Positions 1-64,000 of a stretch of 64,000 nt of DNA are shown here, piece by piece. The notes beneath the pieces are model-generated. The model was not told where the DNA came from and ran no database searches. It was given only the letters and a program-made list of their open reading frames with translations. Source of the DNA: Gammaproteobacteria bacterium (lineage in GTDB: Bacteria > Pseudomonadota > Gammaproteobacteria > GCA-001735895). Both the position numbers and the translations under genes were made by a program. How positions within the stretch are numbered: the stretch's first letter is position 1; every line of letters begins with the position of its first letter. The stretch is taken from positions 28,884-92,883 of the forward strand of contig JBNKPX010000001.1 in assembly GCA_050295575.1 (NCBI GenBank), written 5' to 3'.

Positions 1-243
1 GATTCGGACTCCTAACACCCCAGAACTAGAAAGATTCACTCAAAGCTGGTTAATTATCGATAATCACTCAATGTGTGTGATTAGCAACCCTGAACGCTTT
101 GAAGGGAAATTGATCGAACATGATCGAAGCTATGTAACAAACCAGCTAGAATTTTTTGATCACGCATGGGAGAACAGCGTACCGGATATCCATAGTCGTC
201 GTTTAAGCATCTAAGTCCTTACCAGGCTCCCATTCAACACCCT

Positions 244-1695
244 CTAATTCAGCAACAGCTCAGCCTGTTTTTCCAGAAACTCCACTACAGCCCTTATATC
301 GTGCCTGCGAGTTCTATGATTGGTAATAGCAGCTCGAATGACTCGATAATCACTCCAGTGTGTCAGCGAAAAAACGGCATCACCTGATAGCTGTAAACGA
401 GTGACGATCTCTTCACAGTACTGATTATTCAGGGCAACACCCTGTTCCTGCTTCAGCCTGAATGTCACGATATTTGAAGCGGGTTTTTCAGTAATCTGAA
501 AGTTAGTTGATTGGTTGATACATTCAGCCAGGTATCGTGCTAACTCACAATTTTGCTGTATGGCTTCACCCAGTTTCTTTAAGCCGTAGGTTTTAATCGT
601 AAACCAGACCTTAAGGGCCCTGAATGAGCGAGAAAGCTCCAGTCCAAAATCACATAACCAGGGATCACCAGCAGCCAGAGCCTGACCCTGCCTGGCAATA
701 TAATTAGGTCTGACACTAAACACTTGCTGCTGAAACTCGGCATGCTTGACCAGTAATCCACCGCAGTCGTATTGCACGTACATGAGCTTATGGAAATCAA
801 ACGCCAGTGAATCAGCCAGATTGATATGATCGGTTAACTGTCTATAGGGTTGATCAGCCAGTCTTAACCACGAGCCAAAAGCTCCATCCACATGCATCCA
901 GCACTGGTATTGATCAGATAAGCTTCGGATTGCAGCAAAATCGTCAAAAGCCCCTGTATTTACCGTGCCTGCATTAGCAATCACCATAAAGGGTTCATAC
1001 CCTTGGGCAATGTCCTGTTTAATTTGCTGTTCTAATGCCTGCAAAGAAATACGATGTTGGCCATCAGTTGGTACTACGATGAGGTTATCACTACCAATAC
1101 CACAGGCATGAATAGCTTTGATGATAGAGCTATGACCTTCGATTGAGGTATAGCAACGCAGTGCCTTTGACAGACCAAAAAGGCCTTTTTGTTTATATTC
1201 CAGCCCCACTTTTTTATACATAGCCAGCTGCATGGCAAGGTGTGTTGATGCTGAAGTACCGGAAGTTAGCACGCCCGCAGCCTGATTCTCGAAACCGAAT
1301 ATCTGCCTGCACCATTGCATCACCAGTCTTTCGACATAGATAGCAGCGTGTTCGCGCCCACCGCAGTTGGCATTCATGGCTGCTGCAGCAAATTCTGCCA
1401 TTAAAGCAGGAACTGACCCACTACCCTGTACCCAACCAAAAAAACGGGGGTGGGTATTACCCGATCTATAGGGACGGATATGTTGCCGATAGCGATCAAC
1501 AACCTGGGCAATGTCTAAACCCTCAACAGGAAGCGTGTCATGCTGTAGAAAATCCTGGGAATCTGTACTCAGTGGCTGCCAGACGGATGAATGCAGGCTT
1601 TCGCCCAAGGCTTTATATTCATCTTCTACAAACCGTGAAAGGAAGTCGCTAAATTCATCCCAGTCAGCGGGATCGAGACCATCGTCAAAATTCAT
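244..1695 (-). CDS. PLP-dependent group II decarboxylase (aromatic-L-amino-acid / L-2,4-diaminobutyrate decarboxylase family)
   Basis: 483-aa ORF with a fold-type I PLP decarboxylase layout. Conserved blocks such as 'SGTSASTHLAMQLA' and 'HVDGAFGSW' fit the group II decarboxylase family. Confidence 0.8.
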   Translation of the reverse strand: MNFDDGLDPADWDEFSDFLSRFVEDEYKALGESLHSSVWQPLSTDSQDFLQHDTLPVEGLDIAQVVDRYRQHIRPYRSGNTHPRFFGWVQGSGSVPALMAEFAAAAMNANCGGREHAAIYVERLVMQWCRQIFGFENQAAGVLTSGTSASTHLAMQLAMYKKVGLEYKQKGLFGLSKALRCYTSIEGHSSIIKAIHACGIGSDNLIVVPTDGQHRISLQALEQQIKQDIAQGYEPFMVIANAGTVNTGAFDDFAAIRSLSDQYQCWMHVDGAFGSWLRLADQPYRQLTDHINLADSLAFDFHKLMYVQYDCGGLLVKHAEFQQQVFSVRPNYIARQGQALAAGDPWLCDFGLELSRSFRALKVWFTIKTYGLKKLGEAIQQNCELARYLAECINQSTNFQITEKPASNIVTFRLKQEQGVALNNQYCEEIVTRLQLSGDAVFSLTHWSDYRVIRAAITNHRTRRHDIRAVVEFLEKQAELLLN

Positions 1696-1753
1696 ACACT
1701 AGTAACTTGCGGGTTAAAAAAAGACCAGCAATTATATCAGCACCTTTTAGTGA

Positions 1754-2404
1754 CTATTCAGATTTGTATCGCCAGCTCAGAAAAGCAATTAATACCACAA
1801 AACTGAATAAAAAGTAGAACAGCATGAGGTTATTAACATAACGAGTTGATACCTTAAGATCAGTTATTGGATAGATAATCTCAACCACACCAGCAACCTG
1901 GCCGGGCTTCGAATTTTCATGACACTGCTGACATGAATCACGAAATTTTGCAGGGTAGAGGAAACGTACACGTTCATCTCTGGAAAACATCTTCTCCTGG
2001 CCTGTTTTAAATACATCAAAGATTGCCAGATCATTCTGGCGTCTCAACATATCTACCTGTATTTCACCAAATTTTTCTGCGACTACAGGTCCCCTAATCA
2101 CTGATATCAACATGCCCGGGCCAGTATCCTTCATTCTCCTGGCCGCATTTTCAATACCATCTACACCCTGACCTGCCAACATAGCGGTATACATAGATTC
2201 AAAGACCATTTGAGAGATATGATGAATTTCATCCCTGGAGATATCCTCGTAGGCATGATTTTTCATTAAGGTTGAAAACAGAAAATACAGGGCGAGAGAC
2301 AAAACGGCGTATACAATCCCCACCTTGATCAGTAAATGCTGGAATTTTCGAGTTTTATTAATGCCCTGACTCATATTATTCTTTTCATTTTTGTCGTTAT
2401 CCAT
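1754..2404 (-). CDS. DUF3365 (Tll0287-like) membrane-anchored protein with a c-type haem motif
   Basis: One N-terminal TM helix, a DUF3365-like central region and a single CxxCH motif ('CQQCH') near the C-terminus. The true start may be the internal Met at about 2374. Confidence 0.5.
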   Translation of the reverse strand: MDNDKNEKNNMSQGINKTRKFQHLLIKVGIVYAVLSLALYFLFSTLMKNHAYEDISRDEIHHISQMVFESMYTAMLAGQGVDGIENAARRMKDTGPGMLISVIRGPVVAEKFGEIQVDMLRRQNDLAIFDVFKTGQEKMFSRDERVRFLYPAKFRDSCQQCHENSKPGQVAGVVEIIYPITDLKVSTRYVNNLMLFYFLFSFVVLIAFLSWRYKSE

Positions 2405-2729
2405 AGCTAATTCCTTTTACCTTTTTATATAAATTTACCGAGTATGTAAATAAATTATAGTGATGTTTTACCCTTTAATGCTCTGGATCAACTTTAATAA
2501 AATACTATTTACGAGTGACTTATTACTGGCATCATTATGTAGTGTCTGGATTTATCTATACCCAGATGCACGTAGACGGTGTTAAGCCTGATTGAGTTGA
2601 GGGATAAAAAGGGGATCAATTAAGCGCGGCGGAGCAGTTGAAGAAATTGTCAAAGCAATCCTGTGCAACTCTTCTCTGAGGGACTTATTCTACTAAAAGA
2701 TTTTTAGATATATCTGTAGACGGAAAAGT

Positions 2730-4658
2730 TTATAAACTGCCGGCAAAGGTTAACGCCTGTGCTCTTTGAGTGGTAACCTGCATGTCCGGTAAGCTGTCTA
2801 GCATATTCTTACCATAAGACTTTGTGCTCAGACGATTATCGGCAATCATCACCATGCCTCGGTCATTAACATCACGTATCAGTCGCCCTACCCCCTGACG
2901 TAACGCGATAATGGCTTCGGGTATCTGAACATCATTGAAAGCATTGCCGCCATGCTCTGAAACCTTCTGCAATCGTCGCTTATAAACTGGGTCTCCAGGT
3001 GATTTGAAGGGAAGTTTATCGATAATCACAAGCTTAAGGCGATCACCCTTAACGTCCACACCTTCCCAGAAACTACTGGTACCCAGCAGAATAGCATTGG
3101 GTGCTTTCAGGTAAGCCTGCAGTAATTCGCTACGCTGCATTTCACCCTGAATGAACAAGGGATATCGCATCCTTTTGCGCAGCATATTGGCAGTCAGGGT
3201 TAACATACGATAGCTGGTGAATAGAATAAAGGTATTGCCTTCTGTAGCATTAATCAATGCGCAACAATCTTCGATAAATACATCCAGATAATTATCATCA
3301 GATGGAGACGGCATATTTTCAGGCAGGTACAACATGGCCTGTTTTTGATAATCGAAGGGGCTATCGAAACTGGCGCATTGTATATCCGCTATCCCCAGTC
3401 GTTTTCTGAAATAGTCAAAAGAATGATTCGAACTCAAGGTGGCAGAGGTGAAAAACACCGACTTAATGGCACTGCTAAATAGTTGCTGGCTAAATTCGTC
3501 GGCTATCTCAATGGGTGAGATCATCAGGCGAAAGCTGTGTTCATTCCATTCATACCAGCTAACACTATTATTATTTTCCAGTTCAAAATCAGCCAGAGAT
3601 TGGCGATAGGTCTCCAGTCTTGCATAGCATGCTGCCAGCTCCTTACCTCGGGGTTTCAGGGCTTCGAGATTTTTTGATAGCTGTAGCATCTCTTCCTGTA
3701 TCGTTTCTACGGCTTTGCGGATCTCCGGGGCATTCTTGATATGGCGCCATTCACCGCGTGAGGTAAACTTTCCCAGCAACAGGCGAAAGTCTGCCATCAG
3801 CGTTTTATTCTTATCGCATAAGGGCTGGATGTCTGCGCTATCACGTGCTTCCTTGATCTGTGCTTCTGTAATTTCTCGCATCAACATATCGAACTGCCGC
3901 ATCGTGATACTACGGCCAAAAAAATGACTCGCAATATCTGGCAGTTGATGAGCTTCATCAAAAATCAATACATCAACATCAGGCAGCAATTCTCCAAATC
4001 CCTCTTCGCGTAGTGCCTGATCGGAAAAAAACAGGTGATGATTAATCACCACCACATCGGCATCCATCGCCTTGCGGCGCGCTTTGGTAACAAAGCATTG
4101 GGAGAATTCGGGGCAGTCGCTACCCAGGCAATTATCGGCATTGGAAGTGGCGTAAAACCACAGGCTGTCGTTTTCGGGGATATCGGCGAATTCTGCAATA
4201 TCTCCAGTGAGCGAGGTTTGTGACCAATCGGCCAAAGCATCGAATACCCCGGCTAACTGTCGAGTTTGAAAACGGCGTTGCTGACGGTATTTATTGATAC
4301 GATGCGGGCAGCAATAGTTACTACGGCCCTTTAAAAGCGCAAGCTGTTTGCCTGACACAATAGTTTTATTGATTAACGGAATATCCTTTTTAAACAGCTG
4401 ATCCTGCAGGTTTTTTGTACCGGTTGAGATCAGAATCTTGTGTGCCGACAAAAATGCCGGTACCAGATAGGCAAAGGACTTGCCGATACCTGTACTGGCT
4501 TCAATTACCTGACTTTCACCAGCCCTGATGCAACGCATGATCAGGTTAGCCATATTTAATTGGCTATCACGTGTCTGATACCCATCAATGTATTGTTGCA
4601 ATATGCCCTGTTCACCCAGCACATCTTCAACTTCAAGCTCTGAAGCCAGTTTTACCAT
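2730..4658 (-). CDS. yoaA: ATP-dependent DNA helicase YoaA (DinG family, Fe-S helicase)
   Basis: 642 aa with Walker A 'ASTGIGKSFAYLVPA' and DEAH box 'LIFDEAHQLPDIAS'. The Fe-S cysteine block 'NCLGSDCPEFSQCFVTKARRKAMDADVVVINHH' is nearly identical to the E. coli YoaA region as I recall it. Confidence 0.85.
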   Translation of the reverse strand: MVKLASELEVEDVLGEQGILQQYIDGYQTRDSQLNMANLIMRCIRAGESQVIEASTGIGKSFAYLVPAFLSAHKILISTGTKNLQDQLFKKDIPLINKTIVSGKQLALLKGRSNYCCPHRINKYRQQRRFQTRQLAGVFDALADWSQTSLTGDIAEFADIPENDSLWFYATSNADNCLGSDCPEFSQCFVTKARRKAMDADVVVINHHLFFSDQALREEGFGELLPDVDVLIFDEAHQLPDIASHFFGRSITMRQFDMLMREITEAQIKEARDSADIQPLCDKNKTLMADFRLLLGKFTSRGEWRHIKNAPEIRKAVETIQEEMLQLSKNLEALKPRGKELAACYARLETYRQSLADFELENNNSVSWYEWNEHSFRLMISPIEIADEFSQQLFSSAIKSVFFTSATLSSNHSFDYFRKRLGIADIQCASFDSPFDYQKQAMLYLPENMPSPSDDNYLDVFIEDCCALINATEGNTFILFTSYRMLTLTANMLRKRMRYPLFIQGEMQRSELLQAYLKAPNAILLGTSSFWEGVDVKGDRLKLVIIDKLPFKSPGDPVYKRRLQKVSEHGGNAFNDVQIPEAIIALRQGVGRLIRDVNDRGMVMIADNRLSTKSYGKNMLDSLPDMQVTTQRAQALTFAGSL

Positions 4659-4683
4659 GGGTTGTTGTTACTCACAGAAGAAT

Positions 4684-5067
4684 TCAAGGAGAACACTGCT
4701 CTAGCAGTATTTTATTGGCCCGCTGTAGATCAGGATCGAACTGGCTGTAGGCTATGGCACGTTGAATCATATTCCGGCAGTGCGGAAAATCCTGTTTATG
4801 CCAGTAGTTCTGAGCCAGGTAATGCCAGTTCAGCGCATTGCGCGGCTCAATCTTTACCGCTCTTTGCAGGTACTCGATAGCTGAGTCATACTGTTGCTGA
4901 TTCATCAACTTGAGTGCCTGCAATTGCAGACGGTTTAAGGTTTTTTGCTGTACCTTGCTACTATCGGGTTGATGGTATTGATCAGTTTCAACCACTGACT
5001 TGGGCGTCGTACATCCAGCTAAAAATGCCAGAGCAAACAGTAATATTAGAAATGATCTTGTAGCCAA
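4684..5067 (-). CDS. TPR-like outer-membrane lipoprotein, candidate LpoP-type PBP1B activator
   Basis: Signal peptide with lipobox 'LAGC' and a TPR-like helical repeat body. The gene overlaps the 3' end of mrcB by 22 bp, the arrangement seen for Pseudomonas lpoP-ponB. Confidence 0.55.
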   Translation of the reverse strand: MATRSFLILLFALAFLAGCTTPKSVVETDQYHQPDSSKVQQKTLNRLQLQALKLMNQQQYDSAIEYLQRAVKIEPRNALNWHYLAQNYWHKQDFPHCRNMIQRAIAYSQFDPDLQRANKILLEQCSP

Positions 5068-7355
5068 CGTATTCCCCGGTCTATAAAGTCTTGTTTACAT
5101 TCACTGCTGAAATCAGGCTGCTTTCCTTTCTCAAATGGCAATAGTGCCGAAGACTCACAACCCTTTTGCGTTTTACCGCCTTTGATTTTATCGACATAGA
5201 TCCACTCTAGTTCGGGATCAGGCGATAATTTAAGTGAACTATCATCTACCCTGTTCATAATATCGGCCCAAACTCGCAAGGCCCCGGATGAACCGGTTAA
5301 TCCTGTCGGATGATTTTCATCATTGCCCAGCCATACTACCGTTAAATAACGATTAGAAAAACCGGCAAACCAGGAATCTCTCAAATCGTTTGTGGTTCCT
5401 GTTTTTCCAGCAAAGGTTTTTTCTTCAAAACGGCTTTTCAGATAACGCGCTGTTCCTTCTTCGGTTACACCGATCATCGCTCTTTGCAACTGTATCATCG
5501 CACGTCGATCAAATACCTCCTGCGAAGAAAGCGGTATACGTGTCAACAACTGAAAATGGTCATCAGTCACCTCGCGTATAGTAGTAAGCGGTGAAAAATA
5601 GCCCGAGTTAGCCATCACCTGATACATCTGGGCCACTTCATAAGGCGTCAACTGCAAGGCGCCCAACAGCATAGAAGGATAGATCACCCTTTGTTTCTGT
5701 AAATGTATCTTATCCAGATCTTCGGTCAGCGTCTGCAGGGCACCGCTTTCCACGCCAAGATTGACGAATGGCAGATTATAGGAATGGATGAAAGCATTAT
5801 ACAAAGTCATCTTTCCATGCAGTTTTTTATCGTAATTTAGCGGTGCCCATACCTTGCCATCCGACTGTTTTATGCGTATCGGTCGGTCTTCAACCTCTGT
5901 TGCCAGAGAACTTCCAGATTTCAATAGCCCATAAAGCAACAGGGGTTTAATCAGAGAGCCCACAGGTCGTTGAGCCATGACGGCACGGTTGTAACCGGGA
6001 TAATCGGTATCTCGATCACCCACCAGAGCCACAAGGTCTCCGCTTAAATAATCAGCCATGATAACGGCTGACTGGATCTCTTTATCTTTGAAACGATTCA
6101 GCCCCTGTTGTAGGCCCTTTTCTAGTTGTTGCTGTCGTAATGGATCGAAAGCAGTAAAGATATTAAGGCCTTTATTGGATAAATCCTGCGCTGAGTAATT
6201 ACTGTAGAGCTGTTTTTTTACCAGATCCAGGTAGGCTGGAAATCGATTCACCGTAGGCAATCGTTTGACCACCGCAAGCGGTTTATTGGAAAGGTGTTTG
6301 TATGCCGTTTGCGTAATCTGTCCATCTGTCAGCAATACCTTCAGCACCTGATTACGCCGTTTAAGCGCATTTTTAGGGTTGGTTATTGGATTATATAAAG
6401 ATGGCCCTTTTACCATACCGACCAATAAGGCAAGACGATCAGTGCTAAGGCCTGTTAAAGGCTGTTTAAATAGCAGTTTACTGGCCAGTTCAAAGCCATG
6501 CACCGATGTATTCTTCTGCTGCAAAAGAAATACTTCATTGATATAAGCCGCTAATATGGTTTTTTTATCAAATTGAAGCTCGAGCATCAAGGCTAACAGA
6601 GCTTCATTGATTTTACGGATTAAAGATCGCTCTGGTGTCAGAAATAGATTCTTGGCCAGCTGCTGAGTCAATGTACTTCCGCCCTGTACGGTTTTTCCAG
6701 CCCTGATATTCGCCATCAAGGCACGCATGATAGAAAGTGGGTTGACCCCAAAATGGCTGAAAAACCTGCGATCCTCAACCGCCAGTAGTATATCCACTAA
6801 CTCATCGGGTATCTGATCCGCATCGACCACCAGTCGGTCTTCCCCATTGCTGGGTATATAGCTACCGATTAAAGCCGGGGTCAGTTGGTAAAAATCAAGC
6901 TGCTGGGCAGTATCCAGGTTTTTAACTTCAGTCACTTGCTCGCCATTGAATCGGATACGCATATGATTCTGCGGCTGCGGCTCAGCCTTGCCGGGCAACT
7001 GGAAGGGTTTGGCAAAAAACTCAATGATAGAACCAGATCTGGAAAACTGGCCTACAGCTGAAACCTGCTTGACCGGTTTGTAATCAGCCAGCCTCAATTC
7101 GGACATCAGCTGTTCAGGGCTAAGCTTCAAACCCGAATAAAGCTCCAGAGGGCGCGCATACACGCGTGAGGGTCTAGCCCAGGTATCGCCATCGAATCGT
7201 TGTTGAATAAACCGGTTCAGGTACCAGCTATAAGCGACCAGCATAACAATAAAGATCAGCAACAATCCCAGCAGGATTTTTTTCCAGCTAAAAGATGAAG
7301 TGTTTTTTTGCTTTGTACGCTTGCCAGGTGATTTCTTTTTACGGGCTTTTGTCAT
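5046..7355 (-). CDS. mrcB: Penicillin-binding protein 1B (bifunctional glycosyltransferase / transpeptidase)
   Basis: Basic cytoplasmic tail, one TM helix and a UB2H region. The GT51 motifs 'EDRRFFSHFGV' and 'GGSTLTQQLAKNLFL' are present. The transpeptidase motifs 'SLIKP' and 'KTGTTND' are also present. The protein is colinear with E. coli PBP1B. Confidence 0.9.
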   Translation of the reverse strand: MTKARKKKSPGKRTKQKNTSSFSWKKILLGLLLIFIVMLVAYSWYLNRFIQQRFDGDTWARPSRVYARPLELYSGLKLSPEQLMSELRLADYKPVKQVSAVGQFSRSGSIIEFFAKPFQLPGKAEPQPQNHMRIRFNGEQVTEVKNLDTAQQLDFYQLTPALIGSYIPSNGEDRLVVDADQIPDELVDILLAVEDRRFFSHFGVNPLSIMRALMANIRAGKTVQGGSTLTQQLAKNLFLTPERSLIRKINEALLALMLELQFDKKTILAAYINEVFLLQQKNTSVHGFELASKLLFKQPLTGLSTDRLALLVGMVKGPSLYNPITNPKNALKRRNQVLKVLLTDGQITQTAYKHLSNKPLAVVKRLPTVNRFPAYLDLVKKQLYSNYSAQDLSNKGLNIFTAFDPLRQQQLEKGLQQGLNRFKDKEIQSAVIMADYLSGDLVALVGDRDTDYPGYNRAVMAQRPVGSLIKPLLLYGLLKSGSSLATEVEDRPIRIKQSDGKVWAPLNYDKKLHGKMTLYNAFIHSYNLPFVNLGVESGALQTLTEDLDKIHLQKQRVIYPSMLLGALQLTPYEVAQMYQVMANSGYFSPLTTIREVTDDHFQLLTRIPLSSQEVFDRRAMIQLQRAMIGVTEEGTARYLKSRFEEKTFAGKTGTTNDLRDSWFAGFSNRYLTVVWLGNDENHPTGLTGSSGALRVWADIMNRVDDSSLKLSPDPELEWIYVDKIKGGKTQKGCESSALLPFEKGKQPDFSSECKQDFIDRGIRWLQDHF

Positions 7356-7404
7356 TGAAAACTTATGTTAGACTCTGCGGGTTTTTAAGGCTGGATTAGT
7401 TAAG

Positions 7405-8202
7405 GTGTGGGTTTTTCGAATTATAACTTTTTTAATGCTGTTTTACACATTCAATGTTTCTGCTGATATAAGCATTCGCTACGATATTGTTAAACCCGGT
7501 AAACATCTGCCTTACCACTCGATATTGATAAAACGTGATCTTGTACGTATTAATCAGGATATCGACCAGGCGAATGCCATTCTGCTCAACCTGCGTACTG
7601 GAGATATAGCACAACTGCATAACCCCACATCACGCTACTTTGAGATAAATGCTCACACCATCGGTCAATACATCGGTTTTTATAAACAAAATAAAACCCT
7701 GCTGCAGGGGTTAATAGACCAGGGGATGGCTCAGCTCGGGCCACAGCAACGCGATCAAGTTCAGCAATTTCTGGATCAATACAAAAAACCTGCCTCTGCG
7801 TATCAGTTTGATATCAGGGTAAGCAAACACCAACAACAGGTGTTAGGTGTGGATTGCACGGTCATTGCTGTATTCGAGCAGAATAAGCTGCAAAGTGAAG
7901 TCTGTATGTCAGCTTACCAGCAGCTGGGTTTGCATGCGGATAATATCAACAGCCTGGAATTGCTGAGGAAATTTATTCAGCAATTTAAGCAATCTGCACC
8001 AACACAACATCAGCAGTTATTCGAATTGATAGCACTTCCGGGCAATCGAATTAATGGCATACCGATGCAGATTGTGAACTATCGAGCGGATGGAAAAGTA
8101 GCCAGGGTCATCCAGGCGGCTGCCATCTCGTTACGGACTATTCCTGAACAGGCCTATCGTATCCCACCCGGTTTCCAGCCCAATAACTTCCCGCTGTTGT
8201 AG
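7405..8202 (+). CDS. hypothetical secreted protein (N-terminal signal peptide)
   Basis: 265-aa ORF with a hydrophobic N-terminus ending '..NVSA' and a Gln-rich mature part. It is divergent from mrcB. No family was recognised. Confidence 0.45.
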   Translation: MWVFRIITFLMLFYTFNVSADISIRYDIVKPGKHLPYHSILIKRDLVRINQDIDQANAILLNLRTGDIAQLHNPTSRYFEINAHTIGQYIGFYKQNKTLLQGLIDQGMAQLGPQQRDQVQQFLDQYKKPASAYQFDIRVSKHQQQVLGVDCTVIAVFEQNKLQSEVCMSAYQQLGLHADNINSLELLRKFIQQFKQSAPTQHQQLFELIALPGNRINGIPMQIVNYRADGKVARVIQAAAISLRTIPEQAYRIPPGFQPNNFPLL

Positions 8203-8204
8203 AT

Positions 8205-8230
8205 TCGCTGTTGATCTGTATCGACAGCGA
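8205..8230. terminator. hairpin between convergent genes, putative bidirectional terminator
   Basis: Perfect 7-bp stem 'tcgctgt'/'acagcga' around a 12-nt loop, immediately after the stop of the 7405..8202 ORF and 12 bp from the aro gene stop. Confidence 0.35.
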
Positions 8231-8242
8231 TTAAAAACCACC

Positions 8243-9310
8243 TTAGTTGCTGGAACGGGCCTGCTTTACTGCTTCTGCCAGAGTATATAACAGCTTTTCG
8301 CTGTCATCCCAGCCCAGGCATGCATCGGTGATACTTTGACCATAGGTCAATTCCTGCCCGTCAGTATTCTGTCTACCTTCTACCAGATGAGACTCAATCA
8401 TCACACCGAAAATAGATTTCTGTCCGGTTTTTAATTGATGTGCGACATCCTCACCCACTTCAACCTGTTTGTGGAATTTCTTGGAACTATTGGCATGGCT
8501 GAAATCGATCATAACCCGTTCTGGCAGACCACACTCCTGTAATTGGCGAGCGGCTTCATTGACGCTTTCACGATCATAATTCGGACGACTACCACCACGT
8601 AAAATCACGTGGGTATACTCATTTCCAGAGGTAGTAAAGATAGCAGAGTGCCCCTGTTTGGTTACTGAGAGAAAGCTATGTGGCTTCGAAGCTGAACGGA
8701 TAGCATCAATAGCAATCTGCAAACGTCCATCGGTGCCATTCTTAAAACCCACTGGACAGGACAGGCCTGATGACAGCTCTCTATGCCCCTGGCTTTCTGT
8801 GGTGCGAGCACCAATGGCTCCCCATGAAACCAGGTCCGCAATATATTGCGGACTAATCAAATCCAGATACTCGGTACCGGCAGGAATGCCCATGTCTGAT
8901 ATTTTCAATAACAACTCACGAGCCATTCTGACACCCTTATTGATATGAAAACTCTCATCCAGATCGGGATCATTGATCAGTCCCTTCCAACCAACCGTGG
9001 TGCGGGGTTTTTCGAAGTACACCCGCATAACAATGAGTAATTCATTGGACAGCTCATCCATCACCTTTTTCAGGCGACCGGCATATTCCAGTGCAGCTTC
9101 AGGATCATGGATTGAACAGGGGCCTATCACCACCACCAGACGGTCATCTTCACCATCAAGCACACGATAGATATCCTTCCTGGCCTGAAAAACGGTCTCA
9201 TTGCCCTTTTCAGTAATAGGGAGTTCTTTGTGAACCTGTTCCGGAGAAGCCAGTTCCTTGATCGCGGTAATTCTTAAATCGTCAGTTTGATGCATGATAT
9301 TTAAAGTCAA
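8243..9310 (-). CDS. 3-deoxy-7-phosphoheptulonate (DAHP) synthase, class I-alpha
   Basis: 355 aa with 'VVIGPCSIHD', 'KPRTTVGWKGL' and 'GARTTESQ' motifs, colinear with AroG/AroF/AroH. The isozyme cannot be assigned from sequence alone. Confidence 0.9.
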   Translation of the reverse strand: MTLNIMHQTDDLRITAIKELASPEQVHKELPITEKGNETVFQARKDIYRVLDGEDDRLVVVIGPCSIHDPEAALEYAGRLKKVMDELSNELLIVMRVYFEKPRTTVGWKGLINDPDLDESFHINKGVRMARELLLKISDMGIPAGTEYLDLISPQYIADLVSWGAIGARTTESQGHRELSSGLSCPVGFKNGTDGRLQIAIDAIRSASKPHSFLSVTKQGHSAIFTTSGNEYTHVILRGGSRPNYDRESVNEAARQLQECGLPERVMIDFSHANSSKKFHKQVEVGEDVAHQLKTGQKSIFGVMIESHLVEGRQNTDGQELTYGQSITDACLGWDDSEKLLYTLAEAVKQARSSN

Positions 9311-9355
9311 ATGCCCACAGGGCGTTAAAAAAGCGCTCTATTCTTCCTGATCAAA

Positions 9356-10360
9356 TCAGGAATTACCAGAATTATATTGCTGCAATATGTGCAGGCTTTC
9401 CTCAGTACTTAAACGCGGCCCAAATTGAGTAACGATTTTTGAGGAAGCCAGCGAAGCCAGCTGTCCAGATTCCACATAACCATAGCCATGCGTTAAACCG
9501 TAGAGAAAGGCTCCAGCAAACATATCTCCGGCACCCAGGGTATCAACGGCCGTCACAGGATTGGGAGCGATCTGATGCAGCTCTTCTCCATCGAAAACCA
9601 GTGCCCCTTTGGCACCCATGGTTACGGCAAAGGTTTTGGCATAGGCTTTCAGGCGTTCTACCATTTGTTCAGGATATTCAGTCTCGGTTAATTCCTGAGC
9701 TTCTTCCTCATTGGCAAACAGCAGGTCTACACCGTCACCGATCATCTCCAGCATACCATCACGAAAAAATCTCATCATATTCGGATCAGACAGGGTTAAA
9801 GCGGTTTTAACACCATGTTGCATAGCATATTTTTTGGCCTGCAATACGGCATCACGAGAACTTTGATCGGTGACAAGATAGCCCTCAAGGTAGATATAGT
9901 CTGAGTCAGCTATTGCCTGTTCAGAGACAAAGCTATCATTAAGGTCAGCACTCGACCCGAGAAAGGTATTCATCGTGCGGTCTGCATCTGGTGTTACGAA
10001 AACCATACATTTTCCCGTCACTCCACCATCCACCATATGAAGATCAGCATTGGTATGCAGGCCAGATTTTTTCAGGTCCTGGATAAAAAATTGCCCAGCC
10101 ATATCGTTGGCTACACAGCAGGAAAAATAGCTTTGCCCACCCATCTGAGCTATAGCAATCAGGGTATTGGCGGCAGATCCACCGCAGGCCATTTTTTCAT
10201 GTTGCCCCCCCAGATAATTGAACAGATGATTGTGTAGATTTTCATCAATCAGTGTCATAACCCCCTTCTCTATACCCATAGAAACGAGTTCAGAGGGTTC
10301 TTTGTGATACTCAACATCTACCAGTGCATTACCTAATGCATAAACATCATAACTCTTCAT
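9356..10360 (-). CDS. PfkB-family carbohydrate/nucleoside kinase (adenosine kinase-like)
   Basis: 334 aa with the ribokinase-family N-terminal 'GNALVD' and C-terminal 'DTLGAGDMFAGAF' anion-hole/catalytic motif. Confidence 0.75.
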   Translation of the reverse strand: MKSYDVYALGNALVDVEYHKEPSELVSMGIEKGVMTLIDENLHNHLFNYLGGQHEKMACGGSAANTLIAIAQMGGQSYFSCCVANDMAGQFFIQDLKKSGLHTNADLHMVDGGVTGKCMVFVTPDADRTMNTFLGSSADLNDSFVSEQAIADSDYIYLEGYLVTDQSSRDAVLQAKKYAMQHGVKTALTLSDPNMMRFFRDGMLEMIGDGVDLLFANEEEAQELTETEYPEQMVERLKAYAKTFAVTMGAKGALVFDGEELHQIAPNPVTAVDTLGAGDMFAGAFLYGLTHGYGYVESGQLASLASSKIVTQFGPRLSTEESLHILQQYNSGNS

Positions 10361-10551
10361 TACTTAGCCTTATATTATTTAATTACAATTACTTACAGGT
10401 AGTTTAGAAAATTTTATTTAATCTAAAACCTTAATTATTTGATTTAAGGTGAAAATCAAAAATAATTTTATACATGGGTCAATTTTTTGTATACAAACAC
10501 TTCATTTACGTTTTTAATGCTTATCCGCTTAATAAAATGGGGGGATCAACT

Positions 10552-10764
10552 ATGACCTATCGTATTGAAACCACTGATCCAGTGACAGGAACATCCATAA
10601 AACAACTGATGGATATGCCATACGTTGTTGAGAGTAGCGAAAAGGATGACCTGGTCATTTACTTCGAGTCAGAGCAAACCAGAGAGATATATCTGCAAGA
10701 CCCAAATAATCACGAACTAGAGCATTATAACTCACACCCCGGAACACCAAGAATAGTTTCCTGA
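10552..10764 (+). CDS. small hypothetical protein
   Basis: 70-aa ORF starting after the G-rich RBS 'aatgggggga'. A clean intrinsic terminator follows directly. The track ORF begins upstream at 10474. Confidence 0.4.
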   Translation: MTYRIETTDPVTGTSIKQLMDMPYVVESSEKDDLVIYFESEQTREIYLQDPNNHELEHYNSHPGTPRIVS

Positions 10765-10769
10765 AAAAA

Positions 10770-10797
10770 AAGCCACTGAAAAGTGGCTTTTTTTATT
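10770..10797. terminator. rho-independent bidirectional terminator
   Basis: An A-tract, then an 8-bp stem 'aagccact'/'agtggctt' with a 'gaaa' loop, then a T-tract. It lies between convergent genes. Confidence 0.7.
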
Positions 10798-10809
10798 CCG
10801 TTAAAAAAT

Positions 10810-12246
10810 TCAAATAGCATCAGATCGAATCACCAGCATTTTCTCAACCTGCATGTCTCTGAAAGTATGAGGGATTCCTCCAACCCCCAGGCCTGATTGT
10901 TTCAACCCTGCAAAAGGCATCCAGTCAACCCGAAACGCAGTGTGATCATTAACCATGACTGCTGAGGCATTCAGATTTTTGTAACAATACAAAGCGTTAT
11001 CCAGATTAGTTGTGGCTACTGCAGCCTGAAATGAAAAAGGAACATCATTCGCCATCTGTACCGCCTGCTCCAGCTCATCGTAAGCATAGATGCAGATTAC
11101 CGGCCCGAAAATTTCCATACGACTGACCTTACTATTCATATCAGGTTCGAGTAAAACTGTGCAATCGTAACAATTATTATGGATGCGTTTACCACCCGTA
11201 ACCAATGTTGCCCCTTCTTCGACAGCCTCATCAACCCATTGAGTAATACGTTGCGCTTCCAGTGGTCGAATCAAAGGTCCGATCTCAGTATTTTCATCAT
11301 TAGGATCGCCACACTTCAAGGCATTAGCCATCTCGGCCAGTTTTGCAGTGACTTCATCTACAACTGATCGCTGTGCAAATACACGCTGTACTGATACACA
11401 TACCTGTCCAGCATGGTAAAAGCCACCTTTAGCCAGCAGCGGCAGGGTTTCATCAAGATTGGCATCTTCGCAGATGATAACCGGCGCTGCCCCACCATGT
11501 TCCAGTGCACATCGGGTACCGGGTGCCAGCTTTGATCGTAACATCCAGCCTACCCTGGCACTGCCAATAAAGCTAAAAAAGCCAACCCGTGAATCGCTGA
11601 CCAATTGTTCAGAAATCTCGACACTTTCAGTCATAAGGGCCATAGCATACTCATCCGGTAAGCCGGCCTCACGCAAAATACCCAATAATCTAAAACAGGA
11701 TAAAGGTGTATCCTCGGCAGGTTTTACGATTACAGGACAGCCAGCAGCCACTGCTGGAATGACTTGATGAACGATCAAATTCAGGGGATGGTTAAATGCG
11801 CTAATAGCGACGACGACGCCAACTGGCTCGAAACTGGTCATAGCCATACGATGGGCAGAAGCCGCATTGATATTCATCGGAATCTCACGTCCAGCATTGT
11901 TGCGTAGACATTCGATAGTGTTATGCACACCATCTATGGCACGTGCAACCTCCACCCTGGAGTCACGCAATGGCTTACCACCTTCACGCGCGGCTTCATT
12001 CGCCAGATCATCGGCCATAATTTCCATAATCGCCGCAGTACGTTTAAGAATATCCAGCCGTTTTGCAACCGGCAACCAGCGCGCACGGTCTCTAAAAATT
12101 GAATACGCAAGCTCCAGTGCATGTTGAATAGCATCAGAATTAAGCTGAGGCACTGAACCAATTATCTTGCCACTCCAGGGAGAAGTTACTGATAGGCGAG
12201 CAGTTTCATGGGTACCCGGAACCATATTGGTAAAATCGTTATTCAT
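10810..12246 (-). CDS. NAD(P)-dependent aldehyde dehydrogenase family protein
   Basis: 478 aa with ALDH-superfamily blocks including 'ALEHGGAAP' and a catalytic cysteine region 'AGQVCVS'. It is co-oriented directly downstream of the TPP enzyme. Confidence 0.85.
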   Translation of the reverse strand: MNNDFTNMVPGTHETARLSVTSPWSGKIIGSVPQLNSDAIQHALELAYSIFRDRARWLPVAKRLDILKRTAAIMEIMADDLANEAAREGGKPLRDSRVEVARAIDGVHNTIECLRNNAGREIPMNINAASAHRMAMTSFEPVGVVVAISAFNHPLNLIVHQVIPAVAAGCPVIVKPAEDTPLSCFRLLGILREAGLPDEYAMALMTESVEISEQLVSDSRVGFFSFIGSARVGWMLRSKLAPGTRCALEHGGAAPVIICEDANLDETLPLLAKGGFYHAGQVCVSVQRVFAQRSVVDEVTAKLAEMANALKCGDPNDENTEIGPLIRPLEAQRITQWVDEAVEEGATLVTGGKRIHNNCYDCTVLLEPDMNSKVSRMEIFGPVICIYAYDELEQAVQMANDVPFSFQAAVATTNLDNALYCYKNLNASAVMVNDHTAFRVDWMPFAGLKQSGLGVGGIPHTFRDMQVEKMLVIRSDAI

Positions 12247-12278
12247 CTCTATACCTCTTTATACCTTGTAACTATCGC

Positions 12279-13916
12279 TTAAATGGGACACACCAGCTTG
12301 CCGAGTTTTTCTGTAAGCTTCATATTTTCAGAATAATCCACCGGACAGTCGATGACTACCACGGTGTTATCCTGCCTGGCCTGTTTTATTGTCGGAATTA
12401 AGTCTGCAGCCTGCTCTATACGATAACCTTTTGCACCGAAACTTTCTGCGTATTTGACGAAATCCGGATTTTTAAAGTTGATATTGGTCTCTCGCCCAAA
12501 ACGACGTAACTGATGCCATTTAATCAGCCCATATTCACTGTCATTCCAGATCAGGATAATGACCGCTATATTATAGCGTAGGGCGGTCTCTATCTCCTGC
12601 GAGTTCATCATAAAGCCTGCATCTCCGGTGACGGTTAAAGCCGTAACCTCAGGATGAGTTAGCTTAGCAGCTATCGCCCCAGGCACACCTATCCCCATAG
12701 AAGCAAAACCATTTGAAATGATGCAGGTATTGGGGCGCTCGGCCTGATACATCCTGGCCATCCACATCTTGTGTGCACCCACATCGGAGATAACAATATC
12801 TTCATCATCCAGTGCCTGACGTAAATCCCAGATGATGCGCTGTGGTTTTAGCGGAAAAGAGTCGTCATTAGCATGCGCAGATAGCTCATCGACAATTGTC
12901 TCACGTAGATTACCATGAGAATTATCATTAACACGTCTGGTTTCGCTAGCGATGCCTTTTAACGCAGCCCCAATATCTCCAATTACACCACATTCAACTA
13001 TGTAATGCTCATCAACTTCAGCAGGATTCATATCCACATGAATAATCTTCTTGTCCTTATTGCCGTGCCACAGATGTGGATGATATTCCACCATGTCGTA
13101 ACCGATACAGATAATGACATCGGCCCGGTCAAAGCCACAGGCTATATAATCCCGCGCCTGCAAACCAACGGTACCCAGAGAAAGGTGGTGGCTAAACGGG
13201 ATTGCCCCCTTGGCCATGAAGGTTGTCGCAACCGGTAGATTGAGCTTTTCTGCAAACTCAATCAATTGATCACTCGCTTTGGCACGAATGACACCATTAC
13301 CTGCCATCACTATTGGAAAACGAGCGTTATTAATGACCTCTGCTGCCTGCAGTATCTTTTCCCGCGGAGGAACCGGACATAATGCGGATTGAACCTTAAG
13401 CGGCCGCTTATCTACAGTCAGTTCCATATGTGCGATATTCTCTGGCAGATCGATAAAGCTACCGCCCGGCTTTTCTGCTTCCGCCGATTTAAAGGCTTTA
13501 CGTACGATCTCCGGGATAATCTCGGGCTCCCTGATTTGCACACTGTATTTGGATATTGGGGCAAACAGGTTAACCAGATCCAGAATCTGATGACTTTCCT
13601 TATGCATGCGAGTAGTAGCACCCTGACCAGCTATGCCAATAATGGGGGCTCTATCCATATTGGCATCAGCAAAACCTGTGACAAGATTGGTTGCACCAGG
13701 GCCAAGTGTCGCCAGACAAGCACCCGCCTTTCCTGTTAAGCGCCCATAGACATCAGCCATGAATGCTGCACCCTGTTCGTGTCGAGTGGTGATAAATTGA
13801 ATTTTGCTATCGATGAGTGAATCCATCACATCCAGATTCTCTTCACCTGGGATGCCGAAAATGTAATCAACACCTTCATTTTCCAGGCATTTAACAAATA
13901 AATCACTCGCTTTCAT
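12279..13916 (-). CDS. Thiamine-diphosphate enzyme of the acetolactate synthase family (catabolic ALS / sulfoacetaldehyde-acetyltransferase-like)
   Basis: 545 aa. The N-terminal TPP-enzyme Pyr domain 'GIPGEENLDVMD' and the TPP-binding 'GDAGFMMNSQEIETA' motif are present. No ilvN-like small subunit is adjacent. Confidence 0.8.
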   Translation of the reverse strand: MKASDLFVKCLENEGVDYIFGIPGEENLDVMDSLIDSKIQFITTRHEQGAAFMADVYGRLTGKAGACLATLGPGATNLVTGFADANMDRAPIIGIAGQGATTRMHKESHQILDLVNLFAPISKYSVQIREPEIIPEIVRKAFKSAEAEKPGGSFIDLPENIAHMELTVDKRPLKVQSALCPVPPREKILQAAEVINNARFPIVMAGNGVIRAKASDQLIEFAEKLNLPVATTFMAKGAIPFSHHLSLGTVGLQARDYIACGFDRADVIICIGYDMVEYHPHLWHGNKDKKIIHVDMNPAEVDEHYIVECGVIGDIGAALKGIASETRRVNDNSHGNLRETIVDELSAHANDDSFPLKPQRIIWDLRQALDDEDIVISDVGAHKMWMARMYQAERPNTCIISNGFASMGIGVPGAIAAKLTHPEVTALTVTGDAGFMMNSQEIETALRYNIAVIILIWNDSEYGLIKWHQLRRFGRETNINFKNPDFVKYAESFGAKGYRIEQAADLIPTIKQARQDNTVVVIDCPVDYSENMKLTEKLGKLVCPI

Positions 13917-13964
13917 GGTACTGCTCTCCTTAATTTTTGTTATATATAAACCCTTAATAGATGT

Positions 13965-13997
13965 TCATCTTCACTTAAAAGTTTCAAGTGAAGATGA
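13965..13997. promoter_or_regulatory. 12-bp perfect inverted repeat in a divergent promoter region (candidate operator)
   Basis: 'tcatcttcactt' - 9 nt - 'aagtgaagatga' in the AT-rich gap between the ALS-like/ALDH operon and the rubrerythrin operon. Confidence 0.35.
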
Positions 13998-14180
13998 GTT
14001 GATATATAGAAGAATTATTTAGTAAATACAATGATAGTCAATTAATCAATTAACTATTTAAATCGATCACATTGCAAAAATTAAATATACATTGACGTCT
14101 CACTTGTTAGACTAGCAGCCATGTGTAATCCAAGAGCACATAAATTCTCATTAACTTTTCAAACAATCTACGGAGGCATT

Positions 14181-14600
14181 ATGTCCTTAAAAGGATCAAA
14201 AACAGAGCAAAACCTGAAAGACGCTTTTGCTGGTGAATCTCAAGCTAATCGTCGTTACCTGTATTTCGCAGCAAAAGCGGATGTTGAAGGTTATAACGAT
14301 GTATCGGCTGTTTTTCGTTCAACTGCTGAAGGTGAAACAGGGCATGCACATGGTCACCTGGAGTATCTGGAAGAAGTTGGTGATCCGGCAACTGGTATGC
14401 CAATTGGCAGCACTTCAGATAACCTGAAAGCTTCTATCGCTGGTGAAACCCACGAATATACCGATATGTATCCTGGTATGGCTAAATCAGCTCGTGAAGA
14501 AGGCTTTGACGAAATCGCTGACTGGTTTGAAACTCTGGCAAAAGCCGAGCGTTCACATGCCAACCGCTTCCAGAAAGCACTGGATAACCTCGAAGGTTAA
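14181..14600 (+). CDS. Rubrerythrin-family diiron protein (no rubredoxin domain)
   Basis: Ferritin-like ExxH pairs ('[12 protein letters not shown]', 'AGETHEY', '[10 protein letters not shown]'). The RBS 'ggagg' sits 5 nt before the ATG at 14181. The track ORF starts 60 nt upstream. Confidence 0.8.
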
Positions 14601-14692
14601 TCCAGCTTGATGTACCGGTCAGACCCGGAGTCTTGCTGACTTCTGGTTTGACCATTCATTCTCTATTCACCTACTACATAGAAATCATTGAT

Positions 14693-16024
14693 ATGGCAAC
14701 ACGTGAAGGCAGTTTACAAGCTCCAACCCGACATCCATTAGGTCAGAACGACCCTGATTTTTATAATGAAGAAAAGCTATTCGATGAACTCGAACGGGTA
14801 TTTGATATCTGTCATGGCTGCCGACGTTGTGTCAGTCTATGTCAGTCATTCCCTACCCTGTTCGATCTGGTGGATGAATCAGAAACCATGGAAGTCGATG
14901 GCGTCGATAAAAAGGATTACTGGAAGGTTGTCGATCACTGCTATCTATGTGATCTGTGTTACCTGACTAAATGTCCCTACGTGCCACCGCATGAATGGAA
15001 CCTGGATTTCCCGCATGTCATGTTGCGTGCTAAGGCCTATGGTTACAAAAACGGCAGAACCAAAATACGCGATAAAATAATGACCTCGACCGATACCATC
15101 GGTAAGCTGGCCAGTATCCCTATTGTGGTCAATGTGGTGAATGCAGCGAATAAGAACCCGCACAGCCGCGGATTACTCGAAGATCTACTGGATGTCCACA
15201 GTAAACCGAGATTACCGGCCTATACCAGTAACACACTATCTAAAAGAACAGCTTCGCACAAACCTGATCTATCTCAGGTTAAAGCGACCGAAACCACCAC
15301 CGGCAAGGCTGCCATCTTTGGCACCTGTTACGGTGAATACAACGAACCCCATCTGGGTGAAGATTTAATCAAGGTATTCGAACACAATGGTATTGCCATT
15401 CAGGTGATAAAGAATACCCAGTGCTGCGGCATGCCCAAGCTTGAACTGGGCGACCTCGACACGGTTGAAAGCCTGATGAAGCATAACATCCCCATCATGG
15501 CAAAACTGGTCGATGATGGCTGGGATATCATTGCCCCGGTCCCGTCCTGTACACTGCAATTCAAACAGGAATTACCGCTGATGTTCCCTGAAAATGAACA
15601 GGTCATCAAGGTTCAACAAGCCATGTTTGACCCCTTTGAATACCTGATGCTCAGGCATAAGGAAGGACTTTTAAGTACCGATTTCAAACAGTCTCCCGGC
15701 AAAGTCAGCTACCACGTTGCCTGTCATCAACGCGTACAGCGCATAGGTAATAAGACGCGCGATTTACTCAAGCTGATTGAAGGCACCGAGATTGACACGA
15801 TTGAGCGCTGCTCGGGTCATGATGGTACCTACACCTTCAAGAAAGAGTCGCATGATTCAGCCATGAAAATATGCAAACCTGTGGTTAATCGCGTTAAAAA
15901 AGAACAACCTGATGTCTACACCAGTGATTGCCCAATGGCTGGACATCATATCTCGATGGGTCTGGATGACGGCACGGATTCGGTACACCCGATCACTCTG
16001 CTGCGACAGGCTTACGACTTATAA
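14693..16024 (+). CDS. (Fe-S)-binding oxidoreductase with two 4Fe-4S motifs and CCG domains (GlpC/HdrD-like)
   Basis: Two 4Fe-4S motifs: 'CHGCRRCVSLC' and 'CYLCDLCYLTKCP'. CCG-domain signatures 'TQCCGMP' and 'CSGHDG..DCPMAGHH' are also present. The start could be 14633 or 14693. Confidence 0.75.
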   Translation: MATREGSLQAPTRHPLGQNDPDFYNEEKLFDELERVFDICHGCRRCVSLCQSFPTLFDLVDESETMEVDGVDKKDYWKVVDHCYLCDLCYLTKCPYVPPHEWNLDFPHVMLRAKAYGYKNGRTKIRDKIMTSTDTIGKLASIPIVVNVVNAANKNPHSRGLLEDLLDVHSKPRLPAYTSNTLSKRTASHKPDLSQVKATETTTGKAAIFGTCYGEYNEPHLGEDLIKVFEHNGIAIQVIKNTQCCGMPKLELGDLDTVESLMKHNIPIMAKLVDDGWDIIAPVPSCTLQFKQELPLMFPENEQVIKVQQAMFDPFEYLMLRHKEGLLSTDFKQSPGKVSYHVACHQRVQRIGNKTRDLLKLIEGTEIDTIERCSGHDGTYTFKKESHDSAMKICKPVVNRVKKEQPDVYTSDCPMAGHHISMGLDDGTDSVHPITLLRQAYDL

Positions 16025-16041
16025 ACATTGAGGATTTAAAC

Positions 16042-16632
16042 ATGAATGATACTCACCAATTATCCAGAAAAGACCTGTGGTCACTGGAAGAATATGCAGA
16101 AAAGCGTAGTGACTATCGCCAGCAGGTGATGGCACATAAAAAGAATCGTAAGGTAGCGTTAGGCCCCAATGCAACGCTGTATTTTGAAGACAGACTGACT
16201 ATTCGTTATCAAATTCAGGAAATGCTGCGCATCGAAAAGGTATTCGAAGCCGAGGGCATTGAAGATGAATTACAGGCATACAACCCTCTGATTCCTGATG
16301 GTAAAAACTGGAAAGCCACCTTCATGATTGAATATGGGGATCCGGAAGTTCGTGCCGCTCAGCTAGAAAAAATGGTTGGCATTGAAGAGCTGGTCTGGGT
16401 TCAGGTAAACGACATGGACAAGGTCTGGTGTATCTCGAATGAAGATCTGGAACGTACAACGGCAACAAAAACCTCTTCGGTTCATTTCATGCGCTTTGAA
16501 TTAAGCGATGAAATGATTACTGCCCTAAAAAATGGCGGCGAATTGAAGATGGGCGTGGAACACAGCGTCTATACCCATCAACTGACTATTGATGGCGACA
16601 GCAAAACCTCCCTGATCAACGACCTCGATTAA
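16042..16632 (+). CDS. DUF3501 family protein
   Basis: 196 aa with a good RBS 'gagga'. This family is typically the third member of a rubrerythrin / Fe-S oxidoreductase / DUF3501 cluster. Confidence 0.65.
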
Positions 16633-16633
16633 C

Positions 16634-17089
16634 ATGAAGGTCTGGGTAGATGCAGATGCCTGCCCGGTAGTCATCAAGGAAATATTGTTTAAGGCTGCAC
16701 ACCGAACCGGGGTGCAGCTTACTCTGGTTGCAAACCAATCTATCAATGTTCCTGCTCTCAGCAATATTAAAATGCTCAGAGTCTCCTCGGGATTTGATGT
16801 AGCCGATAATGAAATTGTCAAACGTGTAGAACCTGGTGACCTGGTCATTACCAGTGATATCCCGCTGGCAGATGAGGTATTACAGGCCAAAGCAGTGGCC
16901 CTCAGTCCTCGCGGTGAATTATTCACTAAGGAAAATATCAAGAGCCGCCTGAATATGCGCGACTTTCTGGAATCCATGCGTGCAAGCGGAGTACAAACTG
17001 GCGGGCCAGCATCATTCAGTCAGAGTGATCGACAGACCTTTGCCAATGCTCTGGACAGGTACCTGACTCAGAATCTGAACGACTCCTAA
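16634..17089 (+). CDS. yaiI: YaiI/YqgE-type UPF0178 (DUF188) protein
   Basis: The hallmark N-terminus '[12 protein letters not shown]' is present. The gene starts 2 nt after the DUF3501 stop, so it is translationally coupled. Confidence 0.8.
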
Positions 17090-17180
17090 CGCCACTTTAT
17101 GTCCAAGCTGGCACTATAGAGTTCATGTTCTATAATATGTTTATCATCTAAATTATTGATAAACCAGACATTTATATAAC

Positions 17181-18407
17181 GTGAATAAACTTTGGTATTT
17201 CCCATTCTTATTGCTAAGCAGCTTTTTCTTCTTCAAGCCGGTGACAGCTGATCTAAAGGTCACAACATCGGCCGATGAAGAAAGCAATCGTGTGGCATCG
17301 TTTATAGTCACCCCAAATCACAGAACAATACTTCAAGGCATCAGACGGAATGCCTCACCGACTGAAATTCCAGCGCAAATACCCTTCACCGTTCAGTTAA
17401 CGGATGAAATCGATAAGAACGACAATCTAAGGTGGGAAATACGCATTATGGATAAGGCAATAGGTCGTATCAAAGTCATTTCAAGCTTCAAAGGCTCTTA
17501 CATTAAGATTAAACCGGGACGCCTGTGGCGTTCAGATGAGCTGGATTCTTCAGTCAAACAGCGAACCACTTTAGTATTTAAACCCAGAATTCAACTTCAT
17601 CAGCCTCCGCTATATAAAAAAGGCAGATCATCATATGACACACGACAAAAATACGGTGGCGGCACCACTAAATATAACGATTACATATACAATCCCAGGC
17701 TAAGCTACACGGTAAGCGTAAATATTTTACATGCCGGTAGTATCACCAAAACCTACTCTACAACCATCCAGCAGGATGACCAGGACTTACTTCGCCAGGA
17801 GTACATCAATCACTATGGACGCTCAAGGTATGGAGCCGGCGATAACGGAAATATCCCCATCCCCAAACGCGATGAATTAATCAAAGCCCCCAAGCAACAG
17901 ACTTATCTCTCTGGAAGTACATATTCACAGAGTATCTATAGCGTGATGGTTGAAGATGGTGTCATCCAGTTGGCACAAAAGATTGCGCATGCTTTTGAGC
18001 AAAAAAGCGAACAGCTAAGGCAACATAAGAGCGACTTTGTAGATCTACGTGGAAACACGCTGCCCATCACAGAAAAGAAGCCCTGGCTTAGCAGCGGCTG
18101 GCGTAATCCAGAACGTAATGAATGGTACAGTAATGCTATCAACAGCATCCACCAGCGTGGCGCGGCTCTTGATCTCATACCCAATGAACAACCGGGAACG
18201 AGGCAGAGTGCCGCTACTTACTGGCTGTTGTGGCAAACGTTGAATGACAAACAATTCAACCTTGAAGGTTTCTGGCAACTCGAAACTCTGAGTCGACCTT
18301 TGAAAACACGAGAATACAAGCAGGACATAAAACCCGAAAATGGTATACCTGATGCTTTCGATATTGCTGATCACCTGCATATTCAGCTAGAAGTGTTTGA
18401 TGAGTAA
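17181..18407 (+). CDS. secreted protein with a C-terminal peptidase M15A / DUF882-like zinc-peptidase motif
   Basis: Signal peptide 'MNKLWYFPFLLLSSFFFFKPVTA'. Near the C-terminus 'SGWRNPERNEW' and 'SIHQRGAALD' match the SGYR and SxHxxGxAxD signatures of YcbK/M15A peptidases. Confidence 0.5.
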   Translation: MNKLWYFPFLLLSSFFFFKPVTADLKVTTSADEESNRVASFIVTPNHRTILQGIRRNASPTEIPAQIPFTVQLTDEIDKNDNLRWEIRIMDKAIGRIKVISSFKGSYIKIKPGRLWRSDELDSSVKQRTTLVFKPRIQLHQPPLYKKGRSSYDTRQKYGGGTTKYNDYIYNPRLSYTVSVNILHAGSITKTYSTTIQQDDQDLLRQEYINHYGRSRYGAGDNGNIPIPKRDELIKAPKQQTYLSGSTYSQSIYSVMVEDGVIQLAQKIAHAFEQKSEQLRQHKSDFVDLRGNTLPITEKKPWLSSGWRNPERNEWYSNAINSIHQRGAALDLIPNEQPGTRQSAATYWLLWQTLNDKQFNLEGFWQLETLSRPLKTREYKQDIKPENGIPDAFDIADHLHIQLEVFDE

Positions 18408-19251
18408 CAAACTCCTTTCTGTATTTTTAATTTGCTGGGTGTGGCCGATATCACTCTATGCTCAGGGATTTTTCGCAGAAAGCTTTGAATATGAAGGCAA
18501 AACCCTGCCTGAGTATGTGGACCAAATCACTGCTGAATATCTAAAGGATTCATCACAACCTGTGCAGAAACGGCTACAGCAATACCAGAGTTATAGCGAA
18601 TTACTTCAGCAGCCACATGATAGCAATCAACAAGCCACCTGGTATTTTATTCAGGGATTGAACAATCTGAATATCATCAGCATTCTGCAACAGATCCAGA
18701 GTGAGTCAAATATTGATCATCAATCAGAGATTGATAAGTACAATCGCCGCTTACAACAGGCCTTTAAAAACGCCATAGCTAGTGATAAAAATTCACATGA
18801 ACTAAGCGCAAGCATGTACGCAACCATGCAACGTTCGCTTGAAGGCGATTTAAAAATTGAAGCGATTCAGAATGAGCTCAGACTAGGTGCCAGTGGTGGT
18901 AGTGAAGCCAGCTACTGGTTTAAACACTGGCATCTTATAGGTGCTTTAAAAGATGCTGGAAGGTTTGAGGAAGCTGAGCTTGCAGTAAAAAAAATGAATA
19001 ACGAGCTTAAAGCAGTAGGCTTACAGGATTCAGCCTATGCTCAAATACCTCAACGTGTTGCGCAGGAAATATCACAGGCTCGCATTCTATACAAAACTCA
19101 AACTAGCGAAAGCGATAAAGAACCAGTCGTAAAACAACGTTCGGAGGTAGAAATGTTCTTAAGCCAATACTGGCACCTGGTTCTGATCGACAGCATGTTA
19201 CTAGTGTTTATAATCATTACTGGCTTGATGAGGTTTTTCAAGAAGAACTAA
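18397..19251 (+). CDS. hypothetical exported protein with a C-terminal TM anchor
   Basis: The start overlaps the previous stop ('atgatgagtaa'). It has an N-terminal signal peptide, an alpha-helical Gln-rich body and a hydrophobic C-terminal helix 'LVLIDSMLLVFIIITGL'. Confidence 0.45.
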   Translation: MMSNKLLSVFLICWVWPISLYAQGFFAESFEYEGKTLPEYVDQITAEYLKDSSQPVQKRLQQYQSYSELLQQPHDSNQQATWYFIQGLNNLNIISILQQIQSESNIDHQSEIDKYNRRLQQAFKNAIASDKNSHELSASMYATMQRSLEGDLKIEAIQNELRLGASGGSEASYWFKHWHLIGALKDAGRFEEAELAVKKMNNELKAVGLQDSAYAQIPQRVAQEISQARILYKTQTSESDKEPVVKQRSEVEMFLSQYWHLVLIDSMLLVFIIITGLMRFFKKN

Positions 19252-19397
19252 TCAGTCAGCCGTGTCGATTTGACGAATATTTCCTGAAGAAACACCATAC
19301 ACCCTTTAAAACCCCACAGAATTGGGTGATGAATGCACACCCAGGTTTCAATACGATCAGGTAAAGAGTAACTAAGGGCCTTGAAAAGTATTTAGAA

Positions 19398-19967
19398 TTA
19401 CTTCTTCCATTTCGCCCAGGGATCAGAATCACTCACATCTGCCCCGCACGAAGAACCTTTAGATCCACTGTCACCCTTGCGAGTATCATCAAATTCACGT
19501 TTTTTTGAATATCCACTATCTCGTTTGCCACTAATTTTCTTGCCCGACCCTGATCGGAATCCGGGGTTCTCACCCCGCTCTGCCGACCTTCTCTCGCGCT
19601 TTTCGCGCAATTGCTCAGCATCTTCCAGGCTCAGTATCGCAGGTTCACCCGGCTTATGGCCATCTGGCACTATTCGATCTCTGGGTGATAATTGAAACTG
19701 CTCGTCAGATGCTCTGGGTAAATTTTTGTATTCATAAAGATAAAAGTTTTCAACCTTTTCACGTGCCCAGTCGGTTTTCTTAAGGAACTTCAAACTAGAT
19801 GCAATGGAAGGATTAGTCTTAAAACAGTTGATGTTTAAATAGGCAAAAAGAATATCAAAACCATAGTAGCCCACTACTTCAGTCAGCAGGCTTTTTAAAC
19901 TTACACCATGTAAGGGGTTATTCCTGTAATTTATTTCATCATTCATAGACATGCCTGCCTGGGGCAA
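19398..19967 (-). CDS. DUF2132 (VF530-like) protein with a basic, Ser/Arg/Lys-rich disordered tail
   Basis: The core '[57 protein letters not shown]' is paralogous to the adjacent 99-aa DUF2132 protein. The 90-aa C-terminal extension is low-complexity and basic. Confidence 0.6.
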
Positions 19968-19976
19968 AAAATTGTA

Positions 19977-20276
19977 TCATTTGTGTAATTTATCCTTTTT
20001 GAAATTATCCCAGGGAGATGGTTTTTCGACTGTTGCGATATATAAACTCTCAACCTTGTCTCTGGCCCATGGGGTCTTACGTAAAAATTTCAGTGATGAC
20101 TTAATGGATGGGTCACTCTTAAAACAATTGATGTCGATTCTCTGAGCTAAGCCAACCCAGCCGAAACGATCTACCAATCTCGTTACAACCTTTTCAAGCG
20201 TAACACCATGCAATGGATTTTTAGGTTGATCTTTATTCATGTAAGCTACTGTGCCGTGATTATATAATGATTTCAA
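19977..20276 (-). CDS. DUF2132 (VF530-like) small protein
   Basis: 99 aa; '[57 protein letters not shown]' matches the VF530/DUF2132 family signature. Confidence 0.65.
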
Positions 20277-20345
20277 TCGTTTACTAAGTGCCTGCTATCA
20301 CTCCTTGGTATTTGCTTATTTACTGAAGCACTGATCAATAAGCAG

Positions 20346-21548
20346 TTACACTGGACTGCCGTAGCGTGCATATAGCCACTTCATCAGTAGTGGTGGAACT
20401 ATCGTAGTGAGTGCGATCACAATAATCATTCCCGCATAAATCTCATTACTAAAGATACCGCTCACCCTGCCGAGTTCAGCAAAGATAATACCTACCTCTC
20501 CCCGCGGCACCATCGCCAGGCCAACCATTGATTTCATATGCATTGACTCACGAATGAAATAGGCGCCTGCAAATTTACCAAGGATGGAAAGCACAAAAAA
20601 TAGTAGCGAGAAAACCCAGATATAACTTGAAGACCAGTCAATCTGATGTAGATTTAATGACACCCCGACCATAACAAAAAAAATCGGAATAAATAACTGG
20701 ATGATCGGCTTCATCTGCGTATCGATACGATTTGAAAACTCAGCATCTGTACTCAATGCCACCCCGAAGGGAAGAAAAAAACGTCGCGATAGCGCCAGTC
20801 CGGCGGCAAAGCCACCAAGTAATTCAGGGGCTCCTACCGCATGCGCGAGCCAGGCAAAAAACAATACCAGAGAAACAATAGTAGTCGGGATTAATCCAGG
20901 CATATGATTAATCTTATCAAAGCGATGAATCAGTACCGAGATCAATTTTGCCGCTAACGGAGCTAGCACAAAAAAGGTAACAATGAATAGAACCACCTTA
21001 CCGATATTCAATAAATTAATGCCACCACCAATGGAAAACTCATATAACAGGGCTAGCAATACAACACCCAGAATATCATCCAATACAGCCGCACCGAGAA
21101 CAATCTGGCCTTCTGGAGAATGTTGTCGACCCAGATCAGCAAGTACGCGAACGGTAATTCCTATACTGGTTGCTGTTAATGTACCGCCGATAAACAGGCT
21201 CACCAGTACGGGTAGCTCAAACACACTACTGCTTAACCAGTACCCCAGAATAAACGGTACAAAAAAACCGCCAATTGCAACCACCAGAGACTTTTGCCCG
21301 CTATTTGCCAGACGCCGTATATCAGTTTCCAGACCTACCTCAAACAGAAGCAGTATGATACCGATCTCAGCCAGTAATTTGAGCACTTCATTAGGCTGAA
21401 GCCAACCCAACAGGCTAGGACCCAGGATAACACCGGCTAGCAGCTCACCGATAACTGAAGGGAGCTGCAAACGAACAGCAACCTCAGCCAATAAACGCGC
21501 CATTAACAGGATTGCGAGCAATTGTAGAAAGAAGCTGTGCGTTTCCAC
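20346..21548 (-). CDS. CPA2-family monovalent cation:proton antiporter (Kef-like membrane domain, no KTN domain)
   Basis: 400 aa with about 12 TM helices and an N-terminal 'LLAGVILGPSLLG' Na/H exchanger motif. Confidence 0.8.
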   Translation of the reverse strand: METHSFFLQLLAILLMARLLAEVAVRLQLPSVIGELLAGVILGPSLLGWLQPNEVLKLLAEIGIILLLFEVGLETDIRRLANSGQKSLVVAIGGFFVPFILGYWLSSSVFELPVLVSLFIGGTLTATSIGITVRVLADLGRQHSPEGQIVLGAAVLDDILGVVLLALLYEFSIGGGINLLNIGKVVLFIVTFFVLAPLAAKLISVLIHRFDKINHMPGLIPTTIVSLVLFFAWLAHAVGAPELLGGFAAGLALSRRFFLPFGVALSTDAEFSNRIDTQMKPIIQLFIPIFFVMVGVSLNLHQIDWSSSYIWVFSLLFFVLSILGKFAGAYFIRESMHMKSMVGLAMVPRGEVGIIFAELGRVSGIFSNEIYAGMIIVIALTTIVPPLLMKWLYARYGSPV

Positions 21549-21824
21549 TGATGTCTACCTGGTCCTAGTAGGTTTCATGACATCAAGTATAGCTGTTGAA
21601 ATCCGTTAACAAGCAACACATCCTCTATGCGATGCTTAACTGACACCAATATTCGCTTTCCGTTAATATCTCAACCGGCTTTAGTAAACAAAGGAATATC
21701 CCCTTTCAAAATTACTACCTCGGTGGAATTCAGGCTCATCGCCGCTACCAACGTGTAACTAGAACAAAAAAGTACAGCCTGTCGTGATAGCCGCTGTGGA
21801 GGTGTTGTTATTTAAGCTTCTCAG

Positions 21825-22229
21825 CTATGCACCAAGCAACGGTAAGTGCTTAATGCTTTTGTATTTCATAGCCAGTTCAATGCAATGGCGAATAACATTT
21901 GTAGGCAGATCTCGATTAACCTGTAGCACGATTGCACGATTGCCATAAAAATCCAGATCTTCTGAATACAACTCACGAAACGTATCGACGAGCTTAGTTT
22001 GACAATGAAAAAATAGAAAATATTGATTCGGAGATTGAGGTTTCCAGTCCATCCGTACTGGGCTACCGTTTTTAACCTGGTAACTCGGTTCTCCCCACTT
22101 TAAGGTTTCTTCTATTTCACCTAAATCTAGATCCTCTGCAATACTAAGCACAAATTCTCTTAACTGCAGAATAAGTGACTTAATATGCTCAGGATAGCTA
22201 TCAAATTTATTTTTAACTTCTGCTTTCAT
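21825..22229 (-). CDS. DUF1801 (YdhG-like) domain protein
   Basis: Probable start 'MKAEVKNKFDSYPEHIK' (Met 17 of the track ORF). The DUF1801-like region is 'SYPEHIKSLILQLREF..GEPSY'. Confidence 0.55.
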   Translation of the reverse strand: MKAEVKNKFDSYPEHIKSLILQLREFVLSIAEDLDLGEIEETLKWGEPSYQVKNGSPVRMDWKPQSPNQYFLFFHCQTKLVDTFRELYSEDLDFYGNRAIVLQVNRDLPTNVIRHCIELAMKYKSIKHLPLLGA

Positions 22230-22328
22230 ACCTGAGCGTTTGATTAACGATGTCTGGCTTTGCAGCAGCAGGAACATTGTGCAGGCTGATGTCTAGCTGC
22301 GACAATAACGAATTAATATGTACTTTAT

Positions 22329-22610
22329 TCATATAAAAAAACTGAGCATTAACACTGTTAGCCAGAAACCGAAGCCTATAAGAAGCACCCCCCATGCACC
22401 TAAGTAAGTTTTGCCTGAACGATGTATTAATTGAACGCCTGATTGCTTCTTTATTATTTTCCCAGTGTCTTCGTGTTTTATCAGGCGATCTGGTAACCAT
22501 TTACCAAGAGTGATAATTGGAGTCAACAGGTAACCTGTACCGTATATAAAACCCCAAAAAAAGATTTCCATAAATAAAGTAATTAATAAAATGCCGATAA
22601 AGTCTTCCAT
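22329..22610 (-). CDS. small integral membrane protein (2-3 TM)
   Basis: 93-aa ORF with hydrophobic helices at both ends. No family was recognised. Confidence 0.4.
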   Translation of the reverse strand: MEDFIGILLITLFMEIFFWGFIYGTGYLLTPIITLGKWLPDRLIKHEDTGKIIKKQSGVQLIHRSGKTYLGAWGVLLIGFGFWLTVLMLSFFI

Positions 22611-23052
22611 GAGTTTCTCCTATTAGTTACACATATCGAAACTGTGAAAAATCCTTTTTAGGGAATTGATTCCATTCAAATGATTTTTGAATTTCATGTT
22701 AACCACTTTGTATCTATTATAGGTAGATTTCAACTGTTTCGGTATTAGTTATTTATATACCCTTGTGATAATACTATTAGGGCATAACTCACTATCTGTT
22801 CTGTGGTATCAGACATGCAGTATGACCACCATTATTATTCCCGCTGTATGATGCCTGGTCCTGTAGAAGTTAGTTTAAGTGGCTGTGGCTTGAGCAAGGT
22901 CGTTGGTCGTGGAAAACATTAGCCAGACTATTTACCCGACTGGTGATGTTGAATATCAATAAAGAGATTGTGCATCCGACGATTGATGACACTTTGACCT
23001 TACGTGCTTCAAAGATACACCGGCCAGTTAAATGCTTCATCAACATAAAATC

Positions 23053-23445
23053 TCAATCTAGACGATCATCCGCAACATGATAAACAGGATCTTCCAGACG
23101 GTTGACTTCAACCAATTCATCGGCTCTATCCAGTAGCTGTTTACATTCTTCACTGAGGTGTTTCAGATGATTTTTTTTCACGCCGCTGGTATCACTCTGC
23201 GAGGCTATCAACCGCTGCTATACCGGAATAATCGACTACCTTTGATGCAAAGAATAAGGTGCATTTAATACGTTTATCTTGCTACCGTTTTCATCGATAA
23301 AAGATTTCGCCTGCATCAGCTTGGCATGCTCCCAGGCAGATACTAATGCTGACACGACCGCACCAACAATAACGGCAATAGCAAGATCTCTGATTACTGT
23401 AACTATCGCAACAAATATAGAGGTAAAAAAATTGGCTATAGGCAC
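23053..23445 (-). pseudogene. remnant of a SulP/SLC26-family transporter (last TM helix plus STAS-like C-terminus), frameshifted and 5'-truncated
   Basis: Minus-strand frames give a TM segment 'IFVAIVTVIRDLAIAVIVGAVVSAL', then in another frame the STAS-like sequence '[52 protein letters not shown]'. The histidine kinase gene begins where the N-terminal about 400 aa should be. Confidence 0.35.
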
Positions 23446-23509
23446 TTAACCGATCATGCGGAATGTGCTCATTCAAATATACCTAATACCACGATAAACA
23501 TAACACCCA

Positions 23510-25444
23510 CTAATTTTTCAGACGCTGTTCCAAATTGGCAAGTTTTTCTCGTATCTTGTCGACCGAAAGTGGCTTAGATATAAAATCTTCCATCCCAGCT
23601 TCAGAGAAAAGCTTTTGGTCATCACTGCTTGCATTAGCTGTCATCGCGAATATTGGAATATTTGAGTATGGGGGGCCCAGTCGCTTGATTTCCCTGCAGG
23701 CGGTGATGCCATCCATATTCGGCATCTGTATATCCATCAGAACCAGATCGTAATTGCCATTTTGTAAGGCTTCAATGGCTTCAAGGCCGTCATTCACAAC
23801 ATCGACTCGATAACCGAGCTTTTGCAATATTGTACAAATCACCAGTTGATTGGGCAGTATATCTTCGGCGACCAATATTCTGATCGATTCTGCTGCCGGC
23901 TTAAGCTGCGCAGCCTGGGCGGTGGTGGTTGTCTCGTTATCGAGTTGTGACGTTAACGTCACTACAGGTAAAGGTAAATCGAACCAGAAGCAACTTCCTT
24001 TTCCTTGCTGACTACGCAAGCCAATCTTGCCCTGCATGATGTCCACAAGAGTCTTGCTAATCGCCAGTCCCAGGCCTGTGCCCCCGTACTTGCGTGTGGC
24101 TGTTGCATCAGCTTGAATAAAACGCTCAAACAGTTTTGACTGTTTTTCCTCCGACACTCCAATACCGGTGTCTTCCACTTCAAAATGAACCTGGCAAACA
24201 CTACTGTCATGAGGAGTTGATGCAACTATACGCAGGGTAATACTACCCTGTTCGGTAAATTTGAATGCATTACTGATCAGGTTTGAGAGTATCTGGCGGA
24301 TCCGTTTAATATCACCAAGAAAAACGAGTCCCCGGTCAATCTTAAATTCAGGAATCAGCGCAATTTTTTTGTCCTCGGCATTTATAGAGAACAGGTTAAT
24401 CTGTTCATTAGCCAGGTCGAGTAGGCTAAACTCGGTTCGATCCAGTTCGACTTCCCCTGATTCAAGACGAGAAAAATCAAGAATGTCGTTAATAACATTC
24501 ATCATTGCATTCGATGACTGCTCAACCACTTCAAGGTAATGCCTTTGCTCATCATCCAGATCTGTATCACAAAGCAGACTGACCATGCCGATGACACCAT
24601 TCATAGGGGTTCGAATTTCATGACTCATAGTTGAGAGGAATTCGGATTTTACCCTGTTACCGATTTCAGCCTTATTTTTAGCCTCCAGCAGGTTCTTCTC
24701 AATTTTTTCACGCTGTGAAATCTCATCATCAATTTTACTGATCAGGTTGTTGATACCCTGCTCAATCCGACCAATTTCATCTTGCGGGCTACCTTGAAAG
24801 CGATGAGAGTAATCACCCTCCTGCATCAACTTAAGTGTATCTAGCGTGAAGTTAATTCGACGTGTAGTGCTAGAGGAAAGCCAACGGGTTAAACCAAGTA
24901 ATAAAACAAATACGATCGCAGCAATCAGCGACACATAGGAAAGAAACTCATCGCGGCTGGCAAACATTTCATCTTCTGCTATTGAAATAAACAGAGTCCA
25001 TCCCCAATGTCCTGCCGGCGCATACAATGCAAAATATTTCCTGTCATGCAGGATGTATTCGAGCTGACCCGATGTTTGTAATAAAGCCTGTGTTACAGGA
25101 ATCTCTGTTACTACTGCATGCCCAGACGCGCTTATCAACTGCCCTTCAGCATCAAAAACCTGTATAAACCCAGTATCCCCAAATTTTTGATTGCTGATAC
25201 TGTCAATCACATCCGTTTGCGAAGATTCAACGTAAGCTCTTAGATCGAGGATACCGGCTTTCTCCAGTGTGCTATATGCTTGTTTTACTTCACTAATAAC
25301 ACCGTCCAGCTCCCGGTCCAGTTGTTGTTCGTACTGTTGGAAGGTAATTCGGCTGATTATCCAGTAACCGTTGATGACCAGCGCACTTCCCATCAGCGCC
25401 AGAATAATTGCCTGATAAAGACTGAATTTTGTCTGTATTTTCAT
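23510..25444 (-). CDS. hybrid sensor histidine kinase / response regulator
   Basis: Periplasmic sensor region between two TM helices, then HAMP-like and HisKA ('[14 protein letters not shown]') regions. A HATPase_c region ('[16 protein letters not shown]') and a C-terminal REC ('[20 protein letters not shown]') follow. Confidence 0.85.
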
Positions 25445-25477
25445 AGCCTACCGTATAGTTATAATATTATTTTTTTA

Positions 25478-26449
25478 CTAACGTATTATGGTAGCTGTTT
25501 TAATCAATTCTGGCGCAAAAATTACACCTAGTTTCTGTCCTATATACAGATTTATAAATAAGCGCCCTTCCTTATTTTGCACGACAGGTATATCTGAGGG
25601 TCTAGTACCTTGCAGGATTCGTAGTACAGTTCTCGCAGCCCATCGTCCCTGCTCCTGTGGAATTTTGGCGATGGTAAACAAAGCATAGGGCGCCAACCAG
25701 ACATGCGTTGTACCAATAGGCACACGCGTATTTTGCTGCAGGAATGTTAGCCCCGATTTATTATCCCAGCCACTGATGCCTTTTGGATTTTCTAAAATGA
25801 CCATATCGACCTGGCTCTGTAATTCAACAATCTTTTGCTTCCATTCTGCGAAACTTTTGACAAAGAATGTTTTATCAAAACGTCGATTTAATTGTTTTTC
25901 AAAATACTCCGCGTTTCGTCGACCCGAAATTGCATCAATCGAGATCAGGCCAATTGAATCTCCTTTGGCATAAACACGCAGCTTCTTTGCAATTGACTTT
26001 ATCAGGGAAACCTCTTCCATACCGGTCACATTACGATATGGGAATCCATAGATAGATGAATCCCAGTTGACACCAGTAAATACAAAGGGAATTGATGAAT
26101 CCTTGAAATAGCGCTGAATTACATATTTTGCGGCATTGTCATCGGAGGTGATCACAACATCTGGATGGGAGGACTGGATTAAATCCCGCGCAGCCTCGGC
26201 AGCTGTCGCGATCTCTGAAATAGAGCGTTCACGCTTGCTATCCATATAGAATTTTTGCACTTCTACGCCCTGCCCTGCCAGTCCATCCTCGAGTCCTTTC
26301 TCGATTCCATCACTCCACTCATAACCCGGGTGATATGAATTGATAAAAAGCACTTTGGCGCCGTCGGCAGATACACTGCTTATGCCCAAAAAAAAGTACA
26401 ATATTCCGAGCAGATTTAGCAATCCCTGCCCTCTTCTAGCGTCTAACAT
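25478..26449 (-). CDS. periplasmic ABC-transporter substrate-binding-like protein (COG2984 family) paired with the sensor kinase
   Basis: Signal peptide and a type-I periplasmic binding fold ('VLFINSYHPGYEWSDG'). It lies immediately upstream in the same operon as the hybrid kinase, the usual COG2984 context. Confidence 0.7.
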   Translation of the reverse strand: MLDARRGQGLLNLLGILYFFLGISSVSADGAKVLFINSYHPGYEWSDGIEKGLEDGLAGQGVEVQKFYMDSKRERSISEIATAAEAARDLIQSSHPDVVITSDDNAAKYVIQRYFKDSSIPFVFTGVNWDSSIYGFPYRNVTGMEEVSLIKSIAKKLRVYAKGDSIGLISIDAISGRRNAEYFEKQLNRRFDKTFFVKSFAEWKQKIVELQSQVDMVILENPKGISGWDNKSGLTFLQQNTRVPIGTTHVWLAPYALFTIAKIPQEQGRWAARTVLRILQGTRPSDIPVVQNKEGRLFINLYIGQKLGVIFAPELIKTATIIR

Positions 26450-26744
26450 AAATGTCTATCCCTAACAGATTTTATCTCTACAATTATAGCACCAATAGTA
26501 GTGTTAGAAACAATAACTCTATGACCTGTGACAAAGAGTTTTTAAGTTGTCTATTGTCCGAAAAGATATATAAAATCATCAAGAATCACCGGCTGAACAC
26601 CGGTAATTCAGACCAGGGCCTTGTCTCTGTTCTTATCATCAATAGCCGCTATCGCTCTTTGACATCACTAGCGACGGCTCGGTGGTCTATAAATCTGGAT
26701 GAAACCCGCTGCCCTGTTACTGTCATAGTTCCTGGACAGCATTA

Positions 26745-27299
26745 CTACAGCCAGTACCTGGGATAATGACGCTCAGGATTAGATGAAAGATTATTAATCA
26801 GCAGTGCTACCAGCAGCATTATAAAAACTCCAGACATTACCGGTTGGAGTACATACCAGTAGCCCAGCTGCTGGATATTGTCACTACCAACGACAGCGAT
26901 TAATGCGGTTGCTCCGCCCGGTGGATGCAGGGTTTTGCTAACATGCATAAAAAAAATTGCCGTGGCTACAGATATTGCTCCCTGAACCTCTATAGGAAAG
27001 TCCAGCGTTTGCATGACCCAAACCCCAACTATGGCTGCAATTAAATGACCGCCGATCAGGTTTCTGGGTTGCGCATAAAAGGCATGCGGCGTTCCATAGA
27101 TGAGGACGGCAGATGCACCAAATGAGCCTATAAGGAGGACCTGATCATAAGGAGTAAGCGCTAGAAAGCGATTGATAAGGGCTGCCCCCAGAATACCGGT
27201 AAATGCACCAAGCCATGACCACAGCATCCAGCTAAATGGGTGAATGGGAGGGCTTTTAATACCCTGCCCTTTAAATCGTTTCAGGTATTTAGATAGCAT
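26745..27299 (-). CDS. HPP-family membrane protein
   Basis: 184 aa with four TM helices and the conserved HPPGGAT motif ('TLHPPGGATALIAV'). Confidence 0.75.
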   Translation of the reverse strand: MLSKYLKRFKGQGIKSPPIHPFSWMLWSWLGAFTGILGAALINRFLALTPYDQVLLIGSFGASAVLIYGTPHAFYAQPRNLIGGHLIAAIVGVWVMQTLDFPIEVQGAISVATAIFFMHVSKTLHPPGGATALIAVVGSDNIQQLGYWYVLQPVMSGVFIMLLVALLINNLSSNPERHYPRYWL

Positions 27300-27407
27300 G
27301 TGCTCATAGATTTGAGTGTACTCTTGTGAGCATCATATCTCAAAAAGGGGCCGTTATGGTGCATAAATTATAAGGATATTCGCTTCAGAGGGTTTTATTT
27401 TGATAAC

Positions 27408-28197
27408 AACGAAGGGCACGAAGAACACTAAGGAAGATATTCTTATTGGTATTGACTTATATTTGCTCTGATAAGTAGTGAATCAGGTTTTGATTTTATC
27501 CTGCAAAATTACACAAAACGGACATTCATTATTTTCATTCTAGCTGGTATGACTGCAGTTGATCTACGTGAGACATTCCCATTATTTGAAATGTTTAAAG
27601 AATATAACCACAGAGAACACAGGGAGCGCAGAGAAAAATATATTTTATATTTCGAGATTTGGTGTATTTGGTGGTTAGATCTATTTTAACTTGTACCTGA
27701 TAATCCTCTGGCAAGCCCCCTCCCCAGCAGAGGTAAACTGGTGGTGCTGACAACAAAAGAGGAGACTAGCGTATTCACAATCACCTTCGAATGGCACTGG
27801 CCCTATTAAAAACCTACCAAGACAGCCTGAAGAGTATCGCTGTTGAGACGACCTTACAAACCATGAGCAGATCACAGAACTTGCTCATATACTACAGCAA
27901 AATAACTTGCTTGGGTACGCGTTAAACCAACCGCTTTCGGCACCTACTTACCTATAGCATCGGAGAATATGATTGTCTGCTGTCAGAGTAAATCAGAACT
28001 ACTTCCTGAAAAGGCCTGATGTCATCTGAACTTATACATCTTATTAATACCTTACAAACTCTGTGTACTCTATTACCGAAGTGGTATAAATTCATTTTTT
28101 AATGATTAAAGCAAATTAGCAATAACAAATCCGATGTAATGTTTTAGTACCCGCATAAAGAATCTTTTTATCTTAGTGTTCTTCGTGCCCTTCGTGG
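27408..28197. mobile_element. MITE-like non-autonomous element, about 790 bp, bounded by perfect 24-bp terminal inverted repeats built from 'cacgaag' heptamers
   Basis: Left 'acgaagggcacgaagaacactaag' (27409-27432) is the exact reverse complement of right 'cttagtgttcttcgtgcccttcgt' (28173-28196). There is no ORF with transposase features inside. Its internal ends share sequence with the 210-bp repeats at 28173-28410 and 31049-31259. Confidence 0.55.
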
Positions 28198-28410
28198 TTA
28201 ACTTTTTTTACTACTACAAACAGACAAAACACACCAGAGAATATATTCTTATTCATGCATTGCAAACTCAGTGTCCTCTGTGATCTCAGTGGTTTAAATT
28301 GTCTTTTTAACTCCAAAGAAAACAAGCGGGCGATAACAGTCACAAACTCACTTTTTAAAACCACCCAAAAACATACCCTTCGTGTTCTTCGTGCACTTCG
28401 TGGTTAATCA
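28173..28410 (+). repeat. intergenic repeat copy A (about 210-240 bp, 'cttcgtgNNcttcgtggttaa' ends)
   Basis: About 85% identical to 31049-31259 in the same orientation. The shared core reads 'aatattcttattcat..caaactc.gtgtcctctgtgatctc.gtggtttaaatt.tcttttt..aaaacaagcgggcgataa..ttttttaaaaccacc..acccttcgtg.tcttcgtg..cttcgtggttaat'. Copy A ends 6 bp before the cysG stop. Confidence 0.7.
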
Positions 28411-28416
28411 AATCAA

Positions 28417-29817
28417 TCACTTGATCTCTTCACCCGGTTTAAACCAGTGCAGTTTTTTATGCAGCTCCACGACTTCTCCAACCACGATCAGGGTTGGCGC
28501 TTTTACATTATTTTTCTGCACCAGTCCGGGTAAGGTATTCAGGTCACCTATGAAAACGCGTTGATCAGGTGTGGTACCTTTCTCGATCAATGCTGCGGGT
28601 GTTGCTTCATCTCGCCCATGCTGTTTCAGGTTTTCACAGATCGCCTGTACATTATTCAGGCCCATATAAAAAACAACCGTCTGGTTGGAATGCGACAACA
28701 TATCCCAGTTCAGATCACTGGTACCATCCTTAAGGTGTCCAGTAACGAAGATACAGGCCTGGGCGAAGTCTCTATGTGTGAGTGGGATACCTGCATAGGT
28801 AGTACAACCCGAGGCAGCCGTAATACCCGGTACTACCTGAAATGGCACACCTTCATCGATCAATTCTGAAATCTCTTCACCGCCACGTCCGAAAATAAAG
28901 TTATCTCCCCCTTTCAGACGCAATACCCGCTTACCCTCTTTAGCCAGGCGAACCAGTAGCTGATTAATGTTTTCCTGCGCAATTGCGTGGTTAGATCGTT
29001 CTTTGCCAGCATATATACGCTCAGCATCGCGTCGTACCAGATCCATAATTGGGCCTGAGACCAGTCGGTCATAGACAATCACATCTGCCTTTTGCATCAG
29101 GCGCAAGGCACGAAAAGTCAGAAGATCAGGGTCACCCGGTCCCGCACCTACCAGAAAAACCTCACCGCTATAGCTGGGATCGGAATTGGCTTCTGTGATC
29201 AGCTTTTCTAGTAATTGACGTGCATCATCATTACGACCGGCAAACACATGCTCTGATACCGGGCCTTCAAGAATCGACTCCCAGAACTTGCGACGCTCTT
29301 CTACCCTTGGAAATGTCTGTTTTACTGATTCACGGTAAGATTCCACCAGCTTTGCAAGTTTGCCATAGGCTGATGGCGTGCAACTTTCTAGATTGGTGCG
29401 TATAAGGCGCGCCAGTACCGGAGATGCTCCGCCAGTCGAAACCGCTATCTGTACCGGGTCACGATTGATAATAGAAGGCATGATATAACTGCCCAGATCT
29501 GCATGATCGACCACATTGCAGGGAATTTTGAGTGCCTCTGCTTCTTCTGCGACGAGTCGGTTAACACTTTCATTATCTGTCGAAGCCACCACCAGATGCG
29601 CGTCTATTAAATCGCCGGCTTGGTATTCGCGCTCTATCCATTGAACCTTAGATTCCTTATGAAATAGCGCCATTTCCTGCCCTAGCTCGGGTGAGATGAC
29701 CGTAACCAGTGCGCCTGCAGAACAGAGTAAATCAGCCTTACGAGCGGCGATACCACCCGCGCCAACAACAATGCAAAGCTTATCGCGGATATTGAAAAAG
29801 ATAGGAAGATAATTCAT
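28417..29817 (-). CDS. cysG: Siroheme synthase (uroporphyrinogen-III C-methyltransferase / precorrin-2 dehydrogenase / sirohydrochlorin ferrochelatase)
   Basis: 466 aa. The N-terminal Rossmann motif 'IVGAGGIAARKA' marks the precorrin-2 dehydrogenase part. The C-terminal SUMT domain carries 'VFLVGAGPGDPDLLT' and 'LKGGDNFIFGRGGEE'. Confidence 0.9.
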   Translation of the reverse strand: MNYLPIFFNIRDKLCIVVGAGGIAARKADLLCSAGALVTVISPELGQEMALFHKESKVQWIEREYQAGDLIDAHLVVASTDNESVNRLVAEEAEALKIPCNVVDHADLGSYIMPSIINRDPVQIAVSTGGASPVLARLIRTNLESCTPSAYGKLAKLVESYRESVKQTFPRVEERRKFWESILEGPVSEHVFAGRNDDARQLLEKLITEANSDPSYSGEVFLVGAGPGDPDLLTFRALRLMQKADVIVYDRLVSGPIMDLVRRDAERIYAGKERSNHAIAQENINQLLVRLAKEGKRVLRLKGGDNFIFGRGGEEISELIDEGVPFQVVPGITAASGCTTYAGIPLTHRDFAQACIFVTGHLKDGTSDLNWDMLSHSNQTVVFYMGLNNVQAICENLKQHGRDEATPAALIEKGTTPDQRVFIGDLNTLPGLVQKNNVKAPTLIVVGEVVELHKKLHWFKPGEEIK

Positions 29818-29915
29818 GTTAAGGATCTACTGCCTCTATATAAGCGATTCATTATAGAGAATCTTTGGCATAACAACCAATAAAACTCCAACGGGTATTG
29901 CTTAAGCTACAAAAG

Positions 29916-31034
29916 TTACGATATCAGAGTGCTGATTTGAGCCTGCAAAGGGTCTGTTAGCGGTTTTAATTTTTTACGCATTACCGAACCCAATGCATCA
30001 GAAACCCCAAAAATCGGGTTGAGTGTCACTTCGCCCATCTGCGCGAGTATCAGCATAGCGCGGATTTGATCCTGATATTCCCCTGCCAACCTGATACAGG
30101 CCTGTAATTGCTCATCGCTGCTTTCAATTATCCAGTTTTTGGCAATTCTTTCCGCTTCTGCAAAATCTCTTTGCTTGATCGCTGATAAAGGTAATTCAGC
30201 ATGATAAGTACTGATCGCATGGAACATTGAAACAATGGTTTCCTGACTTGCAGCTTTATCGATTACCTGATTTACCGTTTTGAGAAAAGCCTGTCCAGCG
30301 GCGCTAAAGTAACGCTTGAGCTGTAATGCGTAAGCATTGCCCGCTTCGATGAGCGGATTTAGCGTAGCGAGTAATTCAGCGTATCTGACATGCTCGGGTA
30401 TCGCTTCAGGCAAATCATCCGGCATGCTATGTAAAAAGCCTACATACAGGCTTTGCTTACGTTTTGCCCGCTTCCATAAATCTTCAACCTCTTCGGGTTT
30501 GAGTAACTGCCGCTGCAGGCAGAGTCGTACCGAGTCAATCATATCCCGGTGTTCCACTTCAAATGGCAGAAACTCCAGCAGAAATTCGGCCAGTTCACGA
30601 CCCAGAGGCGACTCGACAATCTCACTTTTTTCCAGTAAACGGCGCGCATTATCCGCCGATGGATACGCCCACCAGGCATGTTGTGCAATCTCGGGGGACA
30701 GGCTGGGCGCATGCACCACCGCTACCACGGCCTCGGGTTCACCCAGCAGCAGTAATTGCGCAAGACTCTCTTCACGGCGCTCCTGCCCCATACGTGTCCA
30801 GCGTTTGATGTAAACAGGATACCCACCAGGTGAGCCCATGATCTTGCTGGATAACAGCTCCTTCACAATCTTAATGTACTTTTCATCCTTGCAGTTGGGG
30901 TTCAACTGAACCTTAACATCGCCTTTTGCGGTCAATGCATAGACAATCATTCTGGATTCATCAATGCGCACGGCTTTAAGGTCCTGCGCCAGCAGCACGT
31001 TTAATCGCAGGTTGTCTTCGTTGGATAGCTGCAT
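29916..31034 (-). CDS. hypothetical alpha-helical protein (372 aa), co-oriented upstream of cysG
   Basis: Long ORF with coding-like composition, flanked by repeat copy B upstream and cysG downstream. No family was recognised. Confidence 0.5.
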   Translation of the reverse strand: MQLSNEDNLRLNVLLAQDLKAVRIDESRMIVYALTAKGDVKVQLNPNCKDEKYIKIVKELLSSKIMGSPGGYPVYIKRWTRMGQERREESLAQLLLLGEPEAVVAVVHAPSLSPEIAQHAWWAYPSADNARRLLEKSEIVESPLGRELAEFLLEFLPFEVEHRDMIDSVRLCLQRQLLKPEEVEDLWKRAKRKQSLYVGFLHSMPDDLPEAIPEHVRYAELLATLNPLIEAGNAYALQLKRYFSAAGQAFLKTVNQVIDKAASQETIVSMFHAISTYHAELPLSAIKQRDFAEAERIAKNWIIESSDEQLQACIRLAGEYQDQIRAMLILAQMGEVTLNPIFGVSDALGSVMRKKLKPLTDPLQAQISTLIS

Positions 31035-31048
31035 ACTTTATTTATTAT

Positions 31049-31259
31049 TCACGAAAGTTATTAACCACGAAGGACACGAAGATCACGAAGGAAAATATTC
31101 TTATTCATACTTTTCAAACTCTGAGTCCTCTGTGATCTCTGTGGTTTAAATTATCTTTTTTAGCCCAAGAAAACGAACGGGCGATAATAATTACAGACTA
31201 TTTTTTTAAAACCACCAACAAACACACCCTTCGTGCTCTTCGTGTGCTTCGTGGTTAAT
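31049..31259 (+). repeat. intergenic repeat copy B (about 210 bp) with 33-bp imperfect terminal inverted repeats of 'cacgaag' heptamers
   Basis: Left 'attaaccacgaaggacacgaagatcacgaagg' against right 'cccttcgtgctcttcgtgtgcttcgtggttaat' (31/33 complementary). The body is about 85% identical to copy A. Confidence 0.7.
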
Positions 31260-31263
31260 TTTA

Positions 31264-32646
31264 TTAATTCAACTGAATCCGCTCCCCCCAGGGAACAGAT
31301 TTACGGCCTTTCACCAGCCAGATACTGGGATAGCTGGATTCGTATTCGGGAAACTTGCCTTCGGCATCGGTAAAGTAAATCAACAGGTCGGGACGAATAT
31401 CGTTTTCTTCCACCCATTCAAACACCGGACAGAAATCGGTACTGCCACCACCTATAACTCTCTGTGGTAACTGGCAATGCTCCCAGGCCTCGAAGGTCCA
31501 GGGGCTTTCTCCAGTGATTTTCGAGTCGCAGGTGATCAGGGTAACTCTAGATCTTACCTGCGCTTTTAGTGAATCTACCTCAGCTATAAATTCGTTTAAT
31601 TCATCCTGCTTAATCGACCCACTCACATCAACGGCCACCACTACATTCATCTGTGGGCTACGCAGGCTGGGATAGATCGCAGGATCACCACGTCGACTGG
31701 ATGGGCGGGTATAGCTGTAATCATCGCGCGCGATACTGTTCATATAGCGCGCCAGTAACACTCGCCAGGGCAAGGTAGGCTGTAGAAAGAAGTCAATCAT
31801 GCGAGCCATGCCTTCAGCCAGCTTACCTGCCTGTTGTGCCTGTTGTGCGGCGCCTGCCAGACGTTGCTGCCATTGCACCTGTAATTCGTCTTTTTCGCCT
31901 TCAGTTAAAGGCTCTGGTTGAGCAGTTTGAGACGGTTGCTCTGTTGCTTCAGTAGGATTCGGATGCTGCAGCTCTTCATCAGCATTATGTTTGGGCAAAC
32001 CTGATTTCTGTTGTTCTGGATCATGATCTCTATCCTGCCCCTGTCCTTCAGATTCGGAGGGTTTATCACCAGAAGACTTTTGCTCCTGTGGCTGTTCTCC
32101 CTGCCCCTCACCTCCTGACTCGGTTTTTTTGTCCTTCTGTTCAAGTGGATTTTGTTGCTTGTCCTGTCCACCTTCGCTGGTTTGATCCTGTTTGTCGTAG
32201 AGGTGTTGATCAAGTGTCTCTGAATGGTCGTTATCCTTGATCAGAGGATATATCTCTTCTGCAGTCATACCCTTGTACTCTTTCATCACCAAAGAGCCTG
32301 GTGGCGCTGTCAGGCCTTCGTCAAGCAGGATGGGGTTGATGGCATAATCACAGGCGATATCCCAGCGATGCTTAATACGATGACCACGCCGTGCAAAATG
32401 CGATAAGGCACAGTGTAGTGCTTCGTGAGCCAGTACAAACTGGGTTTCATCGTTCTTTAATGCTTCGATATATTCAGGGTTGTAATAAAACTTGCGCGCA
32501 TCGGTGCCAGTGGTTGGACACCATGCAGGGTCTGCTGCCTGCAACGGCAGGCGTAACACTAGCGCGCCCAGAAAGGGTTTATCCAGAATCAGACGCGTGC
32601 GTGCTGCACTGAGTTTATTTTCAATTGCTTCCAGTGGTTCCTGCAC
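31264..32646 (-). CDS. VWA-domain protein with an N-terminal DUF2201_N-type putative metallopeptidase domain (HExxH) and an acidic low-complexity linker
   Basis: 'LAHEALHCALSH' is an HExxH motif. The Q/E/D/G-rich linker 'QTSEGGQDKQQNPLEQKDKKTESGGEGQGEQPQEQKSSGDKPSESEGQGQDRDHDPEQQ' follows. The C-terminal VWA region has the MIDAS-like 'VVAVDVSGSI'. This is the COG3864-type partner of MoxR ATPases. Confidence 0.75.
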   Translation of the reverse strand: MQEPLEAIENKLSAARTRLILDKPFLGALVLRLPLQAADPAWCPTTGTDARKFYYNPEYIEALKNDETQFVLAHEALHCALSHFARRGHRIKHRWDIACDYAINPILLDEGLTAPPGSLVMKEYKGMTAEEIYPLIKDNDHSETLDQHLYDKQDQTSEGGQDKQQNPLEQKDKKTESGGEGQGEQPQEQKSSGDKPSESEGQGQDRDHDPEQQKSGLPKHNADEELQHPNPTEATEQPSQTAQPEPLTEGEKDELQVQWQQRLAGAAQQAQQAGKLAEGMARMIDFFLQPTLPWRVLLARYMNSIARDDYSYTRPSSRRGDPAIYPSLRSPQMNVVVAVDVSGSIKQDELNEFIAEVDSLKAQVRSRVTLITCDSKITGESPWTFEAWEHCQLPQRVIGGGSTDFCPVFEWVEENDIRPDLLIYFTDAEGKFPEYESSYPSIWLVKGRKSVPWGERIQLN

Positions 32647-32657
32647 AACGAGACGAC

Positions 32658-33701
32658 TTAATCGTAAAGGATGAGATCAGCAATCGAATCCGCCCATTCG
32701 GCGAATTGAGCGACCTCAAACAGATCGTTACCGATGGCTCGATGCATATCCGAAACCAGCATCACCCCCATTTCACGCTGAGGAAAACAGCTCGCGTACT
32801 TGAGGATATTGCCAAATACTGTGGATGCCTGATCACTGCCCTGAGCGCGTATGGCTCGGCCCACCAAAGCGGAGGCAACCGCATATTGAAGATCGATTTC
32901 ATCCGGGGCCTTGCTATCTTCTCCGCTAATGATCTTATCCAGATCCGGCATTTGATCCAAACTATCGATAAAGGCATGGCACTCAATACCCGCAGCCTGT
33001 CCGACACAGGCCTGTAGAGAGCCCAGTAAAAGATCTGGAAAGTCGATGAATTTCTGTAGGGCACGATGAGCATATTCCCAGGACCTTGGTGATGGGAAGG
33101 CAACCGGATTATGAGCGGGGTCAAAATCGAACAGTAATTCAGGGCGGAAACGTAAAAAACCGATAATACGTTCATCGATACCATTGCGATAAGCCCAGGC
33201 TACCCAGTCATCCAGATTGAGGTCGATCTGGTAATGCGAAAAACGGTTGGCTAAAGGTGCAGGCATGGCATAGGTAACACCGCGGTCGCCCTGTCGATTA
33301 CCCGCTGCAAAGATCGCCCAGCCCGGGGGTACCTGATAATTACCCAGTCGTCGATCCAGTATCAACTGGTAGGCGGCGGCAGAAACCGAAGGTGCTGCTG
33401 AATTGATTTCATCCAGAAACAATATGCCTGCCTCGCCATGTTGCTTTGCATCAGGCAACATAGAAGGCACGGCCCATTCGACCTTGTCATCTAGCTTGAA
33501 GGGAATACCGCGCAGGTCACTAGGTTCCATTTGCGATAATCGAATATCGATGACCGGTAGATCATGACGCTCGCCTATCTGCAGGATAATCTGTGATTTT
33601 CCAACCCCTGGGGGCCCCCACAGCATTACCGGGGTGTGGTGTCCTTTCTGTGTACTTAGAACCTCTTCATTGAGTACTCTGGCAAGATGAGCTGGACGCA
33701 T
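32658..33701 (-). CDS. MoxR-family AAA+ ATPase (AAA_5 / CbbQ-NorQ-like)
   Basis: Walker A 'GPPGVGKSQI', Walker B 'ILFLDEINSAAP' and sensor regions are present; length 347 aa. The gene starts 12 bp upstream of the VWA gene. Confidence 0.8.
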   Translation of the reverse strand: MRPAHLARVLNEEVLSTQKGHHTPVMLWGPPGVGKSQIILQIGERHDLPVIDIRLSQMEPSDLRGIPFKLDDKVEWAVPSMLPDAKQHGEAGILFLDEINSAAPSVSAAAYQLILDRRLGNYQVPPGWAIFAAGNRQGDRGVTYAMPAPLANRFSHYQIDLNLDDWVAWAYRNGIDERIIGFLRFRPELLFDFDPAHNPVAFPSPRSWEYAHRALQKFIDFPDLLLGSLQACVGQAAGIECHAFIDSLDQMPDLDKIISGEDSKAPDEIDLQYAVASALVGRAIRAQGSDQASTVFGNILKYASCFPQREMGVMLVSDMHRAIGNDLFEVAQFAEWADSIADLILYD

Positions 33702-34126
33702 TAAAAGCCTGCCCTGGCGTACAGTTCTTTAGCCTTTTCCTTGTCCTGTTCGACACCATTGCCTTCATCGTACATCATTGCCAGTGTGGTCAAAGACCCT
33801 ACCAGCCCCTGATCAGCGGCTTTAGTAAACCATTCGATGGCTTTCTGACTATCTTTTTCGACACAGTCGCCTTCCATATACATAAAACCCAGCCCATGCT
33901 GAGCCACCGCATGGCCCTGCTCGGCTGCAGTCTTCATCCAGTTGAAGGCTTCATCCGGTTTACGAACCATACCCAAACCATTCTGGTACATGATAGCCAC
34001 CCTGTGCTGGGCATCCGGATCGCCCTTCTCGGCAAATGGCACCAGAAACTGAGCGGCTCTTGCGAACTCTTTGGCTTCGAAAGCGGACATGCCGCTGATG
34101 AAATTCATATCGTTATCGCTAGGCAT
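33701..34126 (-). CDS. Sel1-repeat (SLR / TPR-like) protein
   Basis: Three or four Sel1 repeats ('AQHRVAIMYQNGLGMVRKPDEAFNWMKTAAEQGHAVAQHGLGFMYMEGDCVEKDSQKAIEWF..'). Its stop overlaps the MoxR start at 33701. Confidence 0.75.
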   Translation of the reverse strand: MPSDNDMNFISGMSAFEAKEFARAAQFLVPFAEKGDPDAQHRVAIMYQNGLGMVRKPDEAFNWMKTAAEQGHAVAQHGLGFMYMEGDCVEKDSQKAIEWFTKAADQGLVGSLTTLAMMYDEGNGVEQDKEKAKELYARAGF

Positions 34127-34360
34127 AATGATTAACCTGTTATATCAGTAAAGGATAGATAATAAGCATTATTTATTGATTGTCGAATACCCCTGATGGG
34201 GCGTTTACCTACAATGCGAGCACATTATCCCCCCAATAGGGATATTAAAAACCCTACAAACTTTCTATAAAGTACGCTCATTTTTCGTAGTGTGGTTACC
34301 ATTAACAGGCAAACTACATGTTTAATCGATCTTTTATTATCTGAATCTGAGGAGATTATT

Positions 34361-34552
34361 ATGGATCAAGCTTATCGTGACGCGACCACAAAGATGGAAG
34401 AAATGGGTGTACAGGAGCAATATATCATAGGCTGGCAAGGTGGTTACCTGGGTCATCCAGAGCGTGAAGAACAGCGTGTTAATGACGCTTATGCTGCAGG
34501 TTACGAAGACGGTCAGGAAAAAAATACTGACAACTTCGAAAACTGGAAGTAA
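34361..34552 (+). CDS. small acidic hypothetical protein (63 aa)
   Basis: An RBS 'gaggag' precedes the ATG at 34361. The track ORF starts upstream at 34292. Confidence 0.35.
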   Translation: MDQAYRDATTKMEEMGVQEQYIIGWQGGYLGHPEREEQRVNDAYAAGYEDGQEKNTDNFENWK

Positions 34553-34633
34553 TTACGGATAAAAGTATTCAATAAACCAACGGAGCAGATTATCCTGCTC
34601 CGTTAGTGCATATGCTTTACTGGAATCTGAACT

Positions 34634-35203
34634 ATGGCTGGTTCTACCCTCTTTTCTGGACACTCTTCCTACCTACGTCGTTACACCCAGTTATCCGCTG
34701 ATCAACTGGCGTCTATTGACGAGTTTCTGCAACAACAACTGAAAAGCTCTTCTTCTGACGTTTTACACAAAACCCATTTTTTTCATGGGCGTTATGAGAA
34801 CATATATATCAATCGTAATAGCCACCCTGACCTCAAAGAACTGGTCAACGAAGCCCTCAATGTTGCCGCGAGTATTCTAGATATAGATGTCGATGAGCTA
34901 TGTGTTGGTTTCTGGTTTAACTACATGCCTCCTGGTCATTTGACCACCCAGCATACCCATGATGATATAGATGAACTGCTTTCTGGCGTTATCTATATAA
35001 CGGTGCCAGAGGATTCTGGCAATCTGGTACTTAACACCAAAGATGAACAGATTGAGTTGAAACCTGTGCAGGGAAACTATGTGTTTTTTGCTCCCAGCAC
35101 ACCACATTCAGTAAATGAAAATCGCTCTGACAAATCTCGATTATCCATTGGAATGAATTTTGGTCTGTGCAAAAATAGAGCCAAAGTCTTTGCTGATTTT
35201 TAA
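34634..35203 (+). CDS. 2OG-Fe(II) oxygenase superfamily protein (TIGR02466-like)
   Basis: 189 aa with the 'HTHDD...H' HxD..H iron-binding facial triad ('QHTHDDIDE', 'STPHSV'). Confidence 0.5.
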   Translation: MAGSTLFSGHSSYLRRYTQLSADQLASIDEFLQQQLKSSSSDVLHKTHFFHGRYENIYINRNSHPDLKELVNEALNVAASILDIDVDELCVGFWFNYMPPGHLTTQHTHDDIDELLSGVIYITVPEDSGNLVLNTKDEQIELKPVQGNYVFFAPSTPHSVNENRSDKSRLSIGMNFGLCKNRAKVFADF

Positions 35204-35209
35204 TTCGCC

Positions 35210-35914
35210 TCAGTTTATAAGCGAGCCGCTTTCTACCCCGATAAATCGATAACCTACTCCCGCCACCGTCTCTATATATTGTGGATTGGTGGGATCGTCT
35301 TCCAGTTTACCTCTCAAGCGACCGATAATCACTCTCAGATAATGACTATCTTCCGTGTGGTGTGGCCCCCAGATATCTCGTAGCAAATGCTGCTGGGTGA
35401 GTATTTTGCCAGGATAACTGATCAGTCTTTTCAGTAACTCATACTCTTTTTTCGACAGATGAACCTCTTCATCAGCCAGTAGCACACGGCGGTTTAACAG
35501 ATCTACTTTAAGATGTTCATCATCAAAACCGGTGGGAGGTTTTTCGATACCGGAAAAGGTTCTAAGTACAGCGCGTATGCGTGCCAGTAACTCATTCACC
35601 GCAAATGGCTTCTCGACATAATCGTTACAGCCATTATCCAGTGCCATCACCTTTTCTCGCTCACTATCGCGCACCGATAGTACGATGACGGGGCCTTTGT
35701 AAAAATCGCGCAAACCTTTCAGCACTTCCTGACCATCCATATCCGGCAGGCCTAGATCCAGTACGATCAGCTCGGGGTTTTCCAGTGCCGCCAGCTCCAG
35801 GCCAGAATGACCATCACCCGCTTCCAGGATAGAATAGCCCTGCGAGCCCAGGCTGATGTTTAAAAAGCGACGAATCTGTGGCTCGTCTTCAATTATCAGT
35901 ATGCTTGTCATCAT
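35210..35914 (-). CDS. kdpE: OmpR-family response regulator, KdpE-like
   Basis: REC domain ('ILIIEDEPQIRRFL..DLGLPDMDG') plus a winged-helix trans_reg_C domain ('IETVAGVGYRF'). It overlaps the upstream kinase by 26 bp. Confidence 0.8.
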   Translation of the reverse strand: MMTSILIIEDEPQIRRFLNISLGSQGYSILEAGDGHSGLELAALENPELIVLDLGLPDMDGQEVLKGLRDFYKGPVIVLSVRDSEREKVMALDNGCNDYVEKPFAVNELLARIRAVLRTFSGIEKPPTGFDDEHLKVDLLNRRVLLADEEVHLSKKEYELLKRLISYPGKILTQQHLLRDIWGPHHTEDSHYLRVIIGRLRGKLEDDPTNPQYIETVAGVGYRFIGVESGSLIN

Positions 35915-37409
35915 TGGTTTCCTGAGCGGATTGTCGAGCCTCTTTAAGCGGGAGTGAAATTCTTAAGGTAGTGCCTTCTTCGCTACTGCTCTGAATCACC
36001 GAAGCAAGCCCACCATGCGCACCGAGTATACCCTGGCAGATGGCCAGACCTAGCCCCGTGCCTGCTGAGTCCTGATCTCCATGCGCAAAGGTGAAGAACA
36101 TATCAAAAATACTATTCCAGCTATCTTGTGGTATCACCGGGCCATAGTTGTGAATATCGATCTGTAATCGATCGCCTGTCGAACAGGCCTTGATGGTGAT
36201 AGAGGTATCCTTCGGTGCGTAACGGATAGCATTCTCTAATACGTTAAAAACCGCCTGCTCTATCAGTGCTGGATGGACATGCAGCAAAGGCAGATCGGAT
36301 TGTAAATCGACCTTAATGCTACTGCCGTTGAGCAGGCTTTTACAGCGCTTGATGACAACACTGAGTATATCGTCTATACCGACCCAGTCACGATCCAGAG
36401 ATAACTCACCATGCCCCAGACGGGTCATATCCAGCAGTTTCTGAATATAGCGATTCAGGCGTTGTGCTTCACTCAGGGTATTTTGCAATAACTCTTCCTG
36501 CTGTAAGATATCCAGCGCATCATGGAGCTCGATCAGCGTAGAAACAGAACCTATCATGGTCGCCAGCGGTGTGCGTAAATCATGCGATATAGAAGACAGT
36601 AAAGCCGAACGTAACTGCTCACGCTCTTTCACCAGAGTTTCTGAACGCAACACTTCATTTAATACCACTCGACTCCATGCCAGACGTGCCAGCCCGGTAA
36701 AACCTTCCAGTTGATGCTTTTGTCCATTATCCAGTGCTGATGAAAGCTGAATCACTATCTGCCCCAGACAGTCTCCAAGACTACAGAAGGCAATCAACAC
36801 AGATTGATTGTGTATAACGAGCAATACCTCTGCCACCGAATCGCTACTTTCAGGCACTGATTCATGCAACGGAACCGGAAGCTCACCACAAAGCAATCGA
36901 AATTCATCTGTCGCATTGTCTCGATATAAAACAACGCTATTAATGTCAAAACTGGTTTGCAGATGTTGCTCCAGAATCCTGATCACCGACTCACCATTAA
37001 CACAACTGGATAGCTCCTCAGCCAGCATCATTTGTTGCTTGTTCCAGCGATCGCTATCCTCCAGTGCAACTACCTGTTCGCGTAAACGTGCTGCCAGATG
37101 CCCGGTAACGAAGGCTACCAGCATAAACAGTGCAATGGTCAGGATATCCTGCTGATGCACCATATAAAAACTGAAGTGCGGCTCAAAATGGAAAAAGTTA
37201 TACGCCAGAAAGCTCAATACAGCGCAGGCCAGGGCTGGTTTAACACGGGTAAATACAGCAGTAAATAAAACTCCAGCCAGGTAAATCATGGAGTAATGCG
37301 CTTTGGGCAAGATAGGCGATAATGCCCAGGAAATTAATGTGGCCAGCAAAGGTGTTAGCCAGGGCATCACCCAGAAAAGAATTCTATCGCGTGCGGAGTA
37401 AGGGTGCAT
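35889..37409 (-). CDS. KdpD-like sensor histidine kinase lacking the N-terminal KdpD/Usp cytoplasmic sensor (membrane domain + GAF-like + HisKA + HATPase only)
   Basis: 506 aa starting directly with a four-TM DUF4118-like block. HisKA 'SHDLRTPLATMIG' and HATPase '[12 protein letters not shown]' follow. Canonical KdpD is about 890 aa. Confidence 0.8.
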   Translation of the reverse strand: MHPYSARDRILFWVMPWLTPLLATLISWALSPILPKAHYSMIYLAGVLFTAVFTRVKPALACAVLSFLAYNFFHFEPHFSFYMVHQQDILTIALFMLVAFVTGHLAARLREQVVALEDSDRWNKQQMMLAEELSSCVNGESVIRILEQHLQTSFDINSVVLYRDNATDEFRLLCGELPVPLHESVPESSDSVAEVLLVIHNQSVLIAFCSLGDCLGQIVIQLSSALDNGQKHQLEGFTGLARLAWSRVVLNEVLRSETLVKEREQLRSALLSSISHDLRTPLATMIGSVSTLIELHDALDILQQEELLQNTLSEAQRLNRYIQKLLDMTRLGHGELSLDRDWVGIDDILSVVIKRCKSLLNGSSIKVDLQSDLPLLHVHPALIEQAVFNVLENAIRYAPKDTSITIKACSTGDRLQIDIHNYGPVIPQDSWNSIFDMFFTFAHGDQDSAGTGLGLAICQGILGAHGGLASVIQSSSEEGTTLRISLPLKEARQSAQETNDDKHTDN

Positions 37410-37416
37410 GGCCTGC

Positions 37417-38874
37417 TTATCGCTTCCAGAAAACTGTAGAGAATAATACGATTACACTCAACAGTTCCAGTCGTCCAAGAATCATTGCAAAAGATAGTGT
37501 CCATTTTGCGCTATCAGGCAGCGGTGCAAAGTTGCCCGCAGGACCGATAATATCCCCTAAACCTGGGCCAACATTGGTTAAGGCAGTCACAGAACCGGTA
37601 AAACTGGTGACAAAGTCCACTCCAAATGCCGTTAGCAATAATGTGGTGATCGCCAGCGCAATAAAGAACATAAAGGAAAAGGCAATCGCCGATGCGGTGA
37701 TGTCGTCTTCGATGCGTTTGCCATTATATTTGATCAGAAATATGCCATGTGGATGGACCTGTTTCTTTAACTGGTTTAAAAGAAATAGAAAAGATAGCTG
37801 AAAGCGGAATACCTTCATCCCGCCACTGGTAGAACCCGAGCAGCCACCGATAAAGGTCACGATAAAAAACAATGCAATACTGAATTGCCCCCAGTGGGTA
37901 TAATCAGAAGAAGCATATCCAGTCGTAGTGATTACCGATGTGATATTAAATGCCGCCTGAGTCAGGGCCTCAAACGGAGGCAAGGTGTTTACCGACATCA
38001 ACTGCAGCGTCAATAAAGCAATGATGCTAGCGGTTATCAGTAAGAATCCCATGACCTGTTGATCGACCCGGTGATGTATAGAGCGAGTGGTAAAATAGCG
38101 GATAAAAAAGGTTAAAGGCAGTGCACCTGCCATCATGAAGATTACCGATATCCATAGTATTATGGGGCCGAAGCGCGCCATAGAGCGATCATCAGTCGCA
38201 TAGCCACCGGTTGAAACCGTCGTCATCGCATGATTCACGGCATCAAAGATCGACATTCCTCCCATCCAGTAACTCACTGCACATAACAGGGTAATTAACA
38301 GATAACTGAGCAGTAAGGCTCGCGCCAGACCGTGAAACTTGGGCAGAGATTTTTCAGACCAGTCAGATGATTCGGTCTGGAATAGCTTCATCCCCCCTAT
38401 CTGTAAAAAAGGCAGAATCGAAACCGCCATCCCTATCACGCCCAGGCCACCGACCCATTGTAGTAAAGAGCGCCACAAAAGTATGCTACGTGGCAGGGTT
38501 TGCAGATGGCTCATCACCGTTGAGCCCGTTGTGGTAATCCCTGAAACCGATTCAAATACCGCATCAACCAGCGACAGGGGGTGATGTGCGAAAACAAGCG
38601 GCAATGAGCCCGCAAGCGACAGCAGTATCCAGCTAAAAGTAGTGAGTAGATATAGCTGACGGGTAGCCAGTGTGATTCTGGATGAGCTGAATAGCAGGAT
38701 CAGGGTTAAACCTGTAACGGCCGTTACTGCCGCAGAATCAAGAAAAGGCTGTAACTCCTGATCATGGGTGAAATAGGCAAATCCAGCGGGCAGCAACATT
38801 AATGCGGCCATAATTAAGGCCAATATCCCACAAATGTAGAGGATAGGCCGTAAAAGCTTAATCATCGCAATCAA
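37417..38874 (-). CDS. trkH: TrkH/KtrB-family potassium transporter
   Basis: 485 aa of polytopic membrane protein with repeated selectivity-filter-like glycine motifs ('TGFTT'-type 'TTTGST', 'STGGYA', 'TTTGYA', 'SGSTSGGMK'). Confidence 0.85.
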   Translation of the reverse strand: MIAMIKLLRPILYICGILALIMAALMLLPAGFAYFTHDQELQPFLDSAAVTAVTGLTLILLFSSSRITLATRQLYLLTTFSWILLSLAGSLPLVFAHHPLSLVDAVFESVSGITTTGSTVMSHLQTLPRSILLWRSLLQWVGGLGVIGMAVSILPFLQIGGMKLFQTESSDWSEKSLPKFHGLARALLLSYLLITLLCAVSYWMGGMSIFDAVNHAMTTVSTGGYATDDRSMARFGPIILWISVIFMMAGALPLTFFIRYFTTRSIHHRVDQQVMGFLLITASIIALLTLQLMSVNTLPPFEALTQAAFNITSVITTTGYASSDYTHWGQFSIALFFIVTFIGGCSGSTSGGMKVFRFQLSFLFLLNQLKKQVHPHGIFLIKYNGKRIEDDITASAIAFSFMFFIALAITTLLLTAFGVDFVTSFTGSVTALTNVGPGLGDIIGPAGNFAPLPDSAKWTLSFAMILGRLELLSVIVLFSTVFWKR

Positions 38875-38984
38875 TACCTGAATAATTTCAGGTTATATGA
38901 TTCAACTTTTTGGCGTTAAAAATCTATATGCGAAACGATACTAAAGCGTAAAATTTGCGTAAAAATTGATTCAAAAGTCAGGCA

Positions 38985-40805
38985 TTAAAACGGAAAAAAT
39001 ATCGGCGTTAGCAGTAGCGCAATAATCATTGCCGCAATTTGAAGCGGTACCCCTACTTTGACAAAATCTAAAAACGTGTATTTTCCAGGCGCCAGGATCA
39101 GAGTATTCACCGGCGATGCTATTGGTGTCGCAAAGGCAGTCGATGCGGCCAGAGCAACCATCATCATATAGGGCTGTGGATTAACCCCGAGAGATTGTGC
39201 AGCACTTATTGCAATCGGGGCGACCAGCACCGTGGTTGCAGTATTTGAGATAAACTGGCTGAAGATAGAGGTAAAGATAAACAGGGCTGCCCCCAATGCC
39301 ATTGGACTACTTCCACCAAAAGCATCCACCAACTGATCAACTATCAGCCTGGCCGCTCCTGTTTTTTCCATAGCAGTAGCCACCGGAAGCATACAGGCTA
39401 TCAGTATCAGACTAGAGGGTTTAAGTGATTTATAGGCCTCTTGCATAGTGACGCAACCACTAATCACCATAGCCAGTGCCGCTGCCATCACCGCCGTCAG
39501 CGTGGGTAACCAGCCCATCGTCATACAGATCAGCATCAATAGCATAATGAGTAATGCCATCGGAGCCTTATGGGCATGAGAAGGCGCTTCCACCATTTCA
39601 GCCGGAGTTTCGACAACGATAAAATCTCTCCGGTCATTCAACTTCTCTATATAGTTCCAGCCACCAGCCAGTAATAAGCTATCAGCAAATCTTAGTGGGG
39701 TGCCATCGAAGTCGGTCGTTAGTGCTTCATCATCGCGTAATATCCCAATCACACTGAGCCCAAATTTTTCTCTGAATCCACCCTCTTTGATGGTTTTCCC
39801 AACCAGTGAAGATCCGCGCCGTAACATAACCTCGGCTACCCCGAACTCACTATGCATTTTCCGAATCAGGCCCCTGGGGAAGTCATCTGAGGTCAGGTTT
39901 AAAGCCTCGCAGATCAAGCTGATTTGTTTAGCATCCGCATAAACCATTAACTCATCGTTCTTTTTGATGATGGTTTGCAGGGTTACCGGTAACAGCATCG
40001 AGGTTAAACGGCCTTTGCGACGGATACCGAATACAGTAACCTCATAGTTAGTACGTAATCCCGCAGAGGCAACAGTCTCGCCGATCAGTTTCGAATCTGC
40101 TGCTACCGATAGCAGCTGCAATTGATCAGCAATACCGTAACGCTCAGCAAACTCATGTAAATGAGGATGAGGTTGATCGGGGTTTCTGATATCAGCATTG
40201 GGCAACAACCTTCGACCAATAACAATCAGATAAAACATACTGAAAATTAGTATGACAATGCCTATTGGAGTGAAATCGAAAAAATTAAAGGGGGCCAGTC
40301 CAGCCTGCTGCAGGGTCTCACTGGCGACGATGTTAGGCGGAGTACCAATCAGCGTTAACATACCACCAACAAGAGATGCGAAGGCCAGAGGCATCAGCAG
40401 TTTAGACGGAGACATACCCGATTTTCGGGACAGACTAAGGACAACCGGAATAAGTAAGGCCACTGCACCTGTCGAGCTCATAAAAGCTGATAAGGTCGCA
40501 ATCACCGGGAGCAAAAACAGAAGCAAACGAGTCTCGCTGTTACCTCCCATATTCAGAATCCACTGCCCTGCCGCGGCAGCGACTCCGGTACGAAATAGAC
40601 CCTCACCGACAACAAATAACCCTGCAATCATTATCACAACAGAATTACCAAAGCCTGAAAAAACTTCAGAAGCGCTGATAACGCCGGAAAATGCCAATGT
40701 CATTGCCACCATTAAAGCGACTATATCCATGCGGATACGATCCCAGATAAACAAGCCAATAGTGATAGCTAACAGGCAAAATATAAACAGGATTTCTCCG
40801 GTCAT
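38985..40805 (-). CDS. SLC13/DASS-family anion permease with two central TrkA_C (RCK_C) domains
   Basis: 606 aa. The N- and C-terminal membrane halves share the repeated 'TPPN' / 'SPVNTL' hairpin motifs. Two cytoplasmic TrkA_C-like segments lie between them. Confidence 0.75.
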   Translation of the reverse strand: MTGEILFIFCLLAITIGLFIWDRIRMDIVALMVAMTLAFSGVISASEVFSGFGNSVVIMIAGLFVVGEGLFRTGVAAAAGQWILNMGGNSETRLLLFLLPVIATLSAFMSSTGAVALLIPVVLSLSRKSGMSPSKLLMPLAFASLVGGMLTLIGTPPNIVASETLQQAGLAPFNFFDFTPIGIVILIFSMFYLIVIGRRLLPNADIRNPDQPHPHLHEFAERYGIADQLQLLSVAADSKLIGETVASAGLRTNYEVTVFGIRRKGRLTSMLLPVTLQTIIKKNDELMVYADAKQISLICEALNLTSDDFPRGLIRKMHSEFGVAEVMLRRGSSLVGKTIKEGGFREKFGLSVIGILRDDEALTTDFDGTPLRFADSLLLAGGWNYIEKLNDRRDFIVVETPAEMVEAPSHAHKAPMALLIMLLMLICMTMGWLPTLTAVMAAALAMVISGCVTMQEAYKSLKPSSLILIACMLPVATAMEKTGAARLIVDQLVDAFGGSSPMALGAALFIFTSIFSQFISNTATTVLVAPIAISAAQSLGVNPQPYMMMVALAASTAFATPIASPVNTLILAPGKYTFLDFVKVGVPLQIAAMIIALLLTPIFFPF

Positions 40806-41413
40806 GATGATCTCCAGTGTTTTTGGGATAGTAGCAGGGTTATGAATTCTAGCAATGGATTAAACTGTTTCTTGCAACTGATTCGCCAACAAGAACAATT
40901 TCAATAACAATCGATGGTTTGTCGTAAACCGTGTAGCTCTACTTAATAGCAGCTAGCCAAGATGTGTTTGATACAATTTTTAAAAGCAACTAATAATAAA
41001 CGGTAAACAGAAACGTTTGAAAATTATCCACGCAGTCTTGCTGTAATAAGGTCAGGGACTGTTACCATCACAAATACTGGTAATTGCTTCTTTTTTTGGC
41101 CTTCAACCCGAACCTCAGCATGTCCCGGCGGCCACTACTGACCTGATGCTTAATCATCGATCATGTCATCTAAAGCCTGCTCAAGTTGATCTCTTATGGG
41201 TCGCTAAACTGATGAATGCCCTGTCATGAAGATATTCGTCGAACCCGGCCGATTTACCTGCACCGTGAAGCGCTGGACTTTCGTAAATCCCTCAATGGAC
41301 CGGCGTTGATAGTCGAACAGACAATGACCTGATGGGCCATCAGTCCATGTATTGTGCTCAGGCAGGGTAACTTTATACCCTGATTTAACGCTGCTTTTTT
41401 GGAAAATATCGAC

Positions 41414-41640
41414 ATGAAAACTGCTGTAGCAACTTTGCTAGATGATAATAATAAGCTCAAAGTGCTGTTGCTTATAGAGCGTCAGTTAAGAGCTGAGCAA
41501 TACCACGAGATAAAACGTCTCAAACAAAGTTACCAACAACTTCTGGAATAATTCCGTCTGTCGCAACAGTGTCAATTTGGAAAAAGCAACGAACTCAGTG
41601 CTGATCAATTGTTACCGTGGAACATAAAACCTGATCAATG
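41414..41640 (+). mobile_element. degraded IS66-family transposase N-terminal fragment (remnant)
   Basis: 'MKTAVATLLDDNNKLKVLLLIERQLRAEQYHEIKRLKQSYQQLLE' reads as a leucine-zipper segment. After a frameshift, 'QFGKSNELSADQLLPWN' resembles the IS66 TnpC N-terminus ('RFGRSSEKL..DQL.LF'). It lies in a 1.2-kb gene-free gap. Confidence 0.4.
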
Positions 41641-42066
41641 AACAGCTGGGGTTGTCTGGACGGTTACGATTATCTAAAAACACTGCTTGAATAAAAACAA
41701 AACAGCCTGAAGATATTGATGACCCATTGTCGTTGAATATAACTGACTCAAATCTCATTCCTTTTTGTATTTTGACTGGTGGTATTTAAGAATTCAACAA
41801 GGCATGTACTATTGCCCATAGATTGTAGTCTTTTTCCTATGCGGCTCCATTAGCTATAACACTGCTCCACTTGATTAGTGTCTGTATTAAGTAGCGCATA
41901 GTTATGGCTAATGATTTGCTCAAAGGTTTACCGCGGCAACCGGACGCTCACGATGCTAACTATAAAAATCATAGCTCCTGTTGGTGGCGCAAGCCTGACG
42001 ATTAAGCATTAACTCCTAACGATGAAAAATATTTTCATCCAGGCATTATTCGGGTTTAGTTTTGTT

Positions 42067-43329
42067 TTATGGCAAAATTTTGGCTCTGGTATTGATCAGT
42101 AGGGCCTCACCCAAAAGCGCTAATTCCATGGCAATAGCTTGTCGGTGACGTTGAGTAGCATTATCAATACTATTTTTTTGGCGCTCTATACTGATAGGTT
42201 TGCCTAATAGGTATCTTTGACCTGCAATAAAATTTCTTCCATGATTCATCCAGAGCTTTTTGACTTTTTCGTAATCTGGATACGGGAGATTTTCATCTTC
42301 ATCGAGTTCAACAGCTTCGTCTTCAATTTCATCATCATCTTGAACTCCCTGCTCGCTCTTGCTGACGTCGATAAGTTGATATTGTTCAAGATCTATGCCG
42401 GTGATGAGACAAAATGCTTCAGCCGCTAGTTTCGATACCGATTCATCCTGCATCTTATTGATCAGCCAGTTTACTGCATGCGGGTCTCCTAAAACCCCGG
42501 TTGCCTTTATAACATTCCTCATCTGACCATCACCCTTTGCGAGGGTTGAAATCCAGACGCGTGCCTGATCGAGTGGAAGCACTCTGAAAGCCATGTTGAT
42601 AGCAAGGGTCTGGTAAGGGCCAGGGTTAAACACATAAGGCTCCAGGCCTTTGATAATATCGCGTTTACCTAACAGGATAGAGGACCATATAGCCCAGAAT
42701 CGAATATTATCGTCTTCTGAATTTAATGCTGCTTCTAGAAAAGGCATCAAGTCCAGCCGTCTTAACTCACCGATTAGTCTTAGAGAACGACTGTATAATG
42801 CGAGATGCTCTTTGCAATCGTCTCTTTCTAAAATTCGAGTCAGGTATTCTTCAGGGTTTTCTCTGCGAACGCTGCATGCGGCTATAGCAAGATATTTATG
42901 ATTGAGATCTTTACTGATAAAAAACTTCTTAATCCAGCTATGAACCAGTTTCCCTGGAAGCCATCCTAGCGCTGAAATCAATCCCTTTACAGCCGTCTCA
43001 CTTGAAAGGCCAACTTCCACGACCTGTTGAATTTTATTCATATCATGGCTTCTAAAGGCAACTACAGCTGCTGTGAAGACCTCTCCGGGTTCAGCTAGCT
43101 CCAGAGCATGCTCACATAAGGGCCAGGCGGCATCTATTGAGGTCATTAAAGCATCTAATTGAGCATTAATGCGCTGCTCTAGCTCCTGGATATCTGCAGG
43201 ATAATAATGCGGCTGATTTACAGCAATTGAACGTAACACCCACAAAAAGGAGGCATTATCAACATACTGCTCAAAAATCTCTGTGAAAGAGCTTGCGCCC
43301 AAATGGTCTATTGTAGAAGCAGTATTCAT
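42067..43329 (-). CDS. HEAT/PBS-lyase-like repeat protein (TIGR02270-like), last gene of the vgrG cargo module; candidate T6SS effector or immunity protein
   Basis: 420 aa of alpha-helical repeat protein with an acidic stretch 'QDDDEIEDEAVELDEDENLPYPDYEK'. It starts 12 bp downstream of the DUF4150 gene. Confidence 0.45.
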   Translation of the reverse strand: MNTASTIDHLGASSFTEIFEQYVDNASFLWVLRSIAVNQPHYYPADIQELEQRINAQLDALMTSIDAAWPLCEHALELAEPGEVFTAAVVAFRSHDMNKIQQVVEVGLSSETAVKGLISALGWLPGKLVHSWIKKFFISKDLNHKYLAIAACSVRRENPEEYLTRILERDDCKEHLALYSRSLRLIGELRRLDLMPFLEAALNSEDDNIRFWAIWSSILLGKRDIIKGLEPYVFNPGPYQTLAINMAFRVLPLDQARVWISTLAKGDGQMRNVIKATGVLGDPHAVNWLINKMQDESVSKLAAEAFCLITGIDLEQYQLIDVSKSEQGVQDDDEIEDEAVELDEDENLPYPDYEKVKKLWMNHGRNFIAGQRYLLGKPISIERQKNSIDNATQRHRQAIAMELALLGEALLINTRAKILP

Positions 43330-43341
43330 TTAGGGATGATA

Positions 43342-43722
43342 CTACCCTACAATATTTTTCTTATTATGAAATAGTGGGTCACCTAAACGACATACATTTT
43401 TGCCTTCAAATTTAACGTCGAATGAGTACATCATAAACTCACACTCTGCTTTGATAGTATGACTGGCAATACCTTTCTTATTACCTGCTTGATCACCAGT
43501 ACTTTTACTGTATTTAGAACCTTTTACCATTGGCATTTTCCCATCAGTTTTTATCGATTTTGGGCCTTTAACAGTATCTTTTGATTTGCCAATATTAGGA
43601 TACGGAATAGGAACTACCGAATTTCCTATTTGTGTTAAACAGACATCTGGGAAAACCGTGCTCACCCCTCCGCTCCCTTTATGTGCTATTCCGCGAGTAT
43701 TAGAAAACGTAGTTTGTCCCAT
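43342..43722 (-). CDS. DUF4150 PAAR-like domain protein (short, no toxin extension)
   Basis: 'FPDVCLTQIG..VPIPYPNIG' and 'FEGKNVCRLGDPLFHNKKN' match PAAR-like DUF4150 signatures. The protein is only 126 aa. Confidence 0.65.
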   Translation of the reverse strand: MGQTTFSNTRGIAHKGSGGVSTVFPDVCLTQIGNSVVPIPYPNIGKSKDTVKGPKSIKTDGKMPMVKGSKYSKSTGDQAGNKKGIASHTIKAECEFMMYSFDVKFEGKNVCRLGDPLFHNKKNIVG

Positions 43723-43766
43723 TTTTTAACCTTTCTCTCAATTAAACCAATAGTTTTGGCTTATGT

Positions 43767-44759
43767 TTAACGTCTTAACGATATTGTGGCACTTTTAATT
43801 TTAAGCGATTTTTTATCGCAAGGTAAAGATGCACGCCAAACCATGCTTAACCTCACCAGATTCGGCTCTAATAATACGGTTTCCAGATTGAATTCTGGAC
43901 TGTGCATTGCGTTCTGTATACTGATATTAGATTTCAAGCCAACACTGGGCAAATTGAATTGCATTTTACCTGATGGATGCATACCCGTAATTTCGACCGG
44001 CTCACCGCCTTTTAAATACCCTGTCGCTACTAAATCAGGATGAGCCATGTTTAAAAACCTGCTATCAAAATCCTTTGGTAAATACGGGGCTCGATTTGCT
44101 TGCCACAGATCATCATAGGTACCAACATAGTCTGAGCGAGGTTTCCAGGCTGGAGAAATAAAGCCAAAACCGGCTGGATAGGGTATATCTTGAATATTCC
44201 TGATTAATTGTGCAGGATCTTCCAGATTTGGTAAGGGAACCCCATTCATCTCAGAGCCTTTACGTGACCCGGCAAATCCACAGCCAACAGGATTTCGTTC
44301 ATCTGCCGAATCGATCTCACCATCAATGATATGCATGCCACCGAAAGATTTTTCATAAACCATAGGCATGCTCGTAAAGGGCTTAGGAGAAGATATTTTT
44401 CCGTCAATCCACTCCCTGTCACCAAACACAGATATTGTCTTATGCAAAGATGCGATCTGTAGACCAACGTCCAACTGTTTAACCTTTTCCTTGCCTGGAG
44501 AACAGGCTAGACCATTCATTATGATATCTGTACCAGGTTTACCAATATGAAAGTCGGAAGCATATTTAAGGCTGGAGGTTTCAGGCTCTCCGTAATAGAT
44601 GTCCTCATCTATGGGCTCTATTTGCTCTTCCAGTAAAGTCCACTTATCTGCAATGTAAAAGCTGGCTTTTACGATCAGGTACAGGGTGTCTACGCCATGT
44701 TGATCAGGAAAAAGTGCAATCTTGGCAGCAAAGGGCGTTTTATTCTCAAGCTGTAACAT
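43767..44759 (-). CDS. DUF2169 family protein (T6SS adaptor for DUF4150/PAAR-like cargo)
   Basis: The N-terminus 'MLQLENKTPFAAKIALFPDQHGVDTLYLIVKASFYI' matches the DUF2169 signature (N.TPF...D..G...L.vVvKaTF). It sits between vgrG and the DUF4150 gene, as in the Agrobacterium vgrG2 / Atu3641 / tde2 arrangement. Confidence 0.65.
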   Translation of the reverse strand: MLQLENKTPFAAKIALFPDQHGVDTLYLIVKASFYIADKWTLLEEQIEPIDEDIYYGEPETSSLKYASDFHIGKPGTDIIMNGLACSPGKEKVKQLDVGLQIASLHKTISVFGDREWIDGKISSPKPFTSMPMVYEKSFGGMHIIDGEIDSADERNPVGCGFAGSRKGSEMNGVPLPNLEDPAQLIRNIQDIPYPAGFGFISPAWKPRSDYVGTYDDLWQANRAPYLPKDFDSRFLNMAHPDLVATGYLKGGEPVEITGMHPSGKMQFNLPSVGLKSNISIQNAMHSPEFNLETVLLEPNLVRLSMVWRASLPCDKKSLKIKSATISLRR

Positions 44760-44786
44760 CAGGAATGATTTCTAATAGCCATTCGC

Positions 44787-45341
44787 TTAATTAACCTGAA
44801 CGGAACCACCCAGAATACGGTTCACTCCAGTTGAACGATTAAGCAGGTACTTCCCACGAATCATTATTTTGCCCTCTTTAGTAAGAGTAATACTGGCTTC
44901 ACCACACTTTAGAACAATTTCATCGTGAGCTTCGATTTCGACTCTTTTTCCATCAACAACTGTCGTCGTGTTTGCAAGATTAAGCGAGCTAGCGGTATCA
45001 TTTTTATTATCAACTACATTTTCAAATGTTTGCGCAGTCGTTAATTCAAAGTTTTCAATCATCTCCTGTAAAGGAGAATGAACAAAACCTATTATGATGG
45101 GTTTAGTCAGATTGCCTTCTTTAAACATTAAAACAACCTTTCGACCAACCTGTTGGGGTGTGATGGAAACGGTGGAGATAGAGACTAATGGATGTTTAGT
45201 TTGGTTAACGGAGAAATTAACCATAGGCTCACCCAACGCGTTCAACTGAGTAAGCTCACCTATAATTACATCGCCTTGAGGTAGTTCATACGTTGAAGTC
45301 TGTAGATTTTCATCAATCGAAATTGAATTCTTATTCACCAT
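44787..45341 (-). CDS. hypothetical VgrG-associated protein (184 aa)
   Basis: It lies immediately downstream of vgrG (9-bp gap) with a beta-rich predicted composition. No family was confidently recognised. Confidence 0.45.
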   Translation of the reverse strand: MVNKNSISIDENLQTSTYELPQGDVIIGELTQLNALGEPMVNFSVNQTKHPLVSISTVSITPQQVGRKVVLMFKEGNLTKPIIIGFVHSPLQEMIENFELTTAQTFENVVDNKNDTASSLNLANTTTVVDGKRVEIEAHDEIVLKCGEASITLTKEGKIMIRGKYLLNRSTGVNRILGGSVQVN

Positions 45342-45350
45342 TCATCATAC

Positions 45351-47312
45351 CTAGTTGGTAGATACCTTACTGCCTTTAATAGTGACATTACTTGAGGCTT
45401 TAATATTCACATTTGAAGAGCCGTTAACAACTATATTTTTCCCCTTAATGGTTATATCACCATTCTTTTTCATAGTTATTGATGCAGAACCTGTCTTCAA
45501 AATAATCTGGTCTCCAGCATCAATAAGTATATTTTTACCTACCTGTTCACTAAGGTTATCACCTACCGTAACAGACATATCCTTGCCGATAGACTCAGTA
45601 AGATTTTTACCGACCGTAACAGACATATCCTTGCCGATGGACTCAGTATGGTCTTTACCGACATCAATTGTCTTATTTTCGCCAATTGACTCACTTTGAT
45701 TTTTAGCCACAGACTTATTTCGATCATTACCGATACTTGAGTCTTCGTTGTGACCAATTGTTTTAGTTCTATCGTTGTCCACCGAAAGTGTTTCATTATT
45801 TTCAACTTCGGTATCCATATTTAACTCGGCATGGACGTAGATCTGTTCCGAGCCTTTTAGGTCATCAAAACGAAATTCATTGCAGTTTGATGAAGTACCT
45901 TTTTTGGTAGAACGAGTACGGATTCCTGACTGTGTCTTAGAACTAAATGGAATGCTGTTATCGCCATTATACAGGGAACCTGTAACTATTGGCCGGTCTG
46001 GGTCACCGTCAAAGAAATTGACAACAACTTCCATGCCTATACGAGGAATAAATGAGGTGCCCCAACCTGAGCCAGCCCATGGCTGCATAACTCTCAGAAA
46101 ACAACTACTGTTTTCATTGCGTTTTCCTTCTCGATCCCAGTGGAACTGAACCTTAATTCTGCCAAGATCATCGATATAAATTTCTTCACCAGAAGGTCCA
46201 ACCACAGTGGCTGACTGAGGCCCCTGCATCCAGGGTTTATGATGAATTAATGGCGGTCTGTAATAGACTTTTTCAGGGATACAGGTAAAGTCATTAGAAT
46301 AATCAGAGCTACCCTCGTGTCCAGCCAGATAGCTGTCATCTGAGGCTCTGTGGTGTATTGAGGTGATGACATATTCACCCTGCTCTTCTTTCACCGCATG
46401 TTTTTTTAAGGTGAATTTTCCACCCGCATAAAAACTGGAGCAATCGCTTGAGGCCTGAATGGTGTTCATTGGAACTTCTTCGGCCTGAATACGCTTTTCA
46501 GTTAGGTCATTGATACCGGCAAAGTCATGGTAAGGCGTATATTCATAATGTTCGTATGATTTAGCCTTGGCAAAGTTACTGGTAGAGTCTCTGGATTTAA
46601 TCTGATCAGTGCCGGGAGAGTTAAAATCATAGTCATCTAAGGTCCATTTACCTTTTCTGAACTCATACAGATGCTCCCATCGATTGATCTGAGTATTGGG
46701 TTGATTGCCTTTTGAATAGGTAAGGTCAGTTTCCTTGCAGTTTGAATACGCATTTTGCGCATCAACAATATGCATCATATGCGAATCGTTAATATGCTCA
46801 AAATAATATGCAATACCATCTTCTTCCAGTAGTCTGGAGACAAAATCAAAGTCACTTTCGTTGTGTTGAACACAATACTCGCGTGGCGTTGTGTTTCCGC
46901 TAGCCTTAAATTTAAAATCATTAAACCCAAGATCGTTAAAAACCTGGGTTACGATAGCTTTGGTTGTTTTATTCTGAAAGATTCGATGTTCGTTGGTTTT
47001 GGTTAAAAACCATAACCAGGGAACCATAGTTAATTGGTATGTACGAAGATTATCGGATTTTACTTCACCATACACGAAGCGGCTGATAAAGCCGTTGAAG
47101 GTTCTTTTTAAGTCATTCTGAATTGTAACTGTGGCAGGCTTGCCAATCAGTTGCTCAGGTTTAAGATTATGGTTTTTTGATAGTACCTGAATTTCAAATT
47201 CAAACACATCTGAGATTGATTCGACTCCTTCGATGGAAGTTAACAATAACTCATCTTTCGGCAGAGTCGTGGAGATTGATAGCAGTCTATTGTCTTGAGT
47301 GAGCTGACTCAT
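45351..47312 (-). CDS. vgrG: Type VI secretion spike protein VgrG (TssI)
   Basis: 653 aa with gp27-like N-terminal and gp5-like OB regions. C-terminal beta-helix octapeptide repeats read 'GKDMSVTVGKNLTESIGKDMSVTVGDNL'. Confidence 0.9.
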   Translation of the reverse strand: MSQLTQDNRLLSISTTLPKDELLLTSIEGVESISDVFEFEIQVLSKNHNLKPEQLIGKPATVTIQNDLKRTFNGFISRFVYGEVKSDNLRTYQLTMVPWLWFLTKTNEHRIFQNKTTKAIVTQVFNDLGFNDFKFKASGNTTPREYCVQHNESDFDFVSRLLEEDGIAYYFEHINDSHMMHIVDAQNAYSNCKETDLTYSKGNQPNTQINRWEHLYEFRKGKWTLDDYDFNSPGTDQIKSRDSTSNFAKAKSYEHYEYTPYHDFAGINDLTEKRIQAEEVPMNTIQASSDCSSFYAGGKFTLKKHAVKEEQGEYVITSIHHRASDDSYLAGHEGSSDYSNDFTCIPEKVYYRPPLIHHKPWMQGPQSATVVGPSGEEIYIDDLGRIKVQFHWDREGKRNENSSCFLRVMQPWAGSGWGTSFIPRIGMEVVVNFFDGDPDRPIVTGSLYNGDNSIPFSSKTQSGIRTRSTKKGTSSNCNEFRFDDLKGSEQIYVHAELNMDTEVENNETLSVDNDRTKTIGHNEDSSIGNDRNKSVAKNQSESIGENKTIDVGKDHTESIGKDMSVTVGKNLTESIGKDMSVTVGDNLSEQVGKNILIDAGDQIILKTGSASITMKKNGDITIKGKNIVVNGSSNVNIKASSNVTIKGSKVSTN

Positions 47313-47484
47313 ATTTATTGCGCCTTTATTTTGCGATTCATCTATCCATATTTCCCAAAAATAATCAGCACTAATCTCTGGATACGATCACCAGAGATTA
47401 TTTCCGAAATTAATGAGTATCGCCTAAATCAGATACTACGAAGAGATACTTGTCATTAGATAGCAGATTAATCTGCTGTCTAAA

Positions 47485-47967
47485 TTATAACGGTTTCGCA
47501 GTTTCCAGGTCGTAACCAACGCGCTGTGGATTACCTGATTTATTAGTTTTGTCAAAATCACTGTAGTTGATCATGATTTTAGCATAGCTAAGTGTAATCT
47601 GTTCCATAGGCTCACCTTCTGAATCAGCAGAAATAGAGTATCCACTAACCAGACAGTTTTCCAGGGTATAATCCATATATTCCTGTACCTTATCTGCACC
47701 AGTTCGTACGAACTTGATGACAACCTTTTTACCAGCACTACCAGTTACAGCTTCTTTAAAGATGGCTGTTACAGAATTATCAGCAGGTTTGGTTAAAGTG
47801 ATTTCACTTAAGCTAGGACGAGTAGACTCACGGTTAGACAGATTACCGGCTTCCATTGAGATGCCACGACCGACTGCGAATTGGACAGACTGTACAGCAA
47901 TATGATCTTTATAACCATCTGCAGTAACATTTCCTTTAATTCCGTCATATAGTAAATATATTGCCAT
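47485..47967 (-). CDS. hcp: Type VI secretion tube protein Hcp (TssD)
   Basis: 160 aa. The N-terminus 'MAIYLLYDGIKGNVTADGYKDHIAVQSVQFAVGRG' matches the Hcp1 family. Confidence 0.9.
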   Translation of the reverse strand: MAIYLLYDGIKGNVTADGYKDHIAVQSVQFAVGRGISMEAGNLSNRESTRPSLSEITLTKPADNSVTAIFKEAVTGSAGKKVVIKFVRTGADKVQEYMDYTLENCLVSGYSISADSEGEPMEQITLSYAKIMINYSDFDKTNKSGNPQRVGYDLETAKPL

Positions 47968-48035
47968 TTTCCTTTTCCGTTTATGTTGTTGAAGAGTTTG
48001 AGAATATTAATTGAAATTGATAAATTAAACAACGC

Positions 48036-48060
48036 TATATGTATGAAATATTTACATATA
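48036..48060. promoter_or_regulatory. 8-bp perfect inverted repeat upstream of hcp (candidate operator)
   Basis: 'tatatgta' - 9 nt - 'tacatata', about 70-95 bp upstream of the hcp start codon in a very AT-rich leader. Confidence 0.3.
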
Positions 48061-48097
48061 GTTGCATATTGAAATTTATGTTAAAGCAGCCAATTTA

Positions 48098-50032
48098 TCA
48101 CATGAAACTGTATTGAAAGTCAAAAACTACTCGAATACTATCATTTGGCACTGTAATAGTGTCATCGCTAAAACTTTCATCCACTGGGAAAGCTAATTGT
48201 AAGTTACCACTAATTTGGTTTCGGTATGAGTACTGTACCCCAACCCCAACATCAACAAGCTGCCCCGTTGAGTTTTCTGTGCCATCAATAAGAGAAACAA
48301 CCTCTCCCCAGGATGCATCCACGAAAAGATAGGGCGATAAAATCTTTCTCCAGTTACTGTCTCCAATATCGATATCCATAAACTCAGGAGCATTAAAAAT
48401 CCAGTCAACACCAAAATATAGGGCATTATCTGCCGAAAATTGATTTGTCTGATATCCTCGAGATCTGGTTGGCCCAGCCAGAGAAAACTGATTGATTGAT
48501 GACAAACTGGAACTTGCGAATTGGCCAGATCCTCGGTAAATAAGACGAGTATCAAGGTCCAGTAAAGGAACTTGCCAGAAAGTCAGTAAGGAGTAATTAA
48601 CACCTAGTACATAGTAGTTTTTATCCTGGCCATCCTCAGCACCTTTATCAAAGCTACCAGAAAGCAATGAGATATCGCCCTGATGTAATGCCTTGCTTTC
48701 TTCATTTAGCACATCAAACCTGAAAACGAACGACAGGTTGGAAACAACATCATCTAGCCTGTCATCCTCTGCTCCACCGACTGCACCCAGGCGAAGTTGA
48801 GACTCAATTTCGTTGTATATAATATCGCCATAATAACTAGCCGTCCGGCTACGCTTAAAACGATAGGTTGCAGTGATGTCAGTCTGGGTGGTTTCGCCAA
48901 AAATCCCCAGATCATTAATAGTCTCATTATTCCCTTGACCAAGAACAAAATCATTAGAGGATCGGCCTATACCCAGGTCAAATCTGGGGCTGAAGACCCT
49001 GGATGAGTATCGCAGCTGATAATAGGTTGAGTTTTCGGGATCTACTGTTTTTAAAACCGCCAGCTTTAATTGATCAGCATTGCCAAGCGGATTATGCCAA
49101 AGCCCTTCAGCATAAACACGGTACTGGCCAGTCAGTTCAGATCCATGGTTATCAAATCGAATATTCGCATCATATTTGCGCTCATTCTTGACCAAAATTG
49201 ATAGTTTTGTATCTCCTACCTGTGTACCCGGTTGAAAAAAGCCTGTCGCAATAACACCAGGAAAATCGTTGATTAAATATAAATTCTCTTCTACCAACTT
49301 ATCAGTTACTGGTAATGTCAATAAATCATCAAAAGCTGAAGTCAGGACGTTACTTTTATAAATCTTATTATTTTGTACATCAACCTCTCCTAGAGTCCCT
49401 AATAATACGCTCAAGGTTACGATACCATCCCTAACCTGCTGCTGTGGAATATATGCCTTGGCTAATATAAAACCTCTTTCTCGGTAAAACCTTGTGATAC
49501 GATCAGCAACAGTTTCAATCTGCCCCAGTGTTACACCACGTTTAGAGCGCTGTTCTCTGACCAGCCAGATAAGTCTTTGAACCTCAAGTTCGGACACATG
49601 CCGATCCTGTGTCTCTTCTTCAATCTCGACTAAAAGCTTAGAAACCTCTGCCAGTTCCTTTTTCGTAAAGCCAGATTCCTGAACCTCAAACTCCTGCATA
49701 AGATCAAAGCGTATGCCTTCGATAAGTTTATCGATGTCGGATTTAGTGATACCCAGCTCAGGAAACTCGACTATTCCCTCAATCTTAAATCGCTCAACAT
49801 TCAATCTGGGGCCGGCCTGTGGATCTGGATCCCTGTCCCGTACGCTTGGAATATCAAGATCCTTGAGCAATGACTTTCTTTCCATTTTTGGCATTTCAGT
49901 AATTTCCGGCATACTGAAGAAATCAGCCGATAGATCGGATGAGGTCAAGACTCCAATCGGAATCAGCAAGAGTAGTAAGTAAAGCTTTTTCAATTTTAAT
50001 TCCATTACATAATTCTGATGTACTAATACCAA
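48098..50032 (-). CDS. Two-partner secretion transporter TpsB (ShlB/FhaC/HecB family, POTRA + 16-strand beta-barrel)
   Basis: Signal peptide, then a POTRA_2-like region and a ShlB-type barrel ending in the aromatic 'FDFQYSFM'. The likely true start is 'MELKLKK..' at about 50005. Confidence 0.85.
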   Translation of the reverse strand: MVLVHQNYVMELKLKKLYLLLLLIPIGVLTSSDLSADFFSMPEITEMPKMERKSLLKDLDIPSVRDRDPDPQAGPRLNVERFKIEGIVEFPELGITKSDIDKLIEGIRFDLMQEFEVQESGFTKKELAEVSKLLVEIEEETQDRHVSELEVQRLIWLVREQRSKRGVTLGQIETVADRITRFYRERGFILAKAYIPQQQVRDGIVTLSVLLGTLGEVDVQNNKIYKSNVLTSAFDDLLTLPVTDKLVEENLYLINDFPGVIATGFFQPGTQVGDTKLSILVKNERKYDANIRFDNHGSELTGQYRVYAEGLWHNPLGNADQLKLAVLKTVDPENSTYYQLRYSSRVFSPRFDLGIGRSSNDFVLGQGNNETINDLGIFGETTQTDITATYRFKRSRTASYYGDIIYNEIESQLRLGAVGGAEDDRLDDVVSNLSFVFRFDVLNEESKALHQGDISLLSGSFDKGAEDGQDKNYYVLGVNYSLLTFWQVPLLDLDTRLIYRGSGQFASSSLSSINQFSLAGPTRSRGYQTNQFSADNALYFGVDWIFNAPEFMDIDIGDSNWRKILSPYLFVDASWGEVVSLIDGTENSTGQLVDVGVGVQYSYRNQISGNLQLAFPVDESFSDDTITVPNDSIRVVFDFQYSFM

Positions 50033-50157
50033 CCAGGTATTAGAAACAATATTAACTAGAGGTTCAAGTTTGTCAGGTAATATCTAATTGCAGCGAGATT
50101 TTTTTTGACAGGCATTGCAGCTACCCAAAATCTAACGCTGAATGATCAGGCATTCTG

Positions 50158-53100
50158 TTAAAAGGCAACCGAGACTGTTGTATCTTCTTCTTGATCATCC
50201 TCTCTTAATTCATCATCGTAAAGTTGATCTCGAGGCATACGGATAGATATATCTACAGAGCTATAGTTTCTCAATTCTGTAAAGATAGCAGGATCAATAT
50301 CGCCCAAAGACTCAATTTCTACTAATTGCTCACCAGATATAGCCTGTATGACACCTAGAGAACTAATATCGAGTCCCGTTGTTTTCAAGTTATCAGGCTG
50401 CTCTGGATGAAAAAATATGCTGTTAGTTTTTGCATCGATAAAAATCGCCCCGCTTTGTGGCACATCGAAAACAATCGGCTTCGAAGTTGAACCAAAGGTA
50501 CCGTTCACAGCAAAAAAGGTGGCAGTATTAGCCGTAATATTTGGATTAGTATAATCAATGGTTTTTTCACCATAGAAGCTTCCATTTTCAGAGTTCATAC
50601 GAAGCTTACCATTATCACGATTGACCGCAACGCTGCCTTTATTAACGATAATATCGGTATTTGATTCAAGGAAAATTTCACTACTACCCACTGTAGCCTG
50701 TAATTTATCGATCTCTAGAGTTCCAATTTGATCTATAAAAATCGAGCCAGCACCCGTATTAACCACATCCATTAGGGCTACCTGAGTATTTAATTTTTGT
50801 GCTTCAGAAGCTATCCCGCTATTGGATCTAATAGTTAATGAGTCAGCCAATAGATTATTTGCCGCCCCATTTGAATCACCAATCGCCCCATTCGTGGACT
50901 CGAGAGAAATTGAGTGATTTGGTGCCGACAGCAATTCCAGGCCGATATTACTTTGCGCTGTATAGTTGATATCTCCGCTGTTGGCAATGGTAGAAGTGGA
51001 GTCACTCATCAAGATATCAGCAGCTGAATTGAGGACAACAGACCCAGAGGAAGAAGTCAGGTTAGCATTTTGATCAATACCATTGTTAACCGTAGTGAGA
51101 AGGAGATCATCTACAGCAGTAACCTGTCCATTCAGCTGTAGACCTCCAGCACTAATGTCAACACCGGCTGTGGAGTTAACACTTGAATTAAAGGTTGCAG
51201 TTCCACTCGCGTTAAAAGTAATGCCAGAAGTCGAAAGAGCTATATTACTTGTTAGGTTACGCGAAGTAATATCAATAAAACCACTCGCATTCATCTTATT
51301 GATAGTTAAGTCATTCCCGCTATTATCGATAGTGACGTCGTGTGCATTCTCTACCCATAACTGATTCAAGCTATTAGCATCAGCACCACTTAAAAGTATA
51401 TCCTGCGGGCCAAAGCTAGCACTATTAGCAGTCAGGCGTGTTTCGCCATTTACTATAAAACCGCCCTGCTGAGATATGTTGCCAGATGAAAAAATATTCA
51501 GGTTATTGGCTTGAAACCCGCCCAGATCAGTATTCACGCTATTGGTAACTAATACATCCCCAAGTGAGCCAGATGAAGCATTCAAACTAACCTGTCCATT
51601 CAAGCGATTACCTGAATTATCAAGCGTAATATCGTTGCCGGAAGTAGTAGTTAATAAAGTTAACCCTGCAACCGATAATCCATTTTCCCCGTCATCAATA
51701 GAACCGACCGCTGTTACGTCAAGATCACCATTGATAGTTGTGGAGTTAACTGTTATCTGATTTGCATCAGCAAGTGTTACATCCTGAGCTTTTGAAACAG
51801 TCACAATGTTTAAATCATTCGTAGCTACACCTAGAACTACGTTACCTTTACCAGAGCCCGCATTTAGTATAGTAGTACCATCAACCTTAATAGACGATGT
51901 ACTATTTTCTGTAATATCACCAGATTGCGTTGTGACACTAAAAGAACCAGCGATACTTGATTGATAGGTGTTAGTACCCAGAATCACTCCATTGCTATCG
52001 GTCAAGCTAACATCTTTAGCATCTACAAAAGCAATCTGATTTAAATCATTTGTGAAAGTAGATAGTTTTACGTCTTCACCAGTTGAATCAATAATGGTAT
52101 CTCCTGCCACTGTCCATACACCTGATTGAGAAGCCTCCAAAGCATCAATATTGAGGTCACCCGCCAAATTTAATGCAGCCAGATTTAATGTTGCAATATT
52201 TGTAATATCTACATTCTGTAACTCCCCACCAGAATTAGATTTCACATCTACTGTGTTCTGGAAATTATTACCCGGATTATTTAACAAAACAGATTGGCCA
52301 TCAGCAACTCTGAAATTAGTGGCTCCATCCACACTGATAGCACCAGATTGTGTCAGATCGTAAGCTCCCAATGAAATAACATTCAATGTTCCTTTTACAC
52401 TTGCTGAGGAGATATGAATAACATTGCTATTGGTGAAATTAACATCAAAAACTTCGCTATTACTGAGACTGATTTCCCCTGAGAAATCATTTCCAGAATC
52501 GGTCAGATCGATAGCGCCTGCTCCAGCATTAATCGTTACCGCAGCAGCATTTGCTTGTTGAATGATGGGACCAGATTGTTTTATGCCTGTAGCATCCACC
52601 TTAAAGATGCCAGAGCCAATATGCGATTCACCAAATACCAAATTATCGGTATCGGTAATAGTTACTTCATTGTTGCCACTGTTATTTAATGAAACAGGGC
52701 CAAGAAACTGATTACCTGCCTGACCTAATACGATACTACTAGCACCAGCATTAAAAATTATATCCTGAGCAGGACCGCTAGTAGGTGATTGTTGTATTAA
52801 GGTTGTGCCAGTTTGTTGAGAGACCCCGACACTATTGAGTACAAAGCCCACCATACGGATATCGCGGAGTTGAATGGTATCGAAATCGCTAATTTTCACA
52901 TTGGCTGCACTACCGATAGAGAGACTGCCAAAATTATTAGACGAGTTAAGCAGGCTTATATCATAACTGCCTGAACCTAAATTTACATTATTTGCAATCA
53001 GTTTGTTGTTTCCAACGATAGGTGCGTTGCTGGAGGTTACTGTTAAATCATAGATTCCAGCATCTACTATACCCAGTCGGGTTTCTGAAGAAGTCCCAGA

Positions 53101-56100
53101 ATTATTAAAAACAACAGCCCCTGAACTATTAGTGTCGAAACTGATCAATCCTGTCAAAGCGTTATTTGAATTTTCCAACAGGATTGATCCATTTGCCTGT
53201 AAATCCAAATCCCCACTTGATACAAGAGCTTGAGTACTGGTATCACTGATACTTCCACCACTAACGACAGTTAACTTATCATTGCTATCGGTCTGTAAAA
53301 GGGATATTGCATCTTTTTCATCTATCTCTATTTTTGCATTAGAGTTCGTCACAGACAATTGGGCAACATTGGTCAGCAATTTATTCCCAGTAGTATTATC
53401 CACACCGATAGAATCAAGGTTCAGTGAATGACCTGTCAGGGTATAGCCTCCACTATTATCAATTTGATGAGCTGAAAGACTGAAAAAGCCGCTACCGGTA
53501 TTCAGGTTAAAATCATTTGAAATTGTTATTAACCCCGAAGCACCCAGATTTCCAACAGTCAGGCTTGTTTTATTCTCATAAGCAACCGAGATAAATTGGA
53601 AAGAAGAGTTCTTGACCACGAACTCACCTTTTCCAACTGAGCCATCACTACTTAAAGTGACTTGATCATTATCATCCTGACCAGAAATAACCAAATTTCC
53701 TGCTTGCACCGTGTCTGTTACTGACTCAACCCCGGTATAAGACACTGAAGCCAGAGCGGGAATCGTGGTATTTTCATAGAGATGAGTCGCTATTTTGCTG
53801 ACATAATCAACCGAGTAGGTAGCGGTCTCAAAATTGGCTATAGATCCATTAATGATCAAGGTATCGGAGTCGGAAGAAGAGTTATTAGCAAAAGCCAGAG
53901 TACCACCAGTTGATGAGACTTCACCATTGCCATTAAATAAGGCAATAATGGCATTATCGCCATTAAGATTTACCGTAACTTTATCATCTCCTGCACCACC
54001 ATTAATTCGACTAACGATATCAGCATCAGTTTGAGAGCCAATAGAACCACTAGCCCGAATTTCAAAATTATCTACTCCTGCCCCTCCCTGCAAAATGTTG
54101 AAATTAGTAAAGCTAGTTGAACTTGTACCAGAAGTAACAGATCCAGAGTTGTTGCCGGTAATGATCCATGTGCTGCCTGAATCAGAAGCCCTTAAAATAC
54201 TAGCAGTTCCATTACCGTTGATACCTTCGATATTTCTTATTCCAGAAACTCCATCAAGTGCAGTGGCAACTGTTTTATCTACGACCGCCTGTGAACTGAA
54301 GTCTATAGTATCGATGGCATAAGGATTATTATCTAGATCCAGAGGATGAGTTCCACCATCTATATCACCATCAATATCACCATTAGCTTCAATCAAAAAA
54401 TTATCGGCTAAAGTTCCACCTGTAATATTGTTAAAACCTTCAAATTGCGATGTGAAGTTATCACCATCTTTAACAGTACCCTGATTACTAACAATGACTT
54501 TAGGGTTATTTATATCAGGGTCAGATAAATTATATATCCGCCAGAAATTATTCGTATTGCGGCCAATCAGTTCTGCATTTCCATTTGCCTTGAATCGTTC
54601 AATATTTGAGAAATCATCTTGCAGATTAACGATTATTGAATTGGTCATAAAAGACATATCCACAAAATCACTGTCAGACTCTGACACTGATAAGAAACCA
54701 CCATCTACCATTCCGCTTATCGATGATGCGTTCTCTTTATAGTTAAAGGTATCGTTCTGATTGTTGCCTGTCAGGTTTTCGATGTCAGAAAATTTGGCAA
54801 TACCTGTTACATTCCCAACGTTTGCATTGGTTATATTCCAGGTCGTACTTGTGGTTCTTTGACTGATTATTTCATCATCGCTTAAAAGCCCGCCATCAAT
54901 CGATCCTGTAATACCCCCAGTAGCACCAAGGTAAAATTTATCGACGACATTATCAGAACCTGATAATTTTTCCACGCTGGTAAAATAGCTGCTGGATACA
55001 GTCACTACATCGGTTCCAGTGATATACCAGTCGGTACTCGCTGCACGAGTATTAATCACCTGATCAGTGACTGTTCCCGCTCCACCTTTGACTTCTCCAC
55101 TGATACTGCCATCATCGCCTACCGTGAAGTTGTCATCAACATTATCCGCACCGGTCAGGTTTTCAATGTCACTAAAGGTATTGCCGGAAACACTTCCACT
55201 ATTTGGATTTGGACCACTGATTGTCCAATCTGTTGTAGCGATTAATTCACTTGCGATTTCATCATTGGTATTAACTCCACCATCTATAATCAGGTTGGCG
55301 TTTGTTCCCTGAAGATTGAAGGTGTCGGTCTGGCTGTCTGAGCCCTTCAGGGATTCAATACCGGTAAAGCGGGTGCTGGATACGGTCACTGCATTTGTGC
55401 CAGTGATGTTCCAGGCTGTACTCGCTGTGAGGGTACTCAGAACCTGGTCGTTGCCTCCCGCTCCACCTTTAACTTCTCCACTGATACTACCTCCATCAGC
55501 AACGGTAAAGGTATCGTTGTAATCCCCTGCTCCAGTTAATTTCTCCATACTTGCAAAGGAAACCACAGTATTAAATGTCCCTTTATCAAAATCATTGATA
55601 GCCCAGAAACCATTAGCCTCAGTTCCATTGATTAATTCATCAACTCCAGTACCTCCCGTTAATGAATCAAAACCAGAATAACTTGTAGTACCATCAATAT
55701 TTCCGCTACTAACGGATGTTACCGTCCATAGGTGACCAATGTTATAGCCTTGAAGCGTGTTGGTTACTGAATTGTTCGAGTTTACATGCTCAAAACCTGT
55801 TATATCGAAATGCCCATTTATGAGTTTATTTGGTGTAGCCGTACCATCAATTTCAACTACGACAGACTGTGCAGCGGCTGCTCCACTCAAGTTGGCAGGG
55901 GTATAGAAATTGATAACATCATTGCCGTCGCCACCATTAATCAACCCGGTGATATCCCCATAAACTGGGGTTGACGCTCCACTACCCTGAAAATTGAAGG
56001 TATCATCACCACTCCCCCCAACCAGTGTTGCAAATCCAGAAAAGCTAAAACCACCAACAGTTCCAGAATTATCACCAGTGATATTCCAGGTACTTCCACT

Positions 56101-59100
56101 ATTGCTACCTTGCAATGTCGACTGACTACCACCTAAATAAGAGTCGATATTTACGAATCCAGCATTATTTCCCATGATCACAGTAAATGGAGTTAAAATA
56201 CTGCTAAAGTCCACCGAATCCAGATTATCGATTAAGTTATCGTCATTACCACCATTAATGTTACTAATAAAACTGACGCTGGTAATATCAAACGAATCAG
56301 GATCCTTGATGCTGCCTTTTAGCGATTCCATTTCTCTAAAGGTATAGATAAATCCGCCAGCTTCCAGGGTACCTGAGTTTGCACCGTTTACAGTCCAGAG
56401 ATTTTCATTGGTATCATCAACCGAAAATACAAATGAATCTTTTCCTGATTCATTGCCACCAGAGATATCCAAATTCCCCACATCAACAGAAATTTGGAAA
56501 CTATCATCCAGAGCACCACCAATCAGATATTCCATAGAACTGAAAAGTCGTGTACCGACACTATCTGTGATTCGGTAATCCGTACTATTTAATGACCAGG
56601 TATTAATATCATCGAACGCTGTCAGATAATCTGTTGCACTACCACCCACAATCACCTGGATATTCGTGAACGAAGCCAGTTGTTTAGGTGATGTATTTCG
56701 ATCAAATAGTGTCCCGTCTGTCGCCGATGTCAAAGTCCAGTCATTGCCCTGATTGGGTCCTGTCAATTTATTAGTTCCTTCTGCACCATCAATGGTGCCA
56801 ATCGATGCACTTAATACTATTGTAAAATTATCATCTGCAGAGGAACCGGTGAGTTTTTCGATACTGGTAAACAGGCCAACACCATCTACCGTTCCACCAT
56901 TATCAGAATTTATCGCCCAGCTAGTAGTAACAGTCCGTTCGCTGATCAATTCATCACCAGTACCACTTCCACCATTAATCTCTGTGGTAATGCCACCTGT
57001 AGCAGCCAGAGTAAATGTGTCTACAGCGTTATTAGAGCCTGTTAAGGTTTCAAAACCAACGAATGAGTTAATACCCGTAGTTGACCCGGTATCAAGCGAG
57101 CTGATTGTCCAGGCCCAATTCGACTTTCCTGTATAAGCTAGAGTATCTCCGATTACACTCCCCCCATTGATGACACCAGTAATACTTCCAACTTCTGTAA
57201 AAGTGAAGTGATCCAGGGTGTCGTCAGATCCGGTTAAACTCTCGATACCGACAAACTGCGTAACACCAGTTGTACTACCACCATTTAGAGTATCGACATT
57301 CCAGTACCATACAGTACTGGTACCGCTGTAAGCCAGGGTATCACCACTACTGGTGCCGCCGGTAACAACCCTTGAAACACCGGCTCCTTCAGCGACAGTA
57401 AATATGTCTGCTGCTGAATTCGATCCAGTCAAATTTTCAATGCCAGTAAAACTGGGTACAGCATCCATTGATCCATTATTAGCACTAGAGATTATCCAGT
57501 TGGTAGTACTGTTAGCCTGGCTGATTAATTCGTCATCCGCGCTTGTGCCACCATTAACAGCGATACTAATATTACCAGTCGAATTTAAGGTGAATGTATC
57601 AGTAGCATTATCGGAACCTGTTAAAGTTCCTATACCAGTGAAATGCGCAATGCCCGTTGAACTACCCTCATCTGGCGCGCTAATAGTCCAAGCCCAATCA
57701 CTGGTTCCCGTATAAACCAATTGATTTCCACCGCCTGTCCCTCCGACGAGGTCACCCGTAATTTGCCCACCTTCGTAGACTTTGAAAATATCGTTTACAC
57801 CATCCACTCCGGTCAGGTTTTCCATACCATCAAAATTAAAAGCTGCATTGATAGTACCCTTCCCTACATCACTGATTATCCAGTTAGCAGCAGACGACAT
57901 AGCGTAAACTAATGTATCACTTGCACTGCCACCAGTTAATGAAGAAAAGCCTGTATAGGCGATAGTTCCATCAACCGTTCCTTCATCCGTAGTGGTAGCA
58001 TTCCATGTATGAGAAAGATCGAAACCTCGCAAAGTATTATCAATACTCGCGTTTGCGTTAATAGTTTCAAATCCGCTGACGTCTATCCATCCATTGGTCA
58101 AGTTGTCAGGGTCTCTGTTACCGTCGATCTGCACTGTTACAGCTTTTGGGGCTACACCATCCAATAGATTCGCCGCTGTAAACAAATTGATAGTGTCACT
58201 ACCACTTCCACCTTCAAGCACGCCATCTATCTGCCCATATACAGGCGTGCCCACACCGCTGCCAATGAAATTGAAAATATCATTTCCGTCCCCACCCAAC
58301 AGATTCCCGAAGCCACTAAATCGAGCGCCATCTAACGTACCGGCACCAACCCCATCTATATTCCACGTACTACCAGTGGCACTTCCCTCCAGAGTGCACT
58401 GGTCACAACCGCCATAGCGTTCGATATTGACAAATCCAGGTTCTGATCCCATTACATAGGTATATGCGGTACCTAACCCTGCAAAACTCACCTCATCCTG
58501 ATTATCTGATGTATTATCTTCAAGGCCACCATTGATTTTACCAATAAAAGAAGTATTGCTAATAGTAAAGGTATCAGGGTCACCATTACCTTTTATTGAC
58601 GAAATGTTATTAAATGTATAAGTTTTGGTAGCAGCAGTAATTGTGCCAGAGATGCTGCTATCAACTGTCCAGGCATTTTCACTGCCATCGGTCTTCGAGA
58701 AAATGAAAGAATTGGTTCCGCCACCGCCGTTAATACTCAAATCTCCGTAATCAGCGGTAACGTCAAAAGCATCATTCAGGTTACCACCAGTCACTGAACC
58801 CATAGAAGTAAAATTGGTAGGCCCAGAATTATCTATCGTTACTTCGACATGACCTTGAAGAGCACCATCAAAAGTCCAGGTATTAGCAGAGTTCCAACCA
58901 GTTAGTGAATCGGTAATAGAACTGCCTCCTTTCAGGGTCTGGATATCTTGAAAACCAGCTAAAAGAGTATCACTTCCATCCTTAAGCGTACCGGTATAAA
59001 CATTGGTAAGTGTCCAAAAATTCTTCGTGCTCGGACCTTGAATACTATTAGCCCCACCACCTCCAACAATAGAGTTGACACTGCCCAATGATCCAAAGAT

Positions 59101-62100
59101 AAAATCATCATCTGCACCGGAACCATTCAATGAATCGATATCTGAAAATTCTTTTACGATGGTAGCAGTTGTCTTATCCTGCAATTCGCCACCATTTGTA
59201 CTGGTAATATTCCAGATGGTTTTAGTCGTTCTTTGGTTGGTGATAGTGTTTCCAGCATCTGTTCCACCAGCGATAGAACCAGAAAAAACACCACCGTCCT
59301 GTATATAAAATGTATCTACTACGGCATCAGATCCAGTCAGTGTTTCAATGTTGGAAAATGAATCAAAGCTGTTCATACTTCCCGATTCATTTCCATCAAT
59401 ATACCAATTGGTCGCTGTAAACCACTCATTGATAATTTCATCCCCAGCACCTGTTCCACCATCAATACTGCCATTAAATGTAACTGAATCCACCGCGTGA
59501 AAAATATCTGCAACGTCATTTGCGCCGGAAATTTTTTCTACACCTGAAACCGCCAAAAGTACGGTTGTATTATCTACATCTTTTACAGCCGCTTGGGCAG
59601 AACCGGTAATTTTCCAATGAGTAGTAGCAGTTCTTCCATTGATAAGCTCATCGCCTGCACCACTACCAGCAGTGACAGTACCAGAAAAAATTCCAGTATC
59701 TTGAATGTAAAAAGTATCCGCAACCTTATTCGATCCAGTCAAAGTTTCTATACCAGAAAAAGAATCGAAGCTATTCATTTTCCCAGATTCATTTCCATTT
59801 ATGTACCAGTTTGTTACCGTTGACCACTCATTGATAATCTCATCTCCTGTACCCGCCCCACCATCTATGTTTCCAGTGAAGGTAAATGTATCTTCCGCAT
59901 GATATATATCGGCAACATCTGTCGCCCCAGTGAGGTTTTCAATACCTGAAAAAGAAAATAACTGAGTTGTATTGTCTGTATCCTTGACAGTCCCCTGATT
60001 AGCACCGCTAATAGCCCAATGTGTGGTTAATGTTCTTACATTAGTAATTTTATCAATAACCCCTGCTCCACTTCCTCCATCTATTGACCCTGTAACCTTT
60101 CCAGAATCTTCGATTATGAAATTATCAGTATTCGTCCCGCCAGTTAAAGTCTCAAAATTTGTAAACTTGGTAACAAGTTCCTTATTACCTGCTGGGATGC
60201 TATTAGTAGCCAAATTATACGTACTACTTACAGCACCACCATCAGTACCGTCTATTCTCCAGATATTAGCTGTGTCTCCACCTAACAAGGTATTTGCATT
60301 ACTACTGTTTGCTGTCAGTGTTTCTATATTTATGATATCGAATACATTAGCGGTGAGCGTACTTAAGCTTGCATCTAGTTGTACTGTAACAGCCGTCAAT
60401 TTCGCAGTCAGATTAACCGTATCATTGGTAGAACCGGCCGCACCGTCACTCCATCCATCTATTAAACCGGTTACATCTCCTGCATCTTCGATAATAAAAT
60501 TATCGGTACCCGTCCCGCCAGTTAAATTCTCAAAATTTGTAAACTTGATGACACCTTCCTTATTATCTACTGGGATGCTATTAGTAGCCAAATTATACGT
60601 ACTACTTACAGCACCATCATCAGCACCATCTATTCTCCAGATATTAGCAGTGTCTCCACCTAACAAGGTATTTCCCTTACTACTGTTTGCTGTCAGTGTT
60701 TCTATATTTGTGATATCGAATACATTAGCGGTGAGCGTACTTAAGCTTGCATCTAGTTGTACTGTAACAGCCGTCGATTTCGCAGTCAGATTAACCGTAT
60801 CATTGGTAGTACCGGCCGCACCGTCACTCCATCCGTCTATTAAACCGGTTACATCTCCGCCGTTAGAAATGTAAAACGTGTCTGCAACTGAACCACCGGT
60901 TAAATTTTCAATTTGTTGAAAATCGCTCACATTATTAGTGTTAAGGTTTCCTGAATCTGATCCAGTTATATTCCAGATATTCGTATTGTCTGACCCAATA
61001 AGCGTATCGCTGCCAGCTCCCCCATAAATATTACTAACATTAATTGAATTAGAGCGGACACTAAATGTGTCATTGCCAGCAGCGCCATTCACTGATCCTG
61101 AGAGACTGGTTCCTATTTCAAAGCTATCAGCTCCACTGTTGCCGTTTATGGTTAATGTACCGTTGACTGAAATTGAAGAGGTAGAGATAAATTTAAAAGT
61201 GTTATCTCCTGTTCCATTGGTATTATCGGTACCACCATCAATGGTAATATTAACTGAATCACCTTTGCCTGTGGTCGAATTAATATGACTACCAGCGCTT
61301 AGTTGGAAAGTTGCATCTGAATCATTAAGGCCAAAATTAAAATCCAACGAAGTAGTGTAGTCTCCATGACTAAGATCACTATGACCATGAATATCATTTC
61401 CGGAGAGTGTTAAGCTACCTTGAGCATTGACGGTCAAGTCACCATAAACAGTCACATTCCCAATTTCAGTTGTACTACTGGAATTATTAAAAACAATATC
61501 TGCTTGTGCATCTCCTTGATTGCTAAAACTAACCGCTCCCAAAAAATCATTGCTAGCACTGTTTAATGTGATATCAGAATTTGAATTGGAGGTAATGAAA
61601 CTGGAAGTGGAATCCACTGCAACTCTGGTACCGGTTGCCTGCGTAATACCACCACCGGTAGCGGTAACCGATAAAGCTCCTGCGATATCAATATTTCCAA
61701 GAGTTAAACTACTACTATCTTTTAAAGTCAGGTTTTGTGCTTTGGTAACATTAACCTGACCTACAAAATCATTATCCTGGTCAAGCGTTATTGAAGAAGG
61801 CGTATTTGAAGTAAACGTTGAGATACCATGAATCGATAGCGTATTGTTTGCATTATTGGCGATTGTTCCTCCTGCTATAACGGTAAGGCTACCACAGGCA
61901 TCATTTACACCTGTTCCACAGGAGGCATAGATATCATTAGCAATATCTGTCTGGCTTGTGGATAATGTTTCAGTGATGATATCACCTAGAGTTGCAATGC
62001 CAGTCATCGTCAGTGACACATCACCACCAGGGCTAGTTGTACTATCTGCTCCAAATTCAGATCTGTTGTAGTCGGTATTAATTATATGACCAGCACTGCT

Positions 62101-64000
62101 AAAATTCACACCTGATGCAGTAAAGCTCCCCCCCCCGGTATAGATATCAGCATTAATACTAACATTGCCCCCACCAATATCATCATGATTAGCGTTCAGG
62201 ACAATATTTTGTGTATCCCAAGAGGTACCGATAGTATCGAAAATGCCTGCATTGATATAGATACTATTCTTGGCATTTAATTTAATAGATGGGACAGTAG
62301 GGCTGGAATACCCACCGGTATTATTGAGCCCCCCCATTGTAGAATTATAATTATAGCCCCGATCAAAATAGATATCGTTGCCCGCATTAACGGTAATATT
62401 TCCACCAGGGTCAATCTGAGTCGTATCCGAAATTTCACTCCAGGAGTCATCATCGTTTACCCACAGCCCCCCCAGCCTGACATCACCTGTTGTTGTGGTG
62501 ATAGTGATATCGCCACCCCCATTACCGCTTGAAGTGTCAATGGTGCCATTGTTAGTATAACTGGTTGGGGTATTCCCTCCTTCGCCGCCAACAGTGAAAT
62601 CCCCACCCCTGAGATCAATATATGAATCATTTCCAATTTTAACGGACCCGTTTGCGTATAGATTGATGTTTAATGAGTCCCCCGAATAGTCAGAGTCCAA
62701 AATACCATTGTTAGATGTAAACTCAATATCGTGGTAAGCATTCAGGGTAAGTGAATTTTCTCCTGTGTTGTTGTAATCCCCTCGTCCGTTATAATCTAAA
62801 ATCGCATCAAAGATGATATCGCCATTTTGTCCACTCCCTGATGCGGTCGTCTTTATTTCTACAGAGCCGTTATTTAAACCACCTCTTATCGTGTCTACTG
62901 TAATCGTTGAATCTGTCCCGGTGTTTGATGGCGTGTAAATGGTTGGGTTGGCACCTGTGGAAGTGTCTATATTGGCTGTGTTAGTATCTTCAATTGTAAT
63001 ATCATAAGGGTCGATCAACCACAACCCACCCAGACCGTTTGAAGCCGATACATCGGGTACAACAGCTATTGAAAATCCTCTTTTCCCCGAGGTTTCAATA
63101 AAACCACCATTACCTGCTAAACTGCCACCACGGGCGAAAAGGCCGCCATAGACACGTGCTGTATCATTTGCATAAGTGATTATTTTCCCACCATCACCAG
63201 TAAATAAGGCGTCAGCAAAAGCATTGCTCCCTGAACCCAGGTAAACAAACTCGGCATTTCTAATAGCACTATTCAACCCTTCTCGGTCGCCACCTATTAA
63301 CAGCTCACCACCACCATTCGCACCACTCGCATTGACTTCGCTATTATCGAGTAGCCCTACCTTTTCACCTAGAATCTTAATCTGGCCACCAGTACCAATA
63401 TTTCCCGCCTTTGCAGAAATTGTAGCCTGCCCCTTAAGCTCTGTAGTATCGACAGCATGCAGCTCAATCATACCTGCCGAGCCTGTTGTACTATCCGCCT
63501 GAATACTACCGCTGTGTTCGATATTTTCACCCAGGATGACTACGCCGCCTGCGCCATTATCCTCAATCGAAGAAACATCGATTGAACCGGAATTCACGAC
63601 ATCCGCACCGGCGCCCAATGTAAAGGTACCATCCTCATGAACGACAACGCTGGTAGCCTGTTCGATATCACCTGAATTGACTGCCTGTGAAAAAACATCC
63701 TGACTGGTGCTACCGGTCAATAGAACCCGACCTCCTTTAGCCCTAATATCACCGCTATTTATTACCGCAGGGTCAACACCTAATTCATCCTGCAAGATAG
63801 CCTCGGTAACTTGCACACCCAGCAGGCCCTGCTGATCGAATGTCAGTACTGCAGTTTTACCTGCAGCTAGACTGATACTTCCAAGTTGCGCAGATATAAC
63901 ACCTTCATTTGAAACCTGCTTACCGATCAGTGCAACATTCCCACCAAGGGATGCATTAATAAGACCACTATTGATTATGCTGCCTTCACTACCAATAACT
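50158..64000 (-). CDS. Giant TpsA exoprotein (>4,550 aa; 5' end beyond the window). It has three regions: an N-terminal TPS secretion domain with FHA-type region, RTX-like GGxGxD repeat modules, and a C-terminal beta-helical repeat region
   Basis: The frame stays open to the window edge. The N-terminal part contains the hallmark 'RGGSLAGNGGFIETSGKRGFSI..GLGGLWLIDPYDITIED' of TPS/FHA exoproteins. The middle consists of dozens of about 55-127-aa repeats containing 'LTGG(T/S)G.D.F' motifs. TpsB is encoded directly downstream. Confidence 0.85.
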   Translation of the reverse strand, partial: VIGSEGSIINSGLINASLGGNVALIGKQVSNEGVISAQLGSISLAAGKTAVLTFDQQGLLGVQVTEAILQDELGVDPAVINSGDIRAKGGRVLLTGSTSQDVFSQAVNSGDIEQATSVVVHEDGTFTLGAGADVVNSGSIDVSSIEDNGAGGVVILGENIEHSGSIQADSTTGSAGMIELHAVDTTELKGQATISAKAGNIGTGGQIKILGEKVGLLDNSEVNASGANGGGELLIGGDREGLNSAIRNAEFVYLGSGSNAFADALFTGDGGKIITYANDTARVYGGLFARGGSLAGNGGFIETSGKRGFSIAVVPDVSASNGLGGLWLIDPYDITIEDTNTANIDTSTGANPTIYTPSNTGTDSTITVDTIRGGLNNGSVEIKTTASGSGQNGDIIFDAILDYNGRGDYNNTGENSLTLNAYHDIEFTSNNGILDSDYSGDSLNINLYANGSVKIGNDSYIDLRGGDFTVGGEGGNTPTSYTNNGTIDTSSGNGGGDITITTTTGDVRLGGLWVNDDDSWSEISDTTQIDPGGNITVNAGNDIYFDRGYNYNSTMGGLNNTGGYSSPTVPSIKLNAKNSIYINAGIFDTIGTSWDTQNIVLNANHDDIGGGNVSINADIYTGGGSFTASGVNFSSAGHIINTDYNRSEFGADSTTSPGGDVSLTMTGIATLGDIITETLSTSQTDIANDIYASCGTGVNDACGSLTVIAGGTIANNANNTLSIHGISTFTSNTPSSITLDQDNDFVGQVNVTKAQNLTLKDSSSLTLGNIDIAGALSVTATGGGITQATGTRVAVDSTSSFITSNSNSDITLNSASNDFLGAVSFSNQGDAQADIVFNNSSSTTEIGNVTVYGDLTVNAQGSLTLSGNDIHGHSDLSHGDYTTSLDFNFGLNDSDATFQLSAGSHINSTTGKGDSVNITIDGGTDNTNGTGDNTFKFISTSSISVNGTLTINGNSGADSFEIGTSLSGSVNGAAGNDTFSVRSNSINVSNIYGGAGSDTLIGSDNTNIWNITGSDSGNLNTNNVSDFQQIENLTGGSVADTFYISNGGDVTGLIDGWSDGAAGTTNDTVNLTAKSTAVTVQLDASLSTLTANVFDITNIETLTANSSKGNTLLGGDTANIWRIDGADDGAVSSTYNLATNSIPVDNKEGVIKFTNFENLTGGTGTDNFIIEDAGDVTGLIDGWSDGAAGSTNDTVNLTAKLTAVTVQLDASLSTLTANVFDIINIETLTANSSNANTLLGGDTANIWRIDGTDGGAVSSTYNLATNSIPAGNKELVTKFTNFETLTGGTNTDNFIIEDSGKVTGSIDGGSGAGVIDKITNVRTLTTHWAISGANQGTVKDTDNTTQLFSFSGIENLTGATDVADIYHAEDTFTFTGNIDGGAGTGDEIINEWSTVTNWYINGNESGKMNSFDSFSGIETLTGSNKVADTFYIQDTGIFSGTVTAGSGAGDELINGRTATTHWKITGSAQAAVKDVDNTTVLLAVSGVEKISGANDVADIFHAVDSVTFNGSIDGGTGAGDEIINEWFTATNWYIDGNESGSMNSFDSFSNIETLTGSDAVVDTFYIQDGGVFSGSIAGGTDAGNTITNQRTTKTIWNITSTNGGELQDKTTATIVKEFSDIDSLNGSGADDDFIFGSLGSVNSIVGGGGANSIQGPSTKNFWTLTNVYTGTLKDGSDTLLAGFQDIQTLKGGSSITDSLTGWNSANTWTFDGALQGHVEVTIDNSGPTNFTSMGSVTGGNLNDAFDVTADYGDLSINGGGGTNSFIFSKTDGSENAWTVDSSISGTITAATKTYTFNNISSIKGNGDPDTFTISNTSFIGKINGGLEDNTSDNQDEVSFAGLGTAYTYVMGSEPGFVNIERYGGCDQCTLEGSATGSTWNIDGVGAGTLDGARFSGFGNLLGGDGNDIFNFIGSGVGTPVYGQIDGVLEGGSGSDTINLFTAANLLDGVAPKAVTVQIDGNRDPDNLTNGWIDVSGFETINANASIDNTLRGFDLSHTWNATTTDEGTVDGTIAYTGFSSLTGGSASDTLVYAMSSAANWIISDVGKGTINAAFNFDGMENLTGVDGVNDIFKVYEGGQITGDLVGGTGGGNQLVYTGTSDWAWTISAPDEGSSTGIAHFTGIGTLTGSDNATDTFTLNSTGNISIAVNGGTSADDELISQANSTTNWIISSANNGSMDAVPSFTGIENLTGSNSAADIFTVAEGAGVSRVVTGGTSSGDTLAYSGTSTVWYWNVDTLNGGSTTGVTQFVGIESLTGSDDTLDHFTFTEVGSITGVINGGSVIGDTLAYTGKSNWAWTISSLDTGSTTGINSFVGFETLTGSNNAVDTFTLAATGGITTEINGGSGTGDELISERTVTTSWAINSDNGGTVDGVGLFTSIEKLTGSSADDNFTIVLSASIGTIDGAEGTNKLTGPNQGNDWTLTSATDGTLFDRNTSPKQLASFTNIQVIVGGSATDYLTAFDDINTWSLNSTDYRITDSVGTRLFSSMEYLIGGALDDSFQISVDVGNLDISGGNESGKDSFVFSVDDTNENLWTVNGANSGTLEAGGFIYTFREMESLKGSIKDPDSFDITSVSFISNINGGNDDNLIDNLDSVDFSSILTPFTVIMGNNAGFVNIDSYLGGSQSTLQGSNSGSTWNITGDNSGTVGGFSFSGFATLVGGSGDDTFNFQGSGASTPVYGDITGLINGGDGNDVINFYTPANLSGAAAAQSVVVEIDGTATPNKLINGHFDITGFEHVNSNNSVTNTLQGYNIGHLWTVTSVSSGNIDGTTSYSGFDSLTGGTGVDELINGTEANGFWAINDFDKGTFNTVVSFASMEKLTGAGDYNDTFTVADGGSISGEVKGGAGGNDQVLSTLTASTAWNITGTNAVTVSSTRFTGIESLKGSDSQTDTFNLQGTNANLIIDGGVNTNDEIASELIATTDWTISGPNPNSGSVSGNTFSDIENLTGADNVDDNFTVGDDGSISGEVKGGAGTVTDQVINTRAASTDWYITGTDVVTVSSSYFTSVEKLSGSDNVVDKFYLGATGGITGSIDGGLLSDDEIISQRTTSTTWNITNANVGNVTGIAKFSDIENLTGNNQNDTFNYKENASSISGMVDGGFLSVSESDSDFVDMSFMTNSIIVNLQDDFSNIERFKANGNAELIGRNTNNFWRIYNLSDPDINNPKVIVSNQGTVKDGDNFTSQFEGFNNITGGTLADNFLIEANGDIDGDIDGGTHPLDLDNNPYAIDTIDFSSQAVVDKTVATALDGVSGIRNIEGINGNGTASILRASDSGSTWIITGNNSGSVTSGTSSTSFTNFNILQGGAGVDNFEIRASGSIGSQTDADIVSRINGGAGDDKVTVNLNGDNAIIALFNGNGEVSSTGGTLAFANNSSSDSDTLIINGSIANFETATYSVDYVSKIATHLYENTTIPALASVSYTGVESVTDTVQAGNLVISGQDDNDQVTLSSDGSVGKGEFVVKNSSFQFISVAYENKTSLTVGNLGASGLITISNDFNLNTGSGFFSLSAHQIDNSGGYTLTGHSLNLDSIGVDNTTGNKLLTNVAQLSVTNSNAKIEIDEKDAISLLQTDSNDKLTVVSGGSISDTSTQALVSSGDLDLQANGSILLENSNNALTGLISFDTNSSGAVVFNNSGTSSETRLGIVDAGIYDLTVTSSNAPIVGNNKLIANNVNLGSGSYDISLLNSSNNFGSLSIGSAANVKISDFDTIQLRDIRMVGFVLNSVGVSQQTGTTLIQQSPTSGPAQDIIFNAGASSIVLGQAGNQFLGPVSLNNSGNNEVTITDTDNLVFGESHIGSGIFKVDATGIKQSGPIIQQANAAAVTINAGAGAIDLTDSGNDFSGEISLSNSEVFDVNFTNSNVIHISSASVKGTLNVISLGAYDLTQSGAISVDGATNFRVADGQSVLLNNPGNNFQNTVDVKSNSGGELQNVDITNIATLNLAALNLAGDLNIDALEASQSGVWTVAGDTIIDSTGEDVKLSTFTNDLNQIAFVDAKDVSLTDSNGVILGTNTYQSSIAGSFSVTTQSGDITENSTSSIKVDGTTILNAGSGKGNVVLGVATNDLNIVTVSKAQDVTLADANQITVNSTTINGDLDVTAVGSIDDGENGLSVAGLTLLTTTSGNDITLDNSGNRLNGQVSLNASSGSLGDVLVTNSVNTDLGGFQANNLNIFSSGNISQQGGFIVNGETRLTANSASFGPQDILLSGADANSLNQLWVENAHDVTIDNSGNDLTINKMNASGFIDITSRNLTSNIALSTSGITFNASGTATFNSSVNSTAGVDISAGGLQLNGQVTAVDDLLLTTVNNGIDQNANLTSSSGSVVLNSAADILMSDSTSTIANSGDINYTAQSNIGLELLSAPNHSISLESTNGAIGDSNGAANNLLADSLTIRSNSGIASEAQKLNTQVALMDVVNTGAGSIFIDQIGTLEIDKLQATVGSSEIFLESNTDIIVNKGSVAVNRDNGKLRMNSENGSFYGEKTIDYTNPNITANTATFFAVNGTFGSTSKPIVFDVPQSGAIFIDAKTNSIFFHPEQPDNLKTTGLDISSLGVIQAISGEQLVEIESLGDIDPAIFTELRNYSSVDISIRMPRDQLYDDELREDDQEEDTTVSVAF
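60140..60900. repeat. near-identical about 381-bp tandem duplication (x2) inside tpsA
   Basis: For example, 60241-60480 matches 60623-60860 with an offset of about 381 nt at over 95% identity. It corresponds to duplicated 127-aa modules '..NDTVNLTAK(S/L)TAVTVQLDASLSTLTANVFDI..'. Confidence 0.75.

What the first reader, a model, noticed from the sequence alone, without database searches (positions are those of the whole stretch)
27408..31259. New heptamer-based ('cacgaag') intergenic repeat family; two direct copies bracket cysG plus an unknown gene
Three related elements sit in a 4-kb stretch: a roughly 790-bp MITE-like unit with perfect 24-bp terminal inverted repeats, and two 210-bp copies about 85% identical to each other.

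All termini are arrays of two or three 'cacgaag' / 'cttcgtg' heptamers spaced 9-10 bp apart, roughly one helical turn, ending in 'ggttaa'. This looks like transposase or regulator binding sites rather than REP hairpins.

The two 210-bp copies lie in direct orientation exactly at the gene boundaries flanking cysG plus the 372-aa unknown. That 2.85-kb unit could be excised or duplicated by recombination between the repeats. I do not recognise this repeat family.
Basis: seen in the sequence. Interest (0 to 1): 0.6.

Follow-up and report, generated by a model that had tools for sequence, protein, structure and literature searches.

The report
Mini inverted repeats linked to nuclease
Three gene-less inverted-repeat elements around cysG belong to a very large repeat family that I could not find described and that occurs across bacterial phyla. 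Its gene-carrying form holds only a small nuclease gene of unknown function, which points to an unusual kind of selfish DNA and suggests a role for that nuclease.

Summary
Element A (27404-28201), B (28202-28408) and C (31060-31259) end in arrays of the heptamer CACGAAG at a strict 9-bp period. These arrays occur nowhere else in the 64-kb window.

The family is not local. Hits span Proteobacteria, Acidobacteria, Planctomycetes, Chloroflexi, Verrucomicrobia and others, mostly as 58-300 bp inverted pairs.

The only recurrent gene-bearing form is TIR + a 123-aa GxxExxY / PDDEXK_3 nuclease gene + TIR (about 430 bp), and internally deleted intermediates exist. Of 28 evaluable GxxExxY genes at 69% identity or more to the reference gene, 23 had arrays on both sides and 5 on one side. 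Cultured Bacteroides, Sphingomonas and Gemmatirosa show variant heptamers (CACAGAG, CGCGAAG, CGCAGAG).

There are no target-site duplications, no Rfam match and no literature match.

In this lineage the elements are old. Relatives carry them at the same sites, some with decayed heptamers.

The idea that B and C form a cysG excision cassette is not supported. That the nuclease moves these elements is inferred, not shown.

The parts
27404..28201 (.). Element A: 798-bp ORF-less element with near-identical inverted ends. Its interior is related to B and C at both ends.
   Evidence: (I5). No intact ORF and no GxxExxY remnant.
27404..27432 (+). A, left terminus: TAAC-AACGAAG GG CACGAAG AA CACTAAG (9-bp period).
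27604..27633 (+). Internal variant array inside A: ATAAC-CACAGAG AA CACAGGG AG CGCAGAG.
   Evidence: (I6). It matches CACAGAG-type termini in metagenome loci L179, L181 and L199.
28172..28201 (-). A, right terminus (read on the minus strand: TTAAC-CACGAAG GG CACGAAG AA CACTAAG).
28202..28408 (.). Element B: 207 bp, 84% identical to C, with its left terminus degenerate.
   Evidence: As RNA it has no significant fold (z = 0.14).
28267..28295 (-). Internal variant array of B (minus strand: TAAAC-CACTGAG AT CACAGAG GA CACTGAG).
   Evidence: It is the best conserved block among B, C and their orthologs.
28377..28408 (-). B, intact terminus (minus strand: TTAAC-CACGAAG TG CACGAAG AA CACGAAG G).
31060..31259 (.). 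Element C: 200 bp with both termini intact. It fills the spacer between the DUF2201 gene and the 372-aa DsrS-like gene.
   Evidence: I3. As RNA it folds to -70 kcal/mol, z = -6.5. Orthologous elements sit at the same site in relatives.
31060..31091 (+). C, left terminus: ATTAAC-CACGAAG GA CACGAAG AT CACGAAG G.
31119..31150 (-). Internal variant array of C (minus strand: TAAAC-CACAGAG AT CACAGAG GA CTCAGAG).
31228..31259 (-). C, right terminus (minus strand: TTAAC-CACGAAG CA CACGAAG AG CACGAAG G).
28417..29817 (-). Context: cysG (siroheme synthase, 466 aa), a host gene and not cargo.
   Evidence: Pfam domains; source names.
29916..31034 (-). Context: 372-aa protein with no Pfam or NCBIfam hit. 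One homolog cluster is named 'sulfur reduction protein DsrS'.
   Evidence: P0235.

Best explanation
A, B and C are ORF-less, partly decayed members of a cross-phylum family of very small inverted-repeat elements. Each end of such an element is built as (T)T[C/A]AC followed by three copies of CACGAAG, or of a close variant CACRRAG, at a 9-bp period.

The gene-bearing form of the family is about 430 bp. It consists of one arm, a 123-aa PD-(D/E)XK nuclease gene (GxxExxY, Pfam PDDEXK_3) that starts 0-12 nt after the arm, and the inverted arm a few nt after the stop codon.

Shown:
- Family membership.
- The gene-arm linkage.
- Deletion intermediates that connect gene-bearing and gene-less forms.
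- Position-specific conservation of the heptamers.
- Absence of target-site duplications.

Inferred:
- The heptamer arrays are the cis sites recognised by the GxxExxY nuclease, three protomers per arm.
- The nuclease promotes spread of both gene-bearing and gene-less copies by DNA breakage and repair (homing-like conversion, or cut-and-paste without duplication), not by DDE transposition.

In the window's lineage the elements are old residents of two operon spacers. They are tolerated downstream of genes and are probably no longer moving. At most, C acts as a stable RNA hairpin in the polycistronic transcript.
For: 1. Breadth. CACGAAGNNCACGAAGNNCACGAAG has an expectation of 0.27 matches in 596 Gb.
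2. Structure. 71 inverted pairs of 58-464 bp were found in the genome set and 51 in the viral set.
3. Gene linkage from the DNA side. Full units L115 6542-6958 and L036 939-1365 carry PF13366 / TIGR04256 genes (E 1e-40). 7 of 120 pattern-selected loci hold GxxExxY sequence, always abutting the arrays. These include stubs that keep only the N- and C-terminal codons (L077, L008, L073, L100).
4. Gene linkage from the protein side, which is an independent ascertainment. Of 28 evaluable metagenomic GxxExxY genes at 69% identity or more to the L115 gene, 23 have arrays on both sides, 5 on one side and 0 on neither. Only 8 of 1158 control windows have an array.
5. Cultured genomes. In Bacteroides finegoldii the gene follows radA and is flanked by TTCAC-CACAGAG/CGCAGAG/CACGGAG ... 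CTCTGTG x3-GTGAA. Sphingomonas (fabD|gene|fabG) has a CGCGAAG array. Gemmatirosa has a CGCAGAG hairpin.
6. Constraint. In partner arms the heptamer positions are 79-100% conserved. Spacers are only 41-53% identical between arms.
7. Catalytic residues. D67 is invariant and E77 and K79 are at least 90% conserved across 72 diverse members. The AF2 model has pLDDT 95. Its nearest solved folds are Cas4, Hjc and lambda exonuclease, all weak matches: best E-value 0.013, TM-score 0.43-0.58, none at E <= 0.001.
8. Lineage contrast. Window C keeps 6 of 6 perfect heptamers. Its ortholog in a relative whose 372-aa protein is 93% identical (L203) keeps 1 of 6, at similar overall divergence.
Against: - No experiment or co-occurrence test links the nuclease to movement.
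- No GxxExxY gene or remnant was found in the 64-kb window or in 10-kb loci of relatives (best E 0.68).
- None was found in 1.06 Mb of viral loci that hold many gene-less elements.
- In viral contigs the arms also bracket other small ORFs: a 99-aa unknown and a 111-aa DUF6527 protein.
- A 123-aa nuclease has no obvious separate DNA-binding domain.
- No filled-versus-empty site pair was recovered.
- The elements in this lineage are old. B and part of A are present in a relative at 81% aa identity, so nothing shows recent movement here.
- Heptamer type does not track protein clades strictly.
Confidence: 0.6

Rival explanations
1. The elements are host-useful structured RNAs or protein-binding arrays (terminators, mRNA stabilisers, RNase III sites or regulator sites). 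Their spread and conservation reflect that function. On this view the GxxExxY gene is a passenger that exploits them.
For: - C folds into a -70 kcal/mol hairpin, z = -6.5.
- In the genome set, short elements lie a median of 35 nt from gene 3' ends. Convergent spacers are over-represented and divergent ones are rare (15 versus 5 of 37).
- The C site is occupied in every relative examined.
- Purine spacers on one arm opposite pyrimidine spacers on the other would still allow G-U pairs in RNA.
Against: - Arms are not kept complementary at the spacers.
- B has lost one arm and has no significant fold.
- The ortholog of C in L203 has decayed heptamers with no loss of the flanking genes.
- The terminator scan finds nothing at the elements.
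- There is no Rfam family.
- An identical 7-mer conserved across phyla is hard to explain by a host-specific regulator.
Confidence: 0.15
2. They are ordinary MITEs of an unseen DDE-type insertion sequence that shares these ends. The GxxExxY gene is cargo.
For: The elements are small and ORF-less, have inverted ends, lie in AT-rich intergenic sites and form a stable RNA hairpin. These fit the general description of MITEs in PMC10969869. Multiple transposase-binding repeats at each end are known for IS21, Tn7 and Mu (from memory).
Against: - There is no target-site duplication at any boundary offset (0-7) or length (2-6) in 129 non-redundant pairs.
Its only ORF-filled units carry GxxExxY.
- The viral set has three longer pairs (1666-2355 bp). 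I did not classify their ORFs. One looks like a phage structural protein; none was recognised as a transposase.
- The nuclease gene fills the whole space between the arms in every full unit.
Confidence: 0.1
3. One reading: B and C are direct repeats that allow the 2.85-kb segment (the 372-aa gene plus cysG) to be excised or duplicated by recombination.
For: B and C are in direct orientation at the two ends of the two-gene segment. One relative (L206) has the 372-aa gene but no cysG after it.
Against: - The longest identical run between B and C is 15 bp at 84% identity. From general knowledge of RecA-dependent recombination, this is below the usual minimum for efficient homologous exchange.
- Relatives L202-L205 have both genes and the C-ortholog without B.
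- L206 shows no repeat scar at the junction, only an 11-bp gap.
Confidence: 0.03
4. It is a purely local duplication with no family outside this locus.
For: Within the 64-kb window the arrays occur only in this 4-kb stretch.
Against: Hundreds of loci elsewhere carry the same ends.
Confidence: 0.01

Closest known systems
Prokaryotic MITEs (for example Chunjie of Geobacter, Nezha of cyanobacteria)
   Same: Both are short, ORF-less and intergenic, have terminal inverted repeats and form stable RNA hairpins. Size variants arise by internal deletion. A gene-bearing relative shares the ends, as in type II MITEs, where conservation is confined to the ends (PMC10969869).
   Different: - There is no target-site duplication. 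Chunjie has 9-bp direct repeats (PMC3184786).
- The ends are three phased heptamers rather than a unique sequence.
- The gene-bearing relative encodes a PD-(D/E)XK nuclease, not a transposase.
- The same ends occur across many phyla.
REP/REPIN elements with their RAYT gene (from memory: Nunvar 2010; Bertels and Rainey 2011)
   Same: Both are abundant short intergenic palindromic repeats without target duplications. In both, the proposed cognate gene is itself flanked by the repeats in inverted orientation.
   Different: RAYTs are HUH/Y1 transposases of the IS200/IS605 type and are usually single-copy. REPs are 20-40-bp palindromes with a GTAG motif. Here the gene is a PD-(D/E)XK nuclease that is often multi-copy, and the repeats are direct heptamer arrays.
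Free-standing homing endonuclease genes
   Same: Both are tiny nuclease-only selfish genes wedged into operon spacers (fabD|gene|fabG, radA|gene). Both have patchy, horizontally transferred distributions ('multiple transfers', PMC3424549).
   Different: Homing endonuclease genes have no inverted-repeat arms and leave no gene-less repeat derivatives. The nuclease family also differs.
ORF-bearing intervening sequences of 23S rRNA (Leptospira, Coxiella; ORF family PF05635) (from memory)
   Same: A small ORF is bracketed by inverted repeats that form a long stem in the transcript.
   Different: Those lie inside rRNA genes and carry a four-helix-bundle ORF. I did not test here whether they share the heptamer arms.
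Transposon ends with several phased binding sites (IS21, Tn7, Mu, IS607) (from memory)
   Same: Several copies of a short recognition motif sit at each end, in inverted orientation between the ends.
   Different: Those motifs are about 19-22 bp with irregular spacing, the elements are kilobases long, they encode DDE or serine transposases, and most make target duplications.
Type III toxin-antitoxin loci (ToxIN) (from memory)
   Same: Short tandem repeats lie immediately upstream of a small nuclease gene.
   Different: ToxI repeats are about 36 nt and act as RNA pseudoknots. There is no inverted copy downstream and there are no gene-less dispersed copies.

Membership tests
MITE (miniature inverted-repeat transposable element) | Short (typically under 500 bp) and without coding capacity | tested here: met
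   B is 207 bp, C is 200 bp and A is 798 bp (long for a MITE). None has an intact ORF or a nuclease remnant.
MITE (miniature inverted-repeat transposable element) | Terminal inverted repeats | tested here: met
   A: 29 nt at 97%. C: 32 nt at 94%. B has only one arm left.
MITE (miniature inverted-repeat transposable element) | Flanking direct repeats (target-site duplication) | tested here: not met
   No excess of direct repeats at any offset (0-7) or length (2-6) in 129 non-redundant pairs. None is visible at A, B or C.
MITE (miniature inverted-repeat transposable element) | An autonomous relative with the same ends that encodes a transposase | tested here: inconclusive
   A gene-bearing relative with the same ends exists. 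Its gene is a PD-(D/E)XK nuclease with no demonstrated transposase activity.
MITE (miniature inverted-repeat transposable element) | Multiple dispersed copies in the same genome | not testable with these tools
   Only 64 kb of this genome is available, and it holds 3 elements at 2 sites. Other genomes show several copies per 8-kb locus (for example L053, L071, L091).
REP/REPIN-RAYT | Cognate gene is a Y1 (HUH) transposase of the IS200/IS605 type | tested here: not met
   The bracketed gene is PF13366 / TIGR04256. Its fold is nearest Cas4, Hjc and lambda exonuclease, though those matches are weak.
REP/REPIN-RAYT | Repeat unit is itself a short palindrome | tested here: not met
   Each arm is a direct array of a non-palindromic heptamer.
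GxxExxY-nuclease inverted-repeat cassettes (family defined here) | Ends of the form (T)T[C/A]AC + three CACRRAG heptamers at a 9-bp period, inverted at the two ends | tested here: met
   A, B (one end) and C.
GxxExxY-nuclease inverted-repeat cassettes (family defined here) | PDDEXK_3 gene, or a remnant of it, between the arms | tested here: not met
   None in A, B or C. They are therefore filed as gene-less derivatives, like 69 of the 71 pairs.
Rfam RNA families | Covariance-model match at or near the gathering score | tested here: not met
   Only sub-threshold generic hairpin (miRNA precursor) or snoRNA noise.

The most novel reading that the evidence does not exclude
GxxExxY / PDDEXK_3 proteins form one of the largest families of unknown function (18,938 clusters at 50% identity). 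On this reading they are the sole mobility or maintenance enzyme of a new class of minimal selfish element. That element is a roughly 430-bp unit whose phased-heptamer arms are bound by nuclease protomers and which spreads without target duplication. It leaves vast numbers of gene-less hairpin derivatives, such as A, B and C, in bacterial and phage genomes of many phyla.
Probability: 0.35. Interest if true: 0.85.

Novelty: new variant of a known kind. Interest (0 to 1): 0.68.

Why it matters
If the link holds, it has four consequences.

- It gives a concrete, testable function to PF13366, a protein family listed as 'unknown' with 'multiple transfers' (PMC3424549). The function would be recognition of a defined 7-bp motif repeated at a 9-bp phase.
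- It would define one of the smallest self-contained selfish DNA units known.
- It would explain a class of intergenic hairpins that break metagenome assemblies and generate spurious small ORFs.
- It would offer a compact, sequence-specific nuclease with a known candidate target.

For this window specifically, it removes the idea that cysG is on a mobile cassette.

Tried and rejected
- Coding capacity of A: all six frames are full of stops, and there is no similarity to any inward ORF of other loci.
- GxxExxY remnants in the window and in relatives' loci, by profile HMM: none.
- Target-site duplications: none.
- Empty-site search: a gapped pattern in viral contigs found nothing. Joined-flank BLAST among all 330 fetched loci found only tandem arrays.
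- The '833-bp element in six viral contigs' turned out to be the same phage region with identical flanks, not independent insertions.
- Exact-string literature searches for CACGAAG and CACAGAG arrays returned only primers. 'GxxExxY', 'PDDEXK_3' and the TIGR/Pfam accessions gave no functional study. A MITE review and a small-repeat review mention nothing similar.
- PDB sequence searches with one protein and with a profile gave no hit.
- The first AF2 run on a shallow alignment failed (pLDDT 42). A diverse alignment fixed it.
- Plasmids as vehicles: only 8 of 72,556 records carry the gene, all non-mobilizable.
- Strict co-variation of heptamer type with protein clade is only partial.


Full report
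**Observation**

Reading 27000-31800 and running the repeat finder confirms three related elements.

- A spans 27404-28201 (798 bp). Its arms are 29 nt at 97% complementarity, and 24 nt of that are perfect.
- C spans 31060-31259 (200 bp). Its arms are 32 nt at 94%, and all six heptamers are perfect.
- B spans 28202-28408 and is 84% identical to C over 170 bp in direct orientation. Only its 28377-28408 end is intact.
- Each end reads TTAAC + CACGAAG NN CACGAAG NN CACGAAG, with a strict 9-bp period.
- B, C and A also carry an internal array of the variant CACAGAG/CACTGAG.

The signal is far above chance: 10 matches against 0.21 expected. There are 8 generalised triple arrays, all within 27408-31253, and none in shuffles of the window.

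All genes here are on the minus strand. In transcription order they are:
- MoxR-type AAA gene
- DUF2201/VWA gene
- element C
- a 372-aa protein
- cysG
- elements B and A
- an HPP-family gene

The 372-aa protein has no Pfam or NCBIfam hit. One homolog cluster is named DsrS. The host is an uncultured gammaproteobacterial MAG, probably a sulfur oxidiser given that DsrS name.

**The family is not local**

The pattern CACGAAGNNCACGAAGNNCACGAAG has 21 specified bases and an expectation of 0.27 matches in 596 Gb on both strands. Hits include Methylobacter, many Deltaproteobacteria, Acidobacteria, Planctomycetes, Verrucomicrobia, Chloroflexi (including the complete Herpetosiphon aurantiacus genome), Nitrospirae, Thioalkalivibrio and others.

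The shared end is (T)T[C/A]AC-CACGAAG R N CACGAAG R N CACGAAG. Most occurrences are inverted pairs:
- 71 pairs of 58-464 bp in the genome set.
- 51 pairs in the viral set, mostly 72-210 bp.

Outside the ends, A, B and C resemble nothing in other phyla.

**What lies between the arms**

Two pattern-selected loci, L115 6542-6958 and L036 939-1365, hold a complete unit. The left arm is followed at once by ATG, then a 123-codon ORF, a stop, and the right arm. The ORF is PF13366 PDDEXK_3 / TIGR04256 'GxxExxY protein' (E about 1e-40).

Five further loci keep only the first or last codons of this gene directly against the arms (L077, L008, L065, L073, L100). These are deletion intermediates between gene-bearing and gene-less forms.

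The reverse test started from the protein. A metagenome scan with the L115 protein returned 80 loci. Their flanks show the arms again and again.
- At 69% identity or more: 28 genes evaluable, 23 with arrays on both sides, 5 on one side, none without.
- Below 69%: 6 on both sides, 15 on one side, 8 without.
- Control windows: 8 of 1158.

More distant genes are flanked by the same architecture with other heptamers: CACAGAG/CACGGAG, CGCAGAG and CATGAAG.

Annotated genomes of cultured bacteria agree:
- In Bacteroides finegoldii, the radA stop is followed by TTCAC-CACAGAG GA CGCAGAG GA CACGGAG, then the gene, then CTCTGTG x3-GTGAA.
- Sphingomonas parapaucimobilis has the gene between fabD and fabG, with a CGCGAAG array upstream.
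- Gemmatirosa has a CGCAGAG hairpin downstream.

Mixed arms (CACGAAG on one side, CACAGAG-type on the other) occur in a phage region and inside B and C. The working consensus is therefore CACRRAG.

**Constraint**

I took arms not selected by my search pattern, meaning the partner arm of each hit.
- Heptamer positions are 79-100% conserved.
- The two spacer positions agree between arms only 41-53% of the time, close to the composition expectation.

The conserved thing is therefore the heptamer and its phase, not arm complementarity. This favours sequence-specific recognition over a mere stem. Because spacers are purine-rich on one arm, G-U pairs could still soften this argument for RNA.

**No duplications**

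Across 129 non-redundant pairs there is no excess of flanking direct repeats at any boundary offset (0-7) or length (2-6). The T-rich positions just outside the AC dinucleotide may be a target preference.

**The protein**

- The family is very large: 18,938 clusters at 50% identity with E <= 1e-3.
- D67 is invariant, and E77 and K79 (the PD-(D/E)XK triad) are at least 90% conserved, as is the GxxExxY motif, in a diverse alignment.
- AF2 gives pLDDT 95.3.
- Foldseek against PDB returns only weak matches: best E-value 0.013, none at E <= 0.001. The top ones are Cas4 SSO0001 (TM-score 0.58), the Holliday-junction resolvase Hjc and lambda exonuclease. It has a bare nuclease core with no extra domain.
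- PDB has no sequence relative.
- The literature lists the family as of unknown function with multiple horizontal transfers (PMC3424549).

**History at this locus**

I fetched orthologous loci through homologs of the 372-aa protein.

The C site is occupied in every relative:
- Relatives at 93% aa identity (L203, L205) carry a clear C-ortholog whose heptamers have decayed (TTCGAAG, TACGAAG, CATGAAG; CTTCCTG).
- L202 and L204 have the same element plus a 357-bp insertion.
- L206 (86%) carries an A-like variant.
- L208 and L209 (81%) carry a 270-bp CACAGAG-type element with an unrelated interior.

At overall divergence of about 20%, window C kept 6 of 6 perfect heptamers while L203 kept 1 of 6.

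The A+B site differs:
- It is empty in L202-L205, where the cysG-HPP spacer is 77 bp.
- L208 has a B-ortholog and part of A's interior downstream of cysG.

A and B are therefore old and were lost in one branch, not newly inserted.

No GxxExxY gene or remnant exists in the window or in these loci.

**The cassette idea**

- B and C share no identical run longer than 15 bp.
- Relatives have the two genes without B.
- L206 lacks cysG without a repeat scar.

Nothing supports excision or duplication through B and C.

**Rival readings**

- C would form a very stable RNA hairpin (-70 kcal/mol, z = -6.5).
- Short elements in other genomes lie close to gene 3' ends, with convergent spacers over-represented.

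Tolerance, or a modest RNA-level effect, is therefore plausible. Several points argue against a primarily host-serving role:
- B has no significant fold.
- Orthologous arrays decay freely.
- The terminator scan finds nothing at the elements.
- Rfam has no match.

A hidden DDE transposon is unlikely:
- There are no duplications.
- The viral set has three longer pairs of 1.7-2.4 kb whose ORFs I did not classify further.

**Weak points**

- The nuclease-moves-the-repeats step is inference.
- Viral loci with many gene-less copies contain no GxxExxY gene, and there the arms sometimes bracket other small ORFs.
- No filled/empty allele pair was found.
- The genome-wide co-occurrence test could not be run because the collection scans were exhausted.

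**Comparison with known elements, and verdict**

The closest known kinds are MITEs and REPIN/RAYT systems.
- The strict MITE test fails on target duplications and on the nature of the gene-bearing relative.
- The REPIN test fails on the enzyme family and the repeat structure.

Neither Rfam, two reviews of bacterial small repeats (PMC10969869, PMC3184786) nor full-text string searches describe phased CACRRAG arms or their link to GxxExxY genes.

I rate it a new variant of a known kind: a small inverted-repeat selfish element. There is a substantial chance (about 0.35) that it represents a new class driven by a PD-(D/E)XK nuclease.

Noticed in passing
L202 and L204, about 4010-4370 (inside the ortholog of element C): A 357-bp insertion carries a 93-aa ORF with no Pfam hit. 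It is followed by an attC-like imperfect palindrome (TAACAAGGCAATGTTGCGG...CCGCAAATTGCGACGTTAT), and GTTAT is present on both sides. It looks like a lone integron gene cassette inserted at a secondary site.
   Followed up: partly
L123, L129, L163 (just downstream of the right arm of GxxExxY units): attC-like sequences (GCGAACAACGGCATGCAGCCGGACGC...GCTGATGCC...TGTTCG) lie here, with a BrnT-like toxin ORF next door. Some nuclease units appear to sit inside integron cassette arrays.
   Followed up: no
L051 6470-7720 (Vicinamibacterales MAG): A tandem satellite of about 155-bp units, at least 7 copies, each containing a CACGAAG x3 array and an inverted partner.
   Followed up: no
L017 7193-7271 and L045 4608-4700: Uninterrupted tandem runs of 9-10 heptamer-plus-spacer units (CACGAAGGG or CACGAAGCG), so the arrays can expand.
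   Followed up: no
L331 (Sphingomonas parapaucimobilis NZ_CP155749.1) and L332 (Bacteroides finegoldii NZ_OY725952.1): GxxExxY genes are wedged between housekeeping genes in the same orientation (fabD|gene|fabG, and radA|gene). In Sphingomonas the stop codon almost abuts the fabG start and the downstream arm is missing.
   Followed up: partly
window 29916-31034 with 31264-33701: The 372-aa protein has no Pfam domain and has thousands of homologs (one cluster is named DsrS). In all relatives examined it sits directly after a MoxR AAA / DUF2201-VWA pair. cysG follows it in most relatives but not in L206.
   Followed up: partly
proteins P0274-P0279: Two-domain (275-295 aa) versions of the GxxExxY nuclease exist, as tandem fusions.
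   Followed up: no
L208 and L209 4215-4500, compared with window 31060-31259: The same intergenic site carries a CACAGAG-type element with an unrelated interior in relatives at 81% aa identity. This means either repeated insertion at one site or replacement of one element by another through the shared ends.
   Followed up: partly
L214/L254 (371-bp unit) and L253 (406-bp unit), viral contigs: CACGAAG arms tightly bracket other small phage ORFs: a 99-aa unknown and a 111-aa DUF6527 protein. The nuclease gene is therefore not the only possible content.
   Followed up: partly

What the first reader, a model, noticed from the sequence alone, without database searches (positions are those of the whole stretch)
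31264..34126. Translationally coupled Sel1-repeat / MoxR AAA+ / VWA-metallopeptidase (HExxH) triad in an accessory context
Three genes are tightly coupled: the Sel1 stop overlaps the MoxR start (33701), and there is a 12-bp gap to the VWA gene. They encode a Sel1-repeat protein, a MoxR-class AAA+ ATPase and a VWA protein. The VWA protein has an intact HExxH putative peptidase domain and a 60-aa acidic Q/E/G-rich linker.

MoxR-VWA pairs are largely uncharacterised chaperone-like systems. Related vWA-MoxR modules have been proposed as NTP-dependent conflict/defence systems. The Sel1 third partner and the placement beside mobile repeats, between core genes and the accessory half of the window, make this a candidate undescribed system.
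Basis: partly seen in the sequence, partly recalled or inferred. Interest (0 to 1): 0.6.

Follow-up and report, generated by a model that had tools for sequence, protein, structure and literature searches.

The report
Sulfur-oxidiser MoxR ATPase / VWA-zincin operon
The three genes are real. They are not a mobile or defence module but a conserved, uncharacterised AAA+ ATPase / VWA-metallopeptidase pair of sulfur-oxidising Gammaproteobacteria, sitting among genes for oxidising stored sulfur (Alvin_2107, DsrS, siroheme synthase).

Summary
Three co-directional minus-strand genes encode a 3-repeat Sel1 protein, an AAA_5/MoxR ATPase and a DUF2201_N+DUF2201 protein. The last has an M48-like HExxHxxxxH zincin lobe, a ~90-aa acidic Q/E/G linker and a VWA domain with a complete MIDAS motif. 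Sel1 and MoxR overlap by 1 nt; the MoxR-VWA gap is 11 nt.

The "accessory/defence" reading does not hold.
- The 80 best related loci, among at least 576 relatives in one-genome-per-species bacterial and archaeal contigs, are almost all sulfur oxidisers where named (Thiothrix, Thiocapsa, Thiohalophilus, Sedimenticolaceae and others).
- MoxR lies next to VWA in 65/68 loci, at 71-77% identity across orders.
- The divergent upstream gene is an Alvin_2107-family "globule sulfur oxidation" gene (33/60 loci).
- The downstream 372-aa gene belongs to a family NCBI calls DsrS (30/70 loci), followed by cysG.
- In Chromatiaceae the pair is followed by an M48 peptidase and soxYZ. That is the Allochromatium vinosum Alvin_2107|2108-2112 order, so the pair is probably Alvin_2108/2109.
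- PADLOC and the bpMoxR Pfam model gave no significant match, and no close relative turned up in IMG/VR.

Best reading: a cytoplasmic ATP-driven remodelling or processing machine serving sulfur oxidation. Its target is unknown. It is moderately interesting as a testable lead, not a new kind of system.

The parts
33701..34126 (-). Sel1-repeat protein, 141 aa, three Sel1 repeats, no signal peptide or TM segment. Probable adaptor and first gene of the operon.
   Evidence: ORF. PF08238, 108 bits, 3 stretches. Max 19-aa hydropathy 0.68. Orthologues at 60-94% identity sit upstream of MoxR in 22/63 loci.
32658..33701 (-). MoxR-class AAA+ ATPase (AAA_5), 347 aa. Walker A is GPPGVGKS and Walker B is ILFLDE. 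Its ATG shares one base with the Sel1 stop codon.
   Evidence: A 14-sequence profile matches midasin AAA modules best (54.9 bits), then CbbQ (24) and NorQ (21). It is 71-77% identical across orders and lies next to VWA in 65/68 loci.
31264..32646 (-). VWA-zincin protein, 460 aa (DUF2201_N + DUF2201). GTG start 11 nt after the MoxR stop.
   Evidence: AF2 model with pLDDT 67.9; the N lobe and VWA domain are mostly at about 80-90. Fold hits are to VWA domains and selecase.
32398..32427 (-). HExxHxxxxH motif (H74 E75 A L H78 C A L S H83) on the predicted active-site helix 65-84.
   Evidence: Sequence. Invariant in A1 and A3. Conserved in 123-135 of 136 diverse homologues. Aligns with the M48 peptidase HEIAHVxxxH in hhalign, probability 93.9%, E 1.6e-7.
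31927..32196 (-). Acidic Q/E/G/D-rich disordered linker (residues 151-240) inserted inside the DUF2201_N region.
   Evidence: pLDDT below 50. Composition 22 D+E against 10 K+R, with 17 Q. Length varies from 6 to 135 aa (median 39) across the family. Sequence is not conserved.
31615..31629 (-). MIDAS motif D340-V-S342-G-S344 of the VWA domain. T403 and D427 complete it.
   Evidence: D340 135/136, S342 136/136, S344 136/136, T403 135/136, D427 135/136.
29916..31034 (-). DsrS-like protein, 372 aa, no Pfam or NCBIfam match. Co-directional downstream gene, probably in the same operon.
   Evidence: Its 53%-identical homologue cluster P0355 is named 'sulfur reduction protein DsrS' by NCBI. GenBank uses the same label for the dsr-operon dsrS of T. 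bogorovii, which that paper pairs with Alvin_1265 dsrS. It lies downstream of VWA in 30/70 loci and.
28417..29817 (-). CysG siroheme synthase, 466 aa. Next co-directional gene.
   Evidence: Pfam TP_methylase, NAD_binding_7, CysG_dimeriser, Sirohm_synth_M. It sits in the same position in L003, L004, L024, L054 and L076 and in L081-L084 and L090.
34361..34552 (+). Alvin_2107-family small acidic protein, transcribed divergently from the triad. About 63 aa from M24; the ORF opens at 34292.
   Evidence: NCBIfam NF049856, 96.4 bits against a cut-off of 60. Homologues are 63-66 aa. It is divergent upstream of MoxR in 33/60 loci.
34634..35203 (+). 2OG-Fe(II) oxygenase-like protein (TIGR02466-related, below cut-off) after the Alvin_2107 gene.
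   Evidence: Conserved in L001-L004. A different 2OG oxygenase plus DUF6866 accompanies Alvin_2107 elsewhere.
34159..34186 (-). Best sigma-70-like promoter match in the region (TCGACA-16-TATTAT, 10 of 12), 33 nt upstream of the Sel1 ATG.
   Evidence: This is a consensus match only, and the number of sites in the region is not above the shuffle expectation.
31060..31259 (.). MITE-like ~200-bp element with 32-nt terminal inverted repeats, inserted in the VWA to DsrS-like spacer.
   Evidence: Inverted repeat I3, 94% complementary; related copies at 27389-28421. In many relatives the spacer is 10-50 bp.

Best explanation
The triad is the local form of a vertically conserved, cytoplasmic two-component machine of sulfur-oxidising Gammaproteobacteria. 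It pairs a MoxR-class AAA+ ATPase with a partner that fuses an M48-like zincin lobe to a MIDAS-bearing VWA domain through an acidic tether. The pair is probably orthologous to Allochromatium vinosum Alvin_2108/2109.

In this lineage the operon gained a Sel1 adaptor in front. It continues into a DsrS-like gene and cysG, and it is transcribed divergently from an Alvin_2107-family gene. NCBI's family name for Alvin_2107 ties it to oxidation of stored sulfur globules.

Inferred mechanism, by analogy with CbbQ/CbbO, NorQ/NorD and midasin. The ATPase ring docks the VWA protein. The MIDAS site grips a carboxylate on a client protein. ATP hydrolysis remodels that client while the zincin lobe cleaves it or otherwise processes it. 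The client is most likely a component of the cytoplasmic sulfur-oxidation (reverse Dsr) pathway or its cofactor supply.

Shown here: the gene architecture, the intact motifs, the conservation and the synteny. Inferred: the ATPase-VWA interaction, the proteolysis and the identity of the client.
For: Domains and motifs.

Zincin homology. hhalign against M48 gives 93.9% probability. The selecase match is weak. The AF2 N lobe shows helices, a 3-stranded sheet and an HExxH helix.

VWA fold hits include ArnB, Ro60 and the NorQD complex.

Taxonomy. In the 80 best of at least 576 relatives, nearly every locus named to genus or family is a sulfur oxidiser.

Synteny counts: MoxR-VWA 65/68, Alvin_2107 33/60, DsrS-like 30/70, Sel1 22/63, M48 13/69, SoxYZ 10/58. 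At least one sulfur-linked neighbour occurs in 33/46 loci with enough flank.

Reciprocal look-ups. Starting from Alvin_2107 homologues recovers cysG-DsrS-like-DUF2201-AAA_5-Sel1 beside DsrC, DsrL-like and NIR_SIR genes. Starting from DsrS-like homologues recovers the pair.

Thiocapsa marina has the order Alv2107|MoxR-VWA-M48-SoxY-SoxZ. This matches A. vinosum, where Alvin_2110 is an M48 peptidase, 2111/2112 are SoxYZ, and 'cluster one' is Alvin_2108-2112.

All five proteins lack TM segments or signal peptides.
Against: - No experiment or expression data for the pair could be retrieved. The key A. vinosum papers are not held.
- In Thiothrix, Cocleimonas and Leucothrix loci the pair stands alone: 13/46 loci have no sulfur-linked neighbour.
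- 2 of 5 Alvin_2107 homologues examined lack the pair nearby.
- The wider family is very large, with 19,246 50%-identity clusters, and occurs in N4-like, rV5-like and jumbo phages next to nucleotide-metabolism genes. The biochemical activity is therefore generic and is not sulfur chemistry.
- M48 and SoxYZ, the neighbours in Chromatiaceae, are periplasmic, while the pair is cytoplasmic.
- The DsrS assignment rests on NCBI naming and length, not on a direct alignment to Alvin_1265.
Confidence: 0.6

Rival explanations
1. NorQD/CoxDE/chelatase-like cofactor maturase. The pair inserts or repairs a metal or tetrapyrrole cofactor, for example siroheme or Fe-S in DsrAB. The HExxH site would act as a metal-handling site rather than a protease.
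For: cysG (siroheme synthase) follows the DsrS-like gene here and in L003, L004, L024, L054, L076, L081-L084 and L090. The ATPase has weak CobS-type (phrog_249) and NorQ/CbbQ similarity. NorQD appears among the fold hits. Characterised MoxR-VWA pairs mostly mature or reactivate metalloenzymes (my own knowledge).
Against: The catalytic Glu of HExxH is conserved in 123/136 homologues, which points to hydrolysis rather than mere metal binding. There is no large chelatase subunit nearby. cysG lies within 7 kb in only 8/62 loci. There is no Pfam match to CobT, NorD or CoxE VWA families.
Confidence: 0.2
2. General-purpose cytoplasmic remodeller or protease with no specific link to sulfur metabolism. 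On this view the synteny with sulfur genes is inherited gene order in related lineages.
For: The pair occurs alone in Thiotrichaceae loci. The family is huge and also phage-borne. The neighbouring genes differ between clades: DsrS-like/cysG in some, M48/SoxYZ in others.
Against: The subfamily's best 80 loci are nearly all sulfur oxidisers where named. The divergent pairing with Alvin_2107 persists across Chromatiaceae, Sedimenticolaceae, Thioalkalispiraceae and the window's clade while other neighbours change. That pattern is typical of functional coupling.
Confidence: 0.13
3. One reading: an accessory vWA-MoxR NTP-dependent conflict or anti-phage system.
For: MoxR+vWA architecture. Weak P-loop-level hits to IetA, DolB and IteA. 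Homologous pairs exist in phages. A MITE-like repeat lies next to the VWA gene, and a T6SS/TPS region lies in the same window.
Against: No PADLOC family match beyond E about 5e-4 on roughly 40 residues. bpMoxR scores below its cut-off. There is no effector, beta-propeller or VMAP gene. MoxR is 71-77% identical across orders with stable synteny to metabolic genes. No close relative exists in 2.9 million viral contigs; the best is 37-38% identical. The MITE is absent from relatives.
Confidence: 0.05

Closest known systems
Allochromatium vinosum Alvin_2108/Alvin_2109, beside Alvin_2107 and soxYZ
   Same: The gene order Alv2107(-)|MoxR-VWA-M48-SoxY-SoxZ in Thiocapsa marina and other Chromatiaceae and Sedimenticolaceae matches the published numbering: Alvin_2110 is an M48 peptidase, 2111/2112 are SoxYZ, and 'cluster one' is Alvin_2108-2112. 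The window's proteins are 75% (MoxR) and 59% (VWA) identical to the T. marina ones.
   Different: Orthology to the A. vinosum genes themselves is inferred, because their sequences could not be fetched. The window's version has Sel1 in front and DsrS-like/cysG behind instead of M48/soxYZ. No function has been reported for 2108/2109 in any text I could reach.
NorQ/NorD and CbbQ/CbbO (MoxR AAA+ with a VWA adaptor; enzyme maturation or reactivation)
   Same: An adjacent AAA_5-type ATPase gene and a MIDAS-VWA gene embedded among metabolic genes. Remote sequence similarity: CbbQ 24 bits, NorQ 21 bits. A NorQD complex chain is among the fold hits.
   Different: NorD and CbbO have no zincin lobe. No nor or Rubisco genes are adjacent. 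There is no Pfam match to their VWA families. The ATPase is closer to midasin modules than to CbbQ or NorQ.
Midasin/Rea1
   Same: It gives the best solved-structure sequence match for the ATPase (54.9 bits). Its logic is an AAA_5 ring plus a MIDAS domain joined by an acidic D/E-rich linker, used to pull on a client (my own knowledge).
   Different: Midasin is a single ~5000-aa eukaryotic polypeptide acting in ribosome assembly. Here there are two small bacterial proteins, with the acidic linker in the VWA partner and an added zincin lobe.
M48 zinc peptidases (HtpX/BepA/Ste24) and minigluzincins (selecase)
   Same: The N lobe aligns with M48 over 92 columns including HExxHxxxxH (hhalign 93.9%, E 1.6e-7). 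There are weak selecase hits by sequence (E 0.17) and by fold (probability 0.90, target-normalised TM-score (TMt) 0.44).
   Different: It is soluble, fused to a VWA domain, and its fold is interrupted by a long acidic linker. The third zinc ligand is not identified; invariant D100 is a candidate.
vWA-MoxR conflict systems (bpMoxR ternary systems)
   Same: MoxR plus vWA gene pair.
   Different: bpMoxR scores 18.7 bits against a cut-off of 27. There is no third effector or beta-propeller component and no PADLOC match. The chromosomal context is conserved and metabolic.
ATPase + DUF2201 pair of N4-like (Schitoviridae), rV5-like and jumbo phages (PHROG 1297 + 1314)
   Same: The same two-gene module and domain architecture: PHROG E 3e-92 and 1e-89. 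679 phage records hold a match, and the ATPase is adjacent in phage ECBP1.
   Different: Identity is only about 25-37%. The phage context is early or nucleotide-metabolism genes. The function is unknown there too, and the genes are often mislabelled 'HNH endonuclease'.

Membership tests
DUF2201_N + DUF2201 (VWA-zincin) family | Both Pfam models matched above their gathering scores | tested here: met
   PF13203 159.1 bits against 23.2; PF09967 82.6 bits against 26.4.
DUF2201_N + DUF2201 (VWA-zincin) family | Conserved HExxH metal site and zincin-type core | tested here: met
   H74, E75, H78 and H83 are invariant in close relatives and conserved in 123-135 of 136 diverse ones. hhalign to M48 gives 93.9%. 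The AF2 N lobe mostly has pLDDT around 80-90.
DUF2201_N + DUF2201 (VWA-zincin) family | VWA fold with a complete MIDAS motif (DxSxS...T...D) | tested here: met
   D340, S342, S344, T403 and D427 are conserved in at least 135/136. Foldseek hits to the VWA domains of ArnB VWA2, Cav alpha2delta and Ro60.
MoxR-class AAA+ (AAA_5) ATPase paired with a VWA protein | AAA_5 match with Walker A and Walker B motifs | tested here: met
   PF07728 41.7 bits against 22. GPPGVGKS and ILFLDE.
MoxR-class AAA+ (AAA_5) ATPase paired with a VWA protein | Conserved adjacency to a VWA gene | tested here: met
   65/68 loci.
MoxR-class AAA+ (AAA_5) ATPase paired with a VWA protein | Hexameric ATPase that physically binds the VWA partner | not testable with these tools
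   Needs biochemistry or multimer modelling.
vWA-MoxR conflict/defence systems | Match to defence-system models (PADLOC, bpMoxR) | tested here: not met
   PADLOC's best hit is E 5e-4 over 37 residues of the P-loop. bpMoxR scores 18.7 bits, below the cut-off of 27.
vWA-MoxR conflict/defence systems | Associated effector, beta-propeller or VMAP component, and a variable island-like context | tested here: not met
   The neighbours are Sel1, DsrS-like, cysG, Alvin_2107 and a 2OG oxygenase. Synteny is conserved in relatives.
CbbQ/NorQ-type activase next to its substrate enzyme | Close sequence relationship to CbbQ/NorQ and adjacency to Rubisco or NO reductase | tested here: not met
   Only 21-24 bits to CbbQ and NorQ. 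No such enzyme lies within the window region. The pair may still work like these systems.
Class I chelatase (BchI/BchD, CobS/CobT) | Large catalytic H or N subunit, and a CobT/BchD-type VWA protein | tested here: not met
   No such Pfam match or gene nearby. Only weak phrog_249 similarity for the ATPase.
Alvin_2107 family (the neighbouring gene) | NCBIfam NF049856 above its cut-off | tested here: met
   96.4 bits against 60.
DsrS (the downstream gene) | Homology to the dsr-operon DsrS (Alvin_1265) | tested here: inconclusive
   A 53%-identical cluster is named DsrS by NCBI, and GenBank uses the same label for the dsr-operon dsrS of T. bogorovii, which that paper pairs with Alvin_1265. No NCBIfam or Pfam model matches, and Alvin_1265 itself was not aligned.

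The most novel reading that the evidence does not exclude
The MoxR / VWA-zincin pair, with DsrS and in some lineages a Sel1 adaptor, is a dedicated ATP-dependent maturation or repair protease of the reverse-Dsr stored-sulfur oxidation pathway. It would work together with Alvin_2107. This would give the first physiological role both to DsrS and to the very large DUF2201 family, including the conserved ATPase+VWA pair of N4-like phages.
Probability: 0.25. Interest if true: 0.65.

Novelty: new variant of a known kind. Interest (0 to 1): 0.42.

Why it matters
How stored sulfur is mobilised and fed into the cytoplasmic Dsr pathway is still incompletely understood. As I recall it, Alvin_2107 is required for that step in A. 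vinosum and DsrS affects its rate, but neither has a known mechanism.

A conserved AAA+ / MIDAS / zincin machine is genomically tied to both proteins across several orders of sulfur oxidisers. That gives a concrete, genetically testable candidate for a missing maturation or remodelling step. A. vinosum is genetically tractable, and Alvin_2108/2109 are the obvious targets.

It would also give a first functional foothold for a family of more than 19,000 sequence clusters that is widespread in phages.

For the scan itself, the result shows that this locus should not be counted as a defence-island candidate.

Tried and rejected
**Defence reading.** PADLOC gave no real hits. The IMG/VR scan with subfamily patterns found only two relatives at 37-38% identity. 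Rejected.

**RNA elements.** The Rfam scan of 26000-36000 found nothing.

**Promoters and terminators.** The scan gave no enrichment over shuffles. There is one good promoter-like site upstream of Sel1 and no terminator inside the triad.

**Solved relatives.** None exists for the VWA-zincin protein.

**Literature.**
- Searches for DUF2201, PF13203 and COG3864 found nothing functional.
- MoxR + sulfur + dsr found nothing relevant.
- The Weissgerber 2013 and 2014 papers and the Grimm 2011 paper are not held.
- Supplements of two transcriptome papers do not hold the relevant locus tags.

**NCBIfam.** No model matches the DsrS-like protein even at E 10.

**Chelatase, CoxE or NorD membership.** Considered and rejected for lack of any family match or partner subunit.


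Full report
**1. The observation**

The region holds three co-directional minus-strand ORFs.
- 33701-34126 encodes a 141-aa protein with three Sel1 repeats (PF08238, 108 bits).
- 32658-33701 encodes a 347-aa AAA_5 ATPase (41.7 bits against a cut-off of 22). Its Walker A is GPPGVGKS and its Walker B is ILFLDE.
- 31264-32646 encodes a 460-aa protein matching DUF2201_N ('putative metallopeptidase', E 2e-46) and DUF2201 ('VWA-like', E 3e-23).

The Sel1 stop and the MoxR ATG share base 33701 (TAATG). The VWA gene starts at a GTG 11 nt after the MoxR stop, not 12.

HExxH (H74-E75-A-L-H78, followed by H83) and a full MIDAS motif (D340-x-S-x-S344, T403, D427) are present. The low-complexity acidic stretch is about 90 aa (residues 151-240) rather than 60. 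It holds 17 Q, 13 E, 10 G and 9 D, and its pLDDT is below 50.

None of the proteins has a hydrophobic segment or a signal-like N-terminus, so the system is cytoplasmic.

**2. Motifs across homologues**

It is not degenerate.

The exhaustive representative search finds 19,246 50%-identity clusters at E<=1e-3, of which 3,638 reach E<=1e-30. I aligned 136 full-length representatives at 31-59% identity.
- H74 is kept in 131, E75 in 123, H78 in 135 and H83 in 132.
- An invariant D100 (135) and N104 (133) sit on the next helix.
- The MIDAS residues are kept in 135-136.
- The linker is not conserved and ranges from 6 to 135 residues (median 39).

A 69-sequence AlphaFold model has mean pLDDT 67.9, with the N lobe and VWA domain mostly around 80-90. 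The N lobe shows helices, a three-stranded sheet and a long HExxH helix.

Foldseek against the PDB returns VWA domains (ArnB VWA2, Cav alpha2delta, Ro60, a NorQD complex chain). For the N lobe it returns the minigluzincin selecase (probability 0.90, TMt 0.44). All of these have weak E-values.

A profile-profile comparison of the N lobe with the M48 peptidases found in related loci gives 93.9% probability and E 1.6e-7 over 92 columns. It aligns HExxHxxxxH with the M48 HEIAHVxxxH. The zincin assignment is therefore supported, with an M48-like core.

**3. The ATPase**

No close solved relative exists. A 14-sequence profile matches midasin AAA modules best (54.9 bits), then CbbQ (24 bits) and NorQ (21 bits). 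It belongs to the AAA_5 / MoxR-midasin group but to none of the characterised subfamilies.

**4. Context in the window**

The divergent upstream gene (34361-34552, +) is an Alvin_2107-family protein. NCBIfam NF049856, 'globule sulfur oxidation protein', scores 96.4 bits against a cut-off of 60.

Downstream of the VWA gene there is a 229-bp spacer containing a MITE-like element with 32-nt terminal inverted repeats. A 372-aa protein without any Pfam or NCBIfam match follows. Its 53%-identical homologues are named 'sulfur reduction protein DsrS' by NCBI. GenBank uses the same label for the T. bogorovii gene that the paper pairs with A. vinosum Alvin_1265 dsrS in its table of Dsr genes.

Next come cysG (siroheme synthase) and an HPP-family gene.

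The T6SS and two-partner-secretion genes that make the right half of the window look 'accessory' begin about 8 kb away. They lie beyond a two-component system, trkH and a transporter gene.

**5. Related loci**

A scan of one genome per species found at least 576 relatives. In the 80 best, essentially every locus named to genus or family is a sulfur-oxidising gammaproteobacterium. The names include Thiothrix, Thiolinea, Cocleimonas, Leucothrix, Thiohalophilus, Thioalkalispiraceae, Thiohalomonadales, Thiocapsa, Thiohalocapsa, Chromatiaceae, Sedimenticola and Sedimenticolaceae. The one odd label is a 2.5-kb 'Planctomycetota' contig.

tblastn synteny gave these identities:
- MoxR is 71-77% identical across these orders.
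- VWA is 53-61% identical across these orders.

Counts among loci with enough flank:

| Neighbour | Loci |
|---|---|
| MoxR next to VWA | 65/68 |
| Alvin_2107, divergent upstream | 33/60 |
| DsrS-like downstream | 30/70 |
| Sel1 upstream | 22/63 |
| M48 peptidase downstream | 13/69 |
| SoxY and SoxZ downstream | 10/58 |

33/46 well-flanked loci have at least one sulfur-linked neighbour. The 13 exceptions include the Thiothrix, Cocleimonas and Leucothrix loci, plus several MAGs named only at higher rank.

The 1-nt Sel1/MoxR overlap is confined to the window's own clade (L001-L004). Elsewhere the gap is 56-366 bp.

**6. Reciprocal checks**

Starting from Alvin_2107 homologues, 3 of 5 proteins examined lie beside the same block: cysG - ~370-aa protein - DUF2201 - AAA_5 - Sel1. 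In some genomes this block is within a few kb of DsrC paralogues, a DsrL-like gene and a NIR_SIR gene. The other two lack the pair.

Starting from DsrS-named homologues, both examined lie directly downstream of AAA_5 + DUF2201.

In Thiocapsa marina and other Chromatiaceae and Sedimenticolaceae the order is Alvin_2107(-) | MoxR - VWA - M48 - SoxY - SoxZ. This matches the A. vinosum numbering in the literature: Alvin_2110 is 'Peptidase M48', 2111/2112 are SoxYZ, and 'cluster one' is Alvin_2108-2112. The pair is therefore very probably orthologous to Alvin_2108/2109. This is an inference, because those sequences could not be fetched.

In T. bogorovii and A. vinosum the dsrS locus tags follow directly on dsrR, dsrN and dsrP in the Dsr gene table. 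That fits its absence from the pair's neighbourhood in the Chromatiaceae loci.

**7. Against the defence/accessory reading**

- PADLOC gives only short P-loop matches.
- The bpMoxR model is below threshold.
- No effector-type third gene is present.
- The subfamily has no close relative in IMG/VR; the best are 37-38% identical.
- The phage homologues (679 records: N4-like, rV5-like, jumbo) are all below 60% identity by tblastn. In the 25 records listed, taken at even steps down the ranking, identity was about 25-37%. They sit among early or nucleotide-metabolism genes.
- The MITE-like repeat is an insertion into a spacer that is only 10-50 bp in many relatives.
- GC of the triad (0.48-0.50) is only slightly above the window average.

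**8. Mechanism**

Shown:
- an AAA_5 ATPase gene conserved next to a MIDAS-VWA gene;
- an M48-like zincin lobe with the catalytic Glu conserved;
- a variable acidic tether;
- cytoplasmic location;
- persistent genomic linkage with Alvin_2107, DsrS-like, cysG, DsrC/DsrL or SoxYZ genes.

Inferred from the characterised MoxR-VWA pairs and midasin (my own knowledge of CbbQO, NorQD, Rea1): the ATPase ring binds the VWA partner, the MIDAS site clamps a carboxylate of a client, ATP hydrolysis remodels the client, and the zincin lobe cleaves or processes it. The acidic linker could act as a flexible tether or as an intramolecular MIDAS ligand.

The most likely field of action is the cytoplasmic oxidation of stored sulfur, meaning the reverse Dsr pathway or its cofactor supply. 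From memory, Weissgerber et al. 2014 reported that deleting Alvin_2107 impairs oxidation of sulfur globules. The paper could not be opened here.

The client is unknown. A non-proteolytic, NorQD-like cofactor-insertion role is the main alternative, in view of the cysG adjacency.

**9. Novelty and verdict**

The locus is an orthologue of thousands of database proteins, and the domain families are in Pfam, so the genes themselves are not new. The function of this VWA-zincin/MoxR type is undescribed in the literature I could search. Its consistent embedding in the sulfur-oxidation neighbourhood also appears not to have been discussed, beyond being lumped into 'sox cluster one' in the A. vinosum genome paper.

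I class it as a new variant of a known kind (MoxR-VWA remodellers). Interest is moderate. It is a good, testable lead for sulfur-oxidation biology, but it is neither a defence system nor a categorically new one.

Noticed in passing
window 31060-31259; related copies 27389-28421: A MITE-like ~200-bp element with 32-nt terminal inverted repeats (94% complementary, CACGAAG-rich) lies in the VWA to DsrS-like spacer. Related copies or fragments lie between the HPP gene and cysG. When translated they create spurious 'NHEGHEEH' ORFs.
   Followed up: partly
window 42067-63816: An accessory-looking block holds DUF2169 (43767-44759), VgrG (45351-47312), a ShlB/FhaC-type transporter (48098-50032) and a 4552-aa ORF (50158-63816) that is probably its two-partner-secretion exoprotein.
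   Followed up: partly
L081-L086, L091, L035, L046, L049, L071, L077: Alvin_2107 homologues are often accompanied by a 183-204-aa protein with no family match, a DUF6866 protein and a 2OG-Fe(II) oxygenase; all three were present in one of the two loci that lack the MoxR-VWA pair. This looks like a second uncharacterised conserved module of sulfur oxidisers.
   Followed up: partly
L010, L015, L025, L029, L067 (downstream of the DsrS-like gene): In Thioalkalispiraceae and Thiohalophilus-type loci the DsrS-like gene is followed by a 179-aa unknown protein and a protein that by sequence looks like a glutaredoxin. EgtB-like and EgtD-like genes (judged from sequence only, not scanned against Pfam) come next, hinting at a low-molecular-weight thiol link.
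   Followed up: no
PHROG 1314; phage records H5, H6, H10, H13, H17, H18, H20, H25: The phage homologues of the VWA-zincin protein are widely annotated 'HNH endonuclease'. The family is DUF2201_N+DUF2201 (HExxH zincin plus VWA), so this looks like a propagated mis-annotation.
   Followed up: partly
L086 7106-7489; L001 about 12700-17750: The conserved operon tolerates small insertions. A PDDEXK_3 gene lies between MoxR and VWA in L086. About 5 kb holding three extra ORFs lies between the DsrS-like gene and cysG in L001, the window's 93%-identical relative.
   Followed up: no
window 35210-38874: Three adjacent genes look like a potassium-homeostasis cluster but were not scanned against any family library. 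They are a response-regulator-like gene, a 506-aa histidine-kinase-like gene whose N-terminal half looks membrane-embedded, and a TrkH-like transporter.
   Followed up: no

What the first reader, a model, noticed from the sequence alone, without database searches (positions are those of the whole stretch)
42067..47967. Orphan T6SS hcp-vgrG island whose cargo module lacks a recognisable toxin
An hcp-vgrG island with no T6SS core genes nearby carries a DUF2169 / DUF4150 cargo module without a recognisable toxin. The island runs hcp, vgrG, a 184-aa unknown, a DUF2169 adaptor, a 126-aa DUF4150 PAAR-like protein and a 420-aa HEAT/PBS-lyase-like repeat protein.

In characterised DUF2169 systems such as Agrobacterium Atu3641-Tde2, the DUF4150 domain is the N-terminus of a large toxin. 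Here it is a free-standing 126-aa protein. That makes the 420-aa helical-repeat protein or the 184-aa protein the only candidates for an undescribed effector/immunity pair. An IS66 remnant and lower GC content suggest horizontal acquisition.
Basis: partly seen in the sequence, partly recalled or inferred. Interest (0 to 1): 0.72.

Follow-up and report, generated by a model that had tools for sequence, protein, structure and literature searches.

The report
T6SS spike-assembly module missing its toxin cassette
The six genes are a known kind of kit that builds and caps the needle tip of a bacterial type VI secretion system. The two "unknown" proteins are conserved assembly helpers rather than a new toxin and antidote, and the toxin cassette that follows this kit in most related bacteria is absent here.

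Summary
No toxin domain and no T6SS core gene lies in the 64-kb window.

- **184-aa protein:** it is a DUF6484 protein, a TvpC-like mimic of the VgrG tip. Its last ~50 residues match the last ~50 residues of the neighbouring VgrG.
- **420-aa protein:** it is a clear TIGR02270-family HEAT/ARM solenoid.
- **Conservation:** across 44 related loci the 420-aa protein is as conserved as VgrG and DUF2169 (~54% identity), and the 184-aa protein slightly less (~48%).

Together with DUF2169 (TvpA) and the free-standing PIPY-type cap, these form a Tvp "Class II / synteny type A"-like spike-assembly module, as published in 2025-2026.

In 52 of 72 related loci the TIGR02270 gene is followed directly by a thiolase-like TvpD homologue. 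The next gene is usually a Tle1-like lipase, less often an AHH nuclease, with matching immunity genes. In the window that slot holds 1.2 kb of non-coding DNA with an IS66 tnpB fragment.

So this is an unarmed but selectively maintained spike module (dN/dS 0.07-0.12), not a hidden effector/immunity pair. It is of modest interest. The residual novelty is that the role of TIGR02270 has never been characterised.

The parts
47485..47967 (-). hcp (TssD tube protein), 160 aa
   Evidence: PF05638, E = 1e-35. A 160-aa Hcp sits at the same position in about 40 related loci.
45351..47312 (-). vgrG (TssI spike), 653 aa, with no C-terminal toxin domain
   Evidence: Phage_GPD, Phage_base_V and Gp5_trimer_C. 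TIGR03361, 592 bits.
44787..45341 (-). DUF6484 protein, TvpC-like partial VgrG mimic (OB-fold plus a short beta-prism tip)
   Evidence: PF20093, E = 9e-16. Residues 131-174 are 51% identical to VgrG 592-636, and the OB region aligns to VgrG 365-448. Family-level hhalign to the VgrG C-terminus gives probability 93.5%, E = 2e-7. The function is inferred from PMC13373197.
43767..44759 (-). DUF2169 protein (TvpA, chaperone of the PAAR-like cap), 330 aa, single domain
   Evidence: PF09937, E = 7e-91, full length. dN/dS is 0.07 against a relative about 95% identical in nucleotide sequence.
43342..43722 (-). Free-standing DUF4150 / PIPY-type PAAR-like spike cap, 126 aa
   Evidence: PF13665, E = 2e-41. 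It carries the VPIPYPN motif, and its length and C-terminus are conserved in relatives. It is 126 aa in 54 of 68 loci.
42067..43329 (-). TIGR02270-family HEAT/ARM solenoid protein, 420 aa; a conserved accessory component whose function has not been characterised
   Evidence: TIGR02270, 315 bits vs cutoff 206.8. The AlphaFold2 model is all-alpha, pLDDT 74, pTM 0.71. Foldseek against the PDB returns only generic HEAT/ARM scaffolds. There are 2834 representative clusters at E <= 0.001. Natural fusions to a TvpD-like domain exist.
40846..42066 (.). Empty cassette site: 1.2 kb with no ORF longer than 68 aa. Relatives carry a TvpD-like gene plus effector and immunity genes here.
   Evidence: blastn against L002 shows synteny on both sides, with 8.9 kb in L002 replaced by about 1.4 kb here. 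tblastn with 166 cassette proteins finds no relic anywhere in the window.
41216..41332 (+). IS66-family TnpB N-terminal fragment (remnant)
   Evidence: PF05717, E = 0.003 over 25 aa. tblastn gives 58-72% identity to 39 plasmid records; the listed hits that carry an annotation are IS66 tnpB or IS66-family proteins. No LZ_Tnp_IS66 hit was found for the adjacent frame.
48098..50032 (-). ShlB/FhaC-type TpsB transporter. This is the conserved upstream neighbour of the module; a functional link has not been shown.
   Evidence: POTRA_2 and ShlB. It lies directly upstream of hcp in at least 36 related loci.
38985..40805 (-). CitMHS/TrkA_C transporter, the downstream boundary of the island
   Evidence: PF03600, E = 3e-100. 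The same gene flanks the module or cassette in L002, L019 and L083.

Best explanation
The island is the conserved spike end of a type VI secretion system. Hcp forms the tube and VgrG forms the spike.

**Proposed assembly, inferred from published Tvp work**
1. The 126-aa DUF4150 (PIPY-type) protein caps the VgrG tip.
2. The DUF2169 protein (TvpA) chaperones the hydrophobic face of that cap.
3. The 184-aa DUF6484 protein (TvpC-like) forms a trimer that copies the VgrG tip, so cap plus chaperone pre-assemble on it.
4. The real VgrG then replaces TvpC.

**The 420-aa protein.** This TIGR02270 HEAT solenoid is a further non-enzymatic scaffold of the module. I infer that it helps hold the cap complex. 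I also infer that, in relatives, it docks the thiolase-like TvpD adaptor that brings a separate cargo toxin.

**State in this genome.** The swappable tail (TvpD-like adaptor, toxin, immunity) is absent and the slot holds an IS66 scar. The module therefore builds a spike that is unarmed, or armed in trans. It does not hide a new toxin.

**Shown here:** the gene identities, homology of the 184-aa protein to the VgrG tip, conservation, absence of the cassette, and purifying selection.

**Inferred:** the order of assembly and the role of TIGR02270.
For: **Family assignments**
- Searches give the Pfam and NCBIfam assignments.
- The 184-aa protein shares its tip with VgrG.
[quoted passage not shown] It defines Class II by the DUF6484 TvpC.
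- PMC11883445 defines synteny type A as vgrG, DUF6484, DUF2169, a thiolase-like gene, DUF4150 and an armadillo-like repeat gene.

**Survey of 75 GTDB species loci plus others**
- The usual order is hcp, vgrG, DUF6484, DUF2169, DUF4150 (126 aa), TIGR02270.
- A TvpD-like gene follows immediately in 52 of 72 loci and lies elsewhere in the module in 6.
- No TvpD-like gene is present in 14, including the window.
- The gene after TvpD is Tle1-like in 33 cases, usually followed by DUF2931. In five checked loci the cassette is an AHH nuclease plus Imm11.
- Tandem TvpD-effector-immunity cassettes occur in L037, and a second partial copy in L020.

**Link between TIGR02270 and TvpD**
- Natural TIGR02270::TvpD-like fusions exist: P0123, P0204 and P0266, with E down to 2e-73.
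- The same gene set is annotated in a cultured betaproteobacterium, Caballeronia.

**Conservation and selection**
- Median identity to the window across 44 loci is: Hcp 69%, VgrG 58%, DUF6484 48%, DUF2169 55%, DUF4150 77%, TIGR02270 54%.
- dN/dS against L082, about 95% identical in nucleotide sequence, is 0.07-0.12.

**T6SS context**
- In L074 and L059 the module abuts clpV, tssG and tssF.
- L074 and L080 have no TvpD-like gene or effector between the module and that core block.

**Cassette absence**
- Searches show that the cassette is absent from the window.
Against: - No TvpD, so one defining part of Class II is missing.
- No T6SS core gene lies in the window, nor in the 6 kb beyond its start on a sister contig that carries the identical first gene. 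Function therefore depends on a core cluster that has not been seen.
- The role given to TIGR02270 rests on gene neighbourhood and gene fusion only. No complex model or experiment supports it.
- A test for co-variation between its C-terminal tail and TvpD was weak (partial r = 0.16, p about 0.04).
- The published Tvp papers do not assign this protein any role.
- All relatives are metagenome-assembled genomes.
Confidence: 0.75

Rival explanations
1. One reading: the 420-aa helical-repeat protein and/or the 184-aa protein are a previously undescribed effector/immunity pair carried by the DUF2169/DUF4150 module.
For: - No other candidate cargo lies in the island.
- HEAT-like immunity proteins do exist, for example Tdi5a (PMC13392607).
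- TIGR02270 has never been characterised experimentally (one search found one paper, which mentions it only as a domain).
Against: - The 184-aa protein is a DUF6484 VgrG-tip mimic.
- TIGR02270 is present upstream of effector cassettes of different kinds that bring their own immunity genes: Tle1-like with DUF2931, and AHH with Imm11.
- TIGR02270 is as conserved as VgrG and DUF2169.
- It is fused to the TvpD-like adaptor in some organisms.
- It has no enzyme fold and, by eye, no signal peptide.
Confidence: 0.05
2. Decaying relic: after losing its cargo cassette (and perhaps the T6SS core), the island no longer functions and is on its way to pseudogenisation.
For: - No T6SS core lies in 64 kb, nor beyond the window start on a sister contig that carries the identical first gene.
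- The cassette is absent and an IS66 scar is present.
- In many relatives the module abuts the core cluster, but here it does not.
Against: - All six ORFs are intact and full length against their family models.
- dN/dS is 0.07-0.12 against L082, about 95% identical in nucleotide sequence, which also has no TvpD-like gene in the 1.3 kb after TIGR02270.
- The same cassette-less arrangement recurs in other species, in two cases directly next to an intact-looking core block (L074, L080).
Confidence: 0.12
3. The module is a functional spike that is armed in trans. It carries cargo effectors, with their own TvpD-like or other adaptors, that are encoded elsewhere in the genome. Locally only the structural part remains.
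For: - TvpD-like, effector and immunity genes behave as a mobile unit. They are duplicated in tandem in L037, with a second partial copy in L020, and they vary between close relatives that share the same flanks (L002, L083, L019, window).
- PMC7714669 reports many clusters that contain only PRK06147 plus an effector.
Against: Nothing in the window supports it: no TvpD-like, Tle1, DUF2931, AHH or Imm11 relic is present. The rest of the genome could not be searched.
Confidence: 0.3

Closest known systems
Pseudomonas aeruginosa vgrG1b cluster PA0095-PA0101 (Tvp Class II; DUF2169 synteny type A)
   Same: vgrG is followed by a DUF6484 TvpC-like gene, a single-domain DUF2169 TvpA and a DUF4150-type cap. 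The synteny type also includes a conserved helical-repeat gene (PMC13373197, PMC11883445).
   Different: - In P. aeruginosa the cap is the N-terminus of the GHH2 nuclease Tse7, with immunity protein Tsi7. A thiolase-like TvpD (PA0098) lies between DUF2169 and the cap.
- In the window the cap is free-standing and TvpD, toxin and immunity are absent.
- I could not retrieve PA0101 to test directly that it is a TIGR02270 protein.
Proteus mirabilis hcp-vgrG pef operon (pefA-G)
   Same: It is an hcp-vgrG-led operon of synteny type A. The accessory genes downstream of the toxin/immunity pair (pefF, pefG) are required for killing (PMC5714391).
   Different: It contains the PAAR-like GHH2 toxin PefD and the immunity protein PefE. 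The window has neither.
Serratia marcescens Tvp Class III system (VgrG1, TvpC, TvpAB, TvpB, Paar1)
   Same: It has a free-standing DUF4150 Paar1 and no toxin fused to the cap. A TvpC pre-complex is replaced by VgrG, and this has been shown experimentally.
   Different: Class III uses a long DUF3540 TvpC and pentapeptide-repeat TvpB/TvpAB. None of these is present here: the window's DUF2169 protein is 330 aa with a single domain.
Agrobacterium tumefaciens Atu3641 (Tap2) - Tde2 (Tvp Class I)
   Same: A DUF2169 chaperone is paired with a DUF4150 cap downstream of vgrG.
   Different: Class I has no TvpC or helical-repeat component, and its cap is fused to the Tde2 DNase.
Uncultured gammaproteobacterial loci with the full arrangement (e.g. 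L002 from GCA_050295135.1; L005, endosymbiont of Galathealinum brachiosum)
   Same: The order TpsA, TpsB, hcp, vgrG, DUF6484, DUF2169, DUF4150 (126 aa), TIGR02270 is identical. L002 is 73% identical in nucleotide sequence across the module and has the same CitMHS flank.
   Different: They continue with a TvpD-like gene, a Tle1-like lipase and DUF2931 immunity genes. The window lacks these.

Membership tests
Tvp accessory system (DUF2169-based VgrG-PAAR spike chaperoning; PMC13373197) | A DUF2169 (TvpA) protein is encoded with a DUF4150-type PAAR-like protein downstream of a vgrG. | tested here: met
   PF09937, E = 7e-91, and PF13665, E = 2e-41. The genes are adjacent and lie two genes downstream of vgrG.
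Tvp Class II / DUF2169 synteny type A | A short TvpC of the DUF6484 family: an OB-fold plus a short beta-prism that mimics the VgrG tip. | tested here: met
   PF20093, E = 9e-16. BLASTP to its own VgrG tip gives E = 2e-9, and the OB region also aligns. hhalign probability is 93.5%. Trimer formation and 3D structure were not modelled.
Tvp Class II / DUF2169 synteny type A | A thiolase-like TvpD (PRK06147) co-chaperone is present in the cluster. | tested here: not met
   No ORF or relic is present in the window. It is present in 58 of 72 related loci. The relatives' protein is homologous to the PGAP-annotated 'beta-ketoacyl synthase N-terminal-like' protein of a Caballeronia cluster (E = 2e-18).
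Tvp Class II / DUF2169 synteny type A | The PAAR-like domain is fused to a toxin and followed by an immunity gene (as in Tse7/Tsi7 and PefD/PefE). | tested here: not met
   The cap is 126 aa and consists of the domain only, with a conserved C-terminus. No immunity gene is present.
Tvp Class III | A DUF3540 TvpC and pentapeptide-repeat TvpB/TvpAB. | tested here: not met
   No DUF3540 or pentapeptide hit was found in any of the six proteins at E <= 0.1.
TIGR02270 family | A score above NCBI's curated cutoff over the full model. | tested here: met
   315 bits vs cutoff 206.8, covering model positions 3-402 of 410. The window protein is 30% identical (E = 4e-48) to a PGAP-annotated TIGR02270 protein in a Caballeronia DUF6484/DUF2169 cluster.
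   - The fold is a HEAT solenoid with only generic scaffold matches.
- Conservation equals that of VgrG and DUF2169.
- The protein is present irrespective of effector type.
- Toxicity itself cannot be tested with these tools.
Orphan (auxiliary) hcp-vgrG island | No tssA-M genes are adjacent, and a T6SS core is present elsewhere in the genome. | tested here: inconclusive
   No core gene lies in the 64-kb window. None lies in the 6 kb beyond its start on a sister contig that carries the identical first gene. In relatives L074 and L059 the module abuts clpV, tssG and tssF.

The most novel reading that the evidence does not exclude
The TIGR02270 HEAT protein may be a fifth, so far unassigned component of Class II-type Tvp systems.
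- It would belong to the invariant spike-assembly core together with TvpC, TvpA and the PIPY cap.
- It would serve as the docking platform for swappable cassettes of thiolase-like adaptor (TvpD), cargo toxin and immunity.
- On this reading TvpD is a cargo adaptor, not an obligatory chaperone of the cap.
- The window, like L074 and L080, would show that the core persists under purifying selection without TvpD or any local toxin, so TIGR02270 has a role that does not depend on an effector.
Probability: 0.35. Interest if true: 0.55.

Novelty: new variant of a known kind. Interest (0 to 1): 0.35.

Why it matters
**For this window.** The practical result is negative: there is no hidden toxin to chase.

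**From the comparison with relatives**
- A large family (TIGR02270; 2834 representative clusters at E <= 0.001) travels with DUF6484/DUF2169/DUF4150 spike modules, yet the two recent papers that define these systems do not assign it a role.
- In this gammaproteobacterial clade the cap is free-standing.
- The thiolase-like adaptor moves with the toxin rather than with the spike genes.
- Modules without any adaptor or toxin are kept intact.

**If confirmed,** this would refine the Tvp model: which parts build the spike and which load cargo. It would also give a simple rule for finding cargo toxins, namely the gene after the TvpD-like gene.

Tried and rejected
- **Relics of the lost cassette.** tblastn with the six L002 cassette proteins and with 166 cassette proteins from all loci found nothing. 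The one hit, inside the aldehyde dehydrogenase gene at E = 0.006, is taken as chance.
- **More of the IS66 element.** The frame next to the TnpB fragment looks by eye like the N-terminus of an IS66 transposase, but it gave no Pfam hit. Only the TnpB fragment is supported.
- **Broad alignments for the genome scan.** A closer set (A4) worked but reached mostly Gammaproteobacteria, so P. aeruginosa PA0101 and P. mirabilis PefF/G were not retrieved. The equivalence "armadillo-like repeat gene = TIGR02270" rests on the Caballeronia cluster and on synteny.
- **Does the C-terminal tail of TIGR02270 specify its TvpD or effector partner?** A sharp recombination breakpoint lies at about residue 372 between the window and a relative about 95% identical in nucleotide sequence. 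Across 42 loci, however, tail-to-TvpD co-variation is weak (partial r = 0.16, p about 0.04) and tail type follows taxonomy, not effector type. The idea is not supported.
- **Fold search of the 420-aa model.** Only generic HEAT/ARM scaffolds were returned and none had E <= 0.001. A PDB sequence search hit mainly designed alphaRep proteins.
- **T6SS core beyond the window.** A sister contig that carries the identical first gene shows only housekeeping genes for 6 kb. The window's own genome was not among the GTDB representatives.
- **Complex modelling.** No multimer prediction tool was available.

Full report
**1. Observation**

| Gene | Coordinates | Length | Evidence |
|---|---|---|---|
| hcp | 47485-47967 | 160 aa | PF05638, E = 1e-35 |
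| vgrG | 45351-47312 | 653 aa | GPD, OB and gp5-C domains; TIGR03361, 592 bits; no toxin extension |
| 184-aa ORF | 44787-45341 | 184 aa | see section 2 |
| DUF2169 | 43767-44759 | 330 aa | PF09937, E = 7e-91 |
| DUF4150 / Tox-PAAR-like | 43342-43722 | 126 aa | PF13665, E = 2e-41 |
| 420-aa ORF | 42067-43329 | 420 aa | weak HEAT_2 hit; see section 3 |

- Pfam scans of 30 other ORFs of at least 150 aa returned only housekeeping genes and no tss gene, with six ORFs unmatched.
- The 1.2 kb between the 420-aa gene and the next gene, a CitMHS/TrkA_C transporter at 38985-40805, has no ORF longer than 68 aa.
- That gap contains a 25-33-aa fragment of an IS66 TnpB (Pfam E = 0.003). By tblastn it matches 39 plasmid records; the listed hits that carry an annotation are IS66 tnpB or IS66-family proteins.
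- GC is 40.4% in the island, 44.8% in window 1-40845 and 41.6% in the adjacent two-partner secretion genes.

**2. The 184-aa protein**

- It is a DUF6484 protein (PF20093, E = 9e-16).
- BLASTP against the neighbouring VgrG aligns residues 131-174 with VgrG 592-636, the extreme tip, at 51% identity (E = 2e-9). Its N-terminal half aligns with the VgrG OB-fold at 365-448.
- At family level, a profile of 25 DUF6484 proteins aligns its last 52 columns to the last 52 columns of a profile of their cognate VgrGs (hhalign probability 93.5%, E = 2e-7).
- This matches Monlezun et al. 2026 (PMC13373197). [quoted passage not shown]
- That paper names DUF6484 proteins such as PA0096 as the short TvpC of "Class II" systems.

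**3. The 420-aa protein**

- NCBIfam places it firmly in TIGR02270 (315 bits vs cutoff 206.8, near full length).
- The family is large. There are 813 hits in the 90% clusters, mostly from uncultured Gammaproteobacteria at 55-90% identity. There are 2834 representative clusters at E <= 0.001.
- An AlphaFold2 model (pLDDT 74, pTM 0.71) is an all-alpha solenoid. A disordered acidic loop at 327-344 precedes a near-invariant D-E-N-L-P-W/Y-P-D motif.
- Foldseek against the PDB returns only generic HEAT/ARM scaffolds such as alphaRep, importins, SF3B1 and CAND1. None has E <= 0.001 and there is no enzyme fold.
- A PDB sequence search gives mainly designed alphaRep proteins.
- Sachar et al. 2025 (PMC11883445) list an "armadillo-like repeat" gene as one of three conserved genes of unknown function in DUF2169 "synteny type A". 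The other two are DUF6484 and a thiolase-like gene.
- Liu et al. 2020 (PMC7714669) note TIGR02270 as the most common extra domain fused to the thiolase-like PRK06147 proteins.
- Monlezun et al. do not mention this component.

**4. Comparative genomics**

*The common arrangement.*
- Contexts of homologues and a scan of GTDB species genomes (75 loci) were annotated with profiles seeded from the window.
- The dominant arrangement is: giant TpsA-like protein, ShlB-type TpsB, hcp (160 aa), vgrG (~645 aa), DUF6484 (~180 aa), DUF2169 (330 aa), DUF4150 (126 aa), TIGR02270 (~420 aa), a ~360-aa protein, an effector, then immunity genes.

*The ~360-aa protein.*
- It is thiolase-like, with weak PF00109 hits and weak FabF N-terminus matches in the PDB.
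- It is homologous (E = 2e-18) to the "beta-ketoacyl synthase N-terminal-like" protein of an annotated Caballeronia cluster. That cluster runs DUF6484, TIGR02270, DUF2169, the thiolase-like protein, a PAAR-like toxin, then two immunity genes.
- It is therefore the TvpD/PRK06147 equivalent.

*Counts among 72 loci with a complete TIGR02270 gene and downstream sequence.*

| Position of the TvpD-like gene | Loci |
|---|---|
| Immediately downstream of TIGR02270 | 52 |
| Elsewhere in the module | 6 |
| None in the locus (includes the window) | 14 |

*The cassette.*
- The gene after TvpD is Tle1-like in 33 cases, usually with DUF2931 immunity genes.
- In five checked loci (L003, L017, L028, L057, L083) it is an AHH nuclease, with Imm11 immunity genes confirmed in L003, L028 and L083.
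- TvpD-effector-immunity units occur in tandem in L037, with a second partial copy in L020.

*Fusions and the cap.*
- Three representative proteins (P0123, P0204, P0266; ~800 aa) are natural TIGR02270::TvpD-like fusions, with E down to 2e-73.
- The cap is exactly 126 aa in 54 of 68 loci. It carries the PIPY motif and an invariant C-terminus, so it is free-standing by nature and not truncated.

**5. What is missing in the window**

- L002 is syntenic with the window at 73% nucleotide identity from TpsB to near the end of the TIGR02270 gene, and again from the CitMHS transporter onward.
- Between those points L002 has 8.9 kb: a TvpD-like gene, a Tle1-like gene, two DUF2931 genes and two more ORFs. 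The window has about 1.4 kb.
- No relic of any cassette gene is detectable anywhere in the window.
- Relatives with the same CitMHS flank differ at this site:

| Locus | Content between TIGR02270 and CitMHS |
|---|---|
| L002 | lipase cassette |
| L083 | TvpD-like + AHH nuclease + Imm11 |
| L019 | nothing; 230-bp gap |
| Window | nothing, plus an IS66 scar |

- L082, about 95% identical to the window in nucleotide sequence, has a reversed orphan Imm11-like gene after TIGR02270. Its contig ends before any flank gene.
- The site is therefore a cassette hot spot.
- Between the window and L082, protein identity is 92-100% up to about residue 372 of TIGR02270 and then falls to 30%. The recombination boundary lies inside the 3' end of that gene.

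**6. Is the module alive?**

- All six ORFs are intact.
- dN/dS between the window and L082 is 0.07 for DUF2169, 0.08 for DUF4150 and 0.12 for TIGR02270 codons 1-370.
- Median identity to the window across 44 loci with all six genes is: Hcp 69%, VgrG 58%, DUF6484 48%, DUF2169 55%, DUF4150 77%, TIGR02270 54%.
- The thiolase-like adaptor (43%), Tle1-like effector (38%) and DUF2931 (42%) are lower, measured against the L002 copies.
- In L074 and L059 the module is convergent with a block of three TPR proteins, clpV, tssG and tssF. The same block by ORF size is seen in at least 10 further loci.
- L074 and L080 have no TvpD or effector between TIGR02270 and that core block.
- The six-gene set therefore behaves as the structural spike set of this T6SS lineage, and the TvpD-effector-immunity tail as an optional add-on.

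**7. Mechanism**

*Shown here.*
- The gene identities.
- Tip homology between the DUF6484 protein and VgrG.
- The conserved module and the variable cassette.
- Absence of the cassette from the window.
- Purifying selection.

*Taken from the literature.*
- TvpA binds the hydrophobic face of the DUF4150 cap.
- TvpC nucleates a pre-complex that VgrG then replaces. This was shown experimentally for the Class III system of S. marcescens and predicted for Class II.

*Inferred by me.*
- TIGR02270 is a non-enzymatic scaffold of the spike pre-complex.
- In relatives it couples to the TvpD-like adaptor and through it to cargo.
- This rests on fusion, adjacency and effector-independent conservation only.
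- A test for tail-TvpD co-variation was weak (partial r = 0.16, p about 0.04).

*Consequence for this genome.* The spike is locally unarmed. Whether it is armed in trans, or whether a core T6SS exists at all, could not be tested. A sister contig carrying the identical first gene shows only housekeeping genes for 6 kb beyond the window start, and the genome is not among the GTDB representatives.

**8. Comparison with known systems and novelty**

- The island fits the Tvp family: DUF2169 plus DUF4150 downstream of vgrG.
- It has the Class II hallmark, a DUF6484 TvpC.
- It lacks Class II's TvpD and the toxin-fused cap, and it has none of the Class III parts.
- It is best described as a Class II-derived variant with a free-standing cap that has lost, or never held, the adaptor-toxin-immunity cassette.
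- The remaining novelty is the uncharacterised TIGR02270 component, and the indication that TvpD behaves as a cargo-linked adaptor in this clade.

**9. Horizontal acquisition**

- Conserved flanks argue against a recent insertion of the island as a whole.
- The CitMHS flank is most similar to L019 (83% nucleotide identity, against 80% for L083 and 73% for L002). The TIGR02270 region of L019 is the most divergent (65%, against 75% and 73%).
- This suggests that the module has been exchanged by recombination between related lineages.

Noticed in passing
window 48098-63816 (TpsB 48098-50032; TpsA-like 50158-63816): A 4552-aa TpsA-like exoprotein and its ShlB-type transporter lie directly upstream of hcp on the same strand. 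The same TPS-hcp-vgrG linkage is kept in at least 36 related loci, whose record titles range from Thiotrichaceae and Chromatiales to Cellvibrionaceae, Colwellia and Psychromonas. This may indicate a functional coupling between a giant adhesin and the T6SS.
   Followed up: partly
window 42067-42196 (3' end of the TIGR02270 gene), compared with L082: Against a relative about 95% identical in nucleotide sequence, the protein is 92-100% identical up to about residue 372 and then drops to 30%. Two tail 'alleles' exist among close relatives. A recombination breakpoint therefore lies inside the gene, next to the variable cassette site. Co-variation of the tail with the downstream adaptor was weak.
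   Followed up: yes
window 42295-42350 (residues ~327-344 of the 420-aa protein and the motif after them): A disordered acidic loop is followed by a near-invariant D-E-N-L-P-W/Y-P-D motif (D345, L348, P351) across the TIGR02270 family. It may be a short binding motif.
   Followed up: no
L037, L020 (related loci): L037 carries a tandem repeat of the unit TvpD-like adaptor, Tle1-like lipase, DUF2931 immunity. L020 has one full unit followed by TvpD-like and Tle1-like fragments. The thiolase-like adaptor is therefore duplicated together with the toxin rather than with the spike genes.
   Followed up: partly
P0123, P0204, P0266 (~800 aa); P0122 (1403 aa); P0142 (1038 aa): Natural fusions of TIGR02270 with the thiolase-like adaptor exist. 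Two longer proteins appear to contain two or three tandem TIGR02270 units.
   Followed up: partly
L074 11579-21077; L059 7642-17012: The T6SS core block next to the module in relatives contains three TPR proteins (~220, ~940 and ~475 aa) between the spike module and clpV. This is an unusual accessory set that I did not characterise.
   Followed up: no
L019 and L083 compared with window 38003-43595: The housekeeping flank (CitMHS/TrkH) is closest to L019 (83% nucleotide identity), but the TIGR02270 region of L019 is the most divergent (65%). The spike module seems to have been swapped between lineages by recombination.
   Followed up: partly
L082 3182-3730 (minus strand): The closest relative of the window carries an orphan Imm11-like gene (E = 0.001) on the opposite strand just after the TIGR02270 gene, with no toxin in view.
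   Followed up: no
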